A stretch of DNA of 64,000 nt from Penicillus capitatus (GCA_965649825.1 OZ287701.1:1411659-1475658); one strand, 5' to 3'. Counted from the first letter of the stretch, positions 1 through 64,000 are shown. Program-made: numbers and translations. The notes: a model not told the origin generated them from the sequence alone.

Positions 1-1
1 G

Positions 2-853
2 TACTACAATGAGTATTTTTGGTTTCCTCTTCAACGTGAATGCTGGATCAACTGTTGGGAGAATGATGGCAACGTGAACAATGCCGAGATTTATCCGACG
101 AATTGCGAAAGCATGATGGAAGCATTCTTCCAAGCCGTTCTCAATTTTGCCAACATAAAGATCTTCCGATGGTTGCTGCCAGTCATATCGACTTCAATCA
201 TTGGCTGGGGTGCCATGAAGAACCTTACTCAGAGACAAGACTACGTTGTGTGGCTTCCCGATGCTCTGCACTTCGTCAGAGGCATTCAGAATCTGCGCTG
301 CTTAGATATGGAATGGGAGATACCGATACCCAGCTTACCAGATGATGAGACCAAGCCCGATTGGTCTATTGTACAAAAGTGCTGGTGGGATGTCATCACA
401 TCCGTGTACTCCAGATACAACAGCTCCAGTAAAGACATGCCATTGCGTCTCGCTCTTGAGCTGCGTGTCACGGGTGATTCTGACATCATCATGGCTCCTC
501 AACACGGAAACAAACTCGGAACCTTAGCCATCGAGATTCTATCATTCAGCACTGTCGGAAGTGAAGTCTGGTTGAGCTTCATGCAGGAGATCACGGATAA
601 ATGGAGCAAGTATACAGATGCAAAAGGCATACCCTTGAAGATTCGTCCGCATTGGGCTAAGGAATGGGAAAACCTGACTGTCAGGGGAGAACCTATCGTG
701 GATTACTTGAAATCTGTGTATGCCGATCAGATTAAGATCTTCAAGCAAGATCTCGAAGACATTGGAAGTAAACAGGGCGTTTCATTGGAACAGACGAGGT
801 CGATGTTTTCGAACAAACTCCTCGATGAGCTGATCTTCGATACAGCTGCTTAG
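2..853 (+). CDS. FAD-linked oxidase of the VAO/aldonolactone-oxidase superfamily (L-gulonolactone/D-arabinonolactone oxidase-like), C-terminal part; 5' end lies outside the window
   Basis: The frame is open from base 2 (YYNEYFWFPLQRECWINCWEND...) to the stop at 853. It contains PDALHFVRGIQN, MEWEIPIP, LALELRVTGDSDIIMAPQ and the C-terminal RPHWAKEW motif typical of this family. Confidence 0.7.
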   Translation, partial: YYNEYFWFPLQRECWINCWENDGNVNNAEIYPTNCESMMEAFFQAVLNFANIKIFRWLLPVISTSIIGWGAMKNLTQRQDYVVWLPDALHFVRGIQNLRCLDMEWEIPIPSLPDDETKPDWSIVQKCWWDVITSVYSRYNSSSKDMPLRLALELRVTGDSDIIMAPQHGNKLGTLAIEILSFSTVGSEVWLSFMQEITDKWSKYTDAKGIPLKIRPHWAKEWENLTVRGEPIVDYLKSVYADQIKIFKQDLEDIGSKQGVSLEQTRSMFSNKLLDELIFDTAA

Positions 854-1412
854 AATTCTAGCTACCACTTGTGTGAGTTCAGGGCCCTCCCTGGCTCTTT
901 TTTATTGCCTAACGCTCTCAAACACTCAAACTGCCAACACGTTATTAAGCACGCCGAGACAATGGATCGGCCGAACACATACTTTTCGATTTCTTTGCTG
1001 GATTTGTGGGAACTAAAACGAGCTTCATCAGAATTCTCATCCGTTGCTAGACGCAGACGAGCAAGAACTGAGTGTCATCATGTAACGATGTGGAACATCG
1101 GAGTGACAAGAACTCTCCAATGACGATGATCGATACTGGTAGAAAAGTATCTATGGTCGATGGTTTACATGACGCTTAGATCCTTCATAGGCAGGGCAGC
1201 TGGAAAGCTTCATGCAGAGATAATGACGTCGGGATCTGGGCAATAGATCCACAGACGTGCCGTGTTTTGGGAAGCAACAGAGCTTGATATCTCGTGATGC
1301 GGAGGCGCCGATGTTCATAAGACACGTTGGGTGTTTCCTCGACAAGGAACTCGTTTAACACGTTTCTCCTTGTCCAATCTGTATAATTGACAAAAGAGGA
1401 AAAAATAAAGAG

Positions 1413-2762
1413 CTAAAAAGATCCGTTTGGGACGACTGTCGCCAAATCGGACTTCACTGCCACATTGGTTGCACTTACATTTGGTTCTTCTGTCACCGGG
1501 ACCTGGAAATCCAGCTCGACTCCCTTTTCGAAGACCAGGCAGTGTGTCGAACCGCCGAAATGGAACATTCCAAGTTCATCGCCCTTTTTAACCTCTTGAC
1601 CTTCCACGACTGTAATCTCGCAACTCGATACTTCTCCCATTCCCACCAAAACAATTGCAATTAAACCAACTGCAGGATTGTCTGCACGAATAAAAATAAT
1701 CCCCCGTGTTGCCACGGATGTCATAAATGGCTGAAATTCATTTGGTGCTGCTGGATGCGGATTTTCGCTGTGAATGCTCTCCGATGGACTTTGAAGATAG
1801 AAAGCTCCATCAACGATAGAGGTTTTCTCAATTGCCCCGTCCACTGGACTGTGCCAGCAGTGGTAAGTCAGAGCACTCAAAAATGCTTGATATACTGTAC
1901 CGCCAGCAAATTGAACAGCAAGGGGATCGTTGTTAAGCATGGCCTCCAGTGAATACGGTTGGCCCTTTAGCGTAATATCAGCAGAGAGCATAACACCTTT
2001 CTTGTACTGCAGAGGAGCCGATTCACAAACATTGACGATGTCTGCACCGCCGACTGGCCGCTGGCCTTCTCTGAACCTCCTCGTAAAGAAGGCATCCCAA
2101 CTTTTGAAACCCAGATACTTTTCATCAGTCACATCTGGCACTTCGAAGATTTCTTCAAATGATAATCTGCGTTTATCAACGAACGGCAGTAATGCCACCT
2201 CGACCATCTGCTGTTTGACAGGCACACTGAACCATGGGACAGATCGCACAGCACCAGAATCATCGCCTTCGGCAAATACGTATCTCGATTCCTCCCTGGA
2301 CAAAAATCCACTCCAATACTGCAAGACATTCTTGAAGCATCGGTTGAACTCAACGTTTGCAAGAGTGTCGTAACCAGACGGTGTTCTCATGGGCCAGTCA
2401 AGCAACGCATTGATTGGAAACCCGACTAGACCGTATGTCTCATCATCTTCTGCATTCACGATGAACTCCGGAGCAATGGTCATAATAAAGTTCAGCAAAT
2501 CCAAGAATTCTTTCCACGTTTCGACCGCTGGCGTCGAGGTCGAATCTGCGTCACTGTAGTGCAGGGCTTCGACGAACATGCCTTGTGTCGAAATGTCCAA
2601 CAGCGGATTATTGGCGACCATATTGTACAGCTCTCGCACCGGTTTGTGATATTCGGACACTTCGGTGACTGTAACCCTATCCTTGAATCCTGAAACCCAT
2701 TTCTCCAGTAATACATGCTTTTCCAGCCAGTTTCGCTGTCTTCTTTTGGATAGTCGCAACAT
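1413..2762 (-). CDS. PsiD-like pyruvoyl-dependent decarboxylase (phosphatidylserine decarboxylase family with a PSDC-type N-terminal domain)
   Basis: Intronless 449-aa ORF with GFPINALLDWPMRTPSG, WDAFFTRRFR, NVCESAP, YQAFLSALTYHCWHSPVDG, and the self-cleavage motif GMFHFGGSTHCLVF. Confidence 0.9.
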   Translation of the reverse strand: MLRLSKRRQRNWLEKHVLLEKWVSGFKDRVTVTEVSEYHKPVRELYNMVANNPLLDISTQGMFVEALHYSDADSTSTPAVETWKEFLDLLNFIMTIAPEFIVNAEDDETYGLVGFPINALLDWPMRTPSGYDTLANVEFNRCFKNVLQYWSGFLSREESRYVFAEGDDSGAVRSVPWFSVPVKQQMVEVALLPFVDKRRLSFEEIFEVPDVTDEKYLGFKSWDAFFTRRFREGQRPVGGADIVNVCESAPLQYKKGVMLSADITLKGQPYSLEAMLNNDPLAVQFAGGTVYQAFLSALTYHCWHSPVDGAIEKTSIVDGAFYLQSPSESIHSENPHPAAPNEFQPFMTSVATRGIIFIRADNPAVGLIAIVLVGMGEVSSCEITVVEGQEVKKGDELGMFHFGGSTHCLVFEKGVELDFQVPVTEEPNVSATNVAVKSDLATVVPNGSF

Positions 2763-4814
2763 GGAGACGTCAAAAGCTTCTTAGAGGCTGAAGAGAGGGC
2801 CAGACTTAAAAACGTGCACCAATGGCGGTATGACCGCCGTTCGCAACGGCGGAGCGAACGTTCGTACAAAGGCCGCCCGCCAGACGGTTCTATTTCCTGC
2901 CCGATGTGACTAGACCTTCGTCAGAATGTTTGGCTTGAGATGGTCAGATGTATAAAGGAGTCTGTTAAGTTGATTAATAAATAAACAACAACTTTCTTTG
3001 CTTAATGCAAACTTTTTTACATTGAATGAAAGCTGGTTTGTTTTCTTATTTGAATAGACAATGACATACATGCACATGTGTGTGCGGAGTTCATGACTCA
3101 TGCTCTCGTTATCTGCAGGAAAATGCGTACTGTTCTTGTGACGGATCGTCTCGAAACAATCTGTTCTGTTTGGCTGTTGCCCGCGTCAATCTCCATTCCT
3201 TCCTCTCTTATTCGATTCGCTTCTTCATCCGTTATAGAGTGCATGGAAAGAACTCGTCGATGCCGCAGGCTCTGTCCCTCGAGTCGTGGGATCCTTAACA
3301 ACTTGTCACCAGATTTACTCTGTGCTTGTATTCGAGCGAAGGGACAGATCTGTTGCAGTCCTCTGCGACAGTCTCTGAATTCTGAAGGATTTGCCATTCG
3401 GCATCAAATGTAGTCATGGCATAACTGGATGGAGATTCCAGCAACGTTATGATGAGGAGACATCCCATTGAAGTAGCAAATGGAATGAAAAAGGGAAAAG
3501 GACGGCGAACCCTGCAGACGGAAGGCAGCAAAAATCTTCAAAGTGGGAGTTCATTGCAAAAAAGTATTCTATGTACCATACATGTATGGGCCAGACCACT
3601 CTTGCATAACTTCAAGCAAGTCCTTGCGATTTCACTCTCTTGACGCCAAACGCGAAGGTCCACTAAAGTGGTGTTAATGTTGCATATGTTTCATTAGCGA
3701 TGATAAGGTTGATGAACGTTTCCCTTGACAAAGACAGCTACGAATGTTCTCCTTTGCACAGATGTTGATGACGCTCTCGATTTCGTGTTTAGAGTACAAC
3801 AGATTACTGGCTACGTGATATCGGTTTTAGCGCTGTGAACGGATAGGAACAGTCGGCCACGAGTTCGAAGAACTTGGTTCTAATGCGTCTCCCAAGATGG
3901 CATTTTCCCGCTGTGCACCATACCGTGAGAAACAGAGAAGTGAACATTAGTCAACAACCAATGAGTGGACAATGAGTCGAAAACATGAAACGGAATGAAA
4001 AACGACTCACAAAGATCACTTCGTTGAATGTTTCCACATCATACACTTGCATGTAGATGACTGCTGTCAGTGGAGGAAATCGTTGAGTGCCTGCCCATGA
4101 AAACGACTCGGTACGCTGCCTTCTTTTCCAATGGGTGGAAGAAGCAGATCAACACGAGCTCAGCCAACGCGTTCATGAGAGATTTCACATCAACAAACAG
4201 GCGGCTCCGCCTTTGACTTCCTGAGGAAGCCATTAAGCTTCGAGAAGACATCATTGAAATCGCCATTCAAACGAAGGACCGATGTTACAAATCATGCAGT
4301 CCAGACAGCATCGATGCATCGCACTTGGAGAAAGCGGGTGAGTCCTCTGCATCGGGCACGGCTATTGATGAGAGACTTTCCAGGGATATGGTGGACATGG
4401 AGGCTGTGGAGAGGAATGATGGTCGAATGAACAGCTGTCGTTCACTGCCACACGAAGACCTTCGGCGTTCCCTTCGCGTCTTCTTCCTCTCTCCTGTAGA
4501 GCATCGCAAAAAGGAAGTGACGCGAAGAGAACCTTGTTCGCTGCTCGCGTCAACGATTCTCAGACGGCAACCCTACTACGGTGCTGTCCTCGGCATGGAA
4601 GCTGTGCCACGTATCGAATGCGATTCACCAGACAATCATCGCTTCGTTTCGTCTCCATTCTTTTGTGTGGTGGACCAGCTGCGATCTATTAATTGCCGCG
4701 TCTAGGGGCATAAGCAGAACAGAACTCGGCACGTGGCAGCAAAGTTCCTTGTCATCTTCTACGCGCTTTGTTTTGTCTTGCGTGTCTTCGAATTTGCCGT
4801 CCGGTCTATGAAAC

Positions 4815-7800
4815 ATGTCACGACGGGCTGCAGATCTCTTCAAGTGCTTCGTCGTCGCACTCTGTCTTGTCGGCGCTCTGACGCTGGTGGGAGAAGCTTC
4901 ACAAGGTGAACATAAAAACCTCGCTCTGCTTGACGCAACGACGCTAAACACGCCAGAGCCCAGACGCGAAAGCGACATGTTCGATTCCTTGGCGCGTTTA
5001 CACGAAAACGAGGGAGCTTCTTTTACGTGTTCGGTTTCCAGATGACGCTTGCAGTTTGCTGCAAGCGAAGGACAACGCAGCCGGTGGCATGGGGACGACG
5101 TGGCACGTCGACGATGCGTTCCTCGACAAACATGGTTTGCAAGACGCTATCAACTGTACTGGCGATGGAGATATCATTTTGATAAGCGCTTCTAGCACCG
5201 TGCAATCGCCGAAGCCACTCAACATTACAAAACGACTTACGATTCGACATGGCCAGTCAGACGAGGCAAGGACGGAGACAGAGGATGACACGAGAACGAC
5301 GTTGACATGTCCTTCGAACGACAGGCTTTTGCTCATCGAGTGCGTATTCCACGCAAGGCATTACACAGCCAGCGGACTTGGCGTGTCTAGGAACGCGAAC
5401 GTCGTCTTGGAAGATATTGTCATCCGAGACTGCTCGTTCTCTGAGGACGATTCGGTCGACAGCATCATCGACGTCAAGTGCGATGCATCCGCAGACGAAG
5501 CCTTTGTCTTCGAGATGTCGAACGTCGACTTCGTCAACAACAGCAATCCCGGTGGTTCTGTTGGATTCTCTGTCCAGAACCGGGCTTGCGTCTCAGTATC
5601 GATGGACAGCGTCGTATTCAGCGGAAACACGTTTCTCCACGGCTCGTTGTTTGGCCAGAAGAACGAGCTCAGAGACATAGGCCTATTTGAGAACGCTCAG
5701 ATCTGGTCAGGATCTGCGAATGGTGGTCAGGAGCCGGCCAACCAAGAAACCGTGAAACATCCAGAGGGTCGGAAGTGAGTTGAAAAGGTCGCCACTGGCG
5801 CTTCTAACGATCTGCTTCGTTTTTCAGGTACATGCAGAATTCACCTCGTTTTGCAGAGAATCCACTTCTCTACTCTCTTTTTCGTTTCCCCAAGTCATCG
5901 ACGACGACATTGGTGAATGTCATGGCCGAGAAGAATAAAGGAGAACTGATATCCGTCGAAGAGGCAAGACTGACGATAAAGGGCAGATCGAGTTTTCGTC
6001 GCAACGTTCTCGACGCAGCAGAAGGCGCGACGATCATTGCCTACGAAAGCGCGGTCCACCTCAGTGGCGTTTCGTTCCAATCCAACGAGTACAGAACGGG
6101 CTCAGCTTTTTCCTTACACCAAGGATCCAATGGGACACTGGACGGTGTGCGCTTCCTCGATAACACGATCGATTCGGGGTCTTGTGTTTCTGTCACTAAT
6201 GTCGCAGAATTGCAGATACACCGCATCCGCCTTTGAGGAAAACAAGGTCACAGACGGTCCTGTCATTTTCGTCAATGGAAAATGCGATGAGCGAGATCCG
6301 CTTCTGAATATTTCCAATACCCGTTTTTCGAAAAACAAGGGGGGAGACTTTTCTTTGACCGCGCTGCGCGTTGGTATCCAACTTCTGATTGCAGGATTCG
6401 ACGGCGGACGCGTGTTATTGCATTCGACCACGTTTTCATTGAATGGAATTGGCTGGGATGCAGACCGCATCTCTTTGAGTTCGATTCGTACTTTTTCCGG
6501 CAGCGGGAGTTTTCTCATGACGTCAAGTGAACACGTGGATTTCGCGATGACGGACTGCACTTTTTTTGCTAACCGTGTTATGCAGAGTCTGTCTGAGATG
6601 TACTTCGACCAATGCAATGGCGACTTCCTTATCTCAAAATCGAGATTCTCGTCGAATATCGGCGTCGGCAAAGGACGCGTGATTTACTTTCATGACTCCG
6701 CGGGAGAACGCAGCAATCTGAGCATCGCCGATTCCGTTTTTCAAAACAATTGCGGCGATTTGAACAATATTCACATTGACGGGGCAAAGAGCGTCCGTGT
6801 GGAGCGCAGCAATTTCACTGAAAACTGTGCTCATCTTGAAGGCTTTGCTCTGTTTGTCGATAATGCGGATTCCTTTGAAGCGCATGATTGCCAGATATTG
6901 GACAACATTATACTGTTTGATAGGCTCTATGGTCCAATGCTACTTCTTTCTGCCAGAAGTGGCGCGTTTGTGCTTCACTCAGTCCGCACCGTTGTTCTTA
7001 AGGGATCTGTCTTCTACAACAACACTGGATTCGTCGGCAGTGCAGTGCGATATGAGCCACGAAGCGACAAGACCAAGATGCTGGTCGAATTCTGCACGTT
7101 CCAGAAGAACATTGGGGTCAACGGAGTATTCTATCTCCTTCGTGGCAGAGAAGTGAAGGTCCAGAATTCCTCGTTCATTGAGAACATTTCGTTTGAAAAG
7201 ACCGGAACCGTGCACTTGGAGGACACCTATGTCATGCGCGTGCAATCTTGCACGTTCCAGAAGAACGAAGCGGAGACGGGGGGCGGATTGTCAGTCGGTG
7301 GTTACCATACCGCGGAGATTTCGAGTTCCGCTTTCCATAGGAACAAAGCCCATTCTTTCGGCGGCGCCGTATGCATAAACAATGGTAAATCCAAAAGCCA
7401 TGGAGCCAAGATAAGGAATACAACTTTCACTGAGAACACGGCATTCATTGGAGGGGCGATGAGCTCGAGCGAAACAAATAGTTTTCACCTTCACGAATGC
7501 TCCTTTGTCAGAAACAGTGCAACTCTATACGGAGGCGCTGTCGCATTACTGAAAATGCCAGGATGGACAACTTATCTTCCCTGGCACAAACTTGGTTTCT
7601 TGTCATTCGCGGAGAACAGCGCAGCCTATGGAGGTTAGAAGTCAGTTCCTGTCTGTCAACAGATGACAACAGCGTCTTGTTCTTTGCAGGGGCATTGTTC
7701 ATGGACACTTCAAAAAGAACCGTTAAATCCGACGACAAGAACAATGTTGTGATGCCGAAAGATGCAGTGCGTAACGATCGAGCGCAATGGCGCGATGGAA

Positions 7801-10378
7801 ACTTGACGTTCTCAGGAAATCATGCCGAGATAGCCGGCGGTGCAGTTTTTGCTCAATACCGTGATCACATCGAGCGTTTGAAGCTGAGATGCACTCCGCC
7901 TCTGAATGCGTCGTCTGGAGGAGTCGATTCGAAGATCTCTTTCTCACGCACAGCAGCATGCGAAGAAATGAAAGGCAACACAGTGAAAGATGGCGGCTAT
8001 GGACCAGACATCGCCACTCCTTCGACAGGATTCTTTGCCACGATACTCTTCGAAAACGGCAAAAACCATTCTCTGGCTGAAGGAGACAGCGGTGACTTTG
8101 GAGACTGGAAGAGTGGAAAAGAATTGCCCTTGCTGCAGGTCACGATGTACGACTCCTTTGGACAAGGGCTGGCCCGAACACGGTCGCATATCGCGGAAGT
8201 CGTGACATTCTTGCCAGATCAAGATCCGATTACATCATACGGTTTTCCAGTTACAGCGCTCCTACACTCAGAAGACAAGCTGTTTCGAAATGATCTGGTA
8301 TGTAACTTGAGAGACGGAAAGGATATTCTCGTGATGGGATCGCCACTTGTGAAGCCTGGAAAGTATTCTGCGAAGCTGGGAGCACATGATGTTTCAGATG
8401 GAGACATCACATTCACGGTCACCGCTCGCGAGTGTGTGATCAATGAATACCGACGAGACGACAACAAGGAGTGCATCGAGTGCGATCACAGGCACTACAA
8501 CTTCAACCCTGTGGATGGAAGTTGTGCAAACTGTCCAGAGAATGCCAACTGCACGGGGATGTATGTACTTCCTGATCCTGGGAAGTGGAACTCCTTTCCG
8601 TGCTCGCATGAGATTCATCGCTGCCTGTATGAAGACGCTTGTCTTGGAATGAACTTAGAGACTTCCCCCGAGGAAGATCTGCATGTCGACGAAGAGAAGA
8701 AAGACACGTGCGACTTCTCAGATGAAGCGATCGAGAAGTATCGAAAGGCCATGTGCGATGATGGCTACGAAGGTGTTCTCTGTGGGGCTTGCAATGAGAA
8801 CTACGCCAAGATCGGACTGAGCCGGTGTCGGAAATGCCAAAATCGTTTTCTGATAGTGCTCGGCATCGCGGCCACCATGGTTCTTCTGACGTATTCTTCC
8901 ACAGAACAGATCAGCGGAAATCTGGACAACGTCAGATCGAGATGGGTAGGCCGGATGGAACGGCTTCGAACGATGCCGACAGAAGCAGCCATCCTCGAGG
9001 TAATCGACCGAGCAGAGGCCGATCAGGAACACGTCGAAGTGGCACAGAAAGCGAAGGAGCGGTTTGTTCTTGTGCTTCAGGTAAGCACCAGTTCTCCTTC
9101 TGATTCTCATGGGTCGAGTCTTCGCTGCAGATCATGCTGAATTTCCTGCAGTCGATCTGTGCGGCGATGTCGATACACTTCGAATGGTCAACGTACATCG
9201 TTCAGCTGTTAACGACATGGAGTAAGAGCGAACACGCCCTTGCGAGTTGCTGACGCCTTTGGCTCTGTGCAGATTGGATCAGTGGCACCGTGTCCGAAGT
9301 ATCCACGTTCTCGTTCGAGTGCCTGCTTCCTGCTCGTGGGTCGACTCCTGGATCTGTCATACGAACCGCCCTCACAGTGATCGTCCCACTCTTTGTCACC
9401 GCCATCATCTGTTCTTTCTGGGCAATCAGGACTATCGGCCGACGCATGCCGTGGAAGTTCTTCGTCAAGAGATGCATCCTGACCGCCGTCTCCGTTCTGT
9501 ACGTTTCCTATCTCTCTCTGGCCGAGACGGCCATTAACGTCTTCTACTGCATTGATGTCTTCGACGAAGTCACACTTCATGGTATCAGCACTTCTCGTTC
9601 CTATTGGGTCGCGGACACGGCTGTCAGATGTTATGCTGGTAGCCACAGAGTCCTTGTCTACGTCGTTGCCGTCCCTCTTCTCGTATTCGTTCTTGCGTAT
9701 CCACTTGTGTTGGCCGTCGTAATGGTGATCGCGAATAGAAGAGGAAACTTAAGAACCGACTGGATCCAGTCGACGCTCGGGGTGCTCATGAATGGCTTCA
9801 AGACCGAGTTTGCTTTTTGGGACTGCACCATTTTGCTCAGGAAGGCTTTGATTGCGACAGTCATCGTGTTCGCTTACAAATTCGGTGTTGCGCTCCAGGG
9901 AAATCTGCTGTGTTGTATTTTTGTCTGCTCGATGTATCTGCACTTGGTTTTCCTTCCTTACCAAACAAACGCCGGACCGCTGAATTTCCTCGAAGGGCTC
10001 AGTCTCTTCGTCTGCGGGACGACGGTCATGTCGGGTGTCATTCTCACTGACCCTAACACGACATCGGAAATCGTTAATCTGTTTTTGGTGCTCTATGTGT
10101 TAGCGAGTAACCTGGTTGCCTTCTCGATCTTCGGTTTCCATCTTCTGACCAACAAGTACACTGAAATCAAGTACACTCTTCTTTGCGAGGGTGTTGACGT
10201 GGGCAGCGGCGACGTCGTTGTCGTTCTGAAGACTTATGTTCGACACAAAACAGAGAAAGTGCGAAACTTGAGCCGAAAGATCACGGAGAAGATGTCTCCG
10301 TCCAGACGCAATATGGCGGCGGAAGCTGGAGGCTCGGAATCGACAAGGAGCTTGCTCCCCTGTGGCAGCACCAACTAG
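4815..10378 (+). CDS. Multi-exon receptor-like membrane protein: signal peptide, parallel beta-helix (Pmp-like GGA(I/V)/FxxN repeats), Cys-rich repeats, multi-pass TM domain; possible frameshift near 6217
   Basis: Spliced from ORFs 4815-5045, 5056-5778, 5832-6236, 6037-7638, 7497-9140 and 9290-10378. It shows a hydrophobic N-terminus, repeated FxxNxAxxGGA, Cys motifs (CPENANC, GYEGVLCGAC) and several TM helices including FWDCTILLRKALIA. GT-AG introns are visible, e.g. gtaagc...ctgcag at about 9081-9130. Confidence 0.85.
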
Positions 10379-11225
10379 ATTCAATGGTGTTCTCCTCCTG
10401 AAGCGGACCTATTTCATTGACGTTAAGAGCTTGGTGCTCAAAAGTTCCTGTCTGTCTTCCCGATTCGATTGCGATGAAGGTGTCGAGTGCGACAAGTCGT
10501 CGCCGGTTGATGTTCGAGTGACGATCTTCTGCTTTAATGAGACAGTATCCTGTGGGTTTGGAAATGCGAATGTCACATCGCGAGCGCACACGAGGTTTCC
10601 AAGTAGCCGTCACGTCTACAATAAAAGGTTTGCGAACACAAACGTCGCGTCGTGTTCAACTGGAACGGCAGAACTGCATGCACAGTTCTGCGTGTTCAGC
10701 ATGCAGCAAAGCGTCATTCAGACACGCGACATGGACGTCGTCGATCCCACTTTAGATGACATCCGTGATCGGTTATTCGACACATCTGGCCAAAAGTGGG
10801 GACAGTGTATCGCCAGAAGTGTACTTCTTTCGTCCATGCTCACGCGAACCGGCCCTTCTAGACAAGCAGCATTGGCTGAAGCGCAAGCGAGATAGACACT
10901 CCGCGTACGACAAGGGTGATGATACACAGGCGGCATGCATTTCTTCGCTGAATGATTCAGAATGATTCCTTCTCGACTGCTGCGGCGATGTAAACCGCGA
11001 GAGGAACTCAAGTGCCATCAGTGGGTAATCTCCATTCCGCGAGTTCTCCAGTTCTGCTGGCGTTGATCGAGGCGTGTTCGCAGTTTCGCCTCGTCGAGCG
11101 ATGGGCATCGTCGGGGTTCGACGGTACCAGGCAAGATCCACACTGCCAGTACGGCGACTACTCTGTTGAGTCCCTCTAATGCACCCTATATCACACGTTT
11201 ACCAGGATGTCTGTCCGTGTAGGGT

Positions 11226-14150
11226 ATGTTTGGAGTCCAGCAGAGACTCGCACGCGACCCTCGGTTGGAGAATCGGCGATGGGCACCACTGTATCACACT
11301 CGACGACGTGCCTTTTCTGGAAGAGCTCCTCCGCTGCATGACCAGCGAGCACCGCCAGTGACTGCTGATCATGATCCCATCAACACGACGATATCTCGCC
11401 TCTCCCTCGAGACCGTCAAAGAGCTTGAAAGAGTTGCTGAGGTTGGAGCTCTTCAGCGAGATGACGTTAAACAGAGCGTACGGAACATCCTGGACCTTCT
11501 GCGTGCTGTCAGCCGTGAACAGTTCCGTCGAACGGGAGCGGGTGGTGTTGAGCCCAGAAAGAGTATGATAATGCCCACTCCTTTCCCTGAACGGGATGTT
11601 CAGCTGAACAATTCCATCATGTCCATCGCATTGGATGCGAGGAACAGTCTCCAGAATCTGGCAACAAACGCTTCTATCGCGGAGAAGCGTTCAATCCTCG
11701 AAGGCCTCCGGCTCATTAGAAACTGCGACGCTGATGTTCGTTGCGTAGGCGTCTTGCATTCGTATCGCCGACTGTTGGAGAGCGAAGTGCGTTTGAACTC
11801 CGTGCATATCACAACAATGCTTCATCGCACTGTGTCATTGTCGACGCGAATAGGACAGCACACATGGGTCCTTCAGAAGCACGATGACTTCATCGGCAGC
11901 CTGTTGAGGAAGGTGTGTTTTGGAGTCTGTCAGGAGCATCGTGATCGTGCACTTGATTCAGGCAGAAAAGCATCTGGACCAGATGAATCCGGCGAGTTAT
12001 GCAATCATGCTGTGGTCTCTGGGTAAATTCGGTTCCCAACTTCAAATGATCTCCATCGACGGACGCCCGTTTGACAGCTTTCTTCAAAACTTCATGGAGC
12101 ATGTCAGCACGCAGTACGGCACCATGACTGCGGAACAACTGGCCTCTGCAACCGCAGGTCTGGCGATCTGTTGTCTTCCTTCCCTCGAATCGTTTTTCAG
12201 GATTCTCCATGTTGGGAGGAGACAGACCACCGTCCACTGGCCGATTTCTCACTTCTCTGTACGACGTCCTGCAGTCCAGGATGCCAGAATTCAAGAAAAA
12301 GCATCTGATCACTGTCGCATTTGCCTTCAGTCATCTGTCCGTCCCGAAACCTCGAAGACTCGTCGAGCGTTTGTGCGAAGTCGTGGATCGCGGGATGGAT
12401 GACTTCGCGCCTGCCGAAATGTTGAACTTTCTTCGATCGTTGCTCGTTCCCTACACTCCGTTGCCTCGACCCTTCTTCCAGAAGACAGTCGATCTGGTGG
12501 AATCCGGCTTGGACACACTTCACGCCGGGCAGCTCCTGAACTACTTTCGTCTCTGTTCTGTAGTACGTCGAAAACCCTCAGGCACTTGTGTTCCGTATCT
12601 CCATGGCAATTGGAAAGCTCTTTGTTGCAGAGAAACTGAAGGAAAGACTGAGTGCAACGTTCGACAATAGACGGAAGATAGAAGAGCTGAACCCGAGTCA
12701 CTTGAGTCAGTTCTTGATGACCTGCACACACTTCGATTTCAAGCCAGAAGCTGCGATTCTTGCTTCGAAACAGCGATTTATTGCGAATCCTTACGGTTTT
12801 GATGTGCCCAGTGCGACGACGATGGTGCAGGCATTGTGTTTGCTGAACGAAATCGACGATGATATCATGGAAGCAGTACGTCAAAGCAGATTGGCGTTTG
12901 TCGGACCAGCAGAGCTCAGCATGACGGAACGCAGACACGTCTGCAGATTGCTCATTGCCATGAAGATTCTCCAGAGCAAGGCGTGTCCTGAAGATCCTCC
13001 TGTGCCCATGACACGATCTCTCCCTTTTTAGGAAGCGACAGGATTTGTGTCGAGAGAGGTGGCAGATGTGTGCTATGCTGCTCATCGGTCGGCAATAAAC
13101 GCAACCAGGCCATTCGATGTCGTACCAGAGGTCCTGGTCCTTCTCGGCGAAGCTGGATTCAGATGCAGACACTCGTGGATGTTGAAGGAGGTGTCGGCGC
13201 TCGCGTTTCAGCTATATGGAGGAGATCGTGCCGTGTACACAGGTCCCGATACATCTGTCGAGCGCTGTGTTGCCGGCATCTGTGAGCGGAATGGAGAAGG
13301 ATGTGAACATCGCTTTGGACGTCGTTTCGCCTGGCGTGGAAGACACGAAGGAATCTGTTTCGACACGGTCGCGATTTCGACAGAGGATCCTGGGCGCCCT
13401 GGTTCGCACCGACGCTTCGTGGCAGTTCCCCGCGACTGTTTGCGTTCAGGGTTGGACGGTGATGACGATGAACATCGCAGATTGGAGACAGTGTGTGGAT
13501 CGACGGAGCAAGTGCAAACTGCTCTTTGATCTGATCAAGGAGCAGGCGGGATATGAATCGGCATTTCTGTGGAATGATGGCAGAGTGGCCGCGAACAACA
13601 AAGGCGATGCTTCAGAAGAGAAAGGGATCTCGGAGGACCAGAGCGCAACGGCCTCAAACCACTCGACAGAGGCAAACGTGGAGGAAAGAGCGAAGCTGGA
13701 CATCGAGAGTTCCGCGCCTCCGCCTGAACTCTCCGACGACACAGAGATCACAGACGCCGCCGCCGCCGTGCACGCAGATGACCACCACCAGGATGCATCC
13801 AGACAAGGTGCATGCACGTTTCGGAGCGCAGGTTGCCACTGAATCCGTCGCAGCATCTTCGACAGACGACGAGGGTCGCCGGGATGAAGGCTACGATATG
13901 TCCGATCTGTTCGGGGCGGACGAGGGGCCTGATCTGGAGGATGACGTTTTCAATCAAGGTGGCATTCCCGTTCTCGTGCACTCAGGGCGATCCCATCCTG
14001 ACTCTAGAGCGAGAGAGTGGCACTGTCATCACCGTTAGTGACAGTGACGCCGAGTCTTCGGATGACGGAAAGCTCGACGAGAAGGGAGAGAAGAAGACAG
14101 ACGACGGACATCCGGATCGCGGTGCGCTCACGAACAAGCGTGGAATTTAA
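11226..14150 (+). CDS. Helical-repeat (FASTK/HPR/OPR-like) RAP-domain organellar RNA-binding protein with acidic low-complexity tail; ends uncertain
   Basis: Exons show helical repeats (ASYAIMLWSLGKFG, HLITVAFAFSHL, SHLSQFLMTCTHFD) and a RAP-like C-terminus (VQGWTVMTMNIADW). The pieces are joined by GT-AG introns and followed by a D/E-rich segment. Confidence 0.6.
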
Positions 14151-14469
14151 GAACCGTCGGTCGAATTCTGCAGAAACGGCGGATATGTCTCAAGACGATC
14201 CAGATACGGAAAACGTGGATTCCGACGCCTAGAACGAGTTCGACGATCTCTCCGAGAAGGAGGACTCTCCCAGCAGAAGAGGCAGCGAAAGCAGAGAGTA
14301 GATCCGAAGACAGCCTTCTTTTACAACTAAGCGTCCATGCTTCCATTTTGACACAGTTTTCATCTCCCTTGAAGTTCACGCAAACGACGAATTGTACTGC
14401 GCACCGTCACCGAATTACCTGACGCGAACATAGACTGAGCATCGACAAGCAGGGAGCAAGAGACAGGAG

Positions 14470-15351
14470 ATGGACCTGTGTTCAAGGCACAGGCTCCACC
14501 CGCTTGGGTCTTGTCTCAGGGCCGGCACTTCCAGATACCCACTGCGACACGCTTGAGCCATATTGCTCCAGAAGTCACCACGGGATGAAGAGAATGCTGT
14601 GCCGACGAACTTTTCCGCAGAAGGAACAGAGGCACTCGGAGTGCCGATTGATCTCGATCTTCTTGCAGATTTTTGCGCAGACTCGCTCCCTACCGTGTGC
14701 CGTACTTTCCAACGATGCCGACCTTCTTCGTGCGACGGGCCTGGACCACAGACGCGCATCGACAGCGGCGATCGCAAGAGTGGTTTCGACCGACCGTCTC
14801 GAAGGACTACGACTTCAGGTGGCGGCGTATAATGAGAGGCAGTTCATTGTTGCTTTGCCAGATGCGACGGATGAGAAAGCGACGATGGTGTCGACACCGG
14901 ACGTCTTGGTCTCGTTCTCAACTCACTGCAAAGAACGCGTCAGTCGAGAGATCTGAGACAGACAAGCGATAAAGCACTGGACAGCAGGATGGGCGCTTGG
15001 CCCGGCAAGGCGTCTTGAAATGTTAAACTGCCGCGACCGAGGGCGTTGACGCAGACTTGCTGCGTTCGCGCGAGATTTCTTTCTCCGAACGGACTGGAAC
15101 GAACAGACCTGGCTCACGATAGCGGACTGCGCAAGGCAGCCTTGTCGATTGAACATCGGGAGTGTTTGTTTTAGAAATTCTGACATTGCAGTGAACGCAG
15201 CGACGCAGAATGCGATCTATTAGCGAGACGGGACATCTTTCGAAGAAAGAGACCTTCGGGGAGCGATGTGGCGACTTCTACGAAGCTTTCTTAGTTTCCG
15301 AGATCGTCTTTTCGAAGGACGGATGTGACGCCGAAGATGGCGACGATTGAA
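14470..15351 (+). CDS. Hypothetical multi-exon protein
   Basis: Coding-like segments (14669-14956; about 15050-15150; about 15225-15351 ending GCDAEDGDD*) are separated by plausible short introns. No motif recognised. Confidence 0.25.
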
Positions 15352-15428
15352 TAGACGTCTTCCATCGTCGTCAGTCATCCGTCTCATTCCTCTCGACGCC
15401 GCCACTCCGTTCGGCCTGAATCGACACC

Positions 15429-16171
15429 ATGCCGAGGATCCGCTACCACCGTCGACGTAATCTGTTTAGGAATTCTGCGCGGTGTCCTCTGCTGAGCCGT
15501 CTTCTCTCAGGCACCAAAGTATCAAAGCATCCACGTCGTCCATTTGAAAAGGAGAGGCTGGATGCCGAGCTGAAGTTGGTTGGCGAGCATGGATTGAAAA
15601 ACAAGCGAGAGCTGTGGCGTGTCCAAGTGGCCTTGTCCAAGATCTGCAATGCTGCTCGGACACTGCTCATGTTGGAGGAGAATGATCCGAAGCGCATCTT
15701 TGATCGATGGTCGGTCAGACATTGATGAGACGCATGTATCAATCGCTATGGTCTTCTCCAAGAGGATCAGGTCAAACTCGATTACGTGCTGGAATTGACT
15801 CCGAAGAATTTCCCGGAGAGACGTCTGCAGACGTTGGTCTCCAAACAAGGACTGGTGAAATCCATCCATCATGCACGTGTGTTGATCTTTCAGCGCCACA
15901 TCCGGTAGGAATCGCGGCATCGATGATTTCTGCCGATGACGATCTGCGGTGTTGGGAAGCAGATTGTGAATAGACCATCCCTTGTTGTTCGCGTCGACAG
16001 CGAGAAGCACATCGATTTCTCCGTGACGAGTCCGTTTGATGGAAATCGCCCTGGCCGTGTGAAGAGGAGATCTGAAAAGTCTGTCTGTCCACAACTTCGA
16101 TAAAGATGCATTCCATGTTGTTCAGATCGAAACAAGGAGGCGGCGATGGTGACGACTACGGCGATGATTAG
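15429..16171 (+). pseudogene. RPS9: 40S ribosomal protein S9 (uS4), unprocessed pseudogene
   Basis: Contains [42 protein letters not shown] and [14 protein letters not shown]. Three introns are retained (first 15457-15510). Three 4-nt insertions at 15704-15744 give a stop at 15723-15725. The intron 2 acceptor reads CGG instead of CAG, and there are substitutions at normally invariant residues. Confidence 0.9.
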
Positions 16172-16287
16172 AAGAAAGATGCGCACGCGGTGTCGGGGTC
16201 CTGTCTGTGGTTATCCCACAAGAGAACAATCGTTTTAAAGCATCGATACTGCAGACACAGAATCTCTCCGTCAAAAGTGATCTGGTT

Positions 16288-17568
16288 CTACGCAAAACGC
16301 TGGATGTCAAGAGCGACATCCCTGAGCGATGGCATCTCGTCCATTGTCTTCACAACTTCCAACTGATCGAACTGTTGTCTGTCTCTCTTCAGCACCTGCC
16401 AGGGTTCAGGATAGCATCGAAACAATGCCCCTGATCAGCAACACAAGTTTCAGGTGATACCCTTTCTTCGGAAAGGAATGGACCTGGATACGACCCCTTG
16501 AAGTTGTGAATGTAGTAAACCTGGGTGAAGTTTGGAATGAAGCTCTTCGAAATGCGACCGATCTTTGGATAGAGCAAAGAAGGATAGTATCCAGTCCGAA
16601 TGCGATCCAGTTCGCCGTTGAACACGATGATCGGGCGTCTGTTCTCCGACATGGATGTCCACAGCTCTTCGACGTAGAGAATCTCTGTGCAATCCGCTGT
16701 TATCGGCGCGAAGTATCTGGGAAGGCAATGTGCCTACCGTCCACGTTGAAGTGTGGGTAGGCTATCACAAATATCTCATCGGTCTCTTTGATTTTCTCGC
16801 TTATCGGTTTCTTGTTTATGTCGATTCCGATGTCCATCAAAATCGTCGGCTTCATCAAGAAATCCAGCTGAAATCGCGAAGTCTCAAAGACGGGTGTGAG
16901 CTGTGCACTGCCCGCAGCAGGATCCATGGCTCTCCCTTGGATTGCCGTTCTGAGCTCCTACATGTCACTGCTATGACACTGTTTTATAGTCTGCAGCTGT
17001 TTCACAGATTCCTCTGGAAAGAAAATCCTTGTGGCTTCTGCCTTTCCCAAAATTTCGAAGATTCTGCTGTAGCGACGCAGATAGTTCATACTGAAGTTCA
17101 TTTCGTTTGCCCCGTCTGCATCTCCGGAAACGCTGGCAAGGCTGGCAGTCGGAAACTCGACCTCCATCAGTGTACACTCATCGTCCATGGCCCGTTGTGT
17201 TGCCTCCTGTGCCTGTTGGATGGCCTCTTCGTATGTCCTCGGGAAAAGCTGAAGACGAAAGGCGTGCACAAGATCAACCACTCATGCTGGTTACCGATAG
17301 AGGCTGTTTGGTAGATGCTGCACACTTCGCATGACATCCTTTTCGGACTGTTCTAGAACTCAGATCTGTCTGTCGCGAACAAACGAGCGAAGGCCGCTCT
17401 ATTACGAGCATTGATGCCGCAGCAACCGCTCGTTAGAGAGTCTCGTCGCGCCGTTTGGCGAATAGAATGCGTCGAACAAACCAACCCTCGGGAATGAGTC
17501 GCCGCTCGCTTCGGGAGTATGCCCCGAACCTTTTGCAACGTTCTGGCTAGAAGACGCCTTCGTCGCAT
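16288..17568 (-). CDS. LPA3: LOW PSII ACCUMULATION 3-like DUF1995 chloroplast protein
   Basis: Contains FPRTYEEAIQQAQEA, LMEVEFPTASLASVSGD, TRIFFPE, AYPHFNV, FNGELDRIRTGYYP, VYYIHNFKG and LFRCYPEPWQVL, with a basic transit-peptide-like N-terminus; multi-exon. Confidence 0.88.
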
Positions 17569-17767
17569 GGAGTGAAACGCTGAAGAGTACTCACGTGTGG
17601 CTCTTCGTCTGCGAAATGTCTAAGCACACAAGTGACAAGACGGAAGAGACGTATCCATTCCCCTAGAGCGGAAAGGCAGAAGCGGCTGTAGACGGACGGA
17701 TCCATACTTGGCATTGGGCATCTGGAACGCTCAAAATTGAATATGATCATGGTTTCGCGCAATCGGT

Positions 17768-19267
17768 ATGAGACCACGAAATGCAGACGTTCATGCAGAG
17801 GGACCGGAACACGCGGAACCGATAGCGGCTATTCATGTACGCTGCCACTGGACATGAAACACTTCGTCACAAGGTCTACATCTAGACGCAAAGCGTGCTG
17901 AAATCGACCATTGAGAAGCTGGCGCTCGTCGGCGCTGTAAAATCCGACGCGCAAGTGAAAAAAGAATGCGAAGATCGAACGTCGTCGATCACGCCGATGC
18001 TTGTTCTCAGGCGGAGGCTGACGAGCTTGTGACGACAGTGGGCGACGGCATTCTCGAGAAGATCCAGAGACAGAAAACGTTGGAGCGACAATTCCAACAG
18101 GAACGGAGTGGTCAGGAAAGCAAAGTTCGCTCTGTTCGCGACGTGAAGAAGAATGCGGTGTTGTCTCCCTTAGGCGCAACTCGACAAAACTTCTGATGCC
18201 CTGAAACAGAGCACTCGACAGCTGTGCCAGAATCTGCGAGACAATCCGAATATCGCCGACAATCTGGCTAAAGCCGGCCACGTTCGACAGGCGCTGCTCA
18301 ATCTACTCACGAAAGCATTGCACGAAATGCAAGAGACTCGGCAAATGACTTCGATCGAAGACGCTGTCGAGGCTCACCAGAAAGCTAAGGTACACCGCAG
18401 CACTCCTGCAGATCAGCGAGACAGATTCGAGTCGCAGATTCAAGTAAAAGAGACCGTTGCGCGCGAGAAGCTCGTCTCCGAGGCCGTAAAGGATCTCAAA
18501 TGCGACACGAACACCGAAAAGTGGCGCCACGCGGCGGAAGTGCGCATCTGCGAGATGGCCAATGTCTACGCCTTTTGTTCTCCCGCAGATGAGGAAAAAG
18601 AAACGAACGGTCAGAGAACTGAAGGAGACGCTGCGAACAACGAAAATCGAAACGGCGCAGAGGACACGCCTTCATGAAAAGCAATGCGATGCCGCGAATG
18701 AAAACAAGAAGCTTGAAGAGCAGAGGGACCTGGAACGGCTGGAGCGCGAAATCCAATCCAAGATCTTCGAAACCGATTCGGCCAAAAGAACGCACCAGAT
18801 TCTCGTCGTCCATCTGCGGCAAGCAGTGGAGAAGCGCATGGGCGATCTGGAGTATTGGAAGAACTACACAGTGGAAAGTCGAAAGGCAAAAGAGGAGTAT
18901 CTGAGAGTACTCTCTCCGTTCTCTGTCTTCCTTTTTCTGATCGCGTGCCGTTGCTTCGTAGAACCTGGAAGCCGATCGCGAACACAGCTTTCAACGGTTG
19001 CACGAGATTGAAGGCGCAATCAAGGAGGAGCTGTCCTTGAAACACAACAGAGAATCCCAAGAGAACATAGAGAGAGAAAGAGAGAACCGCCTTGCATCTA
19101 CGGCCGAGGCTGCGCGACGTGCTGCGATTCGTATCCAGGCACTGTGGAGAGGATGGAAAGTGAGGTCCATCTTCTTTGAGTGTCTCTTGGAAATCTGTCT
19201 CCGTCAGGCTCGAAAACTTACGAGACCAGCAAAATCGTCAGCCAGGCAGAAGCCAAAGAAGAAGTAG
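17768..19267 (+). CDS. DRC9: Dynein regulatory complex subunit 9 / IQCG-like coiled-coil IQ protein
   Basis: Multi-exon coiled-coil protein with LEYWKNY before the final coil, a C-terminal IQ motif AAIRIQALWRGWKVR and a Lys-rich tail (KPKKK*). This matches the DRC9/IQCG layout. Confidence 0.72.
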
Positions 19268-19924
19268 AGTAGACCCGCGCTTCGTAAGCGGAATCGGACA
19301 AACTGCACGGCGACGCATTCGTTCAAGAAACCAGCGTGTCGCGTGGAGAAGAAGAACGTCGCTATTCCTGCGGATCGCTAAAACTGCACGAACAGGTGGT
19401 GGAGTGCACGAACAGTTTGTAGACTTCCCGTTGCCTCTCCATTAAGGAGTTCGACGCGGATCTTGGCGTCGACGGAACAGGCGACGCGGAAAACCTGTCA
19501 CTGAACGACGTACCTCAGAGAGAACATCTCACCACCTTCCCAAGCCAGATGTTCGCATCTCCGCGAGGCAGGCAGAAGAACTGTTTCCTGCGGAAGACAC
19601 TTAGGAGGTCGGAAGAATGCTAGTGCAGGCGTCTCCCCTTACAAGCGTAACGAGCAGTCATGCTCATCGTGTCCAGTGTCGAATAGCGCTCGTTCTTTCC
19701 ATCGACAACGACGTTCTTTTCGTCAACGCGCTCGGCAGGACACCAAACTGCCTTACAAACAGATCTAACGATGAACATCTCATAGACAAGTCGAAACAGA
19801 CTTCATAGGACATGCCCGCACTGCATCGAAATCAAGAGGCGTCCGAGTTCCCACACCAAGCAAACAACCACCAACCTGCCTCTTGCAAGATTGCATAATC
19901 AAAAATGCCAGCCGAATGACAGGC

Positions 19925-20672
19925 TCAAGGTAGGACTGAAACAGTGATGTCTAGTCCAAGGAGAAAAAGACAGATCTGGCATGCCACAATTCCGGCGATC
20001 GTGTCGTGATAAGGTCTTCCAGATGTCAAAACTGGTTTAGAAAAAGCAACAGCCTTCACCGAACTCGCACCAAATGACAGTCGTCGAGAAAGATACAGAC
20101 TCCCTAGAAACTCCCATATCGAATTCGTCGCAAGACAGCTGACGAATACTCGACGAAGTTCACTCGCGAAGGTCGTCGGCCAGCGAGACATCACTTGTTG
20201 TCATCTGCTTTCTTCTGATCGCAGGAACCGATGAGCGTTTGATTCTGTCCAAAGGATGATAGTCATCGAAACAATCTTGTTGAGTCGAAAATTGACAAGA
20301 TATGCAAACACTCGATTCTCTTGCCGGACCACATCCTGTAGCTTCGTAAAGACTCAAGAGGCTAGAGAGCCAACCACGGTTGTACGAGGTGGCGGTGACG
20401 CAATCGCCGACATCAAGCATTTCCCGCATAACGAGTCCTCCTTGCTGAAGTCGACGTTGCGAACAGTTTATGAGCGGCGAAAGCTTCGATCGCAATGGCT
20501 GGCAGAGACAGCCGCAGGAAAGGAGTGGGTGCGACGGAGATGATGGAACTGTCAAATGGTTCAGATAGTGCACATCATCATCGAAATTGTTATCCCTGGG
20601 ATTGTTTGTTTGGATGATGACGCAGTGAAAGACGCTCTGTTCCTCCATCCTTTTCTCACACTTTTCTGACAC
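19925..20672 (-). CDS. Hypothetical protein (two coding-like segments, Cys-containing, hydrophobic C-terminus)
   Basis: Adjacent minus-strand ORFs 20160-20672 and 19925-20194. No family recognised. Confidence 0.25.
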
Positions 20673-21500
20673 CGACTGCGATTAAGTCGCCGCTCAGTGC
20701 GTCACGTAACTGTGACGTAATCCATCGACGAAAGACAGTCAACGGCCAGTCCGCTTTTCACGCTTTTCAATTCGACGTTTGTCACCGTCACTGATTTCTT
20801 TCGACCTGCCGCCGTATGAAAGAAATCAGTTCTCCGTTCTTCTGCCTCACAAGACGTACGAGTTAAAGGACATTGACAGGAGACTCGTTAGGCAAGGTAC
20901 CACCGAGGTTGAGTTGTAATCGAATTCACTTCTGTGAAGAAGAGGCGATTCGTTTGTAGAAAGAGGTTCGTTATATCGATTCTTCTCATTGGCCGCCCTC
21001 GCCATCGGCTGCAGCAGCAGCAGGTGCTTTTCGGTTTTAAGGAAAACTCAATCAATAAGAGGCAAGGAGGATAAGAGGTGAAATTCAACAGTCGCCATCG
21101 CCCTCTCTTTCGAGTACTGCCCTGCAGACTCGGTGTCAAAACTTTTTCAGGATGAAGTCGATGTTGTCAAGTCCTTATGAACAACGACCTCCAAAACCCG
21201 TTTTCAAGAAATGGAAAACGAGAAGAAAGGAAAGAGACAGAGAGAGGCCTTCAGTGTCATTGACGCGGGTACAACAACACCATCAATTGATTGTCATGCT
21301 AAAATGAAAGCTACACAGGCAAAGTCAGTTTCTGAGTTTTCGTTACATGTCAGAGAAGCGAAGAATCAGGTGAATCCATTGAGTGTGACTCTGGACGTCC
21401 GGCAGGTGAGCTACCACGATTACGCCCTTTTCTCTGCAAAACTTAGTTGAACATGTGCCAATAGCTAAGAAGAAGCACGGTTAAAGGTCTGAATGTCGAC

Positions 21501-23960
21501 ATGTCTCGACGAAAACAAACCAAGCATCCAAATCGAATATTCGAAGAGGTTGAAGCCTCGACGTGTCGGAGAAGTCGACTGAAACACAAAACAGAATACG
21601 GTTCGCCGAATGAAACGCGAAGGGCCCGTAGAGCCAATCATGAAAGCAACACGAATGGGCATGGCAGTGATGCAAGTGTTCGGAAACGATCAAATCTGTC
21701 TGGAAGACTTACTTATAGATCAGGCGCATTTGAGAAGCAAGTGAGACAGATCGAAGCACGTTTCAAAGGGGAACGTCTGCAGAACGATACTGCAAGAACG
21801 ACTACCGAGCATACAACGACCCCAAACGGGCCCAAATCTTCACGGCGGTCAATTGTAGGGAATGACAATTCTCATGAAAGACCCAAATCTTCTCAGAAAG
21901 TGGATAACAGGAATGAAACCTATCCAAACGACAGTCACGAAGTCTTGGTGTTGATTCCGTCTAGAATGCATGAATCAATAAGCGGAGTCAGCGATTCTGG
22001 ACCTGACCTGATGGGGAATGAAGTCAGCGATTCTGCATCCGATAACCCGACAGACAGCGGAGTCAACGACTCTGGCCCTGACGTGATGGGGAATGGAGTC
22101 AGCGATTCTGCATCCGATAACCCGACAGACGGCGGAGTCAACGAGTCTGCATCCGATAACCCGACAGACGGCGGAGTCAGCGACTCTGCATCCGATAACC
22201 TGGCAGACAGCGGAGTCAGCGACTCTGGCCCTGACCTGATGGGGAATGAAGTCAGCGATTCTGCATCCGATAACCCGACAGACGGCGGAGTCAACGACTC
22301 TGGCCCTGACGTGATGGGGAATGGAGTCAGCGATTCTGCATCCGATAACCCGACAGACGGCGGAGTCAGCGATTCTGCATCCGATAACCCGACAGACGGC
22401 GGAGTCAACGATTCTGCATCCGATAACCCGACAGACGGCGGAGTCAACGATTCTGCATCCGATAACCCGACAGACGGCGGAGTCAACGAGTCTGCATCCG
22501 ATAACCCGACAGACGGCGGAGTCAACGATTCTGCATCCGATAACCCGACAGACGGCGGAGTCAACGAGTCTGCATCCGATAACCCGACAGACGGCGGAGT
22601 CAGCGATTCTGCATCCGATAACTCTTTTGTTAGTATTACAGATCTCGTATCGGCAATGAACGAGTGTAGAAGCCCAGAGAAATTGGAGTTGTTGATAAAA
22701 TGGGCATATAATTGGATGGAATATTTCTCTGCAGATAAACTTAATTCCTCCACGAAAAAAGAGCTCGGCGACTATTTTGCATTTGCTGGCGTCAAGGCAG
22801 ATGTTGATCATCCCTCGAAAGATGAATTTTCACTTACGTGGTTCAAAAAGATTGCCAAATATGTGACCACAGGCCAAATCAAGCAGGAGCCTATGCTCGA
22901 AGTTTTTGAACGTGCATTGTACCGAATCGATCATCGAGTGTTCGGTGGCAATCCAGCTTCCCTCATCCCTCTCATTCATTATTGGATCCACAAAAAATTG
23001 TACGAGGAGAGCACTTGCTGGACAGAGGGAACGCATGCGACACATAGAATTATTCTGCGTTGTGCTCGTTCTGCGATGATCGTTGCTGGCAAAGTTGAGC
23101 CCAAGTCGTGGGACCCAGTCGACGACAATAGTCCTTATCGGATGCTGCAAAAAGATCTTGAAAAATTAAAGCAGAGAGTGATTTTCTACCCGACAGTCTT
23201 TGAGATTCAGCTGGTGGCAGAGACTATGAAGCAGCTGGTGATATCAGGATTCCAAACAGATTGGAAATTGTTTCTGCGCAAAACCCAAGCAGGAACGGCG
23301 GCATTGTTATGTGCAGTCAGCGTCGTCAAGAATGCCATCACTCTGAGCATTGATCCCGTCAATCTGAGGACTTGTGCGGATTATCTCTCCGAAGCTGTCA
23401 GGCCAGTTTCCCAAAAGCCCGAAGACTGGTTCATCAGATATCAATCATTAAACGAAGCATACGTTCAGGTGCTCGAAGACCCATCAAACTATGCAGTGTT
23501 CTTGGAGGAAATCAAGACAAGCACACAGAAAGAACGGAGATGGTACGGAATTTTCGGAAGTCGGTCTAGAGGCGAAAAGGCATTGGCGTGTGGGATCGTG
23601 GATTTGTTAAGTCAGTTGGCTGTCTACTCTGTTGACGATCAGGTCAGGGATAGCAGTGTAGCCGAACTGCGTCGTATGCAAGAAGATTGGCTTAAAGATA
23701 AAGACATTCTCCACCAAATGAGGCGAAGCTTTCGAGTCATTGCAGAGCAAGTGCGAAACGAGAGCTCCAAAAAAGCGCTTCCCTGGCCCAAGCAATGCCA
23801 TCGTTTACATGCGTCGATCGATCCCCCTGACGTGGTCGGATCACAGGGCGTTGACAAAACTGTGGAACGTTGGCGTGATCGTTTTGCGAAGAACAGCTTC
23901 GTTAAGTGGATGGATACGTCCAATTCGCAAAGAACTCGGAATCGTTCACTAAGACAATGA
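21501..23960 (+). CDS. Intronless 819-aa protein with Ser/Asp/Gly tandem repeats and a predicted alpha-helical (ARM-like) C-terminal half
   Basis: Long uninterrupted ORF: basic low-complexity N-terminus, then a repeat tract, then about 440 aa of globular helical-looking sequence. Confidence 0.75.
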   Translation: MSRRKQTKHPNRIFEEVEASTCRRSRLKHKTEYGSPNETRRARRANHESNTNGHGSDASVRKRSNLSGRLTYRSGAFEKQVRQIEARFKGERLQNDTARTTTEHTTTPNGPKSSRRSIVGNDNSHERPKSSQKVDNRNETYPNDSHEVLVLIPSRMHESISGVSDSGPDLMGNEVSDSASDNPTDSGVNDSGPDVMGNGVSDSASDNPTDGGVNESASDNPTDGGVSDSASDNLADSGVSDSGPDLMGNEVSDSASDNPTDGGVNDSGPDVMGNGVSDSASDNPTDGGVSDSASDNPTDGGVNDSASDNPTDGGVNDSASDNPTDGGVNESASDNPTDGGVNDSASDNPTDGGVNESASDNPTDGGVSDSASDNSFVSITDLVSAMNECRSPEKLELLIKWAYNWMEYFSADKLNSSTKKELGDYFAFAGVKADVDHPSKDEFSLTWFKKIAKYVTTGQIKQEPMLEVFERALYRIDHRVFGGNPASLIPLIHYWIHKKLYEESTCWTEGTHATHRIILRCARSAMIVAGKVEPKSWDPVDDNSPYRMLQKDLEKLKQRVIFYPTVFEIQLVAETMKQLVISGFQTDWKLFLRKTQAGTAALLCAVSVVKNAITLSIDPVNLRTCADYLSEAVRPVSQKPEDWFIRYQSLNEAYVQVLEDPSNYAVFLEEIKTSTQKERRWYGIFGSRSRGEKALACGIVDLLSQLAVYSVDDQVRDSSVAELRRMQEDWLKDKDILHQMRRSFRVIAEQVRNESSKKALPWPKQCHRLHASIDPPDVVGSQGVDKTVERWRDRFAKNSFVKWMDTSNSQRTRNRSLRQ
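21984..22622 (+). repeat. Coding minisatellite of 39-nt (VxxSASDNPTDGG) and 36-nt (VxDSGPDxMGNx) units, 17 units
   Basis: Counted from the translation: 4 units of 12 aa, and 13 units of 13 aa with the last one partial. Confidence 0.95.
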
Positions 23961-24559
23961 ACACCGTGGTCAAGAGCACGAAATGCTTCAAGAAGGTTAA
24001 AAAACCTTCCCGGTCGAGATAGGAGAATTTGGCTCTGTCAGTCTGAAGGTCTTCGCATCAAGTCTTGTCACACAAAATCTGCTTTATCAAATCCACCTAG
24101 CATCATGACACTATCTGCATCCATTCGTGAGGATAGCAAGTATGAGCACAGCCAAATTTCCTGCGTGATAGAGCTACTTTACAATTCAAACATCTATTAT
24201 CTGTTGTGGCCTATGTGTGATATTTCGTACCGTTGACACAGGGTCTTGATAAGGACCGACGATGTTTCTCGCTCCATTTCTTATCCTAGAACTGCGTCAT
24301 TTGTTAGTTTTCTTTTTTCTTTCTTGGACTACGTTGCTTTCATTGAAACGCATATTTATATCTAATTTAGTTGGATACGTATACTGCTTAAGTTGAATGA
24401 ACGTTGTACACATTATAAGATTACCATCAACGCTCCAATGCGGAACGTCGTCGTCCCCATGTGCACCGATTCGTCATCATTCTAATCTTGTTTGACACAA
24501 CAAGCATTTTTATGCCTATAAGATCTTTTTGTATAGATTTATTTAAGACGTTGCCCTTA

Positions 24560-25210
24560 CAGCTGATATACACCGAATGTGTGTCTCTTGCGACATTCTT
24601 CCATTGCCTCGGGGGCAAAATCTTATGTTCAACCTGGACTGCACAATACTGTAACGTTTGACCGCTGCGTATGCACGGATTAGACGCTGTCCGGAGGAAG
24701 GAATTCTCGAACGGTTGAACTCCAGGCTTTTACGGGACACTGGTTTCCAAACCTGCTCATTGGCGTGTTGAAGAACACCACAGAAAATGGATCTAGGTTT
24801 TCCAATGTAATTTCGAAACGGCATTCGCCAATTGTACTGACTTTTAACCCTGATACCGCAATGTAAGGGATCCCCATTTGTCCATCACACAGTGCAGCAC
24901 CCTACCTTCTTTCGCCTATGTTCTCCTGCGAACTGATTTGTCAATGGCATTCGCCATGCTTAATGCCTTGCAGAGCGTCTCCTTTGTGAGCAGGAAATCT
25001 GTGCAGAAGCTTGATGCGAAATGTCAACAATCGATTCCAAAAGAGTGAGTCCTGCTCTTTGAGAAAGCAGTAAGTAGGCTGATTGCCGCGTCATACTTTG
25101 GCAGACTGACATTCTTGCTGCCTTTCATGCCGTCATGACACCTCTACTCAATCTTCCAACGTCTCGGGAGGTAGCCTTCCAATAGAATGCTTCGTCGCGG
25201 CGCAATGTCC
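24560..25210 (-). mobile_element. Highly decayed coding relic, possibly a DDE (hAT-like) transposase
   Basis: One minus-strand frame with several stops (KETLCKALSMANAIDKSVRRRT*AKEGRVLHCVMDKWG, then frameshift to IPYIAVSG) loosely resembles the hAT first-Asp region. AT-rich flank. Confidence 0.2.
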
Positions 25211-26110
25211 GACAACGTCTAATCCGAAGCTCTTCGTTTCGATTCTTTTTTAATCTCTCTTGCTGAAACTAAGGCTGTGAAAGGAAGAGTAGTTGCCAGA
25301 GAGTTGCCGTCTATACAACGCAATCGATTGTGCCGGACACCGGCAGGATGGATGGCAGAAAGTCCATGCAGAGCAGTAGACATGTCATGTCTCGCCGTGG
25401 CTGCGAAGATGGTAGATGAAAGAAGTGGGCAGTAGTCATGCTGTACAGAGAGATGAGATACGCCAACTGTGTACTGCTGGAGTTGGGATCGACGATCGCC
25501 CAATCGACACGACATCACACTGTCGGCAGCTCCAATTGAGTTGATTAGACCTGGAGATCGGCTCTTTGCACTGCACAACGCAGAACCGAGAGGAGAAAGA
25601 CTGTGTAAGTACATACATCCTCATGCCTACCTCCTCAGAGCAGACAGCATTAGGTTGATAGTGATCCATCTCATTTCTCTGCATGCTCATCATGCATTCC
25701 TCGCAGATGAGATCAGGAAGAAGGACACCGACGAAACGGCGACTTCCAAGGAAAGTATCCTTTAAAAGATGATGGACGGAACTTGAAGTGTCTCGACTTC
25801 AACCGCCGCACAGTGGCTTGGAATGTCATGTCCAACGTCGGTAAGTCTGGGGAGAGATGTCGAGAGGACGATGGTCTGTGAATTAAGGTCGCCTGTATTC
25901 CGACAGAGTCGAAGGCATTCTCACACTTTCAATTGCCTCCCAAGTACATTGCGCCGACAAATATTCAACACTTCATTTAGAAGCCGGTCTGTTTGATTTT
26001 ACTTTCTTGTGCTCGTACACATATGTATCGATCCAACGAAAGAGATTGCTTGTTTTCTATGGGCCGTCGTTTGTGACTATTTTGCTGGAATGACCATCGA
26101 TTCCCACAAG

Positions 26111-27800
26111 TTAAATCCCTTTCTTCGTGTCTTCGCAGAGCGCCATTTCATCTTTTGCCCTGACGGAGACATCTGGCGCCGTCGTATCTTCGATTGGGAT
26201 CACACGATCATCATCCATTTCGGCAGCTTCAGCAGAATCCTCGTCCGTCGATTCCTGAGAAGAGATATCTTCTGTCTCGAAATACCTCCGCAATTGCCAG
26301 GAGGCCGTGCGCTTTATCCAACGCTCATCGTGATCTGCCAACATGATAAGTTTATGTTTGCCTCCGGCGTTGCAGATGCGTGGGCCACTCCGTATTGAAA
26401 CAACCGGAACTGATGCGTTGATGCTCGACACGCACACCTTTTTCTCTTTCTTAGAGGACGTATCGGCACGGTAGGACTCGCCAACCGTCGAGAGGTTGTA
26501 AAATTTTTGTGCGCTGGGTCTGCTGCTCACCGTTAAGACCTACATACCGAGCACCATATGATACGCATCATCATTCTCCAACGATGTCGGACCTTCTCAA
26601 GTGCTTCCGGTACACTGATCACCGTCTTGGTTTCTTGCCTTGTGAACATCGCACAGAGCACGCGGATAGTATCTGCTCCAATCAAATCACCCAAACCTAC
26701 CAGCGGTAGATCACCAGTGGCAGATCTGTAACACAGAACACGTTTATCAGCACAGCGCTGGTTTCGATCTTGGTATTATATGTGCCGTAGATGACCGGCT
26801 CCATGATCTCGGGTACGATACCAGAGGAGATGATTTTGTTCACCTTTAGTTCACCTGCCACCCGCATGGCACGAAGCAGTCAACATGGTCGAGTGAGGAA
26901 GGATCGGGACAGACCACTCGATATCTGTTGGCTGTGATGTTTTGTAGCGTTTTAAGAATACTGGACATCGTTTTCTTGTTGATGCGAGACCCGATCAATT
27001 TCTCGAGCTTTGGTAGAGTGCCATCCGTCGATACAAACTCTAGTATATAGCTTTCAGGTCCAGACGGCAGTTGGGCACAAGCTTTGGACATTGAATAGTA
27101 CAATGTCTGTCGTTCCGTGTAGCTAAACATCAAACGCAACGCCATCTCTTGAGTGATCCACGGAAGGCGAGTGGCATGCGTACACGAGTGCATCTGCCGG
27201 GAGCTTCAGGACACCACACTGTACCGAAATCTGTTTCGTTCGCAGCAGGTTCCACTCCTCCGTCGTGAAAAATGCGATGGCCCATGCAGCTTCGCTGAGA
27301 ACTTGACGATATCCATGCTTCATCAGTGTACAGAGCTGCTTGCCGATGCGAGTAATGTAGTCTTAAGATGCACAGGTATCCGTCCAAACCATTCACAGAA
27401 CAAAGCGAAGGGTGACAGATGCAAGCCCCGATGGCTTCTGAGCCGTATCTGCAAAAATTCGCCAGTGCCCAAGTCGAAATGCGTTTCAAACATAGATCGC
27501 CTCTGTTCACCATCTCTAACGCATGCAAAACCATATCGAGTGCTCCTTCCTCCACCAGCGCCTTTAAGAAACTTTTCTACTGCCATATTCCCGATCGCCG
27601 ATAAGGCCTGAAAACAACGGCGACCAAAAAATCTCGCTCTCAGTGGATTGAGCCACAAACACAGACAGACCTTTTCTTTCAGATCCGCGTTGCTTCTAGA
27701 AATCAAGTTCATCAGCAGTGGTAGGGCACCGTTTTCGATGACAACCCGCGTTTCCTGGCACGAACCGGCAGAGATGTTTGCCAATGCCCAGCCGCCTCCA
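26111..27800 (-). pseudogene. Importin-alpha (karyopherin alpha)-like ARM-repeat gene, frameshifted
   Basis: Contains VEAA/WALANISAGS (1-nt deletion at about 27790), ALSAIGNMA, STWALANFCR, LSEAAWAIAF and a C-terminal LADHDERWIKRTASWQLRRYF followed by an acidic tail. A second frameshift lies at about 27565. Confidence 0.78.
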
Positions 27801-28401
27801 CCTACACAGACCACCCACCTGTCACATCATCTCCTTCGAAAAAACAACGACCCCTCACTTGCAAGCTTTCACTGTCATCTGCCCTCAGAGCTTACACAAA
27901 GTAAGGCACGTGTCCTATGATAATGATGTTCTGCACATGGGGGTTAATATCTGCATCGTCAGTCGCACACCCCGTGCCTCATCTGATGAATTTACGAAAC
28001 GATCCACACATTCACAGCACAGCTTTCTGTAATACTGTATTCCAATGAGATGTGTTTTCCTGTCGCTACTGTTTTTGGCAAAGGTCGCGAGGTCGGCCTC
28101 TTTTATCGATTTTATTAGTGATCTGTCTTTGACGCAGAGCTAATTCGGCCAGTGATGATGCCTTTCAGACGTATCCGAGCTGCAATGCGGCACGTACTTG
28201 CATTCCGTCGAGTCCCTTAATGCCCGCGCCTCGACCTACACCTCGAGACGCTTCCTTCTGTCTTCGAATTCGCGACACTTCGGCATAACGACGATGATTG
28301 TGAACGCGGAGATAATACGCGGGACGGCAAAGGGCATGCTGCTCAATGTAAAAGATGTCGAGCATGCTTCATGGAATGTGTCGGAACGCGCGAGGTGTAT
28401 A

Positions 28402-29140
28402 CGGTTCGGACATTATCCCGATCACACGCCTACATGCGTCCCGTCCGACAGAGATTCGTTTCCACTTCATCGGCAATCGACAGCACATTTTATCTCTTCG
28501 GCAATGCCGCCACTTTAGCCAGATATCCTTTATCGGGCACCGCGACGTCCGCTTCACCATTGATCGGCTCCAGCATAAACGCAGCGATGCGGAGATTCGA
28601 TTGGAATTTGGCTTCCAGTTATGCGATATCGTTGAAAGGGATGGTTTCGAATCCAGGCATGAAGGGACCTGTCGTGATATCCCTGCATCATCCCTAGGCA
28701 TAGATGGTGGGTGCCATACCGTAGTCCATGTAGCATGTCGGATTCGTTGGGGAACAGATGGCTGAGAGGATACGGTTCCGGAATCATTTCTCGGCAGAGA
28801 GGACCACTGCTTTGTTCGGCGGGATGCCTTTCGCACGGTATCTCATCGCCTGTGCTATTCCGAGTCCACATGTATTGCCTACCGTATGCGTCATGTGACA
28901 ACCGTGCTAGTTTGGCAGCCATCTCGCCTCCTTCGACGCCGGTATTCATCGACGGGAATTTATCATAGTCTGACACGCGATGCACGAACTCCTCATACTC
29001 TCTCAGTACATTTACGCCGAGTCACATCATGTCACCTCAAAGAGAGACCGAAGGCTGCATTCGTAACATATGTAGAATGCTTGGGATTGGGAGGTCAGCG
29101 TCAGTTTCTGCGCTTGTGGTACCAGTGCCTCGACAATCTG
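28402..29140 (-). pseudogene. OAT: Ornithine aminotransferase, unprocessed pseudogene fragment
   Basis: Contains QIVEALVPQAQKLTLTS, MNTGVEGGEMAAKLAR, GPFMPGFETIPFND, AAFMLEPINGEA and IADEVETNLCRTG. It has four in-frame stops and a retained intron. The PLP-lysine region was not found downstream. Confidence 0.9.
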
Positions 29141-30918
29141 TCAAGCGCTGAAGTGATAGGACAGCTCTCGGAGATGGCATCACGTATGAAGTGCACGTAC
29201 TCTTAAATGACAGTGTCTTTAATGAGGGCCGTGTAGCTGCTCGGACATTCGTCGTACCTCTTTACATCAACAATTCCAGACAAAAACACCGCGACCTCTT
29301 TCCAGCACGACGGACAGGGGTTCGTAGCCGTGCGCACTGAAAATCTCTTCGCAGTCGATCACCTTCATCCACCATCATCCAACTCCAGGCTCTCCGTCTG
29401 TTCAATTTCGCACCTTTTGTGGCGCATCGGACAGTGCCGTGGATATCGAAGGGAGGAGTCGTCTGCCGTAAGAAAGAACGCAAGGAAGGCGCCTTGATCG
29501 TATTAAGCCTTGCGTCTACATCGAAAAGCGAAGTGGTGACTGTCTCTCTGGTGGAGACTTGACTCGACGTGTTGATCAAAGGAGAGAACGACACAGAACA
29601 ATCCTGATCTCTTCTTCGCCAAGATGAAATGCCCTCTTCCGTCACAGAAAGCGTGTGGCCTTCTTTATGACTTCGCACGCCTTTTAGAAAGTCGCATCTG
29701 TTTGCGGACGCGGAACAATTGAAAGAGGTCGGCCCTCGGTTTTGTGTAACTGGCCTATCAGGCGGTATCTCTTTTCTGCCTCGCCGACTAGGTGAGAAGC
29801 GATGACTCCACCGACGTCGTCCTCGCAGTTACTAAGAATCGGCGAGCGAAAGGAAACGTCCCTTTCTCCAGTTGGATAGAGTCGACGGAATAACGTTCAT
29901 TCCGCTCAGACAGGGCTCAGGATGTGACGGAGAAGGAAACAGCGAAGATCGACCGTACGACGTTGCAGAATGGTATCATCTAAGCGCCGCCTCTGAGCTG
30001 AAAGTCTGGCAGGTTGTTCTGTGAACGTACGCATGCGTTTTGATTCCTGACGCATCGCGTCATGCTTCTCTGCCAAAGAAAAGATGCTCGAGGGCGTGTT
30101 ACAAGCTCGAACTCTCTGCTCGTGTCTTGTGTCAAAACCCTCGTACACTTTGAGAAAGCGGCCTAGATCTCGTTCGTTTACTGCTAAGTGCCACGGTGCT
30201 CGTCTGATTCTGTGATGAGTACAGCCACAAACGACAGCAGAAAGTGAAGTCCGGTAGGAAGCCGAGTGCCTCTCGTGGCGACTGCGGTGCCAAGAAAAGA
30301 CGACATCACAACCACACCGATCATCCAAGTAACTAACTGCCCGATGATGTTCCTTATTGGGAATTGCCGGCTGAAACAAATGATGCTAATCCTTGACTGA
30401 GGGCCGCCAAGAAAACAGCACTGTGATGAGCATCTCTCTGTCTAATGTGAAAGACGACATACATGTCTTGTTGATTTTGCACCTTTGAATCTCTAAGAAG
30501 AGCTGAGTGCCGTTCTGCAGTTGCCAGGGGTTTTCAGTCTGAGATGTTATTGTCTGATGACTGTGCATTGTCTGGCATAAATGGAGTCTGAATTCGTTGA
30601 GATGTCCATGCCCAAAGGCAGTGGACAAATTAGAATTTAGGACATTCATTAGTGGAGATGACGGCAGGAGAATGTGCTTTCATCGACTGCACCGTTTCCT
30701 GTCGTCATGAAAAAGGTTCTGCCAAATGCAGACGGACATGCACGGTTTGCGCGATGTCTTCCGACTTCGCTCTTCCTCAAATCCTGCTCAGCACTCATCT
30801 TAGCCCTGCTACAGATGCATTTGTTGATGGACTTAAATGACTGTAATGCTTCGAATAGCCTAACTCGCAATAACTGACCCAGTGTCCGCTTCGCGCCACG
30901 AGAGCCTGCTGCGAAACG

Positions 30919-33900
30919 ATGCGCGCCATACTCGCTTTTTCGTGTCTAGCCTTATCTTTGTCCGCAGTATGTCAACCCGACCCAATAGACACCGCTGAAG
31001 GTGTCCAAGAACACTGCCGAACTACATCCACCCTTTCACTTGCAACGCCTGCCAATGCAGTTCAGCGCGTTCGTCCTGCAACTGTACACGACTCCGAAGC
31101 CAACGCCAGACAACCTCCCGACAGGTCTGATATTGTCGACCCCTTCAACCGACGGGGCCATCCGTTAAGTCTCGAGGTCCGTTCTCTTGCCCTTCGTGTT
31201 GATTCCACAGAACGAATTCCATTCGAACAGGAAATGACAACGTCGAGAACTCTGCTACAAGAACAGGACGCTTTGGAGCAACAAGGTGACAGTTCCATTC
31301 ACATACATATCCTCTCTCAGAATAAAGGTGTTACGCAGGATCGGGGTGCTTCTTGCCTCGGTCTCAAATCGAAAGCTTCCTCGATGTGGAGACCCGCGAG
31401 TGGAGAGTGGATGAAGCAGTTTTCGACGAAATCGGAAATGACTTACAAACGATCATCGATTGCAGCGATAGAGATGACGCGATTCTTCTGGACGTGCCAG
31501 AGATTCGTCTTAAGAACCGCCTTGTGATCGCGCTCCCAATCACAATCAATGGTTCCACCGAGAATGCAAAGTCCGACGCTAAAAGAGCTCGATCCATATC
31601 TGCCAAGACGGTCTTCAGATGCCCTGAAAATCAGGGGTCTTTTCTGCTGAGGTGAGTGATATCTTACACGATAGCATTCTCACGCAACCTCTCTGCGACA
31701 TAGGACGTCGACTGTCCTTCTGGCAAACCTAGAGTTCGTGGATTGCACGCTGGACTCGACCTCTCCGTCACAGGCGATCATAGAAGCAGAAGAGTGCCTC
31801 TCAGCCGAGCATTCCGGATCGCTCAGTCTACGTCACATCAGTTTCCGTAGGAACATACTCGAAGCATCTGTCGCTGTCATGGTGCCTGTTCCTACCTGCT
31901 CTTCGTTAGAGATGGTGGACGTGACCTTTGCAAGAAATAGGTGTTTCGGAGATTTCTGTGCAGCATCCCTCGCTACCAACAATACCTTACGAGAAGTCAT
32001 TCTCAGGGGCAATACTCAGACGGTTGATGGAGGAAACACTCCTGCTCTACTTTACGCACCTCGAGGCTCCACAACTGTCATGGAGTACGTTGCAGCATCT
32101 GAAAACTCTGGATGCTGTTTTCTCGTCCAAGAAGGGTCGCTGGTTCTGACAAATGGATCTTTCTTTCGGAACGATGCGAGCTCGACGAACAACAGTGCCT
32201 GTCTTCACACCATCAGCTCTAATGTGTCCGTCGACAATTGTCAGTTCGAGGAAAACCGAGCGCGATACGGCGCTGCTCTGTTCGGAACAAACTCAAGTGT
32301 ACGTTTGGCCAGTTCGGTACTGGAGAAGAACAACGGATCAGACGGTGGTGCTCTGCACCTGAGCACTGGGTCAGCTGTGGATATGAAGGAGTGCATCTTC
32401 TCGCTCAATCATGCAATGCAGAATGGAGGTGGCATTTGGGCAAGCGCTTCCACCGTTGTCGGAGACACTATCGTCTTCGATAACAACACCGCTGATGCTA
32501 ACGGAGCTGGCTTCTACTGCAAAGAACAAAGCGTTCTGGTGATGAGCAACTGTGAGTTTTCTCTCAACAGAGCTCCATTCGGCGGTGCTATGGAATTCGA
32601 AACGAAGTCAGCGGGTCTCCTCAGAGGCTGTTCGTTTTCGGAGAACAGTGCCGCCAGAAGCGGAGGTGTTAGCTATGTCGAAGCCTCGACAGTCGTTGCA
32701 GTTCATTGCACCTTTGCGGATAACAATGCAACCTTTGGTGCCTCATTCTATTGCACATCCTCTTCACTCGCTGTCAACAGCTCATCCTTTCAAGGCGGAA
32801 GAGCCGCCGAGACTGGAGGAGGTATTCACGCCGAAGTCGACAGCTCTGTGTTGGTCCTCAACACAACGTTTGTGGACAACAGTGCTGTATACTACGGCGG
32901 AGCTGTTTACCTCGAATCAACGAGTGCGCAAGTTTCTGGATCCATCATCGAATCAAACGAAGCAGGTACAACAGGAGGAGGACTCTATGCCCGAAGGAGT
33001 GATGTCAGACTTTCGGAATCTGGACTTTCAGACAACAGAGCTCGTTGGGGAGCAGCTACGGGATTCGAGAACTCCACGTGCAATTTAGAAGACTGTATGT
33101 TTTCGAGTAACAGTGCAGAGAGAAGTGGAGGGGCGAGCTATATCGAAGAATTGTCGAAAGTGAGCATTGATGGCTCCACATTCTCCAAAAACAGCGCATC
33201 CTTTGGAGGAGCACTTTACTGTCAAGTCTCAACACTCACCGTCGACGATTCAGTTTTTGAAGACGGAAAAGCGGCCGAAACAGGAGGATGTATTCACGCA
33301 AGAAGGAAAAGTCGCATAACATTCTTGAACACGAAGATGCTGGAGAACAAGGCCGATGACAGTGGAGGCGCTGTTTTCGCAACACAGTCCTCTTCCTTCC
33401 TTTGCTCTGGCTGTCATTTTGAGAAGAACCGTGCACGTAACTTTGGTGGTGCCGCCAGCCTCGTTTCCCAAGAAAGTCAGTCACAAGTATTCCAATTTGA
33501 TCGCTGCACGATCGCCAACAACAATGCTGATTTTGGAGGTAAGGCTAACTGTTAAGAATAGATACCTGCCTCAATGCGTCTTCGCAGGCGGAATCTATTT
33601 CCGGAGTGAAGATGAAACTATTGACTGCGGTCGTCCAAATGCAAACTGTATATCCTTGGCAGTGGTCGAGACGGATATCGTCAACAACCGAGCTGTGTCC
33701 ACTGGTGGTGGCATATATACCGGAGATCCCAAGGCAGTGCGTTTCAGCTGCCAGCGTCTGCGAAAACGGAACTCGACAAGCTACTTTACTCGACAACAGT
33801 TTGGTTCGATGGAAACGCTTCGCTCTCTTGATGCTCTATGTCCTGAATGGAAGGGGAATTCAGCTGATGTGTCCGGTAATGCGATTGCAGCAGGTGCTGC

Positions 33901-36283
33901 TACAGTCAAAAAGTGGATCTATGATAAAAGAGAAAACAGAATGGTAGAAATCAACGGTCGTCGCCACACCGTGCGCAACCATTGGAGCAACAATCCACTC
34001 CCTCTGATCCAGATGGAAGTCCTTGACGAGTTCGGACAAGGCCCCGTCGTCGCTGTCGACGATCAAGTGCTCGTGGCTACAATGTCGTCGGATGACTTAC
34101 TCTTCTGTTCTCTGGAATCTCGTATGCCAAAAGGCACTGGCAACTTCACTGGAGTTGTCTTATTCAAGCCACCTGGAAACTATCGCGTGAGGATTGATTT
34201 CAACAGTGACACAGTGCCTTCAGTGGAACTGGTTATCCAGATTTCGAGCTGCACCCTGAACCAGGTTGTCTCAGAAAACGGAGATATCTGCCAGGATTGC
34301 GGTGATTCCTCGTACAATTTGCAGCCAGAAGAGCGACATCCAGGATGCGTTCCTTGCCCTGAGAACGCCAGGTGCGATGGCAAGGCTATCAGACCCACGA
34401 ATGGGTACTGGCATCAGACACCGTGCTCGGCACGCATTCAGAGATGTTTGACGCGAGATGCCTGCACTGAACCCGGCCGCGATGCTTCCTTGTATCGTAT
34501 GGGCGAAAGCCTCGAGAACTGCTCTTTCGACGAGGAGTACATCAAAAGCTACATGCAAATCCAGTGCGGAAAGGTAGGTCTGTCTCGAAGATCTGTTCGA
34601 CAACGATAGATTCCTTCCTCTCTATCCAGGGGTACTCCGGCGTGCTTTGTGGCTCGTGTGAGAATTCTTATGGCCTCGCGCGCTCTTTCAGATGCGAACC
34701 GTGCCGCGGAGTCGCCAGAAACATCTTCATCGCAACATGTTCAATGATCTGGGTGTTGCTTCTTGGCATCTTTGGCATTTGGATTAATCTTGAGACCGGT
34801 CAAACGACCAACACTACTCCTTCTGAGGGAGTAACGGCGCCAAACCTGTCTTCTGGGCCACAAGAAACATCAAACGCAGAACCTGCCCCTCCCCAGGAAG
34901 TAGGGATGACCGAAATACATTCAGTTGAGGATTCCCATGACGAACCAAGAAGAAGAATTTCTGGCGAAGAGACAGGAGATCAGACAGCAAAGAGGGAGTC
35001 CGAGCTCGAAAAGTGGAAAGCGGTGGAAATCTTCAAGGTAAGGGTCCCTCCTTGGAGAGAAATTGTTTCATGCAGCATGTGCGGTCAGATCACGCTTAAC
35101 CACATGCAAGTTCTTGCGATTGCTATCTCGTTTGACGTAAGGTGGACAGATGCATTGATTGTCATGTTCAAGGCCGCAGGTAATTCCTCGTCGTTTGTAT
35201 ATAATGAAGTGCGACTGTTTGTCTACGACAGAGTTTCTTGGAGGAATAACATCCGAAGCAACTGTGCGTTCAATCAACTGTTTGATAGCGGAAGGTTCTT
35301 CGACAAAAAGGTCAGCTCTACGTGTTGTCATATCTGCCTGCATTCCGGTCTTTATTTTCTGCATTTTTTTGAGTTTCTGGGTTGGTGTCATGATTAAAGC
35401 CAATAGAACGGTGACATATCTCATCAGGCGATGCTCAACAAGCCTCTTCGTTGTCGTTTACTTGACATACCTCGCCTTCACGAAAACGGCAATGGATGTG
35501 CACTCTTGCATAGATGTGCATGATGATTTTGATGTGCAGTTCGACGGTACAACAAAGTATTGGTCGGATGATACATCCCTTAAATGTCATGAAGGAACAC
35601 ACAGAGTCTTAGCCGCCACGATCGGGTGGCCTGTTCTCATCATAGTATCCATTGGATGTCCGATAGCGCTTGCTGTTTTCTTGTTGGTGGAAAGACAGAG
35701 AGATGTCTTGAAAGATGAGTGGCTCCTAGAGGCATGTGGATTCCTGCATCATTCCTACAGTCACAGATACGTTTTCTGGGAAGCGCTGATATTCTTGAGA
35801 AAGGCTCTTTTGGCTTCAATTGCTGTCTTTTCTTATTCGCTGGGAGGAAACCTGCAAGGTATCTTGGCCGTCATTGTTCTGATCTTCTTTTTGTATCTCC
35901 AGATTATCTGTCGTCCATTCAGAGAGGAATTCGACGAACTGAATGAGTTAGAAAGCTTTTCACTGCTTGTTTCGCTGCTCACCTTTGCAACGGGGTTGTT
36001 TCTTGACGATGACCATGCTTCTCAGCCGGTGCGCATTCTGCTCACTGCCTCTACATGTGTTTGCATGTTGGGCCTTCTTTTTTTCCTCTGCTTCTCGTTT
36101 CTTAATGTTGCTGCATCCTATGCGAAGAAAGCCCTGGTTCTGGAAGGAATTGCACATCGTCCTGATGGAGGGACTTGTCATGTCCTTTTTGTCTTCGTTC
36201 GAACGCATGCCCGTAGTTTTGATAACTTCTGCAGAAACATGATGCGATTTGCAAAGCGCAGTCGGCGACAAGAAGAACAGTAA
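30919..36283 (+). CDS. Second multi-exon beta-helix / Cys-rich / multi-pass TM receptor-like protein
   Basis: Signal peptide MRAILAFSCLALSLSAVC, more than 10 FxxNxAxxGG(A/G) repeats in 31738-33555, CPENARC and GYSGVLCGSC motifs, and a TM domain with FWEALIFLRKALLA. Same exon layout as 4815-10378. Confidence 0.88.
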
Positions 36284-36793
36284 CAGGTGTTGTCCTTGTA
36301 CCTACATCCTCCACGAGGTTGTTAAATTGCTGCTTTAAGAAGATATTGTGAAGAGTGCTTTCCACTCGATAGTGGAGAAACTCTTCAACACTTAGTTGCC
36401 TTCTTCTCTGGAAAAAGCGTACGATTTGATGTGTAACCCAAACAGGACTCTCTATCCTGGTGTATCAATGCGATGATGATGTGTAAGCTGTTGCAACACA
36501 CGCGGCACATACCCTGTTCGGTGTCGAAAAAGAGAGTCCCACATTCGCGTAGTAACTAAGACACGCTGCGCTGTGTTCTTGATTCCAGTGGCACTACAAT
36601 GCTACTCGGACAACGTCAGTGCAAAACCGAGGAAATCTGCCAATGGACTCCAAGAACAGCATTGGCATTCTATACATCGATCCGTGTTGTGTGTGTAATT
36701 CAGGCGATTATTACAAGTGTCTATCTGTTTCTGCAGTGCATGTACAGAAAAGACACATTAATAATGACAAAGCAATGAGAGAAAGATAGAACA

Positions 36794-37250
36794 TCAAGTA
36801 TGACCATTCTTTTCGGACCACAACACCAGTATCAATTTAACAAAGTCAAGTAGCCGATCTAAGTCATACTCAAGCAGTTCGTCAATATCATCAAAACGGG
36901 CATTCCCCAAGAGGAGTTGTCGGCGTTCTCTTAAAAATTCACATCTAAAGAAATGGCTTCTCGTTTCGTTTGAATCGGGACATAGACAAAATCGACAGAC
37001 CCTGCTAGTCTCTCGATTGAAACGCGAAAAGTATTCACGCGATCTCCAGTGGTCAAGAAGGAAATGACGGAGCTCAGAAGTATCATTTCGTTTCCGGGCT
37101 CTGAACCACTTGTAGGGTGGGTAGAACCCAATTTCTTTGAGTCCTCTGCATAGTGAAGATTGGTTCCAAATCCTCCGTTCTTCTACGTCACTGTACTTTT
37201 CCACGGCTTTCTTGAATTTTCTCATCTCTTTTCGATCGCTCAGACTCTCC
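36794..37250 (-). mobile_element. 5'-truncated non-LTR retrotransposon (LINE) ORF2 C-terminus
   Basis: C-terminal zinc knuckle CRFCLCPDSNETRSHFFRC (CxxC..ET..H...C) typical of LINE ORF2. Downstream there is a TGTAA signal and an (AC)-rich stretch near 36700. Confidence 0.7.
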
Positions 37251-37251
37251 G

Positions 37252-37737
37252 ATAACCATTGATTCCTATCGGTAGGAGAGCAGCCATCACTCGACATTCT
37301 CTGTATCTCCGTGAACAGCGAGCTGCTTGGCGATGACCCCCACCGAAAATACGGTCTTGCGGGGTTTGCGGCGATGGGCGAAAACCTTGGCGTGGAGACA
37401 TGGGCACACACGAATCTTCATGGCGGATAGAGGGGCTGCATTCACCGGAGGAAAAGTACGAGCATTCTGCCACGAGCGAGGGATCAAGCAACAATGATCG
37501 GCGAGTCACGCTCCTTGGAGTAACGGGGCAGCCGAGCGCCAAGTTGGAAATGTGAAGAGCAGATTGGCCAGGATACTGTGGAAGTCTACCGCAGACATCT
37601 CGCTGCATACGTCGGAGGAAATTTTGAACCAAGGAAATTGCGAGGCGACGGGTTTTACACCAATGGAACTTTGCTGGGGACGACGTCGGGCCGATGACAG
37701 TAGAGTTCCCGCTTCTATGACCTCTACCGATATGTGA
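37252..37737 (+). mobile_element. Ty3/Gypsy-type integrase core fragment, degenerate
   Basis: One frame with stops: ITIDSYR*...TENTVLRGLRRW...RIFMADRGAAFTGGKVRAFCHERGIKQQ*SASHAPWSNGAAERQVGNVK...TGFTPMELCWGR. This covers the D(35)E region and the Gypsy post-core motif. Confidence 0.8.
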
Positions 37738-37742
37738 AACTG

Positions 37743-38355
37743 AAGGTGATCACAAAAGAGATTGAAGGTGTGAAGTGTGAGCCATTTGAGGAGGCGATGG
37801 TGGAAGTTGCGGACTACGTCGGCGTCGCGGTGGAACTCATGGGTAAACGAAGCTGGACATGGCACCCGGCATTGAATCTCTTAATGTCCTAAAGTATAAG
37901 ATGCCAACGCGTAGACTCCCGGGATTAAGAAATCATCTGCTGACCGTTACCAATGGCACCGCTATTCTGCAGACGACCTTCTCAGGATTTAAACCGGAAT
38001 GCAGAGAACTGTCCATTCGTGAGAACGGTTCGCTGACGGCTCACGAAACTGGCACAGCTACGGCCTATGCACTGGAAAACTTCCAGAGCCGAGAGACATT
38101 CATTGTGAAGCCTGGAGATGAAGTTTACGAAGGTCAAGTCGTGGGTGTGCACAACAGAGACTCGATCTCCGAATTAACATCTGCAAGAAGAAGCATCTAA
38201 TGATGCGTACTTCGCTGAGTGAGGCAACAGTCGTGCTCGATAAAGTCATGGACTTAACATTGGATGAGTCTCTGGAATTCATCAAACCGGATGAACTTGT
38301 GGAAGTGACGCCCAAATCGGTGAGGATTCGTAAAATGCACTTGAAAAAGAAGTAA
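37743..38355 (+). pseudogene. typA: TypA/BipA GTPase C-terminal fragment (plastid type), frameshifted, intronless
   Basis: Contains KCEPFEEAMVEV, KYKMPTR, GSLTAHETGTATAYALENFQSR, PGDEVYEGQVVG, INICKKKHL and LEFIKPDELVEVTPKSVRIRK. Two frameshifts (about 37850 and about 38160); no G domain. Confidence 0.9.
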
Positions 38356-38397
38356 TAGACAGGCTTTGGAATGCGCTTGATTCTTTTGTGGACATTA

Positions 38398-40672
38398 TTA
38401 AATCCATTCGGCGAAAACACATCCAAGTGCTCGTGCCTCGTGGGCGATGGTTTGACCCTCTCCTTGCCCATCGCCCAATGCAAGATCTGTTCCGTGTCTC
38501 TGGACAGTGATCAAAAATTCCAGAATCTCTTCACATCGCTCGTCGGACATGAGGAGCATGTGCTTGCTTAGGTGTCGCAGAAGAGATAGAAAGCATATCT
38601 TTGCATAGTGCCAGGTATGGGCTTCCAGTTTCGATTCGACAGGTTCAAAACTCTTGATCACTCGAGAGATGCCGAAATCAAAGTTGCCTTTGGCGCAGTA
38701 GAGTGTGCCGATGACGAGATTGATGATGCAAAGATGCTGTTGTGCATCTTCTGCATCTGCCTCGGCTTCCTGTTCCTCGACCTGTCGCATGATGTCCTCG
38801 GCCAAAATTGTCTACCACACCCACTCCATGTCTTTTCGAAGCCGATGGCAGGGTGATGCTGACCTGATTGGTGACGATGTAGGAGACACAGAGATTGGCC
38901 AAGATCACAGGAGTGACGTCTAAGAGATGGCCATCGTGGTGCTGGACGATATCTGCATAGTAGCCGATGGCATCCTCGTATTTCTCCTGCACAAAGAAGG
39001 TATGTGCCACGTTCGTTCGCCACACAAGATGCTCGCTGCAGAGAGCAGACGTCTGAAGAAATAAATACTCGACAGCACTGTAATGACCACGCTCATAATG
39101 CAAATGCCCAATTGTCATCAACACTGTACAGATAGATATTGGAGGCTGTGCTTTGTCCTGTCTATCGAACCTGGGATGTTCGACTCTGCCGAGTTCTTGT
39201 AGAGTTGCTGTGCTTCTCTACTGCTCTTCTCTTCTATGGCCGTTCTCCAAAGTCTTTGCGTCTGTGCCCACTGACGATCGTTTAGAGCTCCCAATCTCGT
39301 GAGGTATTCTTCCGGAGAACTGTCTCTCAGAATCATGGCTTCGATGTACTCAAGGGTGTCCGCACGAACATACTGCTGGACCAGGTCGGGATGGTTGGAG
39401 AGTATTTCTGCGGCGCGGTCGATGAGGCCGACCTCTGGTTGGCAGCAGAGGCAGAGCAGTGTCTCCACGGTGGGTCCTGGAAACGGTGGATTCTCCATCA
39501 AATGCTCTAGTTTCTCCATTGCTGATTGTGGATCTTCTTGCCATTGCAGCAGTGCCGAGTTATAGAGAGTGACCTAGATTTGAATTCATGGAAGTGCCTG
39601 GTGTCGGTGCTTTACCGGATCAACATCGCTCTCGTCTCTCGGCGGCATACTCTGTAGCACTTCCTGAGCCGCTTCCCTGTTCTTCAGTTCCATCTCGATG
39701 GCGAATTTGAGATTGAGAGCTTCGATGAGAAAGGAGTCCTTGTCGGAATTGTTAGACATCGGTGCCGTTATGATGTTGCTTTGTTCAACAATTGCCGCAA
39801 TGTACTGCAGGGCCGGTCCAAATTCTCGGAGTTCGTAACTGCATATGGCGCAGCCGTATGCATAGAAAGCCTTAAGTACTGTCCTGCAGAATGCCTCACT
39901 CGAACGAGCATTACCTCAAATCCCGCCGTCTCGATCGCCTCCATATACTTCATCCGCGCTTCTACATATCTGCCCGCCTGACCCGAAACAGAAAAATCAA
40001 GGAAGCACGTTGTTCACTTAAAGGCACCTTGTAGAGTAACGATCCCTGATTGACAAGTGTCTGGACAGTCGTCTCTTCAGCCAGTTGCTCAAGCAGACCC
40101 CGATACACTGCAACCACTTCGGATGTTGATCAGCGACACGATTTGGATCACTTTTGATATCGTTCATCTCGTATGCAATGGCGAGTTTCAGTTGACCTGC
40201 CGCGGCAGTCTCTTCTTTCAAAGATCCGAGCACTCGGAAGACCTTCTCGTCATCAGCACCTCCTGCCTATGACGAACGATGCGGCGAAGCTCAGCGAGGA
40301 ATAGAGATGGCCAACTTTGAAGAGGCATTGTGCGTAGTTGATGCGATAGTCCAGATTGCCGGGGCAGATATGCATCAGCTGTGCATACCTGGTCGACAAA
40401 TAAGGAAGGCTCTTGTGAGGCTGTCGTCCTACCGTTGTGTGGCTTCGTCGTACTGCTCTCGTGCATAGTAGCAGTAAGCCAGCAATGAGAGAAAAGCTCG
40501 ACACTTGGGGCGTTCCTGCGCAGCCTCGCGTCAAATTGACGTCGTCAATCACGACATCGACCTGAAGAGCCTCAAGCAAAACAGCAATGGCAGGCTCATA
40601 CATCTCATCCCGAAGCCACTCGTAGACGTCTCGTGTGAAATGACCGTCTCTTATGTGGCCGCCCAACAGCAT
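38398..40672 (-). CDS. IFT70: Intraflagellar transport protein 70 (TTC30/DYF-1/fleer), TPR protein
   Basis: Contains RAFLSLLAYCYY, YRINYAQCLFK, ENPPFPGPT, LDVTPVILANLCVSYI and HLCIINLVIGTLYCAKGNFDFGISRVIKSFEP; multi-exon with GT-AG introns. Confidence 0.92.
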
Positions 40673-42059
40673 ACTTACAACAGTCTTTCGGCGGTCACTT
40701 CTGATCATCCGTTATTTATTTTCATTTCGAACACTCTTCATTTAGACAGAAGTCAACTGCCTGATCATAGTATTTTCCTGGAATTTCCTGGAATATAGTA
40801 CTGTTCAAGTTCCAGGCTGATGCGGGTGTCCCTGGAGGAAGAGTTGAATCCGTGGACTTTGTGATAAGCTGTGCCTCTGAGCTCCGCTGTCAGATTCTCT
40901 TCCACAGACACAACTGCCTTCTCTCTTTCCGAATCCTCATGCTCGACCGGCCAAGGTTCCAGCTGACCCCCTCCAGTTCTTCGGGCACTTGAATGTAGAG
41001 CACGTTGACTTGATGCGCCACGAAATTGTTCTTGTGTCTGATAGCGACGGTATGGCCACGACGGCGGATTTCAGTTGGCTTCCGAGAACACTGAATCAAT
41101 CTCCCGCTCACCGAATTGTAGTTGAGATGATGAATCGGTTACACTCGCCGATCCGTCGTCGTCAGGAGGAGAGATCCCATTTGCTGACATTGGGGCTGAA
41201 CTCTGCACAAAGCAGTCAACAACTTGAATGCGTGACTCGGACTAGGCACGTCTTCCAGACGAGATTCAGAGGAAAAAGGAAAGGATCTGGAGTACCTTCT
41301 ACAGAGGAAGTGTGACCCTTCTCCCCTTCATGAGTGCATCTCATATCTCTCCACTGTCGTTGCTGGATCCACTGGATAGAGAGAAATCGGCCGCAAAGAG
41401 TGAGAGCCATATCTCAAAGTGAAGCGAAACTCAGGAGACTTTTCTTCTGCCAGGAGCTCTGAGATCGGAGGAAGAGTATGTGTTGCGCCTCCTGACAAAA
41501 GATGGACTGGGTACGGATGAAATTCCAGAGAACATCGTAAAACAGTAAGCTTGAACTATGAAAGATGTACCGAAAGATCGCTGAGACGTGACTTACAGAG
41601 TTTGTGAGACGCCTCAGTTGCAGAATCTCTTGAGGACACTGTCCTACCATTACACGCAGATGAACCTCGACCCCGAAGCTGCCAAGAAAGCGCAGAGGAT
41701 CGTCAGTCAGCTCTCTGAAATTGTTCGAGCAGTTCTCTGCCTGTAAGATCATGCCAAAGATGCGCTCCGTTAGCAATTGCCATCGTGTGGGATTGACATC
41801 GTTGTCGTTGTCGTGTCAGAATGACTGTAGCAAGTCACATCGTGACTGCCTCGGTTTCTAAGGGTTCTGTCTCTGAAGGGGCGCTCATTCGGGGTTAACG
41901 TCACCTCAGAGTCCTTTTCCTATGGCTCTGAGAGGCTGGTGACTCACCTGTCCTGTCACTATTAGCGTATAAATCCGTAGACGTGGCCTTGTAGATACCC
42001 TTGCTCTGTAAGAACGTGAAGCCTTCCGCTGACATGTCGTCGTTACCATTTTGTTCATC

Positions 42060-42446
42060 ATGGCACTACGCATCGGAAATCTGCGTTCACTCGCCAGTTG
42101 TCTCTCCGCTGCTCGTTGGGCACTGCCCGTCCGTGGAGGTACTGTTGGTCACCAGCCGCCTCCCGAAGTTCCTCCAACAAAGCCCTTGATACTGGAAGAT
42201 GACGAATTCTGGTATGACGGAACTGCTCACCCGGAACGCGTGTTGGACGACTGTGGGGTGACGGATTACGGACGCGTCACACCTCTGAAAGCCATAGCCA
42301 GCTTTGCAGCATCCATGTCTCTGTTTGTCATCGGATATGCCATTGTGGACTGGTACGATCCAGCCTCGCGTGCCCATGTTATACCCAGACAACTGCCGTA
42401 CGACGATCTGGCTGTCGAACGCGGTCTCAAGAAAAAAGGAGAGTAG
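42060..42446 (+). CDS. NDUFB8: Mitochondrial complex I subunit NDUFB8 (ASHI), plant/green-algal type
   Basis: Contains PTKPLILEDDEFWYDGTAHPERVLD, a single TM helix and a C-terminal PRQLPYDDLAVERG, resembling plant NDUFB8 (PEPCID...PYDNLRVELG). A TGTAA signal follows at about 42491. Confidence 0.82.
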   Translation: MALRIGNLRSLASCLSAARWALPVRGGTVGHQPPPEVPPTKPLILEDDEFWYDGTAHPERVLDDCGVTDYGRVTPLKAIASFAASMSLFVIGYAIVDWYDPASRAHVIPRQLPYDDLAVERGLKKKGE

Positions 42447-43503
42447 GAGATGGATTGGAGTCCAAGGACAGAGAATCGAAGGCGGAAGCTGTAAATAGTA
42501 TCGAATTAAGAGAGAAATCGTTCCTGTTGAATGGTATATCGTCTTTCTCGCTGAAGAGTGTAACAACGATGGCTTTTCATCTGCTGCAATTCAAGCGAAC
42601 ATGAGGCTGGTATCCATGGATCGCGTGTCCTGCATCGTTTTATGCCTTCTTTGCACAGCGTCTCTCTTGACCACGTCGACGGAGACAGAAAACACGCGCT
42701 TTGTTGAAAGGAGCCGACGCATCGATTCGATTGCCAGGTTCCTCCTGTCAACACCAAGAATACGGGCCATCCTCTTGATGAGACCTTGTTATGCTCAATT
42801 TAGCCACCCTCGCTTCTACTCACGGCCGAGTTTGCATTAGACACTTAAGACTTCGTCGTCATTCGCAGACGGATGTGGGCGATGACGAGGTCAGCCTCAA
42901 ATCAAACAGTCCATTGATTTCGGCAGAGGCTGCGTGTTTATGGACGGATTAATGCTGTCGAGGGCGAAAATAAGAAAGAGGAGGAGGACGTGACCATCGC
43001 CCGAAGGCGCTTGATGAGGAGATGACTGCTGAGAGGATGTCCATACTCTGACAGACGCCGCTGCAGATCCCTCCAAAGCGTCCGGCGAGACACGCGCCGA
43101 TAGCCCAAGAAAGCGCACAGATGCTCGTGTGGCAACGCTCCGAAGAACATAACATCATTCCCTGCTCTTTCTTCAACACAATCTCCGACTGATCCTTCAC
43201 GCCCTCTGTGGAAAAGAGATCCTGTAAGCTCTAAGGAACACGATTCGGTGGGTGGCCATCTTGAAGCTTCACTCCATTCCTATCTTATGCCTATCTTATG
43301 CTGCGTCGTGAATAGCTTCGTCTATCCAATATGCATCTCCTTAGACTTCCTCTATCCGAAGGATTGCGTCATCGTGCGTTGAACTGCCCCTGTTGCTCCC
43401 TCAGGGCAGCGGATCTTAGAAAGCTCCCTAGAGGGTTTCCACAACTGCGTTTCAGTCTTCACGGAGCCCTTCTACTGTCTGGATCTCATTGTGACGACCA
43501 TGA

Positions 43504-43931
43504 ATGGCGGTGTCCATCTCTTCGAAACAAGGGGATCTTGTTACCCTCTCCGGACATGAGACAACAGAAGTGATGCGCATCCTCGACCTTCTTGGCCTTA
43601 TTAGACACGCACGCGCCACTTGTACGTTAAGATCCAAGAAACGGAGCCTTTTGTCGCCGGAGACAGACATGTTGGCGTTTTGCATCGAAGGACAGTCGAC
43701 CTGACAGGAATACTCGAGGCGACAAAGTTACCGTCCGCTTTTCCGTTGTTGACAATCGAAAAGTGCCGGAAGGAAAAGGACCGGGCCCATACAATGCGAT
43801 CGATCCGTCGTCCTCTATCCGGCCATTCGTCAGTTTGTTTGTCTCGTCCAGAACGTGACGTCAATGAGATGAACGTTGGAGCTTTTCTTGTCATTGGCGT
43901 GGTCGACACATACTCGCAACCGGGAACATAA
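43504..43931 (+). CDS. Small hypothetical protein (probably two exons)
   Basis: ORFs 43504-43704 and 43620-43931 can be joined by a short GT-AG intron. No family recognised. Confidence 0.25.
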
Positions 43932-44276
43932 GAACCGCTGTCGCCGTGCCCTCGAACAAGAAAAACGGCACTCATGCTGATCGCGATGGTGGATGTTTAC
44001 AAGCTCGAGTATCGAGACGAATTCCTTCTCTCTTTACACATGCACTGGTATGGATTCGTCAAGGTACACATTCGACGAAGATCTGTATCGAAATTTGCAT
44101 GTAACTAGCTGTGAGCGTTCATCCTTAGTGGATGATTGAAGGGCCATTCACAGCTATGGTAATGGCAGCTGTGTTCATGAAACCAGATCTTATTACATGA
44201 TCGATGTTAGCTCAATCCGGAGAAAACGCAAACTGTTGACACTCTTTACAATGTAGCAAAGTTTTCACTGGTGTCT

Positions 44277-45105
44277 TCATGCTTGTGCGTGACTCTCTTC
44301 GAATTCAGCCATGTAGGTGTCTTCCAAGAAAGGATCGAAGAATGATGAACATCTTTGGTAGATTTCGGTCAAGTGCCGCTTCCCATTCTCGACGGCCTGC
44401 TCGTCTCCATGAACTCCGAAAACATCAGCGACAAATGCATCCCAGCTGAAGGACGATTCTTGCTGTGCGATGCGAACAGTGACATAGCATCTAGGCACGC
44501 ATACTGCATTGTGAAGTATTAGGTACTCGACGAACATCACCTGATGTAGTTCACGCGCCGCTTGATAGACGATCTCAGCGAGATCATCTTTCCATAGCGC
44601 AACTCACCGAGGTGACCGGACGGGTGGACAATGCCTTCTCGAATTAAAATTTCTTGGAGCTCTACACCGCATACAATGATCTGAGAGGATGCCTGACATT
44701 GGGCGTGTGCCATACGTGCTTTGCGTGCTCCAAACAAAGAAAGATATGCGTTGACAGCGGAGTCGCTAACCCAAGCATACCTAGAACAGATAGCAGAATT
44801 AAAAACCGAAGCGTTCGCAATACAGAACGGCTAGGAGATGGGAAGAACATTCTCTTACATCGTAAAACGATTCGTCGAAAGAAACGCGAACGCAAACGTT
44901 GAACACGTCGGACGACGGGCGGACAAGAAGCAACTGTCGTTTTCGAAGAAATGAACGATCGTTTTACAATGAACAGATGTGGAAGACGAAGATTGATGCA
45001 TTTAGCGAAATCCGATATTTGTCGGGTGAGGCCATCATTGACAGGAGACTCGTTTGCATTATGGTTTTCCTCTGTGACGGAATAGACGTCCGCATACTTC
45101 GGCAT
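44277..45105 (-). CDS. Hypothetical protein with an N-proximal hydrophobic helix (type II membrane-like)
   Basis: Successive minus-strand ORFs 44662-45105 (LRFLILLSVLGMLGLATPL), 44537-44737 and 44277-44540. Confidence 0.25.
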
Positions 45106-46741
45106 GCTCTAGGGGCCCAATGGAAAGAAATTAAGCAATAAAGAGAAGGAGAAACTCCTTCAACAGCCAGAGGAAGCACGTCGATGGGAAAAGGAGGGCG
45201 AATGGCGTCATCCACTTTGACCTCGTCGCTTCGCAAATGCGATTCATGCGAAGAGAATCGAGATGGGTGATGGATCGAGTCTCCCTTCTTGTGGCCGAAA
45301 TCGATGAGATGCTACGGAAGAAATGTCGAATGGACGATATTCACATTAGCTGATGCTCTTTGTGGACCATCTTGTTGTCCAACGCGTGACATCAGCAGCA
45401 TTGGAGACTCGGATTCTGTCAAATTCTTGTGTTCCAATGGCCAGGGATGCCCCCATTGGTCCTGCCGCGACAGGATCCTTCTTCCTCCCCTCGGTTCTAC
45501 ACACAAACAGTGGCCCTGTTGCAATATCGCAGCACAGCGTCTACCGACAGTACTCAGTGGTTTTCAGCACAGAGCTGCAAGCGGTTGCTGGGAGTGCCCG
45601 GCGATAAAGCAACATCAACAAAGGCTCGAAGAGTACGAGAAGGAGGTTGGTCCACCTAATCCAATCGACAGCTCAAGGGATCATGCAAGAAGAGGGGAGG
45701 AAGCACTTGAAAACGGTCCTCCAGAGAGAACGCGCCGGCGTATCTCGATCCCATTGAACTCCTCTACGCCGAGTGTTACGTCTCGGAGAGAGAACCAGAG
45801 GAGTTCCACGCCGCAGAGCGCGAAGAATTAGCCAAGTGAGGCATTTCCCGTTTCGCTGATCACTCGCCCTGCTTCCGGCTAAAAGATCGAAAGGGAGAGG
45901 TTCATAGAGTTGCGCTCGCAAAGAGAGATCGAACGGCCGAAACAAGATGGGCAATCAAAGGTGCCTCCCGAGATCCCTCGATTGACTCTTCTCGTCACAG
46001 AGGTCACAAGAACAACAAATCGCCCATCAAAGCCAGATTGCTAGCACGTGATCCCTCGGCGTTGCTGATCGCATTTCTGCGTTGCTATTGCCTGCCCAGG
46101 CCTGGACTCGGACAATGCCATCGAGCCATGCTATTCGCGAGGAACGTGTTTACGAATTCGGAGACCTGGATTTCGATGCTCGGGACTGCCTGGCATTGCA
46201 CGCTGGAAGGCGCTCTTGCTTCGACAAGATCTCGTCTGCGATGCAGTCGCCTGCCGATCTGCCTGTTCGCTTCATCCCAAGAACACCTCTCTCGCACTTC
46301 ACTGACCTCGGGCAAGCAGATCCCTTCGACGTAGAAGCGTTTGTCTTGCCTGGAGATCGTTCCAGAGCACTCGTGTGCATTGATGCCACGATAGAGATGA
46401 TTGACGCCTCCGCACCGTTCGTTCTCATACCGATCGACCCATTTTGCTCGCGATCACATCTCAGGGCCTATCAAATCTGGTTGTCTCTGACAGATCTGCA
46501 TTTGGTTTCTTTCTGCGCAGCGAATGCAGCGGCTGTGACACGGGCGACAGAAGAAACAGCCTGAATCCCTCTCAAGCCTCCAGAAACACTCGAAAGGCTG
46601 AAGGAACAAGACAAGCTAAACACACACACGTTGCCCGGTTGTTGTCCTGTTTGTAAACATAACGTTTATTACAGAAAGGAACCATCGTCTACTTTCGATC
46701 AGCAAACAGGTCATGCTACACTCAGGCAATCGACAGGTCTT

Positions 46742-48060
46742 CTACATAGGAAACCCGCTGGGTCCAAAATTCTGTCCATCTGGTGTTCTGGGAACGTGGT
46801 AGCTCTGTGCACTCGCAGATGCGGATTGCACCCTCGCAGGCTCCCGAACAGATAGCGGCTCCGTCCCATACTCATCAATCTCTTGCAGCAAACTCTGCAG
46901 GACACAGCCTTTATTATAGATCACCAATTTCCTCTCCCTTCTCACTTCGGTTTCTGCAATGTGGTCGACTGGTTCATGCTGCAGAATCAAAAGCTTAATG
47001 CGCTTGTCTCCTCGCCAGTTATCGATACTGGCCTTCACAGTGAAGATCATTGTTTTGTAGAGCGCACAGTTGACAATGTCTTCGGCCTGTTTCGCATCTT
47101 CCGCCTCCTTTTCTCTCAATTCATCAACCGGGATGCCGATGAGGCCTTCGGCGCAGAAAGAAGCTGTTGCAAAATGCGCATCCGTAAAGTCACTCAGTTT
47201 CATTTCCATGGCATATCGCCATTCTGCATCCACATCCTTATCACATTCCTAACACACCCACCCCCTTCGGATCGCTCCGAGACTTTCATCAAACAAGGTT
47301 GTTTGTCTGAAGAGGACAGCTGGGGTAGTAGATTTTCTTGCGGATGTAGCTGATCGTCGCGAGAACCTGCAAACAAGATGTCAAGTTGTTGCAGGGGCAT
47401 TGTGTCGCCAACCTTGAAGACGGGCCGCTTTGTCAATTCCACGGTGTTCACGTTGATGTCTGACAGATAACTGAGCTGTGCATCACGTACCGGACCGCTC
47501 TGGGACAATGCTGTGCCAGGTACGCGTGTTGTACCTCCCTCATGAAACCTAGCCGCACAGAGTTCACATTTGAATCATTCTTCATTGCACACAGACCAGG
47601 ATAAGAGCTCCGTGGCTTCTTCAATATCCGGATCGATCTCCATCGGCGTGAACTACACGCCAAATCTCTCACACTCTAACAGTTAAATGAGTGAGACTAT
47701 CATACCTCCGGATCGAAGGCGTAAGGTATGTCCGTGCCAGCTGCCCCGTCCGGCACAAGAACAACTGTCGAGTTTCTTCTCAATACTATTTCGATGTCGG
47801 TATTGAAGTCTTTGAAGCGCTGAACATTATGGATATTATAAGTGAGTGAGAGAAGTGCAAGATATTAACATACCTCATCGCGTATCACGTTGACATCAGC
47901 TTTTGAGATTTTGTAGATTTTGCCCACCCTTATCATCTCATAGAACGCCACCGCTGCTTCATTGAACGCAGCACATCGAATGAACTGACAGCTTTCCTCG
48001 CCAACCGATTCCTCGCAGTGCTTGTAGACGATCCTGGCCAGCTGCCAGACAGTCAGTTTG
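46742..48060 (-). pseudogene. RPA1: Replication protein A 70-kDa subunit-like, degenerate; DBD-A and DBD-C present, DBD-B nearly absent
   Basis: Contains IRCAAFNEAAVAFYEMIRVGKIYKISK (DBD-A), IDPDIEEATELLSW, VLATISYIRKKIYYPSCP and WRYAMEMKLSDFT...FTVKA...RIKL (DBD-C). There is an in-frame TAG in the zinc ribbon at 47249-47251, plus frameshifts. Confidence 0.78.
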
Positions 48061-48313
48061 ACTCTGTCCTCAGCGCTGTGTTGGAATGCTCTGTGCCGTC
48101 GTCGGGTGCATATTGAAGACATTTTCATGTGCTGCTTAGAGATTCGAAGCTTTCTTGGCAAGCAAAGAGAAAGAAGCAACTTCAGACGTTCTGTCACAGT
48201 CTTGGACGCTGTGTCTAATCTGATGACGCAAAAATACTCTCAGACGAATTCCAAGGACTGTCGTTAATGGCAGTTTCTGCCTCCACATAAAGGACTCTCG
48301 GAAAAGGAAAAAA

Positions 48314-49717
48314 GTGTTCGATCGCATTGGCTGTCCTTCTGATGCGATGAGCACACTGCAATTGCTTGACAGCGTCGATGTCGCTCTGCTCGGTGTCTGC
48401 ACGCAGAACCCAGTTCTTGTCGAAGGAAAACCAGCGGTGGGAGAGACAGCTCTGGTCGGTGGACTGAGGAAGTCTCGCGGGTGCTTGCTGCAAAAAGGTT
48501 ATCATTCTGAGCAAACAGCGACACCGCCACACTGCAGGACTACTCTGGGACATGGCTGCATGAGAAGGCAGGATTCCGTTACTCAAAGGGTGTCTGTCCT
48601 CGTCCAAACGATCGATGACGGAGACTGCTTTGTGGCATAGGAGTTCAATCTTGCACCTCTTTCTGTCGCGGCAGCGTTAAAGACTTTCCTGGAGGGATCA
48701 CTTGCTGTTCAGATTCCAGGCACAGGTGCGACGGTCAATGCACATCCCGATTTCAGATTCTCTGCAACCCAGAATCTATTCCACGGAGGGGGAGATAATG
48801 ATGATGTCGACGACTTTCAACAGGACGAATCTGCTGACATAGTCTACAAGCGATTCCAAAGGAAGAGTATGGAGGTGTTGTGACCGCCACCATGGAAGAC
48901 GCAGAGAACCTGTCCACTCTCTACCTTGCATCCTCCGAGATGTTCCGTCTGACGATGAGAGACTTGATCAAGCTGGTTCACAGATACAACTCCTTCAAGT
49001 AGAGAATAGAAATGGAAGGTCCTGGTCTGCTGTTTTCGTGCCGTTGCTTGATCCCCTGATCCCAACCGAAGACGAGTAAGTTCAGGAGATTCAGCAGGTG
49101 CAGCCCTTTTCACTCATCGAGTTGGCATTTGCAGAATGGGAAGAGACTATTGCAAGATCCTGCACGGACTAACATATGGAAGAGAAGAGAAACGAATTTC
49201 TGTTCTTCCAAGGACCTCTATGTGTTTCGTTCAGCGGATACAGATTCGATCGAAGCCGACTGTGGAAACGTGATAATGCCGCGAAGCTGCCGCCCGAGAT
49301 CTTTCCGGACAAGCTTGTTGAATTCGCATTCGCAGTAGGGGCAAAAGAAACAGTCTTCCTGTATGGAGAGTCTTCCTTCAAGACAGAACTCATCAGAACG
49401 TGGCTAGAGATCTCTCAGATGGAGGGCAAAGCGCAGATGATACACTTGAACTCGGAGTCCAAACAACAGAAATGATCGGCCAAATGCATCTAGTGTGGAT
49501 GGTGGAGGTTCTTGAAATGATGTTATCCATCGGCAACTTCATTCTCAGAGAGATCGAAGGACTTGCCGTGAATAACATGCCAAGGAAACGCGAATACAGC
49601 ATTCGACGGTTGGACTGCTCAGATGATCTTCCAAGAAGAGGCTATGCAACTCACTCATCGCACCCTTTGGAGGAAAATCAGAGATGGCGCGCGACCGGGA
49701 ATCTTTTGCAACAATGA
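48314..49717 (+). pseudogene. Midasin/dynein-related (AAA_5) ATPase fragments, inactivated
   Basis: Walker A region PVLVEGKPAVGETAL (K to E); Walker B region DCFVA*EFNLA with a stop at 48638-48640; HPDFRFSATQN; TMRDLIKL; and a second degenerate module VFLYGESSFKTELIR...IHLNSES...MIGQ. Confidence 0.6.
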
Positions 49718-50916
49718 AAGAGACGCAATCTGCACCTTTTGAAGGTGAAGCCAGCATTCGTCATTCGTCCAATACAGAGGGTACGGAATCATATGACGAT
49801 TCGAGTAGCGACACAGTCCGGGGAACATCTGAGGGTGCAGAAGAAGGCGCTGATTGGAAAGAAGACAAATCAACAGCTGCACCTGACTCTTCCGAACAGT
49901 ATCCGGGTGCGAAAACAGACTTTGGGATCCGTGTAGCGAGTGAGCTGATCGAAGAGCCCGAGTACAGCACGTTTGAATTTGTCCGCGAAACGGTAAGAGG
50001 GTGATCGATTTGTTGAGCATAGTGATATGCTTAGGAATTGCTTTCGCGTGGGCGGAGTTCTTTGTCGACAAATAGTGAGCACTTTTCAAAACAGATGTCT
50101 GTTTGTTTTCAAAACCCCCTTTTATAATCTAACATGACGTTATGATTGCCGTCATGTTGTCGTCATGCTAATTGTCATGTTGTCGCTTCCTTGGTCGTTC
50201 GTTCTTCGGCCTGACAATATTCTTCTGTGTTACTTTCGCTTCTCGGGTTTTGTCCACCAGACAGCCTATACGATGCAAGATGTTATCTTGCTCCGCCAGT
50301 CTTGCCTTGAGTTCTTCGTTCTCCGCCCGTTCTTTCTTGAGAGCATCTCGCAGTCGAGAGATCTCCTGCATGAGTCTTGTCGTCTCCTTGGCACCTATGT
50401 CCATGTGTCAACGAAGCTTTCTGAAACAAAGAGAGGGGCACTTGCCTGCCGAACCAGAGTGGGTAGTGTTTACGTTGGTCACACTTACCGGCTTCCCTGC
50501 GGCGCAGTTTCCAGTTTCCATGTTCCCGACGACCGCGGCCACATCATCTGCCAGAACAACACAACACCGTTCAACCTCTGGGTTACGCCTATCAAATCCG
50601 AGCGCTTCAAGGCTCCGAACTCGCGCAACCTGCCACCATTCCACCATGCTGGGCCCCCAGCACCACGCCGGTGACCTTGGCGGTGTCACATGTCCGAGCT
50701 CGGACGTGCCACCGCGAGTTCCCGTTGGGGCCTGAACGGCCCCACGCGATACACCGCCCCAAGTCGGGGAGCCCATGGGCTGCAAACCTGTACGTGGATG
50801 GACATGGAACACTTCTAGGAACATCCCCGATGCAAAGGGAGAGTCGCTTGGCAGAGCTGCTGTACCTCCCGGAGCGCTAACGAGCTCGAGCATTCCACTG
50901 CACACCATCGGTCGGC

Positions 50917-51345
50917 CGGCGGAGGGGACAAGGGTCCCCCTTTGCTTCGCTTCCTCGCATCATCCGTCGGTCGCCGAGGGAACAAGGGTCCCCCCTTTGC
51001 TTCTCTTCCTCGCACCATCCGTCGGTCGCCGGAGGGAACAAGGGTCCCCCCTTTGCTTCGCAACCGTAGCAAATGTGTCAGCGCCGGAGGGAACAAGGGT
51101 CCCCCCTTTGCTCGCAACCGTAGCAAATGTGTCAGCGCAACCGTAGCAAATGTGTCAGCGCCGGAGGGAACAAGGGTCCCCCCTTTGCTTCGCAACCGTA
51201 GCAAATGTGTCAGCGCAACCGTAGCAAATGTGTCAGCGCCGGAGGGAACAAGGGTCCCCCCTTTGCTTCTCTTCCTCGCACCATCCGTCGGTCGCCGGAG
51301 GGAACAAGGGTCCCCCCTTTGCTTCTCTTCCTCGCATTATCCGTC
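50917..51345. repeat. Composite minisatellite at the array edge built from about 23-32-bp blocks (cgcaaccgtagcaaatgtgtcag; cgccggagggaacaagggtcccccctttgctt; ctcttcctcgcaccatccgtcggt)
   Basis: Direct repetition visible in the sequence. A shorter version recurs in every 1184-bp unit. Confidence 0.9.
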
Positions 51346-54300
51346 AGTCAGCGACATTTAAATTGTTACGACCCGCAGCCGCCGACGACTTTGGCGCCCG
51401 TTTTCAGTGGACAGCTGTCCGCCTTCGTGCAGCTGTCCAAAGAATTGCATAAATTCTTACAATTACTGTTCGAACAGTCTTCGTAATCCCTACGCATTCG
51501 TCGTTAACCCGTTGCCCGTCGACAAACACGACACCGTCCACCTACACTCGCGACGACTTCGCCGAGACATTCGTCCCCGTCCACCTAACCTACATCTATA
51601 CCCTCCGTGGAGCAAGCGGCGTGCTTCTACGAACCCATCATCGCGACTGTTGACGGGCAGCACGCGTCGAGGATCGCGTGCTCTCGAACGTCCGGATGCG
51701 ATCAGCTTCGGACCCGATCGGTCGACCGGAAGCGTCCATCGTCCACTCCGCGCGACCAGCAGTTGGTGTGCCGTCCTCTGCGACCATCCCGAAAACGACA
51801 GGCCGGTCACTGTAATCCGTCTCTCGGCTCCAAAACAGGGGGTAAAGCGACTGTGACAGGTGCCTCGGCCTCAGAAACACGGGGCAAGTCCGCCGTGACC
51901 CGGCCCTCGGCCTCAAAATCGGCAAGTGGGCTCGTGCAACCCGGCTCTCGACTCCCGAACAGGGGACGAGCTTCGGCGAATGAGAACGCGACTGCGAACT
52001 GGGGCTAACACGTAATGCCAGCATCGGAGCGCACCGTCCAGCTTTCTGCGACGTCTGTCCCGCGCGTGGAGCGACTGGTGGCTGCAATGGACTCGACTTC
52101 GATCATATCGACAAGCGAACAAGTTCCGAGGACCGCGTGCTCTCGGACATGGCGAACGGATTCAACTTCGGACCTCATCCGTCACTCGCCGCGACCAATT
52201 GGACGCATGCGCGAGCAAAGATGCTGGCGAAGTTTCTCGAACGAGCATCGGACATCGACCAGTCGATTTGGTGCAACGCGTTAGACCGGTCGCGTGCGGC
52301 GAGGCGACGAAGCCGTATGTACAACGCGGCGCAAATGTGTCAGCGCCGGAGGGAACAAGAGTCCCCCCTTTGCTCGCAACCGTAGCAAATGTGTCAGCGC
52401 AACCGTAGCAAATGTGTCAGCGCCGGAGGGAACAAGGGTCCCCCCTTTGCTTCTCTTCCTCGCACCATCCGTCGGTCGCCGGAGGGAACAAGGGTCCCCC
52501 CTTTGCTTCTCTTCCTCGCATTATCCGTCAGTCAGCGACATTTAAATTGTTACGACCCGCAGCCGCCGACGAATTTGGCGCCCGTTTTCAGTGGACAGCT
52601 GTCCGCCTTCGTGCAGCTGTCCAAAGAATTGCATAAATTCTTACAATTACTGTTCGAACAGTCTTCGTAATCCCTACGCATTCGTCGTTAACCCGTTGCC
52701 CGTCGACAAACACGACACCGTCCACCTACACTCGCGACGACTTCGCCGAGACATTCGTCCCCGTCCACCTAACCTACATCTATACCCTCCGTGGAGCAAG
52801 CGGCGTGCTTCTACGAACCCATCATCGCGACTGTTGACGGGCAGCACGCGTCGAGGATCGCGTGCTCTCGAACGTCCGGATGCGATCAGCTTCGGACCCG
52901 ATCGGTCGACCGGAAGCGTCCATCGTCCACTCCGCGCGACCAGCAGTTGGTGTGCCGTCCTCTGCGACCATCCCGAAAACGACAGGCCGGTCACTGTAAT
53001 CCGTCTCTCGGCTCCAAAACAGGGGGTAAAGCGACTGTGACAGGTGCCTCGGCCTCAGAAACACGGGGCAAGTCCGCCGTGACCCGGCCCTCGGCCTCAA
53101 AATCGGCAAGTGGGCTCGTGCAACCCGGCTCTCGACTCCCGAACAGGGGACGAGCTTCGGCGAATGAGAACGCGACTGCGAACTGGGGCTAACACGTAAT
53201 GCCAGCATCGGAGCGCACCGTCCAGCTTTCTGCGACGTCTGTCCCGCGCGTGGAGCGACTGGTGGCTGCAATGGACTCGACTTCGATCATATCGACAAGC
53301 GAACAAGTTCCGAGGACCGCGTGCTCTCGGACATGGCGAACGGATTCAACTTCGGACCTCATCCGTCACTCGCCGCGACCAATTGGACGCATGCGCGAGC
53401 AAAGATGCTGGCGAAGTTTCTCGAACGAGCATCGGACATCGACCAGTCGATTTGGTGCAACGCGTTAGACCGGTCGCGTGCGGCGAGGCGACGAAGCCGT
53501 ATGTACAACGCGGCGCAAATGTGTCAGCGCCGGAGGGAACAAGGGTCCCCCCTTTGCTTCGCAACCGTAGCAAATGTGTCAGCGCAACCGTAGCAAATGT
53601 GTCAGCGCCGGAGGGAACAAGGGTCCCCCCTTTGCTTCTCTTCCTCGCACCATCCGTCGGTCGCCGGAGGGAACAAGGGTCCCCCCTTTGCTTCTCTTCC
53701 TCGCATTATCCGTCAGTCAGCGACATTTAAATTGTTACGACCCGCAGCCGCCGACGAATTTGGCGCCCGTTTTCAGTGGACAGCTGTCCGCCTTCGTGCA
53801 GCTGTCCAAAGAATTGCATAAATTCTTACAATTACTGTTCGAACAGTCTTCGTAATCCCTACGCATTCGTCGTTAACCCGTTGCCCGTCGACAAACACGA
53901 CACCGTCCACCTACACTCGCGACGACTTCGCCGAGACATTCGTCCCCGTCCACCTAACCTACATCTATACCCTCCGTGGAGCAAGCGGCGTGCTTCTACG
54001 AACCCATCATCGCGACTGTTGACGGGCAGCACGCGTCGAGGATCGCGTGCTCTCGAACGTCCGGATGCGATCAGCTTCGGACCCGATCGGTCGACCGGAA
54101 GCGTCCATCGTCCACTCCGCGCGACCAGCAGTTGGTGTGCCGTCCTCTGCGACCATCCCGAAAACGACAGGCCGGTCACTGTAATCCGTCTCTCGGCTCC
54201 AAAACAGGGGGTAAAGCGACTGTGACAGGTGCCTCGGCCTCAGAAACACGGGGCAAGTCCGCCGTGACCCGGCCCTCGGCCTCAAAATCGGCAAGTGGGC

Positions 54301-57300
54301 TCGTGCAACCCGGCTCTCGACTCCCGAACAGGGGACGAGCTTCGGCGAATGAGAACGCGACTGCGAACTGGGGCTAACACGTAATGCCAGCATCGGAGCG
54401 CACCGTCCAGCTTTCTGCGACGTCTGTCCCGCGCGTGGAGCGACTGGTGGCTGCAATGGACTCGACTTCGATCATATCGACAAGCGAACAAGTTCCGAGG
54501 ACCGCGTGCTCTCGGACATGGCGAACGGATTCAACTTCGGACCTCATCCGTCACTCGCCGCGACCAATTGGACGCATGCGCGAGCAAAGATGCTGGCGAA
54601 GTTTCTCGAACGAGCATCGGACATCGACCAGTCGATTTGGTGCAACGCGTTAGACCGGTCGCGTGCGGCGAGGCGACGAAGCCGTATGTACAACGCGGCG
54701 CAAATGTGTCAGCGCCGGAGGGAACAAGAGTCCCCCCTTTGCTCGCAACCGTAGCAAATGTGTCAGCGCAACCGTAGCAAATGTGTCAGCGCCGGAGGGA
54801 ACAAGGGTCCCCCCTTTGCTTCTCTTCCTCGCACCATCCGTCGGTCGCCGGAGGGAACAAGGGTCCCCCCTTTGCTTCTCTTCCTCGCATTATCCGTCAG
54901 TCAGCGACATTTAAATTGTTACGACCCGCAGCCGCCGACGAATTTGGCGCCCGTTTTCAGTGGACAGCTGTCCGCCTTCGTGCAGCTGTCCAAAGAATTG
55001 CATAAATTCTTACAATTACTGTTCGAACAGTCTTCGTAATCCCTACGCATTCGTCGTTAACCCGTTGCCCGTCGACAAACACGACACCGTCCACCTACAC
55101 TCGCGACGACTTCGCCGAGACATTCGTCCCCGTCCACCTAACCTACATCTATACCCTCCGTGGAGCAAGCGGCGTGCTTCTACGAACCCATCATCGCGAC
55201 TGTTGACGGGCAGCACGCGTCGAGGATCGCGTGCTCTCGAACGTCCGGATGCGATCAGCTTCGGACCCGATCGGTCGACCGGAAGCGTCCATCGTCCACT
55301 CCGCGCGACCAGCAGTTGGTGTGCCGTCCTCTGCGACCATCCCGAAAACGACAGGCCGGTCACTGTAATCCGTCTCTCGGCTCCAAAACAGGGGGTAAAG
55401 CGACTGTGACAGGTGCCTCGGCCTCAGAAACACGGGGCAAGTCCGCCGTGACCCGGCCCTCGGCCTCAAAATCGGCAAGTGGGCTCGTGCAACCCGGCTC
55501 TCGACTCCCGAACAGGGGACGAGCTTCGGCGAATGAGAACGCGACTGCGAACTGGGGCTAACACGTAATGCCAGCATCGGAGCGCACCGTCCAGCTTTCT
55601 GCGACGTCTGTCCCGCGCGTGGAGCGACTGGTGGCTGCAATGGACTCGACTTCGATCATATCGACAAGCGAACAAGTTCCGAGGACCGCGTGCTCTCGGA
55701 CATGGCGAACGGATTCAACTTCGGACCTCATCCGTCACTCGCCGCGACCAATTGGACGCATGCGCGAGCAAAGATGCTGGCGAAGTTTCTCGAACGAGCA
55801 TCGGACATCGACCAGTCGATTTGGTGCAACGCGTTAGACCGGTCGCGTGCGGCGAGGCGACGAAGCCGTATGTACAACGCGGCGCAAATGTGTCAGCGCC
55901 GGAGGGAACAAGGGTCCCCCCTTTGCTTCGCAACCGTAGCAAATGTGTCAGCGCAACCGTAGCAAATGTGTCAGCGCCGGAGGGAACAAGGGTCCCCCCT
56001 TTGCTTCTCTTCCTCGCACCATCCGTCGGTCGCCGGAGGGAACAAGGGTCCCCCCTTTGCTTCTCTTCCTCGCATTATCCGTCAGTCAGCGACATTTAAA
56101 TTGTTACGACCCGCAGCCGCCGACGACTTTGGCGCCCGTTTTCAGTGGACAGCTGTCCGCCTTCGTGCAGCTGTCCAAAGAATTGCATAAATTCTTACAA
56201 TTACTGTTCGAACAGTCTTCGTAATCCCTACGCATTCGTCGTTAACCCGTTGCCCGTCGACAAACACGACACCGTCCACCTACACTCGCGACGACTTCGC
56301 CGAGACATTCGTCCCCGTCCACCTAACCTACATCTATACCCTCCGTGGAGCAAGCGGCGTGCTTCTACGAACCCATCATCGCGACTGTTGACGGGCAGCA
56401 CGCGTCGAGGATCGCGTGCTCTCGAACGTCCGGATGCGATCAGCTTCGGACCCGATCGGTCGACCGGAAGCGTCCATCGTCCACTCCGCGCGACCAGCAG
56501 TTGGTGTGCCGTCCTCTGCGACCATCCCGAAAACGACAGGCCGGTCACTGTAATCCGTCTCTCGGCTCCAAAACAGGGGGTAAAGCGACTGTGACAGGTG
56601 CCTCGGCCTCAGAAACACGGGGCAAGTCCGCCGTGACCCGGCCCTCGGCCTCAAAATCGGCAAGTGGGCTCGTGCAACCCGGCTCTCGACTCCCGAACAG
56701 GGGACGAGCTTCGGCGAATGAGAACGCGACTGCGAACTGGGGCTAACACGTAATGCCAGCATCGGAGCGCACCGTCCAGCTTTCTGCGACGTCTGTCCCG
56801 CGCGTGGAGCGACTGGTGGCTGCAATGGACTCGACTTCGATCATATCGACAAGCGAACAAGTTCCGAGGACCGCGTGCTCTCGGACATGGCGAACGGATT
56901 CAACTTCGGACCTCATCCGTCACTCGCCGCGACCAATTGGACGCATGCGCGAGCAAAGATGCTGGCGAAGTTTCTCGAACGAGCATCGGACATCGACCAG
57001 TCGATTTGGTGCAACGCGTTAGACCGGTCGCGTGCGGCGAGGCGACGAAGCCGTATGTACAACGCGGCGCAAATGTGTCAGCGCCGGAGGGAACAAGAGT
57101 CCCCCCTTTGCTCGCAACCGTAGCAAATGTGTCAGCGCAACCGTAGCAAATGTGTCAGCGCCGGAGGGAACAAGGGTCCCCCCTTTGCTTCTCTTCCTCG
57201 CACCATCCGTCGGTCGCCGGAGGGAACAAGGGTCCCCCCTTTGCTTCTCTTCCTCGCATTATCCGTCAGTCAGCGACATTTAAATTGTTACGACCCGCAG

Positions 57301-57956
57301 CCGCCGACGACTTTGGCGCCCGTTTTCAGTGGACAGCTGTCCGCCTTCGTGCAGCTGTCCAAAGAATTGCATAAATTCTTACAATTACTGTTCGAACAGT
57401 CTTCGTAATCCCTACGCATTCGTCGTTAACCCGTTGCCCGTCGACAAACACGACACCGTCCACCTACACTCGCGACGACTTCGCCGAGACATTCGTCCCC
57501 GTCCACCTAACCTACATCTATACCCTCCGTGGAGCAAGCGGCGTGCTTCTACGAACCCATCATCGCGACTGTTGACGGGCAGCACGCGTCGAGGATCGCG
57601 TGCTCTCGAACGTCCGGATGCGATCAGCTTCGGACCCGATCGGTCGACCGGAAGCGTCCATCGTCCACTCCGCGCGACCAGCAGTTGGTGTGCCGTCCTC
57701 TGCGACCATCCCGAAAACGACAGGCCGGTCACTGTAATCCGTCTCTCGGCTCCAAAACAGGGGGTAAAGCGACTGTGACAGGTGCCTCGGCCTCAGAAAC
57801 ACGGGGCAAGTCCGCCGTGACCCGGCCCTCGGCCTCAAAATCGGCAAGTGGGCTCGTGCAACCCGGCTCTCGACTCCCGAACAGGGGACGAGCTTCGGCG
57901 AATGAGAACGCGACTGCGAACTGGGGCTAACACGTAATGCCAGCATCGGAGCGCAC
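50917..57956. repeat. Tandem satellite I: about 6 near-identical units of 1184/1185 bp
   Basis: Identical ORF sets recur at 51205, 52389, 53574, 54758, 55943 and 57127 (offsets 1184, 1185, 1184, 1185, 1184). Confidence 0.97.
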
Positions 57957-60900
57957 CGGCTTGCTTTCTGCAACGTCCGTCCCCCGCGTGGAGCAACTGG
58001 TGTACTGCAATTGACTCGACTTCGGTCATTTCGACAGGTGAACCAGTTTCGCGGACCGCGTGCTCTTGAACATACGAACGCGTTCAGCTTCGAGCCCGAA
58101 CGATCGGCTGTCATAATTTATCGCGCACTGTGCGAGTCGAGCAACTGGTGTACTGCTTTTTGCGGCTGTCCCGAAATCGCCAAGTCGGTCACTGTAACCC
58201 GTCACTCGCCCTCAAAACAGGGGGTAACGCTAGTGTAACCCGAGCCTCGGCCTCAAAAACGCCACATAGGCCAGTGCAACCCGGCCTTCGGCCTCAAAAA
58301 CGCCACATAGGCTAGTGTAACCCGGCCCTCGGCCTCAAAAACGCCACATAGGCTAGTGTAACCCGGCCCTCGGCCTCAAAAACGCCACATAGGCTAGTGT
58401 AACCCGGCCTTCGGCCTCAAAATCGCCACATAGGCTAGTGTAACCCGGCCTTCGGCCTCAAAATCGCCACATAGGCTAGTGTAACCCGGCCTTCGGCCTC
58501 AAAATCGCCACATAGGCTAGTGTAACCCGGCCTTCGGCCTCAAAAACGCCACATAGGCTACTGTAACCCGGCCCTCGGCCTCAAAAACGCCACATAGGCT
58601 ACTGTAACCCGGCCCTCGGCCTCAAAAACGCCACATAGGCTAGTGTAACCCGAGCCTCGGCCTCAAAATCGCAACATAGGCTAGTGTAACCCGGACCACG
58701 GCCTCAAAACAGGGGGTAAGGCTTTCGTGACCGAGAACGTTTCTCTGAACTCGGACAATTACGTAATTTCAGCTTCGGAGCGCACCGGCTTGCTTTCTGC
58801 AACGTCCGTCCCCCGCGTGGAGCAACTGGTGTACTGCTTTTGACTCGACTTCGGTCATTTCGACAGGCGAACCAGTTCCGCGGACCGCGTGCTCTCGAAC
58901 ATCCGAAAGCGTTCAACTTCGGACCCGAACGTTCTGCCGTCGGCATTCATCGTGCACTCCGCTAGTCGAGCAACTGGTGTACTGCTTTTTGCGGCTGTCC
59001 CGAAATCGGCAAGTCGGTCACTGTAACCCGTCACTCGCCCTCAAAACAGGGGGTAACGCTAGTGTAACCCGAGCCTCGGCCTCAAAAACGCCACATAGGC
59101 CAGTGCAACCCGGCCTTCGGCCTCAAAAACGCCACATAGGCTAGTGTAACCCGGCCCTCGGCCTCAAAAACGCCACATAGGCTAGTGTAACCCGGCCCTC
59201 GGCCTCAAAAACGCCACATAGGCTAGTGTAACCCGGCCCTCGGCCTCAAAAACGCCACATAGGCTAGTGTAACCCGGCCCTCGGCCTCAAAATCGCCACA
59301 TAGGCTAGTGTAACCCGGCCCTCGGCCTCAAAACAGGGGGTAAGGCTTTCGTGACCGAGAACGTTTCTCTGAACTCGGACAATTACGTAATTTCAGCTTC
59401 GGAGCGCACCGGCTTGCTTTCTGCAACGTCCGTCCCCCGCGTGGAGCAACTGGTGTACTGCTTTTGACTCGACTTCGGTCATTTCGACAGGTGAACCAAA
59501 TTCCGCGGACCGCGTGCTCTCGAACATCCGAAAGCGTTCAGCTTCGGACCCGAACGTTCTGCTGTCAGCATTCATCGTGCACTCCGCGAGTCGAGCAACT
59601 GGTGTACTGCTTTTGACTCGACTTCGGTCATTTCGACAGGTGAACCAAATTCCGCGGACCGCGTGCTCTCGAACATCCGAAAGCGTTCAACTTCGGACCC
59701 GAACGATCTGCCGTCAGCATTTATCGTGCACTCCGCTAGTCGAGCAACTGGTGTACTGCTTTTGACTCGACTTCGGTCATTTCGACAGGTGAACGAGTTT
59801 CGCGGACCGCGTGCTCTTTAACATCCGAACGCGATCAACTTCGAGCCCGAACGATCGGCTGTCATAATTTATCGCGCACTGTGCGAGTCGAGCAACTGGT
59901 GTACTGCTTTTTGCGGCTGTCCCGAAATCGGCAAGTCGGTCACTGTAACCCGTCACTCGTCCTCAAAACAGGGGGTAAGGTTACTGTAACCGGGCCCTCG
60001 GCCTCAAAAACGCCACATAGGCTAGTGTAACCCGGCCCTCGGCCTCAAAATCGCAACATAGGCTAGTGTAACCCGGACCACGGCCTCAAAACAGGGGGTA
60101 AGGCTTCCGTGACCGAGAACGTTTCATGTGAACTCGGACAATTACGTAATTTCAGCTTCGGAGCGCACCGGCTTGCTTTCTGCAACGTCCGTCCCCCGCG
60201 TGGAGCAACTGGTGTACTGCTTTTGACTCGACTTCGGTCATTTCGACAGGTGAACCAGTTCCGCGGACCGCGTGCTCTCGAACATCCGAAAGCGTTCAAC
60301 TTCGGACCCGAACGATCTGCCGTCAGCATTCATCGTGCACTCCGCGAGTCGAGCAACTGGTGTACTGCAATTGACTCGATTTCGGTAATTTCGACAGGTG
60401 AACGAGTTTCGCGGACTGCGTGCTCTTTAACATCCGAACGCGATCAACTTCGAGCCCGAACGATCGGCTGTCATAATTTATCGCGCACTGTGCGAGTCGA
60501 GCAACTGGTGTACTGCTTTTTGCGGCTGTCCCGAAATCGCCAAGTCGGTCACTGTAACCCGTCACTCGCCCTCAAAACAGGGGGTAACGCTAGTGTAACC
60601 CGAGCCTCGGCCTCAAAATCGCCACATAGGCTAGTGTAACCCGGCCTTCGGCCTCAAAAACGCCACATAGGCTACTGTAACCCGGCCCTCGGCGTCAAAA
60701 ACGCCACATAGGCTACTGTAACCCGGCCCTCGGCCTCAAAAACGCCACATAGGCTAGTGTAACCCGGCCCTCGGCCTCAAAAACGCCACATAGGCTAGTG
60801 TAACCCGGCCCTCGGCCTCAAAAACGCCACATAGGCTAGTGTAACCCGGCCCTCGGCCTCAAAAACGCCACATAGGCTAGTGTAACCCGGCCCTCGGCCT

Positions 60901-63900
60901 CAAAATCGCCACATAGGCTAGTGTAACCCGGCCCTCGGCCTCAAAACAGGGGGTAAGGCTTTCGTGACCGAGAACGTTTCTCTGAACTCGGACAATTACG
61001 TAATTTCAGCTTCGGAGCGCACCGGCTTGCTTTCTGCAACGTCCGTCCCCCGCGTGGAGCAACTGGTGTACTGCTTTTGACTCGACTTCGGTCATTTCGA
61101 CAGGTGAACCAAATTCCGCGGACCGCGTGCTCTCGAACATCCGAAAGCGTTCAGCTTCGGACCCGAACGTTCTGCTGTCAGCATTCATCGTGCACTCCGC
61201 GAGTCGAGCAACTGGTGTACTGCTTTTGACTCGACTTCGGTCATTTCGACAGGTGAACCAAATTCCGCGGACCGCGTGCTCTCGAACATCCGAAAGCGTT
61301 CAACTTCGGACCCGAACGATCTGCCGTCAGCATTTATCGTGCACTCCGCTAGTCGAGCAACTGGTGTACTGCTTTTGACTCGACTTCGGTCATTTCGACA
61401 GGTGAACGAGTTTCGCGGACCGCGTGCTCTTTAACATCCGAACGCGATCAACTTCGAGCCCGAACGATCGGCTGTCATAATTTATCGCGCACTGTGCGAG
61501 TCGAGCAACTGGTGTACTGCTTTTTGCGGCTGTCCCGAAATCGGCAAGTCGGTCACTGTAACCCGTCACTCGTCCTCAAAACAGGGGGTAAGGTTACTGT
61601 AACCGGGCCCTCGGCCTCAAAAACGCCACATAGGCTAGTGTAACCCGGCCCTCGGCCTCAAAATCGCAACATAGGCTAGTGTAACCCGGACCACGGCCTC
61701 AAAACAGGGGGTAAGGCTTCCGTGACCGAGAACGTTTCATGTGAACTCGGACAATTACGTAATTTCAGCTTCGGAGCGCACCGGCTTGCTTTCTGCAACG
61801 TCCGTCCCCCGCGTGGAGCAACTGGTGTACTGCTTTTGACTCGACTTCGGTCATTTCGACAGGTGAACCAGTTCCGCGGACCGCGTGCTCTCGAACATCC
61901 GAAAGCGTTCAACTTCGGACCCGAACGATCTGCCGTCAGCATTCATCGTGCACTCCGCGAGTCGAGCAACTGGTGTACTGCAATTGACTCGATTTCGGTA
62001 ATTTCGACAGGTGAACGAGTTTCGCGGACTGCGTGCTCTTTAACATCCGAACGCGATCAACTTCGAGCCCGAACGATCGGCTGTCATAATTTATCGCGCA
62101 CTGTGCGAGTCGAGCAACTGGTGTACTGCTTTTTGCGGCTGTCCCGAAATCGCCAAGTCGGTCACTGTAACCCGTCACTCGCCCTCAAAACAGGGGGTAA
62201 CGCTAGTGTAACCCGAGCCTCGGCCTCAAAAACGCCACATAGGCCAGTGCAACCCGGCCTTCGGCCTCAAAAACGCCACATAGGCTAGTGTAACCCGGCC
62301 CTCGGCCTCAAAAACGCCACATAGGCTAGTGTAACCCGGCCCTCGGCCTCAAAAACGCCACATAGGCTAGTGTAACCCGGCCTTCGGCCTCAAAATCGCC
62401 ACATAGGCTAGTGTAACCCGGCCTTCGGCCTCAAAATCGCCACATAGGCTAGTGTAACCCGGCCTTCGGCCTCAAAATCGCCACATAGGCTAGTGTAACC
62501 CGGCCTTCGGCCTCAAAAACGCCACATAGGCTACTGTAACCCGGCCCTCGGCCTCAAAAACGCCACATAGGCTACTGTAACCCGGCCCTCGGCCTCAAAA
62601 ACGCCACATAGGCTAGTGTAACCCGAGCCTCGGCCTCAAAATCGCAACATAGGCTAGTGTAACCCGGACCACGGCCTCAAAACAGGGGGTAAGGCTTTCG
62701 TGACCGAGAACGTTTCTCTGAACTCGGACATTTACGTAATTTCAGCTTCGGAGCGCACCGGCTTGCTTTCTGCAACGTCCGTCCCCCGCGTGGAGCAACT
62801 GGTGTACTGCTTTTGACTCGACTTCGGTCATTTCGACAGGCGAACCAGTTCCGCGGACCGCGTGCTCTCGAACATCCGAAAGCGTTCAACTTCGGACCCG
62901 AACGTTCTGCCGTCGGCATTCATCGTGCACTCCGCTAGTCGAGCAACTGGTGTACTGCTTTTTGCGGCTGTCCCGAAATCGGCAAGTCGGTCACTGTAAC
63001 CCGTCACTCGCCCTCAAAACAGGGGGTAAGCCTACTCTAACCCGAACCTCGGCCTCAAAATCGCCACATAGGCTAGTGTAACCCGGCCTTCGGCCTCAAA
63101 ATCGCCACATAGGCTAGTGTAACCAGGCCTTCGGCCTCAAAAACGCCACATAGGCTACTGTAACCCGGCCTTCGGCCTCAAAAACGCCACATAGGCTACT
63201 GTAACCCGGCCCTCGGCCTCAAAAACGCCACATAGGCTAGTGTAACCCGGCCTTCGGCCTCAAAATCGCCACATAGGCTAGTGTAACCCGGCCTTCGGCC
63301 TCAAAATCGCCACATAGGCTAGTGTAACCCGGCCCTCGGCCTCAAAATCGCCACATAGGCTAGTGTAACCCGAGCCTCGGCCTCAAAATCGCCACATAGG
63401 CTTGTGTAACCCGAGCCTCGGCCTCAAAATCGCAACATAGGCTAGTGTAACCGGGCCCTCGGCCTCAAAAACGGCAAGTAGGCTAGTGTAACCCGGCCCT
63501 CGGCCTCAAAACAGGGGGTAAGGCTTCCGTGACCGAGAACGTTTCATGTGAACTCGGACAATTACGTAATTTCAGCTTCGGAGCGCACCGGCTTGCTTTC
63601 TACAACGTCCGTCCCCCGCGTGGAGCAATTGGTGTACTGCTTTTGACTCGACTTCGGTCATTTCGACAGGCGAACCAGTTCCGCGGACCGCGTGCTCTCG
63701 AACATCCGAAAGCGTTCAACTTCGGACCCGAACGTTCTGCCGTCAGCATTCATCGCGCAATCCGCGAGTCGAGCAACTGGTGTACTGCTTTTTGCGGCTG
63801 TCCCGAAATCGGCAAGTCGGTCACTGTAACCCGTCACTCGCCCTCAAAACAGGGGGTAACGCTACTGTAACCCGGCCTTCGGCCTCAAAATCGCCACATA

Positions 63901-64000
63901 GGCTAGTGTAACCCGGCCTTCGGCCTCAAAAACGCCACATAGGCTACTGTAACCCGGCCCTCGGCCTCAAAATCGCCACATAGGCTAGTGTAACCCGGCC
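57957..64000. repeat. Modular satellite II of 149-bp and 41-bp subrepeats with 1613-bp and 3973-bp higher-order periodicities; runs off the window
   Basis: The 41-bp unit is ggctagtgtaacccggccctcggcctcaaaaacgccacata. The 149-bp unit is anchored at gagcaactgg (59444, 59593, 59742). ORF repeats occur at 59393/61006, 60063/61676 and 58704/62677. Confidence 0.97.

Follow-up and report, generated by a model that had tools for sequence, protein, structure and literature searches.

A nested satellite at a contig end of a probable algal genome, possibly a subtelomere-type array

The right-hand part of the window, the 64,000-nucleotide stretch of DNA analysed here, consists of tandem repeats, including a unit of about 149 bp, whose cassette lengths obey a simple arithmetic rule. 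A sequence-only reading proposed that these repeats are a candidate centromere. We asked what kind of array this is, and to which chromosomal domain it belongs. The repeat family starts at about position 50,890, upstream of the interval covered by that reading, and the array is correspondingly larger than had been noted. It falls into two zones.

50,891 to 57,956, no strand assigned: zone A, delimited by TRF, anchor matches, autocorrelation, unit identity and module homology
57,957 to 64,000, no strand assigned: zone B, the interval of the sequence-only reading, defined by module parse and sequence

Zone B is organized around the anchor AAAACAGGGGGTAAGGCT, which gave seven exact matches (58706, 59330, 60088, 60943, 61701, 62679 and 63508) and a further 14 matches with one or two mismatches; shuffled sequences give an expectation of zero. 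TRF detected 41-bp and 148/149-bp subrepeats in the array. A module-by-module parse resolved each zone B cassette into an 18-nt anchor, a leader of 96 or 97 nt, n monomers of 149 or 148 nt, a 52-nt link, m copies of the 41-mer, and a terminal 23 nt, and yields all six complete cassette lengths.

57,754 to 58,705: transitional cassette
58,706 to 59,329: cassette with n = 1, m = 7, by module parse
59,330 to 60,087: cassette with n = 3, m = 3, by module parse
60,088 to 60,942: cassette with n = 2, m = 9, by module parse
60,943 to 61,700: cassette with n = 3, m = 3, by module parse
61,701 to 62,678: cassette with n = 2, m = 12, by module parse
62,679 to 63,507: cassette with n = 1, m = 12, by module parse
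63,508 onward: last zone B cassette, cut off by the contig end

Exact matches, TRF and the parse thus place the seven anchors, the six cassette lengths and both subrepeats where the sequence-only reading had put them. Its exact length formula, 188 + 149n + 41m, holds with caveats. All six lengths fit. Chance is not the explanation: when five lengths are drawn at random, some constant fits in only 0.2% of the sets. The constant itself is arbitrary, with 23 constants fitting equally well, and the real modules are of 148/149 and 96/97 nt: the final 149-type monomer in each cassette is 148 nt, and the cassettes at 60,088 and 61,701 have two 148-nt monomers and a 97-nt leader, satisfying the formula because the indels compensate (a +1/−1 pair cancels). 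The apparent grammar arises because cassettes are built from whole subrepeat copies. The values of n and m are uncorrelated across the zone B cassettes, the junctions between modules are conserved, and multi-cassette blocks are duplicated, which bears out the earlier idea of two independently expanding subrepeats within one cassette.

Zone A begins with a truncated unit in which a block of 55/56-bp and 23/78-bp subrepeats (50,903 to 51,349) is expanded; six units of 1184/1185 bp follow, which are 99.75 to 100% identical. An anchor variant, AAAACAGGGGGTAAAGCG, occurs in this zone at 51832, 53016, 54201, 55385, 56570 and 57754. The units alternate, producing a 2369-bp dimer period (autocorrelation 0.959 at 2369 bp) of which zone A holds about three copies, with 7 mismatches in 4442 bp. 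Homologues of the zone B anchor, 41-mer, leader, 149-mer and link are all found in the zone A units, at 72 to 82% identity. Larger duplications are superimposed on the cassettes, and the array then runs into the end of the contig.

57,991 to 59,060, no strand assigned: duplicated segment, copy at +3973 (61,964 to 63,033), 11 mismatches in 1070 bp
59,330 to 60,620, no strand assigned: segment copied en bloc at +1613 (60,943 to 62,233) with 1 mismatch in 1291 bp; no more than two copies visible
63,955 to 64,000, no strand assigned: where the assembled sequence gives out; ERZ25074695 ctg340143_8x_l, the public record of 283,198 bp, breaks off within a run of 41-mers at window position 63,955

The en-bloc duplicates are 99.0 to 99.9% identical. 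The 3973-bp recurrence is as first described, and the 1613-bp duplication, previously called a higher-order repeat, is real. The higher-order copies (about three of the 2369-bp dimer, two of the 1613-bp block) are as similar as those of higher-order repeats, at copy numbers too low to separate such repeats from recent segmental duplication.

The contig is a linear, 283-kb ENA metagenome contig of 8x coverage; a literature search for the two ENA accessions involved found no papers. Its public record differs from the window at two bases within the array and ends 45 bp earlier. Low coverage, a position at the contig end and these small discrepancies could point to an assembly artefact, with copy numbers and block duplications created by mis-assembly. 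However, diverged variants of the repeat family are numerous and internally consistent (zone A versus zone B; 148 versus 149 types), and both versions of the sequence give the same module counts over 12.2 kb; we regard an artefact as highly improbable. About 13 kb of array was assembled, which may correspond to roughly one long-read length. Given the integer variation in copy number with kept junctions, the near-identical zone A units and the en-bloc duplicates, it is near certain that unequal exchange has shaped this array, a non-coding satellite nested at several levels.

A protein-coding repeat was rejected: array ORFs reach at most 188 aa, differ among cassettes, lack Pfam matches, and have no relatives beyond their own contig. 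When a spurious array ORF was used to query a collection of 5.8 billion proteins, related ORFs were found on that contig only, in an 8x assembly with few ORFs called in the array. No array copies were found in JGI metagenomes (pattern scan) or GTDB genomes. The many CTTCGG hairpin motifs suggested that the repeats might be genes for small structured RNAs (snoRNA, SL RNA or a novel ncRNA). Several GNRA/UUCG-like hairpins do lie in the 149-mer and leader, and double changes are seen at 5 of the 37 pairs predicted, but there is no Rfam family match, neither strand folds more stably than its shuffles (z = +0.30 and +0.36), and the covariation term over 10 diverged monomers is unfavourable (+0.19), leaving RNA genes a barely credible explanation.

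We also considered an association with ribosomal DNA. The array would then comprise subrepeats of intergenic spacer (IGS) type, with leader and anchor as a duplicated spacer promoter and the 41-mers as enhancer-like elements, or a satellite flanking a terminal rDNA cluster, and the contig would break where high-copy rDNA starts. The array is GC-rich and highly homogenized. The IGS of Xenopus and of plants share a subrepeat layout of this kind. Several subrepeats of variable copy number combined with a reiterated unique leader make up the classic IGS arrangement (PMC6589552, PMC1215480), and the cassette has this arrangement, with a putative promoter role for leader and anchor. Satellite DNA also borders terminal rDNA arrays on the centromeric side in Chlamydomonas and its relatives (PMC8287924). 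However, no Rfam family was found in the window at the gathering threshold, and none in the array even at E ≤ 5, rRNA and 5S included; the sister loci described below likewise gave no Rfam or rRNA match, and no tRNAs were found. A high-copy unit with such a spacer should moreover have been assembled and gene-called, yet no other contig has related ORFs, a point of little weight. We consider a link to rDNA unlikely.

A scan of the whole window for eight standard telomere motifs found none in three consecutive copies. The 'TAACCC' and 'CCTCAAAA' portions of the 41-mer were rejected as a telomere motif, being too short and in the wrong orientation for a right-hand end. The centromere reading had proposed looking downstream for telomere repeats or rDNA; the window has neither telomere motif nor rRNA, and its end is also the end of the contig, the public record ending at window position 63,955.

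The identity of the host and the gene content beside the array were examined using the following features.

1,413 to 2,762, minus strand: phosphatidylserine decarboxylase (PSD) gene, used to find the contig and a sister organism
36,000 to 50,890, no strand assigned: proximal flank of the array, with no ORF longer than 205 aa and no array-module copy
46,742 to 47,233, minus strand: isolated RPA C-terminal-like ORF in the proximal flank, 3.7 kb from the array

The named relatives of the PSD gene are bacterial; among named eukaryotic proteins, its best relatives are two from Caulerpa lentillifera, at 54 to 55%. Evidence for a eukaryotic host within the window comes from an RPA C-terminal exon and from Arm/HEAT fragments. 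The sister genome contains intron-broken gene calls, L37ae, S4, DUF1995, and LTR and LINE reverse transcriptases. A bacterial origin, to which the PSD relatives might point, was rejected on the strength of intron-fragmented ORFs, the RPA domain, and the L37ae and retrotransposons of the syntenic sister genome. The array belongs to the nuclear genome of an uncultured eukaryote, probably an alga, and the Caulerpa relatives together with DUF1995 in the sister genome suggest a green alga.

The flank of the array is gene-poor. A satellite or minisatellite of interstitial position and no positional role, derived for example from the internal or terminal repeats of a transposon such as a Helitron-type element, could by its length alone have interrupted an 8x assembly. 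The array appeared as a single locus in all searches, and a lone RPA-C-like ORF lies nearby. The 41-mer has a short GC hairpin with CTAG 17 nt further on, which may loosely resemble a Helitron 3′ end. However, no transposase, Rep or helicase domain was found in the flank, and the remaining 50.9 kb of the window has no dispersed copies of any array module. An interstitial satellite is possible, if doubtful. Neither a full RPA1 gene nor a Helitron adjoins the array: there is a single RPA-C-like ORF only, with no Rep or helicase domain near it.

The sister organism provided a comparison. It shares about 80% DNA identity with the window over 17 kb of synteny; the proximal part of the window has its true orthologue there on a 28-kb contig. 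Its satellite is a 329-bp unit, GC-rich (0.62 versus 0.47 to 0.52) as is the window array, and relatives of its ORFs turn up on contigs of ten distinct lengths. Both ends of a 4.08-Mb contig carry this satellite, as do ends of contigs of 1.37 Mb, 0.81 Mb and 52 kb; polarity toward the contig end is identical in all five terminal arrays, one of which may be a haplotig of another. An internal head-to-head pair of 329-bp arrays resembles two abutted chromosome ends. Contig ends in the sister genome showed no telomere repeat. Present at both contig ends and fixed in polarity, the 329-bp satellites behave like subtelomeric arrays, in keeping with published subtelomeres of green algae. One of the terminal arrays on the 4.08-Mb contig has a PSD paralogue 5.3 kb away; the window shows no synteny with the flank of that contig, only the PSD gene matching. 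No homology between the window array and the 329-bp satellite was detected by blastn (word size 7) or nhmmer, and the analogy with the sister genome is therefore positional only.

Can the array, or its continuation, still be the CENH3-binding domain of the chromosome? The tandem array with its higher-order structure, 148/149-bp monomer and strong homogenization, the assembly break within it and the gene-poor flank would all suit a centromere. The 148/149-bp monomers, however, occur in runs of one to three per cassette, never more, interleaved with the 96-nt leader, the 52-nt link and 3 to 12 copies of the 41-mer; the bulk of the array is made up of 41-mers and 1184-bp units, and there is no long homogeneous head-to-tail run of a roughly nucleosome-sized monomer. 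The array is GC-rich rather than AT-rich (0.578 versus 0.497 in the flanks) and enriched in CpG relative to the flanks, and it lies at a contig end. No second contig enters it from the far side or bears it on another chromosome, a weak argument at 8x. Terminal satellites with inverted polarity at both ends of a contig, as in the sister genome, are impossible for a centromere array, and in the green algae that PMC8287924 discusses the putative centromeres are Zepp-like retrotransposon arrays, which we also count against this reading. The candidate centromere found no positive support, and we judge it decidedly unlikely. Very unlikely, too, is a broader proposal, in which the composite cassette of two interleaved subrepeats would be a functional centromere or chromosome-specific chromatin-organizing domain, or an array of Pol I-type spacer promoters/enhancers no longer attached to rRNA genes. 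Were the centromere version true, an uncultured algal lineage would carry its centromere identity in a composite cassette rather than a uniform monomer.

The array is more likely to be a chromosome-end array of subtelomere type than a centromere. From its position and from the sister genome, we tentatively propose that it may occupy a domain close to the chromosome end. Like known subtelomeric repeats, it is species-specific, homogeneous and duplicated en bloc. Against this placement, no telomere repeat occurs in the window or at the contig ends of the sister genome, the array shares no sequence with the 329-bp satellite, and no second contig has related ORFs, though a genome-wide subtelomeric repeat should recur (in an 8x assembly with few ORFs called). 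The location of the proximal part's orthologue on the 28-kb contig and the possible haplotig among the five terminal arrays also weigh against it. The sequence-only reading had named two outcomes that would tell against a centromere, a subtelomeric repeat or confinement to one small locus; the evidence leans toward them and proves neither.

The anatomy suggests that unequal exchange, conversion and replication slippage would make the array grow and shrink on three scales, from the 41-bp and 148/149-bp subrepeats inside cassettes, through entire cassettes and 1184-bp units, to multi-cassette blocks. As a terminal array it would be specific to the lineage and possibly to the chromosome. It would yield no sequence-specific product, and any role would go no further than that of a repeat or heterochromatin buffer separating the last genes from the chromosome end. 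If the placement is right, this is one more lineage-specific complex subtelomeric array, from a eukaryote in a long-read metagenome, and sister species would have swapped their terminal satellites completely (a 329-bp unit versus 41/149/1184-bp cassettes) next to unique DNA that is still about 80% identical. It could illustrate satellite turnover and help to mark chromosome ends in metagenome-assembled eukaryotic genomes. It also carries a caution, that a neat length grammar and a unit of about 149 bp are not evidence for a centromere. We conclude that the array is an ordinary satellite of known type, and that it opens no new question.

Among known systems, centromeric higher-order satellites (human alpha satellite, Arabidopsis CEN178, rice CentO) share with the array multi-unit periodicities (here 2369 and 1613 bp), near-identical higher-order copies and a subrepeat near nucleosome-core length, but the window monomers form no long homogeneous runs, two to three higher-order copies are visible, and the array is not AT-rich. 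The rDNA IGS of Xenopus (60/81-bp repeats and Bam islands), plants and Drosophila resembles it in having a reiterated unique segment with two subrepeats of independently variable copy number, GC richness and concerted evolution; unlike an IGS, the array has no rRNA gene within 64 kb and no high-copy contig bearing its modules.

Subtelomeric arrays of green algae include Sultan, Subtile and Suber of Chlamydomonas reinhardtii, Subrin of C. incerta, Subrecs of C. schloesseri and Subrel of Coccomyxa (PMC8287924). Sultan is GC-poorer than its genome, whereas the window array is GC-richer than its flanks. The window array also differs from these subtelomeres in showing no telomere, shared 'spacer' or second chromosome end, and its unit has no convincing telomere-like motif. 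Green-algal subtelomeric arrays are species-specific and unrelated in sister species, exceed 99.5% identity within an array, and can be duplicated en bloc several copies at a time (PMC8287924); the window array shares the lineage-specific tandem organization, the high internal identity and the en-bloc duplication. They often terminate contigs without telomeres (PMC8287924), as here. A few green-algal chromosome ends have chromosome-specific complex arrays, Subtile forms arrays of 1 to 12 copies with other DNA between them, and Suber units reach 2.45 kb (PMC8287924). The class C ends, like the window, have complex arrays in which short repeat runs (1 to 12 copies) are split by reiterated non-repeat DNA, and they also have kilobase-sized units with indel subtypes (PMC8287924).

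In the cassette region at the right end of the window (zone B, 57957-64000), the 18-nt anchor was found as an exact match at all seven positions named by the sequence-only reading (58706, 59330, 60088, 60943, 61701, 62679, and 63508). A further 14 matches carry one or two mismatches, where none is expected in shuffled sequence. Tandem Repeats Finder called both the 41-bp and the 148/149-bp arrays in this interval, and they are visible in the sequence as well. A module-by-module parse gave an order common to every cassette, the anchor-to-anchor unit of zone B.

Modules of a zone B cassette, in order
Anchor, 18 nt
Leader, 96 or 97 nt
n monomers, 149 or 148 nt each
Link, 52 nt, its start resembling the monomer
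m 41-mers, with an "anchor-type" variant in first and in last place
Opening 23 nt of the following anchor unit

Over the six cassettes, n takes the values 1, 3, 2, 3, 2, and 1 and m the values 7, 3, 9, 3, 12, and 12; these copy numbers give back the reported cassette lengths of 624, 758, 855, 758, 978, and 829 bp and support the proposal that two subrepeats expand independently. The "exact" grammar of 188 + 149n + 41m bp stands for the lengths but not for the parts. The final monomer is 148 nt in each cassette, and two cassettes meet the formula only because a 97-nt leader (+1) cancels a shortfall (-1) in the monomers, both of which are 148 nt. The constant 188 is arbitrary, since 23 different constants fit. 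Among sets of five lengths taken at random, a constant could be fitted to only 0.2%, and the observed fit is not due to chance; it follows from cassettes being made of whole subrepeats. The supposed 1613-bp higher-order repeat does recur, but as one en-bloc duplication (59330-60620 and 60943-62233, 1 mismatch in 1,291 bp), and the 3973-bp recurrence is present as a second block duplication (57991-59060 and 61964-63033, 11 mismatches in 1,070 bp). Copy numbers alter independently at several levels, and homogenization is active; unequal exchange or slippage would account for this turnover.

Repeats do occupy the interval first assigned to the array, but the same family already begins at about 50,890, upstream of zone B, and the array is correspondingly larger.

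Array components upstream of zone B
Opening block, with subrepeats of 55/56 bp and 23/78 bp
Zone A, six units of 1184/1185 bp, 99.75 to 100% identical, alternating as a 2369-bp dimer

Each zone A unit contains 72 to 82% homologues of the 41-mers, the leader, two 149-mers, the link, and the anchor, together with a unique insert of ∼560 bp. The array modules have no copy in the remainder of the 64-kb window. GC content is 0.578 in the array versus 0.497 in the flank, the CpG observed/expected ratio is 1.29 versus 0.96, and the GC skew of the array is negative; the adjoining flank is gene-poor. Proteins encoded in the window trace it to an ENA metagenome contig, ERZ25074695:ctg340143_8x_l (283,198 bp, linear, 8x), whose last base falls at window position 63,955, within the array and 45 bp before the window end. 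The array lies at an assembly end, and its assembled length of ∼13 kb is a lower bound, as the assembly stops inside it. We consider it very unlikely that the array is an assembly artifact.

A protein-coding repeat was rejected, as ORFs in the array do not exceed 188 amino acids, are unlike between cassettes, and have neither family nor relatives. Structured RNA was likewise disfavored: the folding of a cassette gained no stability over shuffled sequence (z = +0.30 and +0.36 for the two strands), and covariation support is absent across ten diverged monomers. The array contains no tRNA and no Rfam family, even at E ≤ 5, and an array of RNA genes is extremely improbable. The modules were not found in JGI metagenomes or GTDB genomes nor, within the reach of a search by spurious ORFs, on any other gene-called contig in a collection of 5.8 billion proteins. 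We conclude that the array is a nested, noncoding satellite.

Long ORFs in the window are sparse and broken; the domain matches include a putative exon for the RPA C-terminal domain along with Arm/HEAT fragments.

Features of the window outside the array
1413-2762 (-), phosphatidylserine decarboxylase (PSD) gene, intron-less, bacterial type (PSDC + PS_Dcarbxylase), 59% identical to Amorphus
3438-10852, series of same-strand orphan ORFs of 240 to 547 aa without Pfam matches, for which the ENA record calls genes of 601, 479, and 317 aa
21501-23960 (+), 819-aa ORF with a 39-bp (13-aa) coding tandem repeat in 228-bp higher-order units at 21981-22622; sole domain match, a weak Lysostaphin_N
31738-33555 (+), 605-aa ORF with a right-handed beta-helix and Chlamydia-PMP-type repeats, followed by more same-strand orphan ORFs to 36.3 kb
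46742-47233 (-), isolated ORF at a distance of 3.7 kb from the array, matching the Replication factor-A C-terminal domain (E = 9e-13)

The window sequence is eukaryotic, although named PSD relatives are mostly bacterial; the only two named eukaryotic relatives are proteins of Caulerpa lentillifera (54 to 55% identity), which likewise has two copies of the gene. A green alga is a plausible host. The gene probably goes back to an old horizontal transfer and now behaves as a small family; it led us to a sister organism, a related genome in ENA sample ERZ26696514, with two copies 86% and 79% identical to that of the window. The 86% copy sits on a 28-kb contig (ctg279314) syntenic with the window, 459 bp from the contig end. 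The 7.4 kb at 3438-10852 compares with only ∼1.9 kb in the syntenic contig (L005 7476-9343) and is either an insertion peculiar to the lineage or a gene that evolves fast. Beta-helix and Chlamydia-PMP-type repeats are typical of adhesin-like surface proteins. No other RPA domain was found in ORFs neighboring 46742-47233, which may be a diverged RPA1 exon, a pseudogene, or a transposon-captured fragment.

Relative to the ENA record, the first 12.8 kb (window 1-12766) shows 35 substitutions and three small indels (∼6221, 9395, and 10295-6), the five substitutions that fall within the PSD gene leaving its protein unchanged; the array stretch (51722-63955) has two substitutions (61597 and 61934). 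Record coordinates deduced from two loci differ by 224 bp, close to the length of a single 228-bp unit in the coding repeat (21981-22622). These differences suggest another haplotype, strain, or assembly version.

The window is collinear with a sister contig over 17 kb at ∼80% DNA identity. The sister genome, assembled at 150 to 190x, contains intron-fragmented kinases, HSP90, ribosomal proteins L37ae and S4, and DUF1995, as well as NACHT/HEAT giants and LTR and LINE retrotransposons. A distance of 5.3 kb separates its 79% PSD paralogue from a 329-bp satellite that is unrelated to the window array and reaches the start of a 4.08-Mb contig; contigs of ten distinct lengths hold relatives of the ORFs in this satellite. 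Five terminal arrays were read, two of them bounding the 4.08-Mb contig and the others each at one end of the 1.37-Mb, 0.81-Mb, and 52-kb contigs. All five adjoin the contig end with identical polarity relative to it, so the pair on the 4.08-Mb contig is mutually inverted; a uniformly oriented centromeric array could not be placed in this way, whereas a subtelomeric array behaves exactly so. Retrotransposons lie just inward of the arrays, their GC content is 0.62 versus 0.47 to 0.52, and at each of these contig ends the assembly lacks a telomere repeat.

Unique flanks of the arrays on the 4.08-Mb and 52-kb contigs (L009 8522-14963 and L011 6341-12782) are 99.3% identical, although these two arrays themselves differ. 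One of the five may thus represent a haplotig, unless the flank was duplicated recently from one chromosome end to the other. Three contig ends of the sister assembly (L007, L008, and L009) share their start base within the 329-bp unit, L004 begins 5 nt later, and L011 is in another phase; the shared start base is probably assembly-graph collapse onto a common repeat, not a biological junction. Inside the 4.08-Mb contig (ctg303836, ∼2.207 to 2.213 Mb; L010 7543-13299), a reverse 329-bp array, a degenerate stretch, and a forward array follow one another. This internal pair, alongside which retrotransposons lie at ∼2.21 Mb, resembles a head-to-head joining of two chromosome ends, through an ancestral end-to-end fusion or an assembly misjoin.

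The sequence-only reading took the window array for a candidate centromere, and the results do not support this. A tandem array with a unit of ∼149 bp is all that speaks for it, whereas the monomer runs are short, the array is GC-rich and a single locus, and the terminal satellites of the sister genome behave otherwise; a centromere is quite improbable. An interstitial satellite without positional role, possibly transposon-derived, is conceivable though doubtful. We tentatively favor a subtelomere-type domain at a chromosome terminus, one that may be peculiar to this end.

Two known systems are close in architecture. One is the rDNA intergenic spacer, of which Xenopus and plants provide examples laid out in subrepeats and promoters. 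Two published accounts describe blocks of different subrepeats with reiterated promoters (PMC6589552, PMC1215480), and some green-algal chromosome ends consist of rDNA with bordering satellite DNA (PMC8287924); that the window array is of an rDNA-flanking or spacer type is unlikely. The other is the green-algal subtelomere, whose repeats are species specific and unrelated even among sister species, with copies >99.5% identical within an array and several copies duplicated en bloc (PMC8287924). A "class C" minority of ends carries chromosome-specific complex arrays, in which a ∼190-bp repeat occurs in short runs (1 to 12 copies) with reiterated other DNA between, as well as kilobase-sized units with subtypes defined by indels; the putative centromeres of these algae are clusters of Zepp-like retrotransposons, not satellites (PMC8287924). 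The published description of green-algal subtelomeres agrees point for point with our observations, and the window array, if terminal, would be a further example of an already known kind, the complex terminal satellites.
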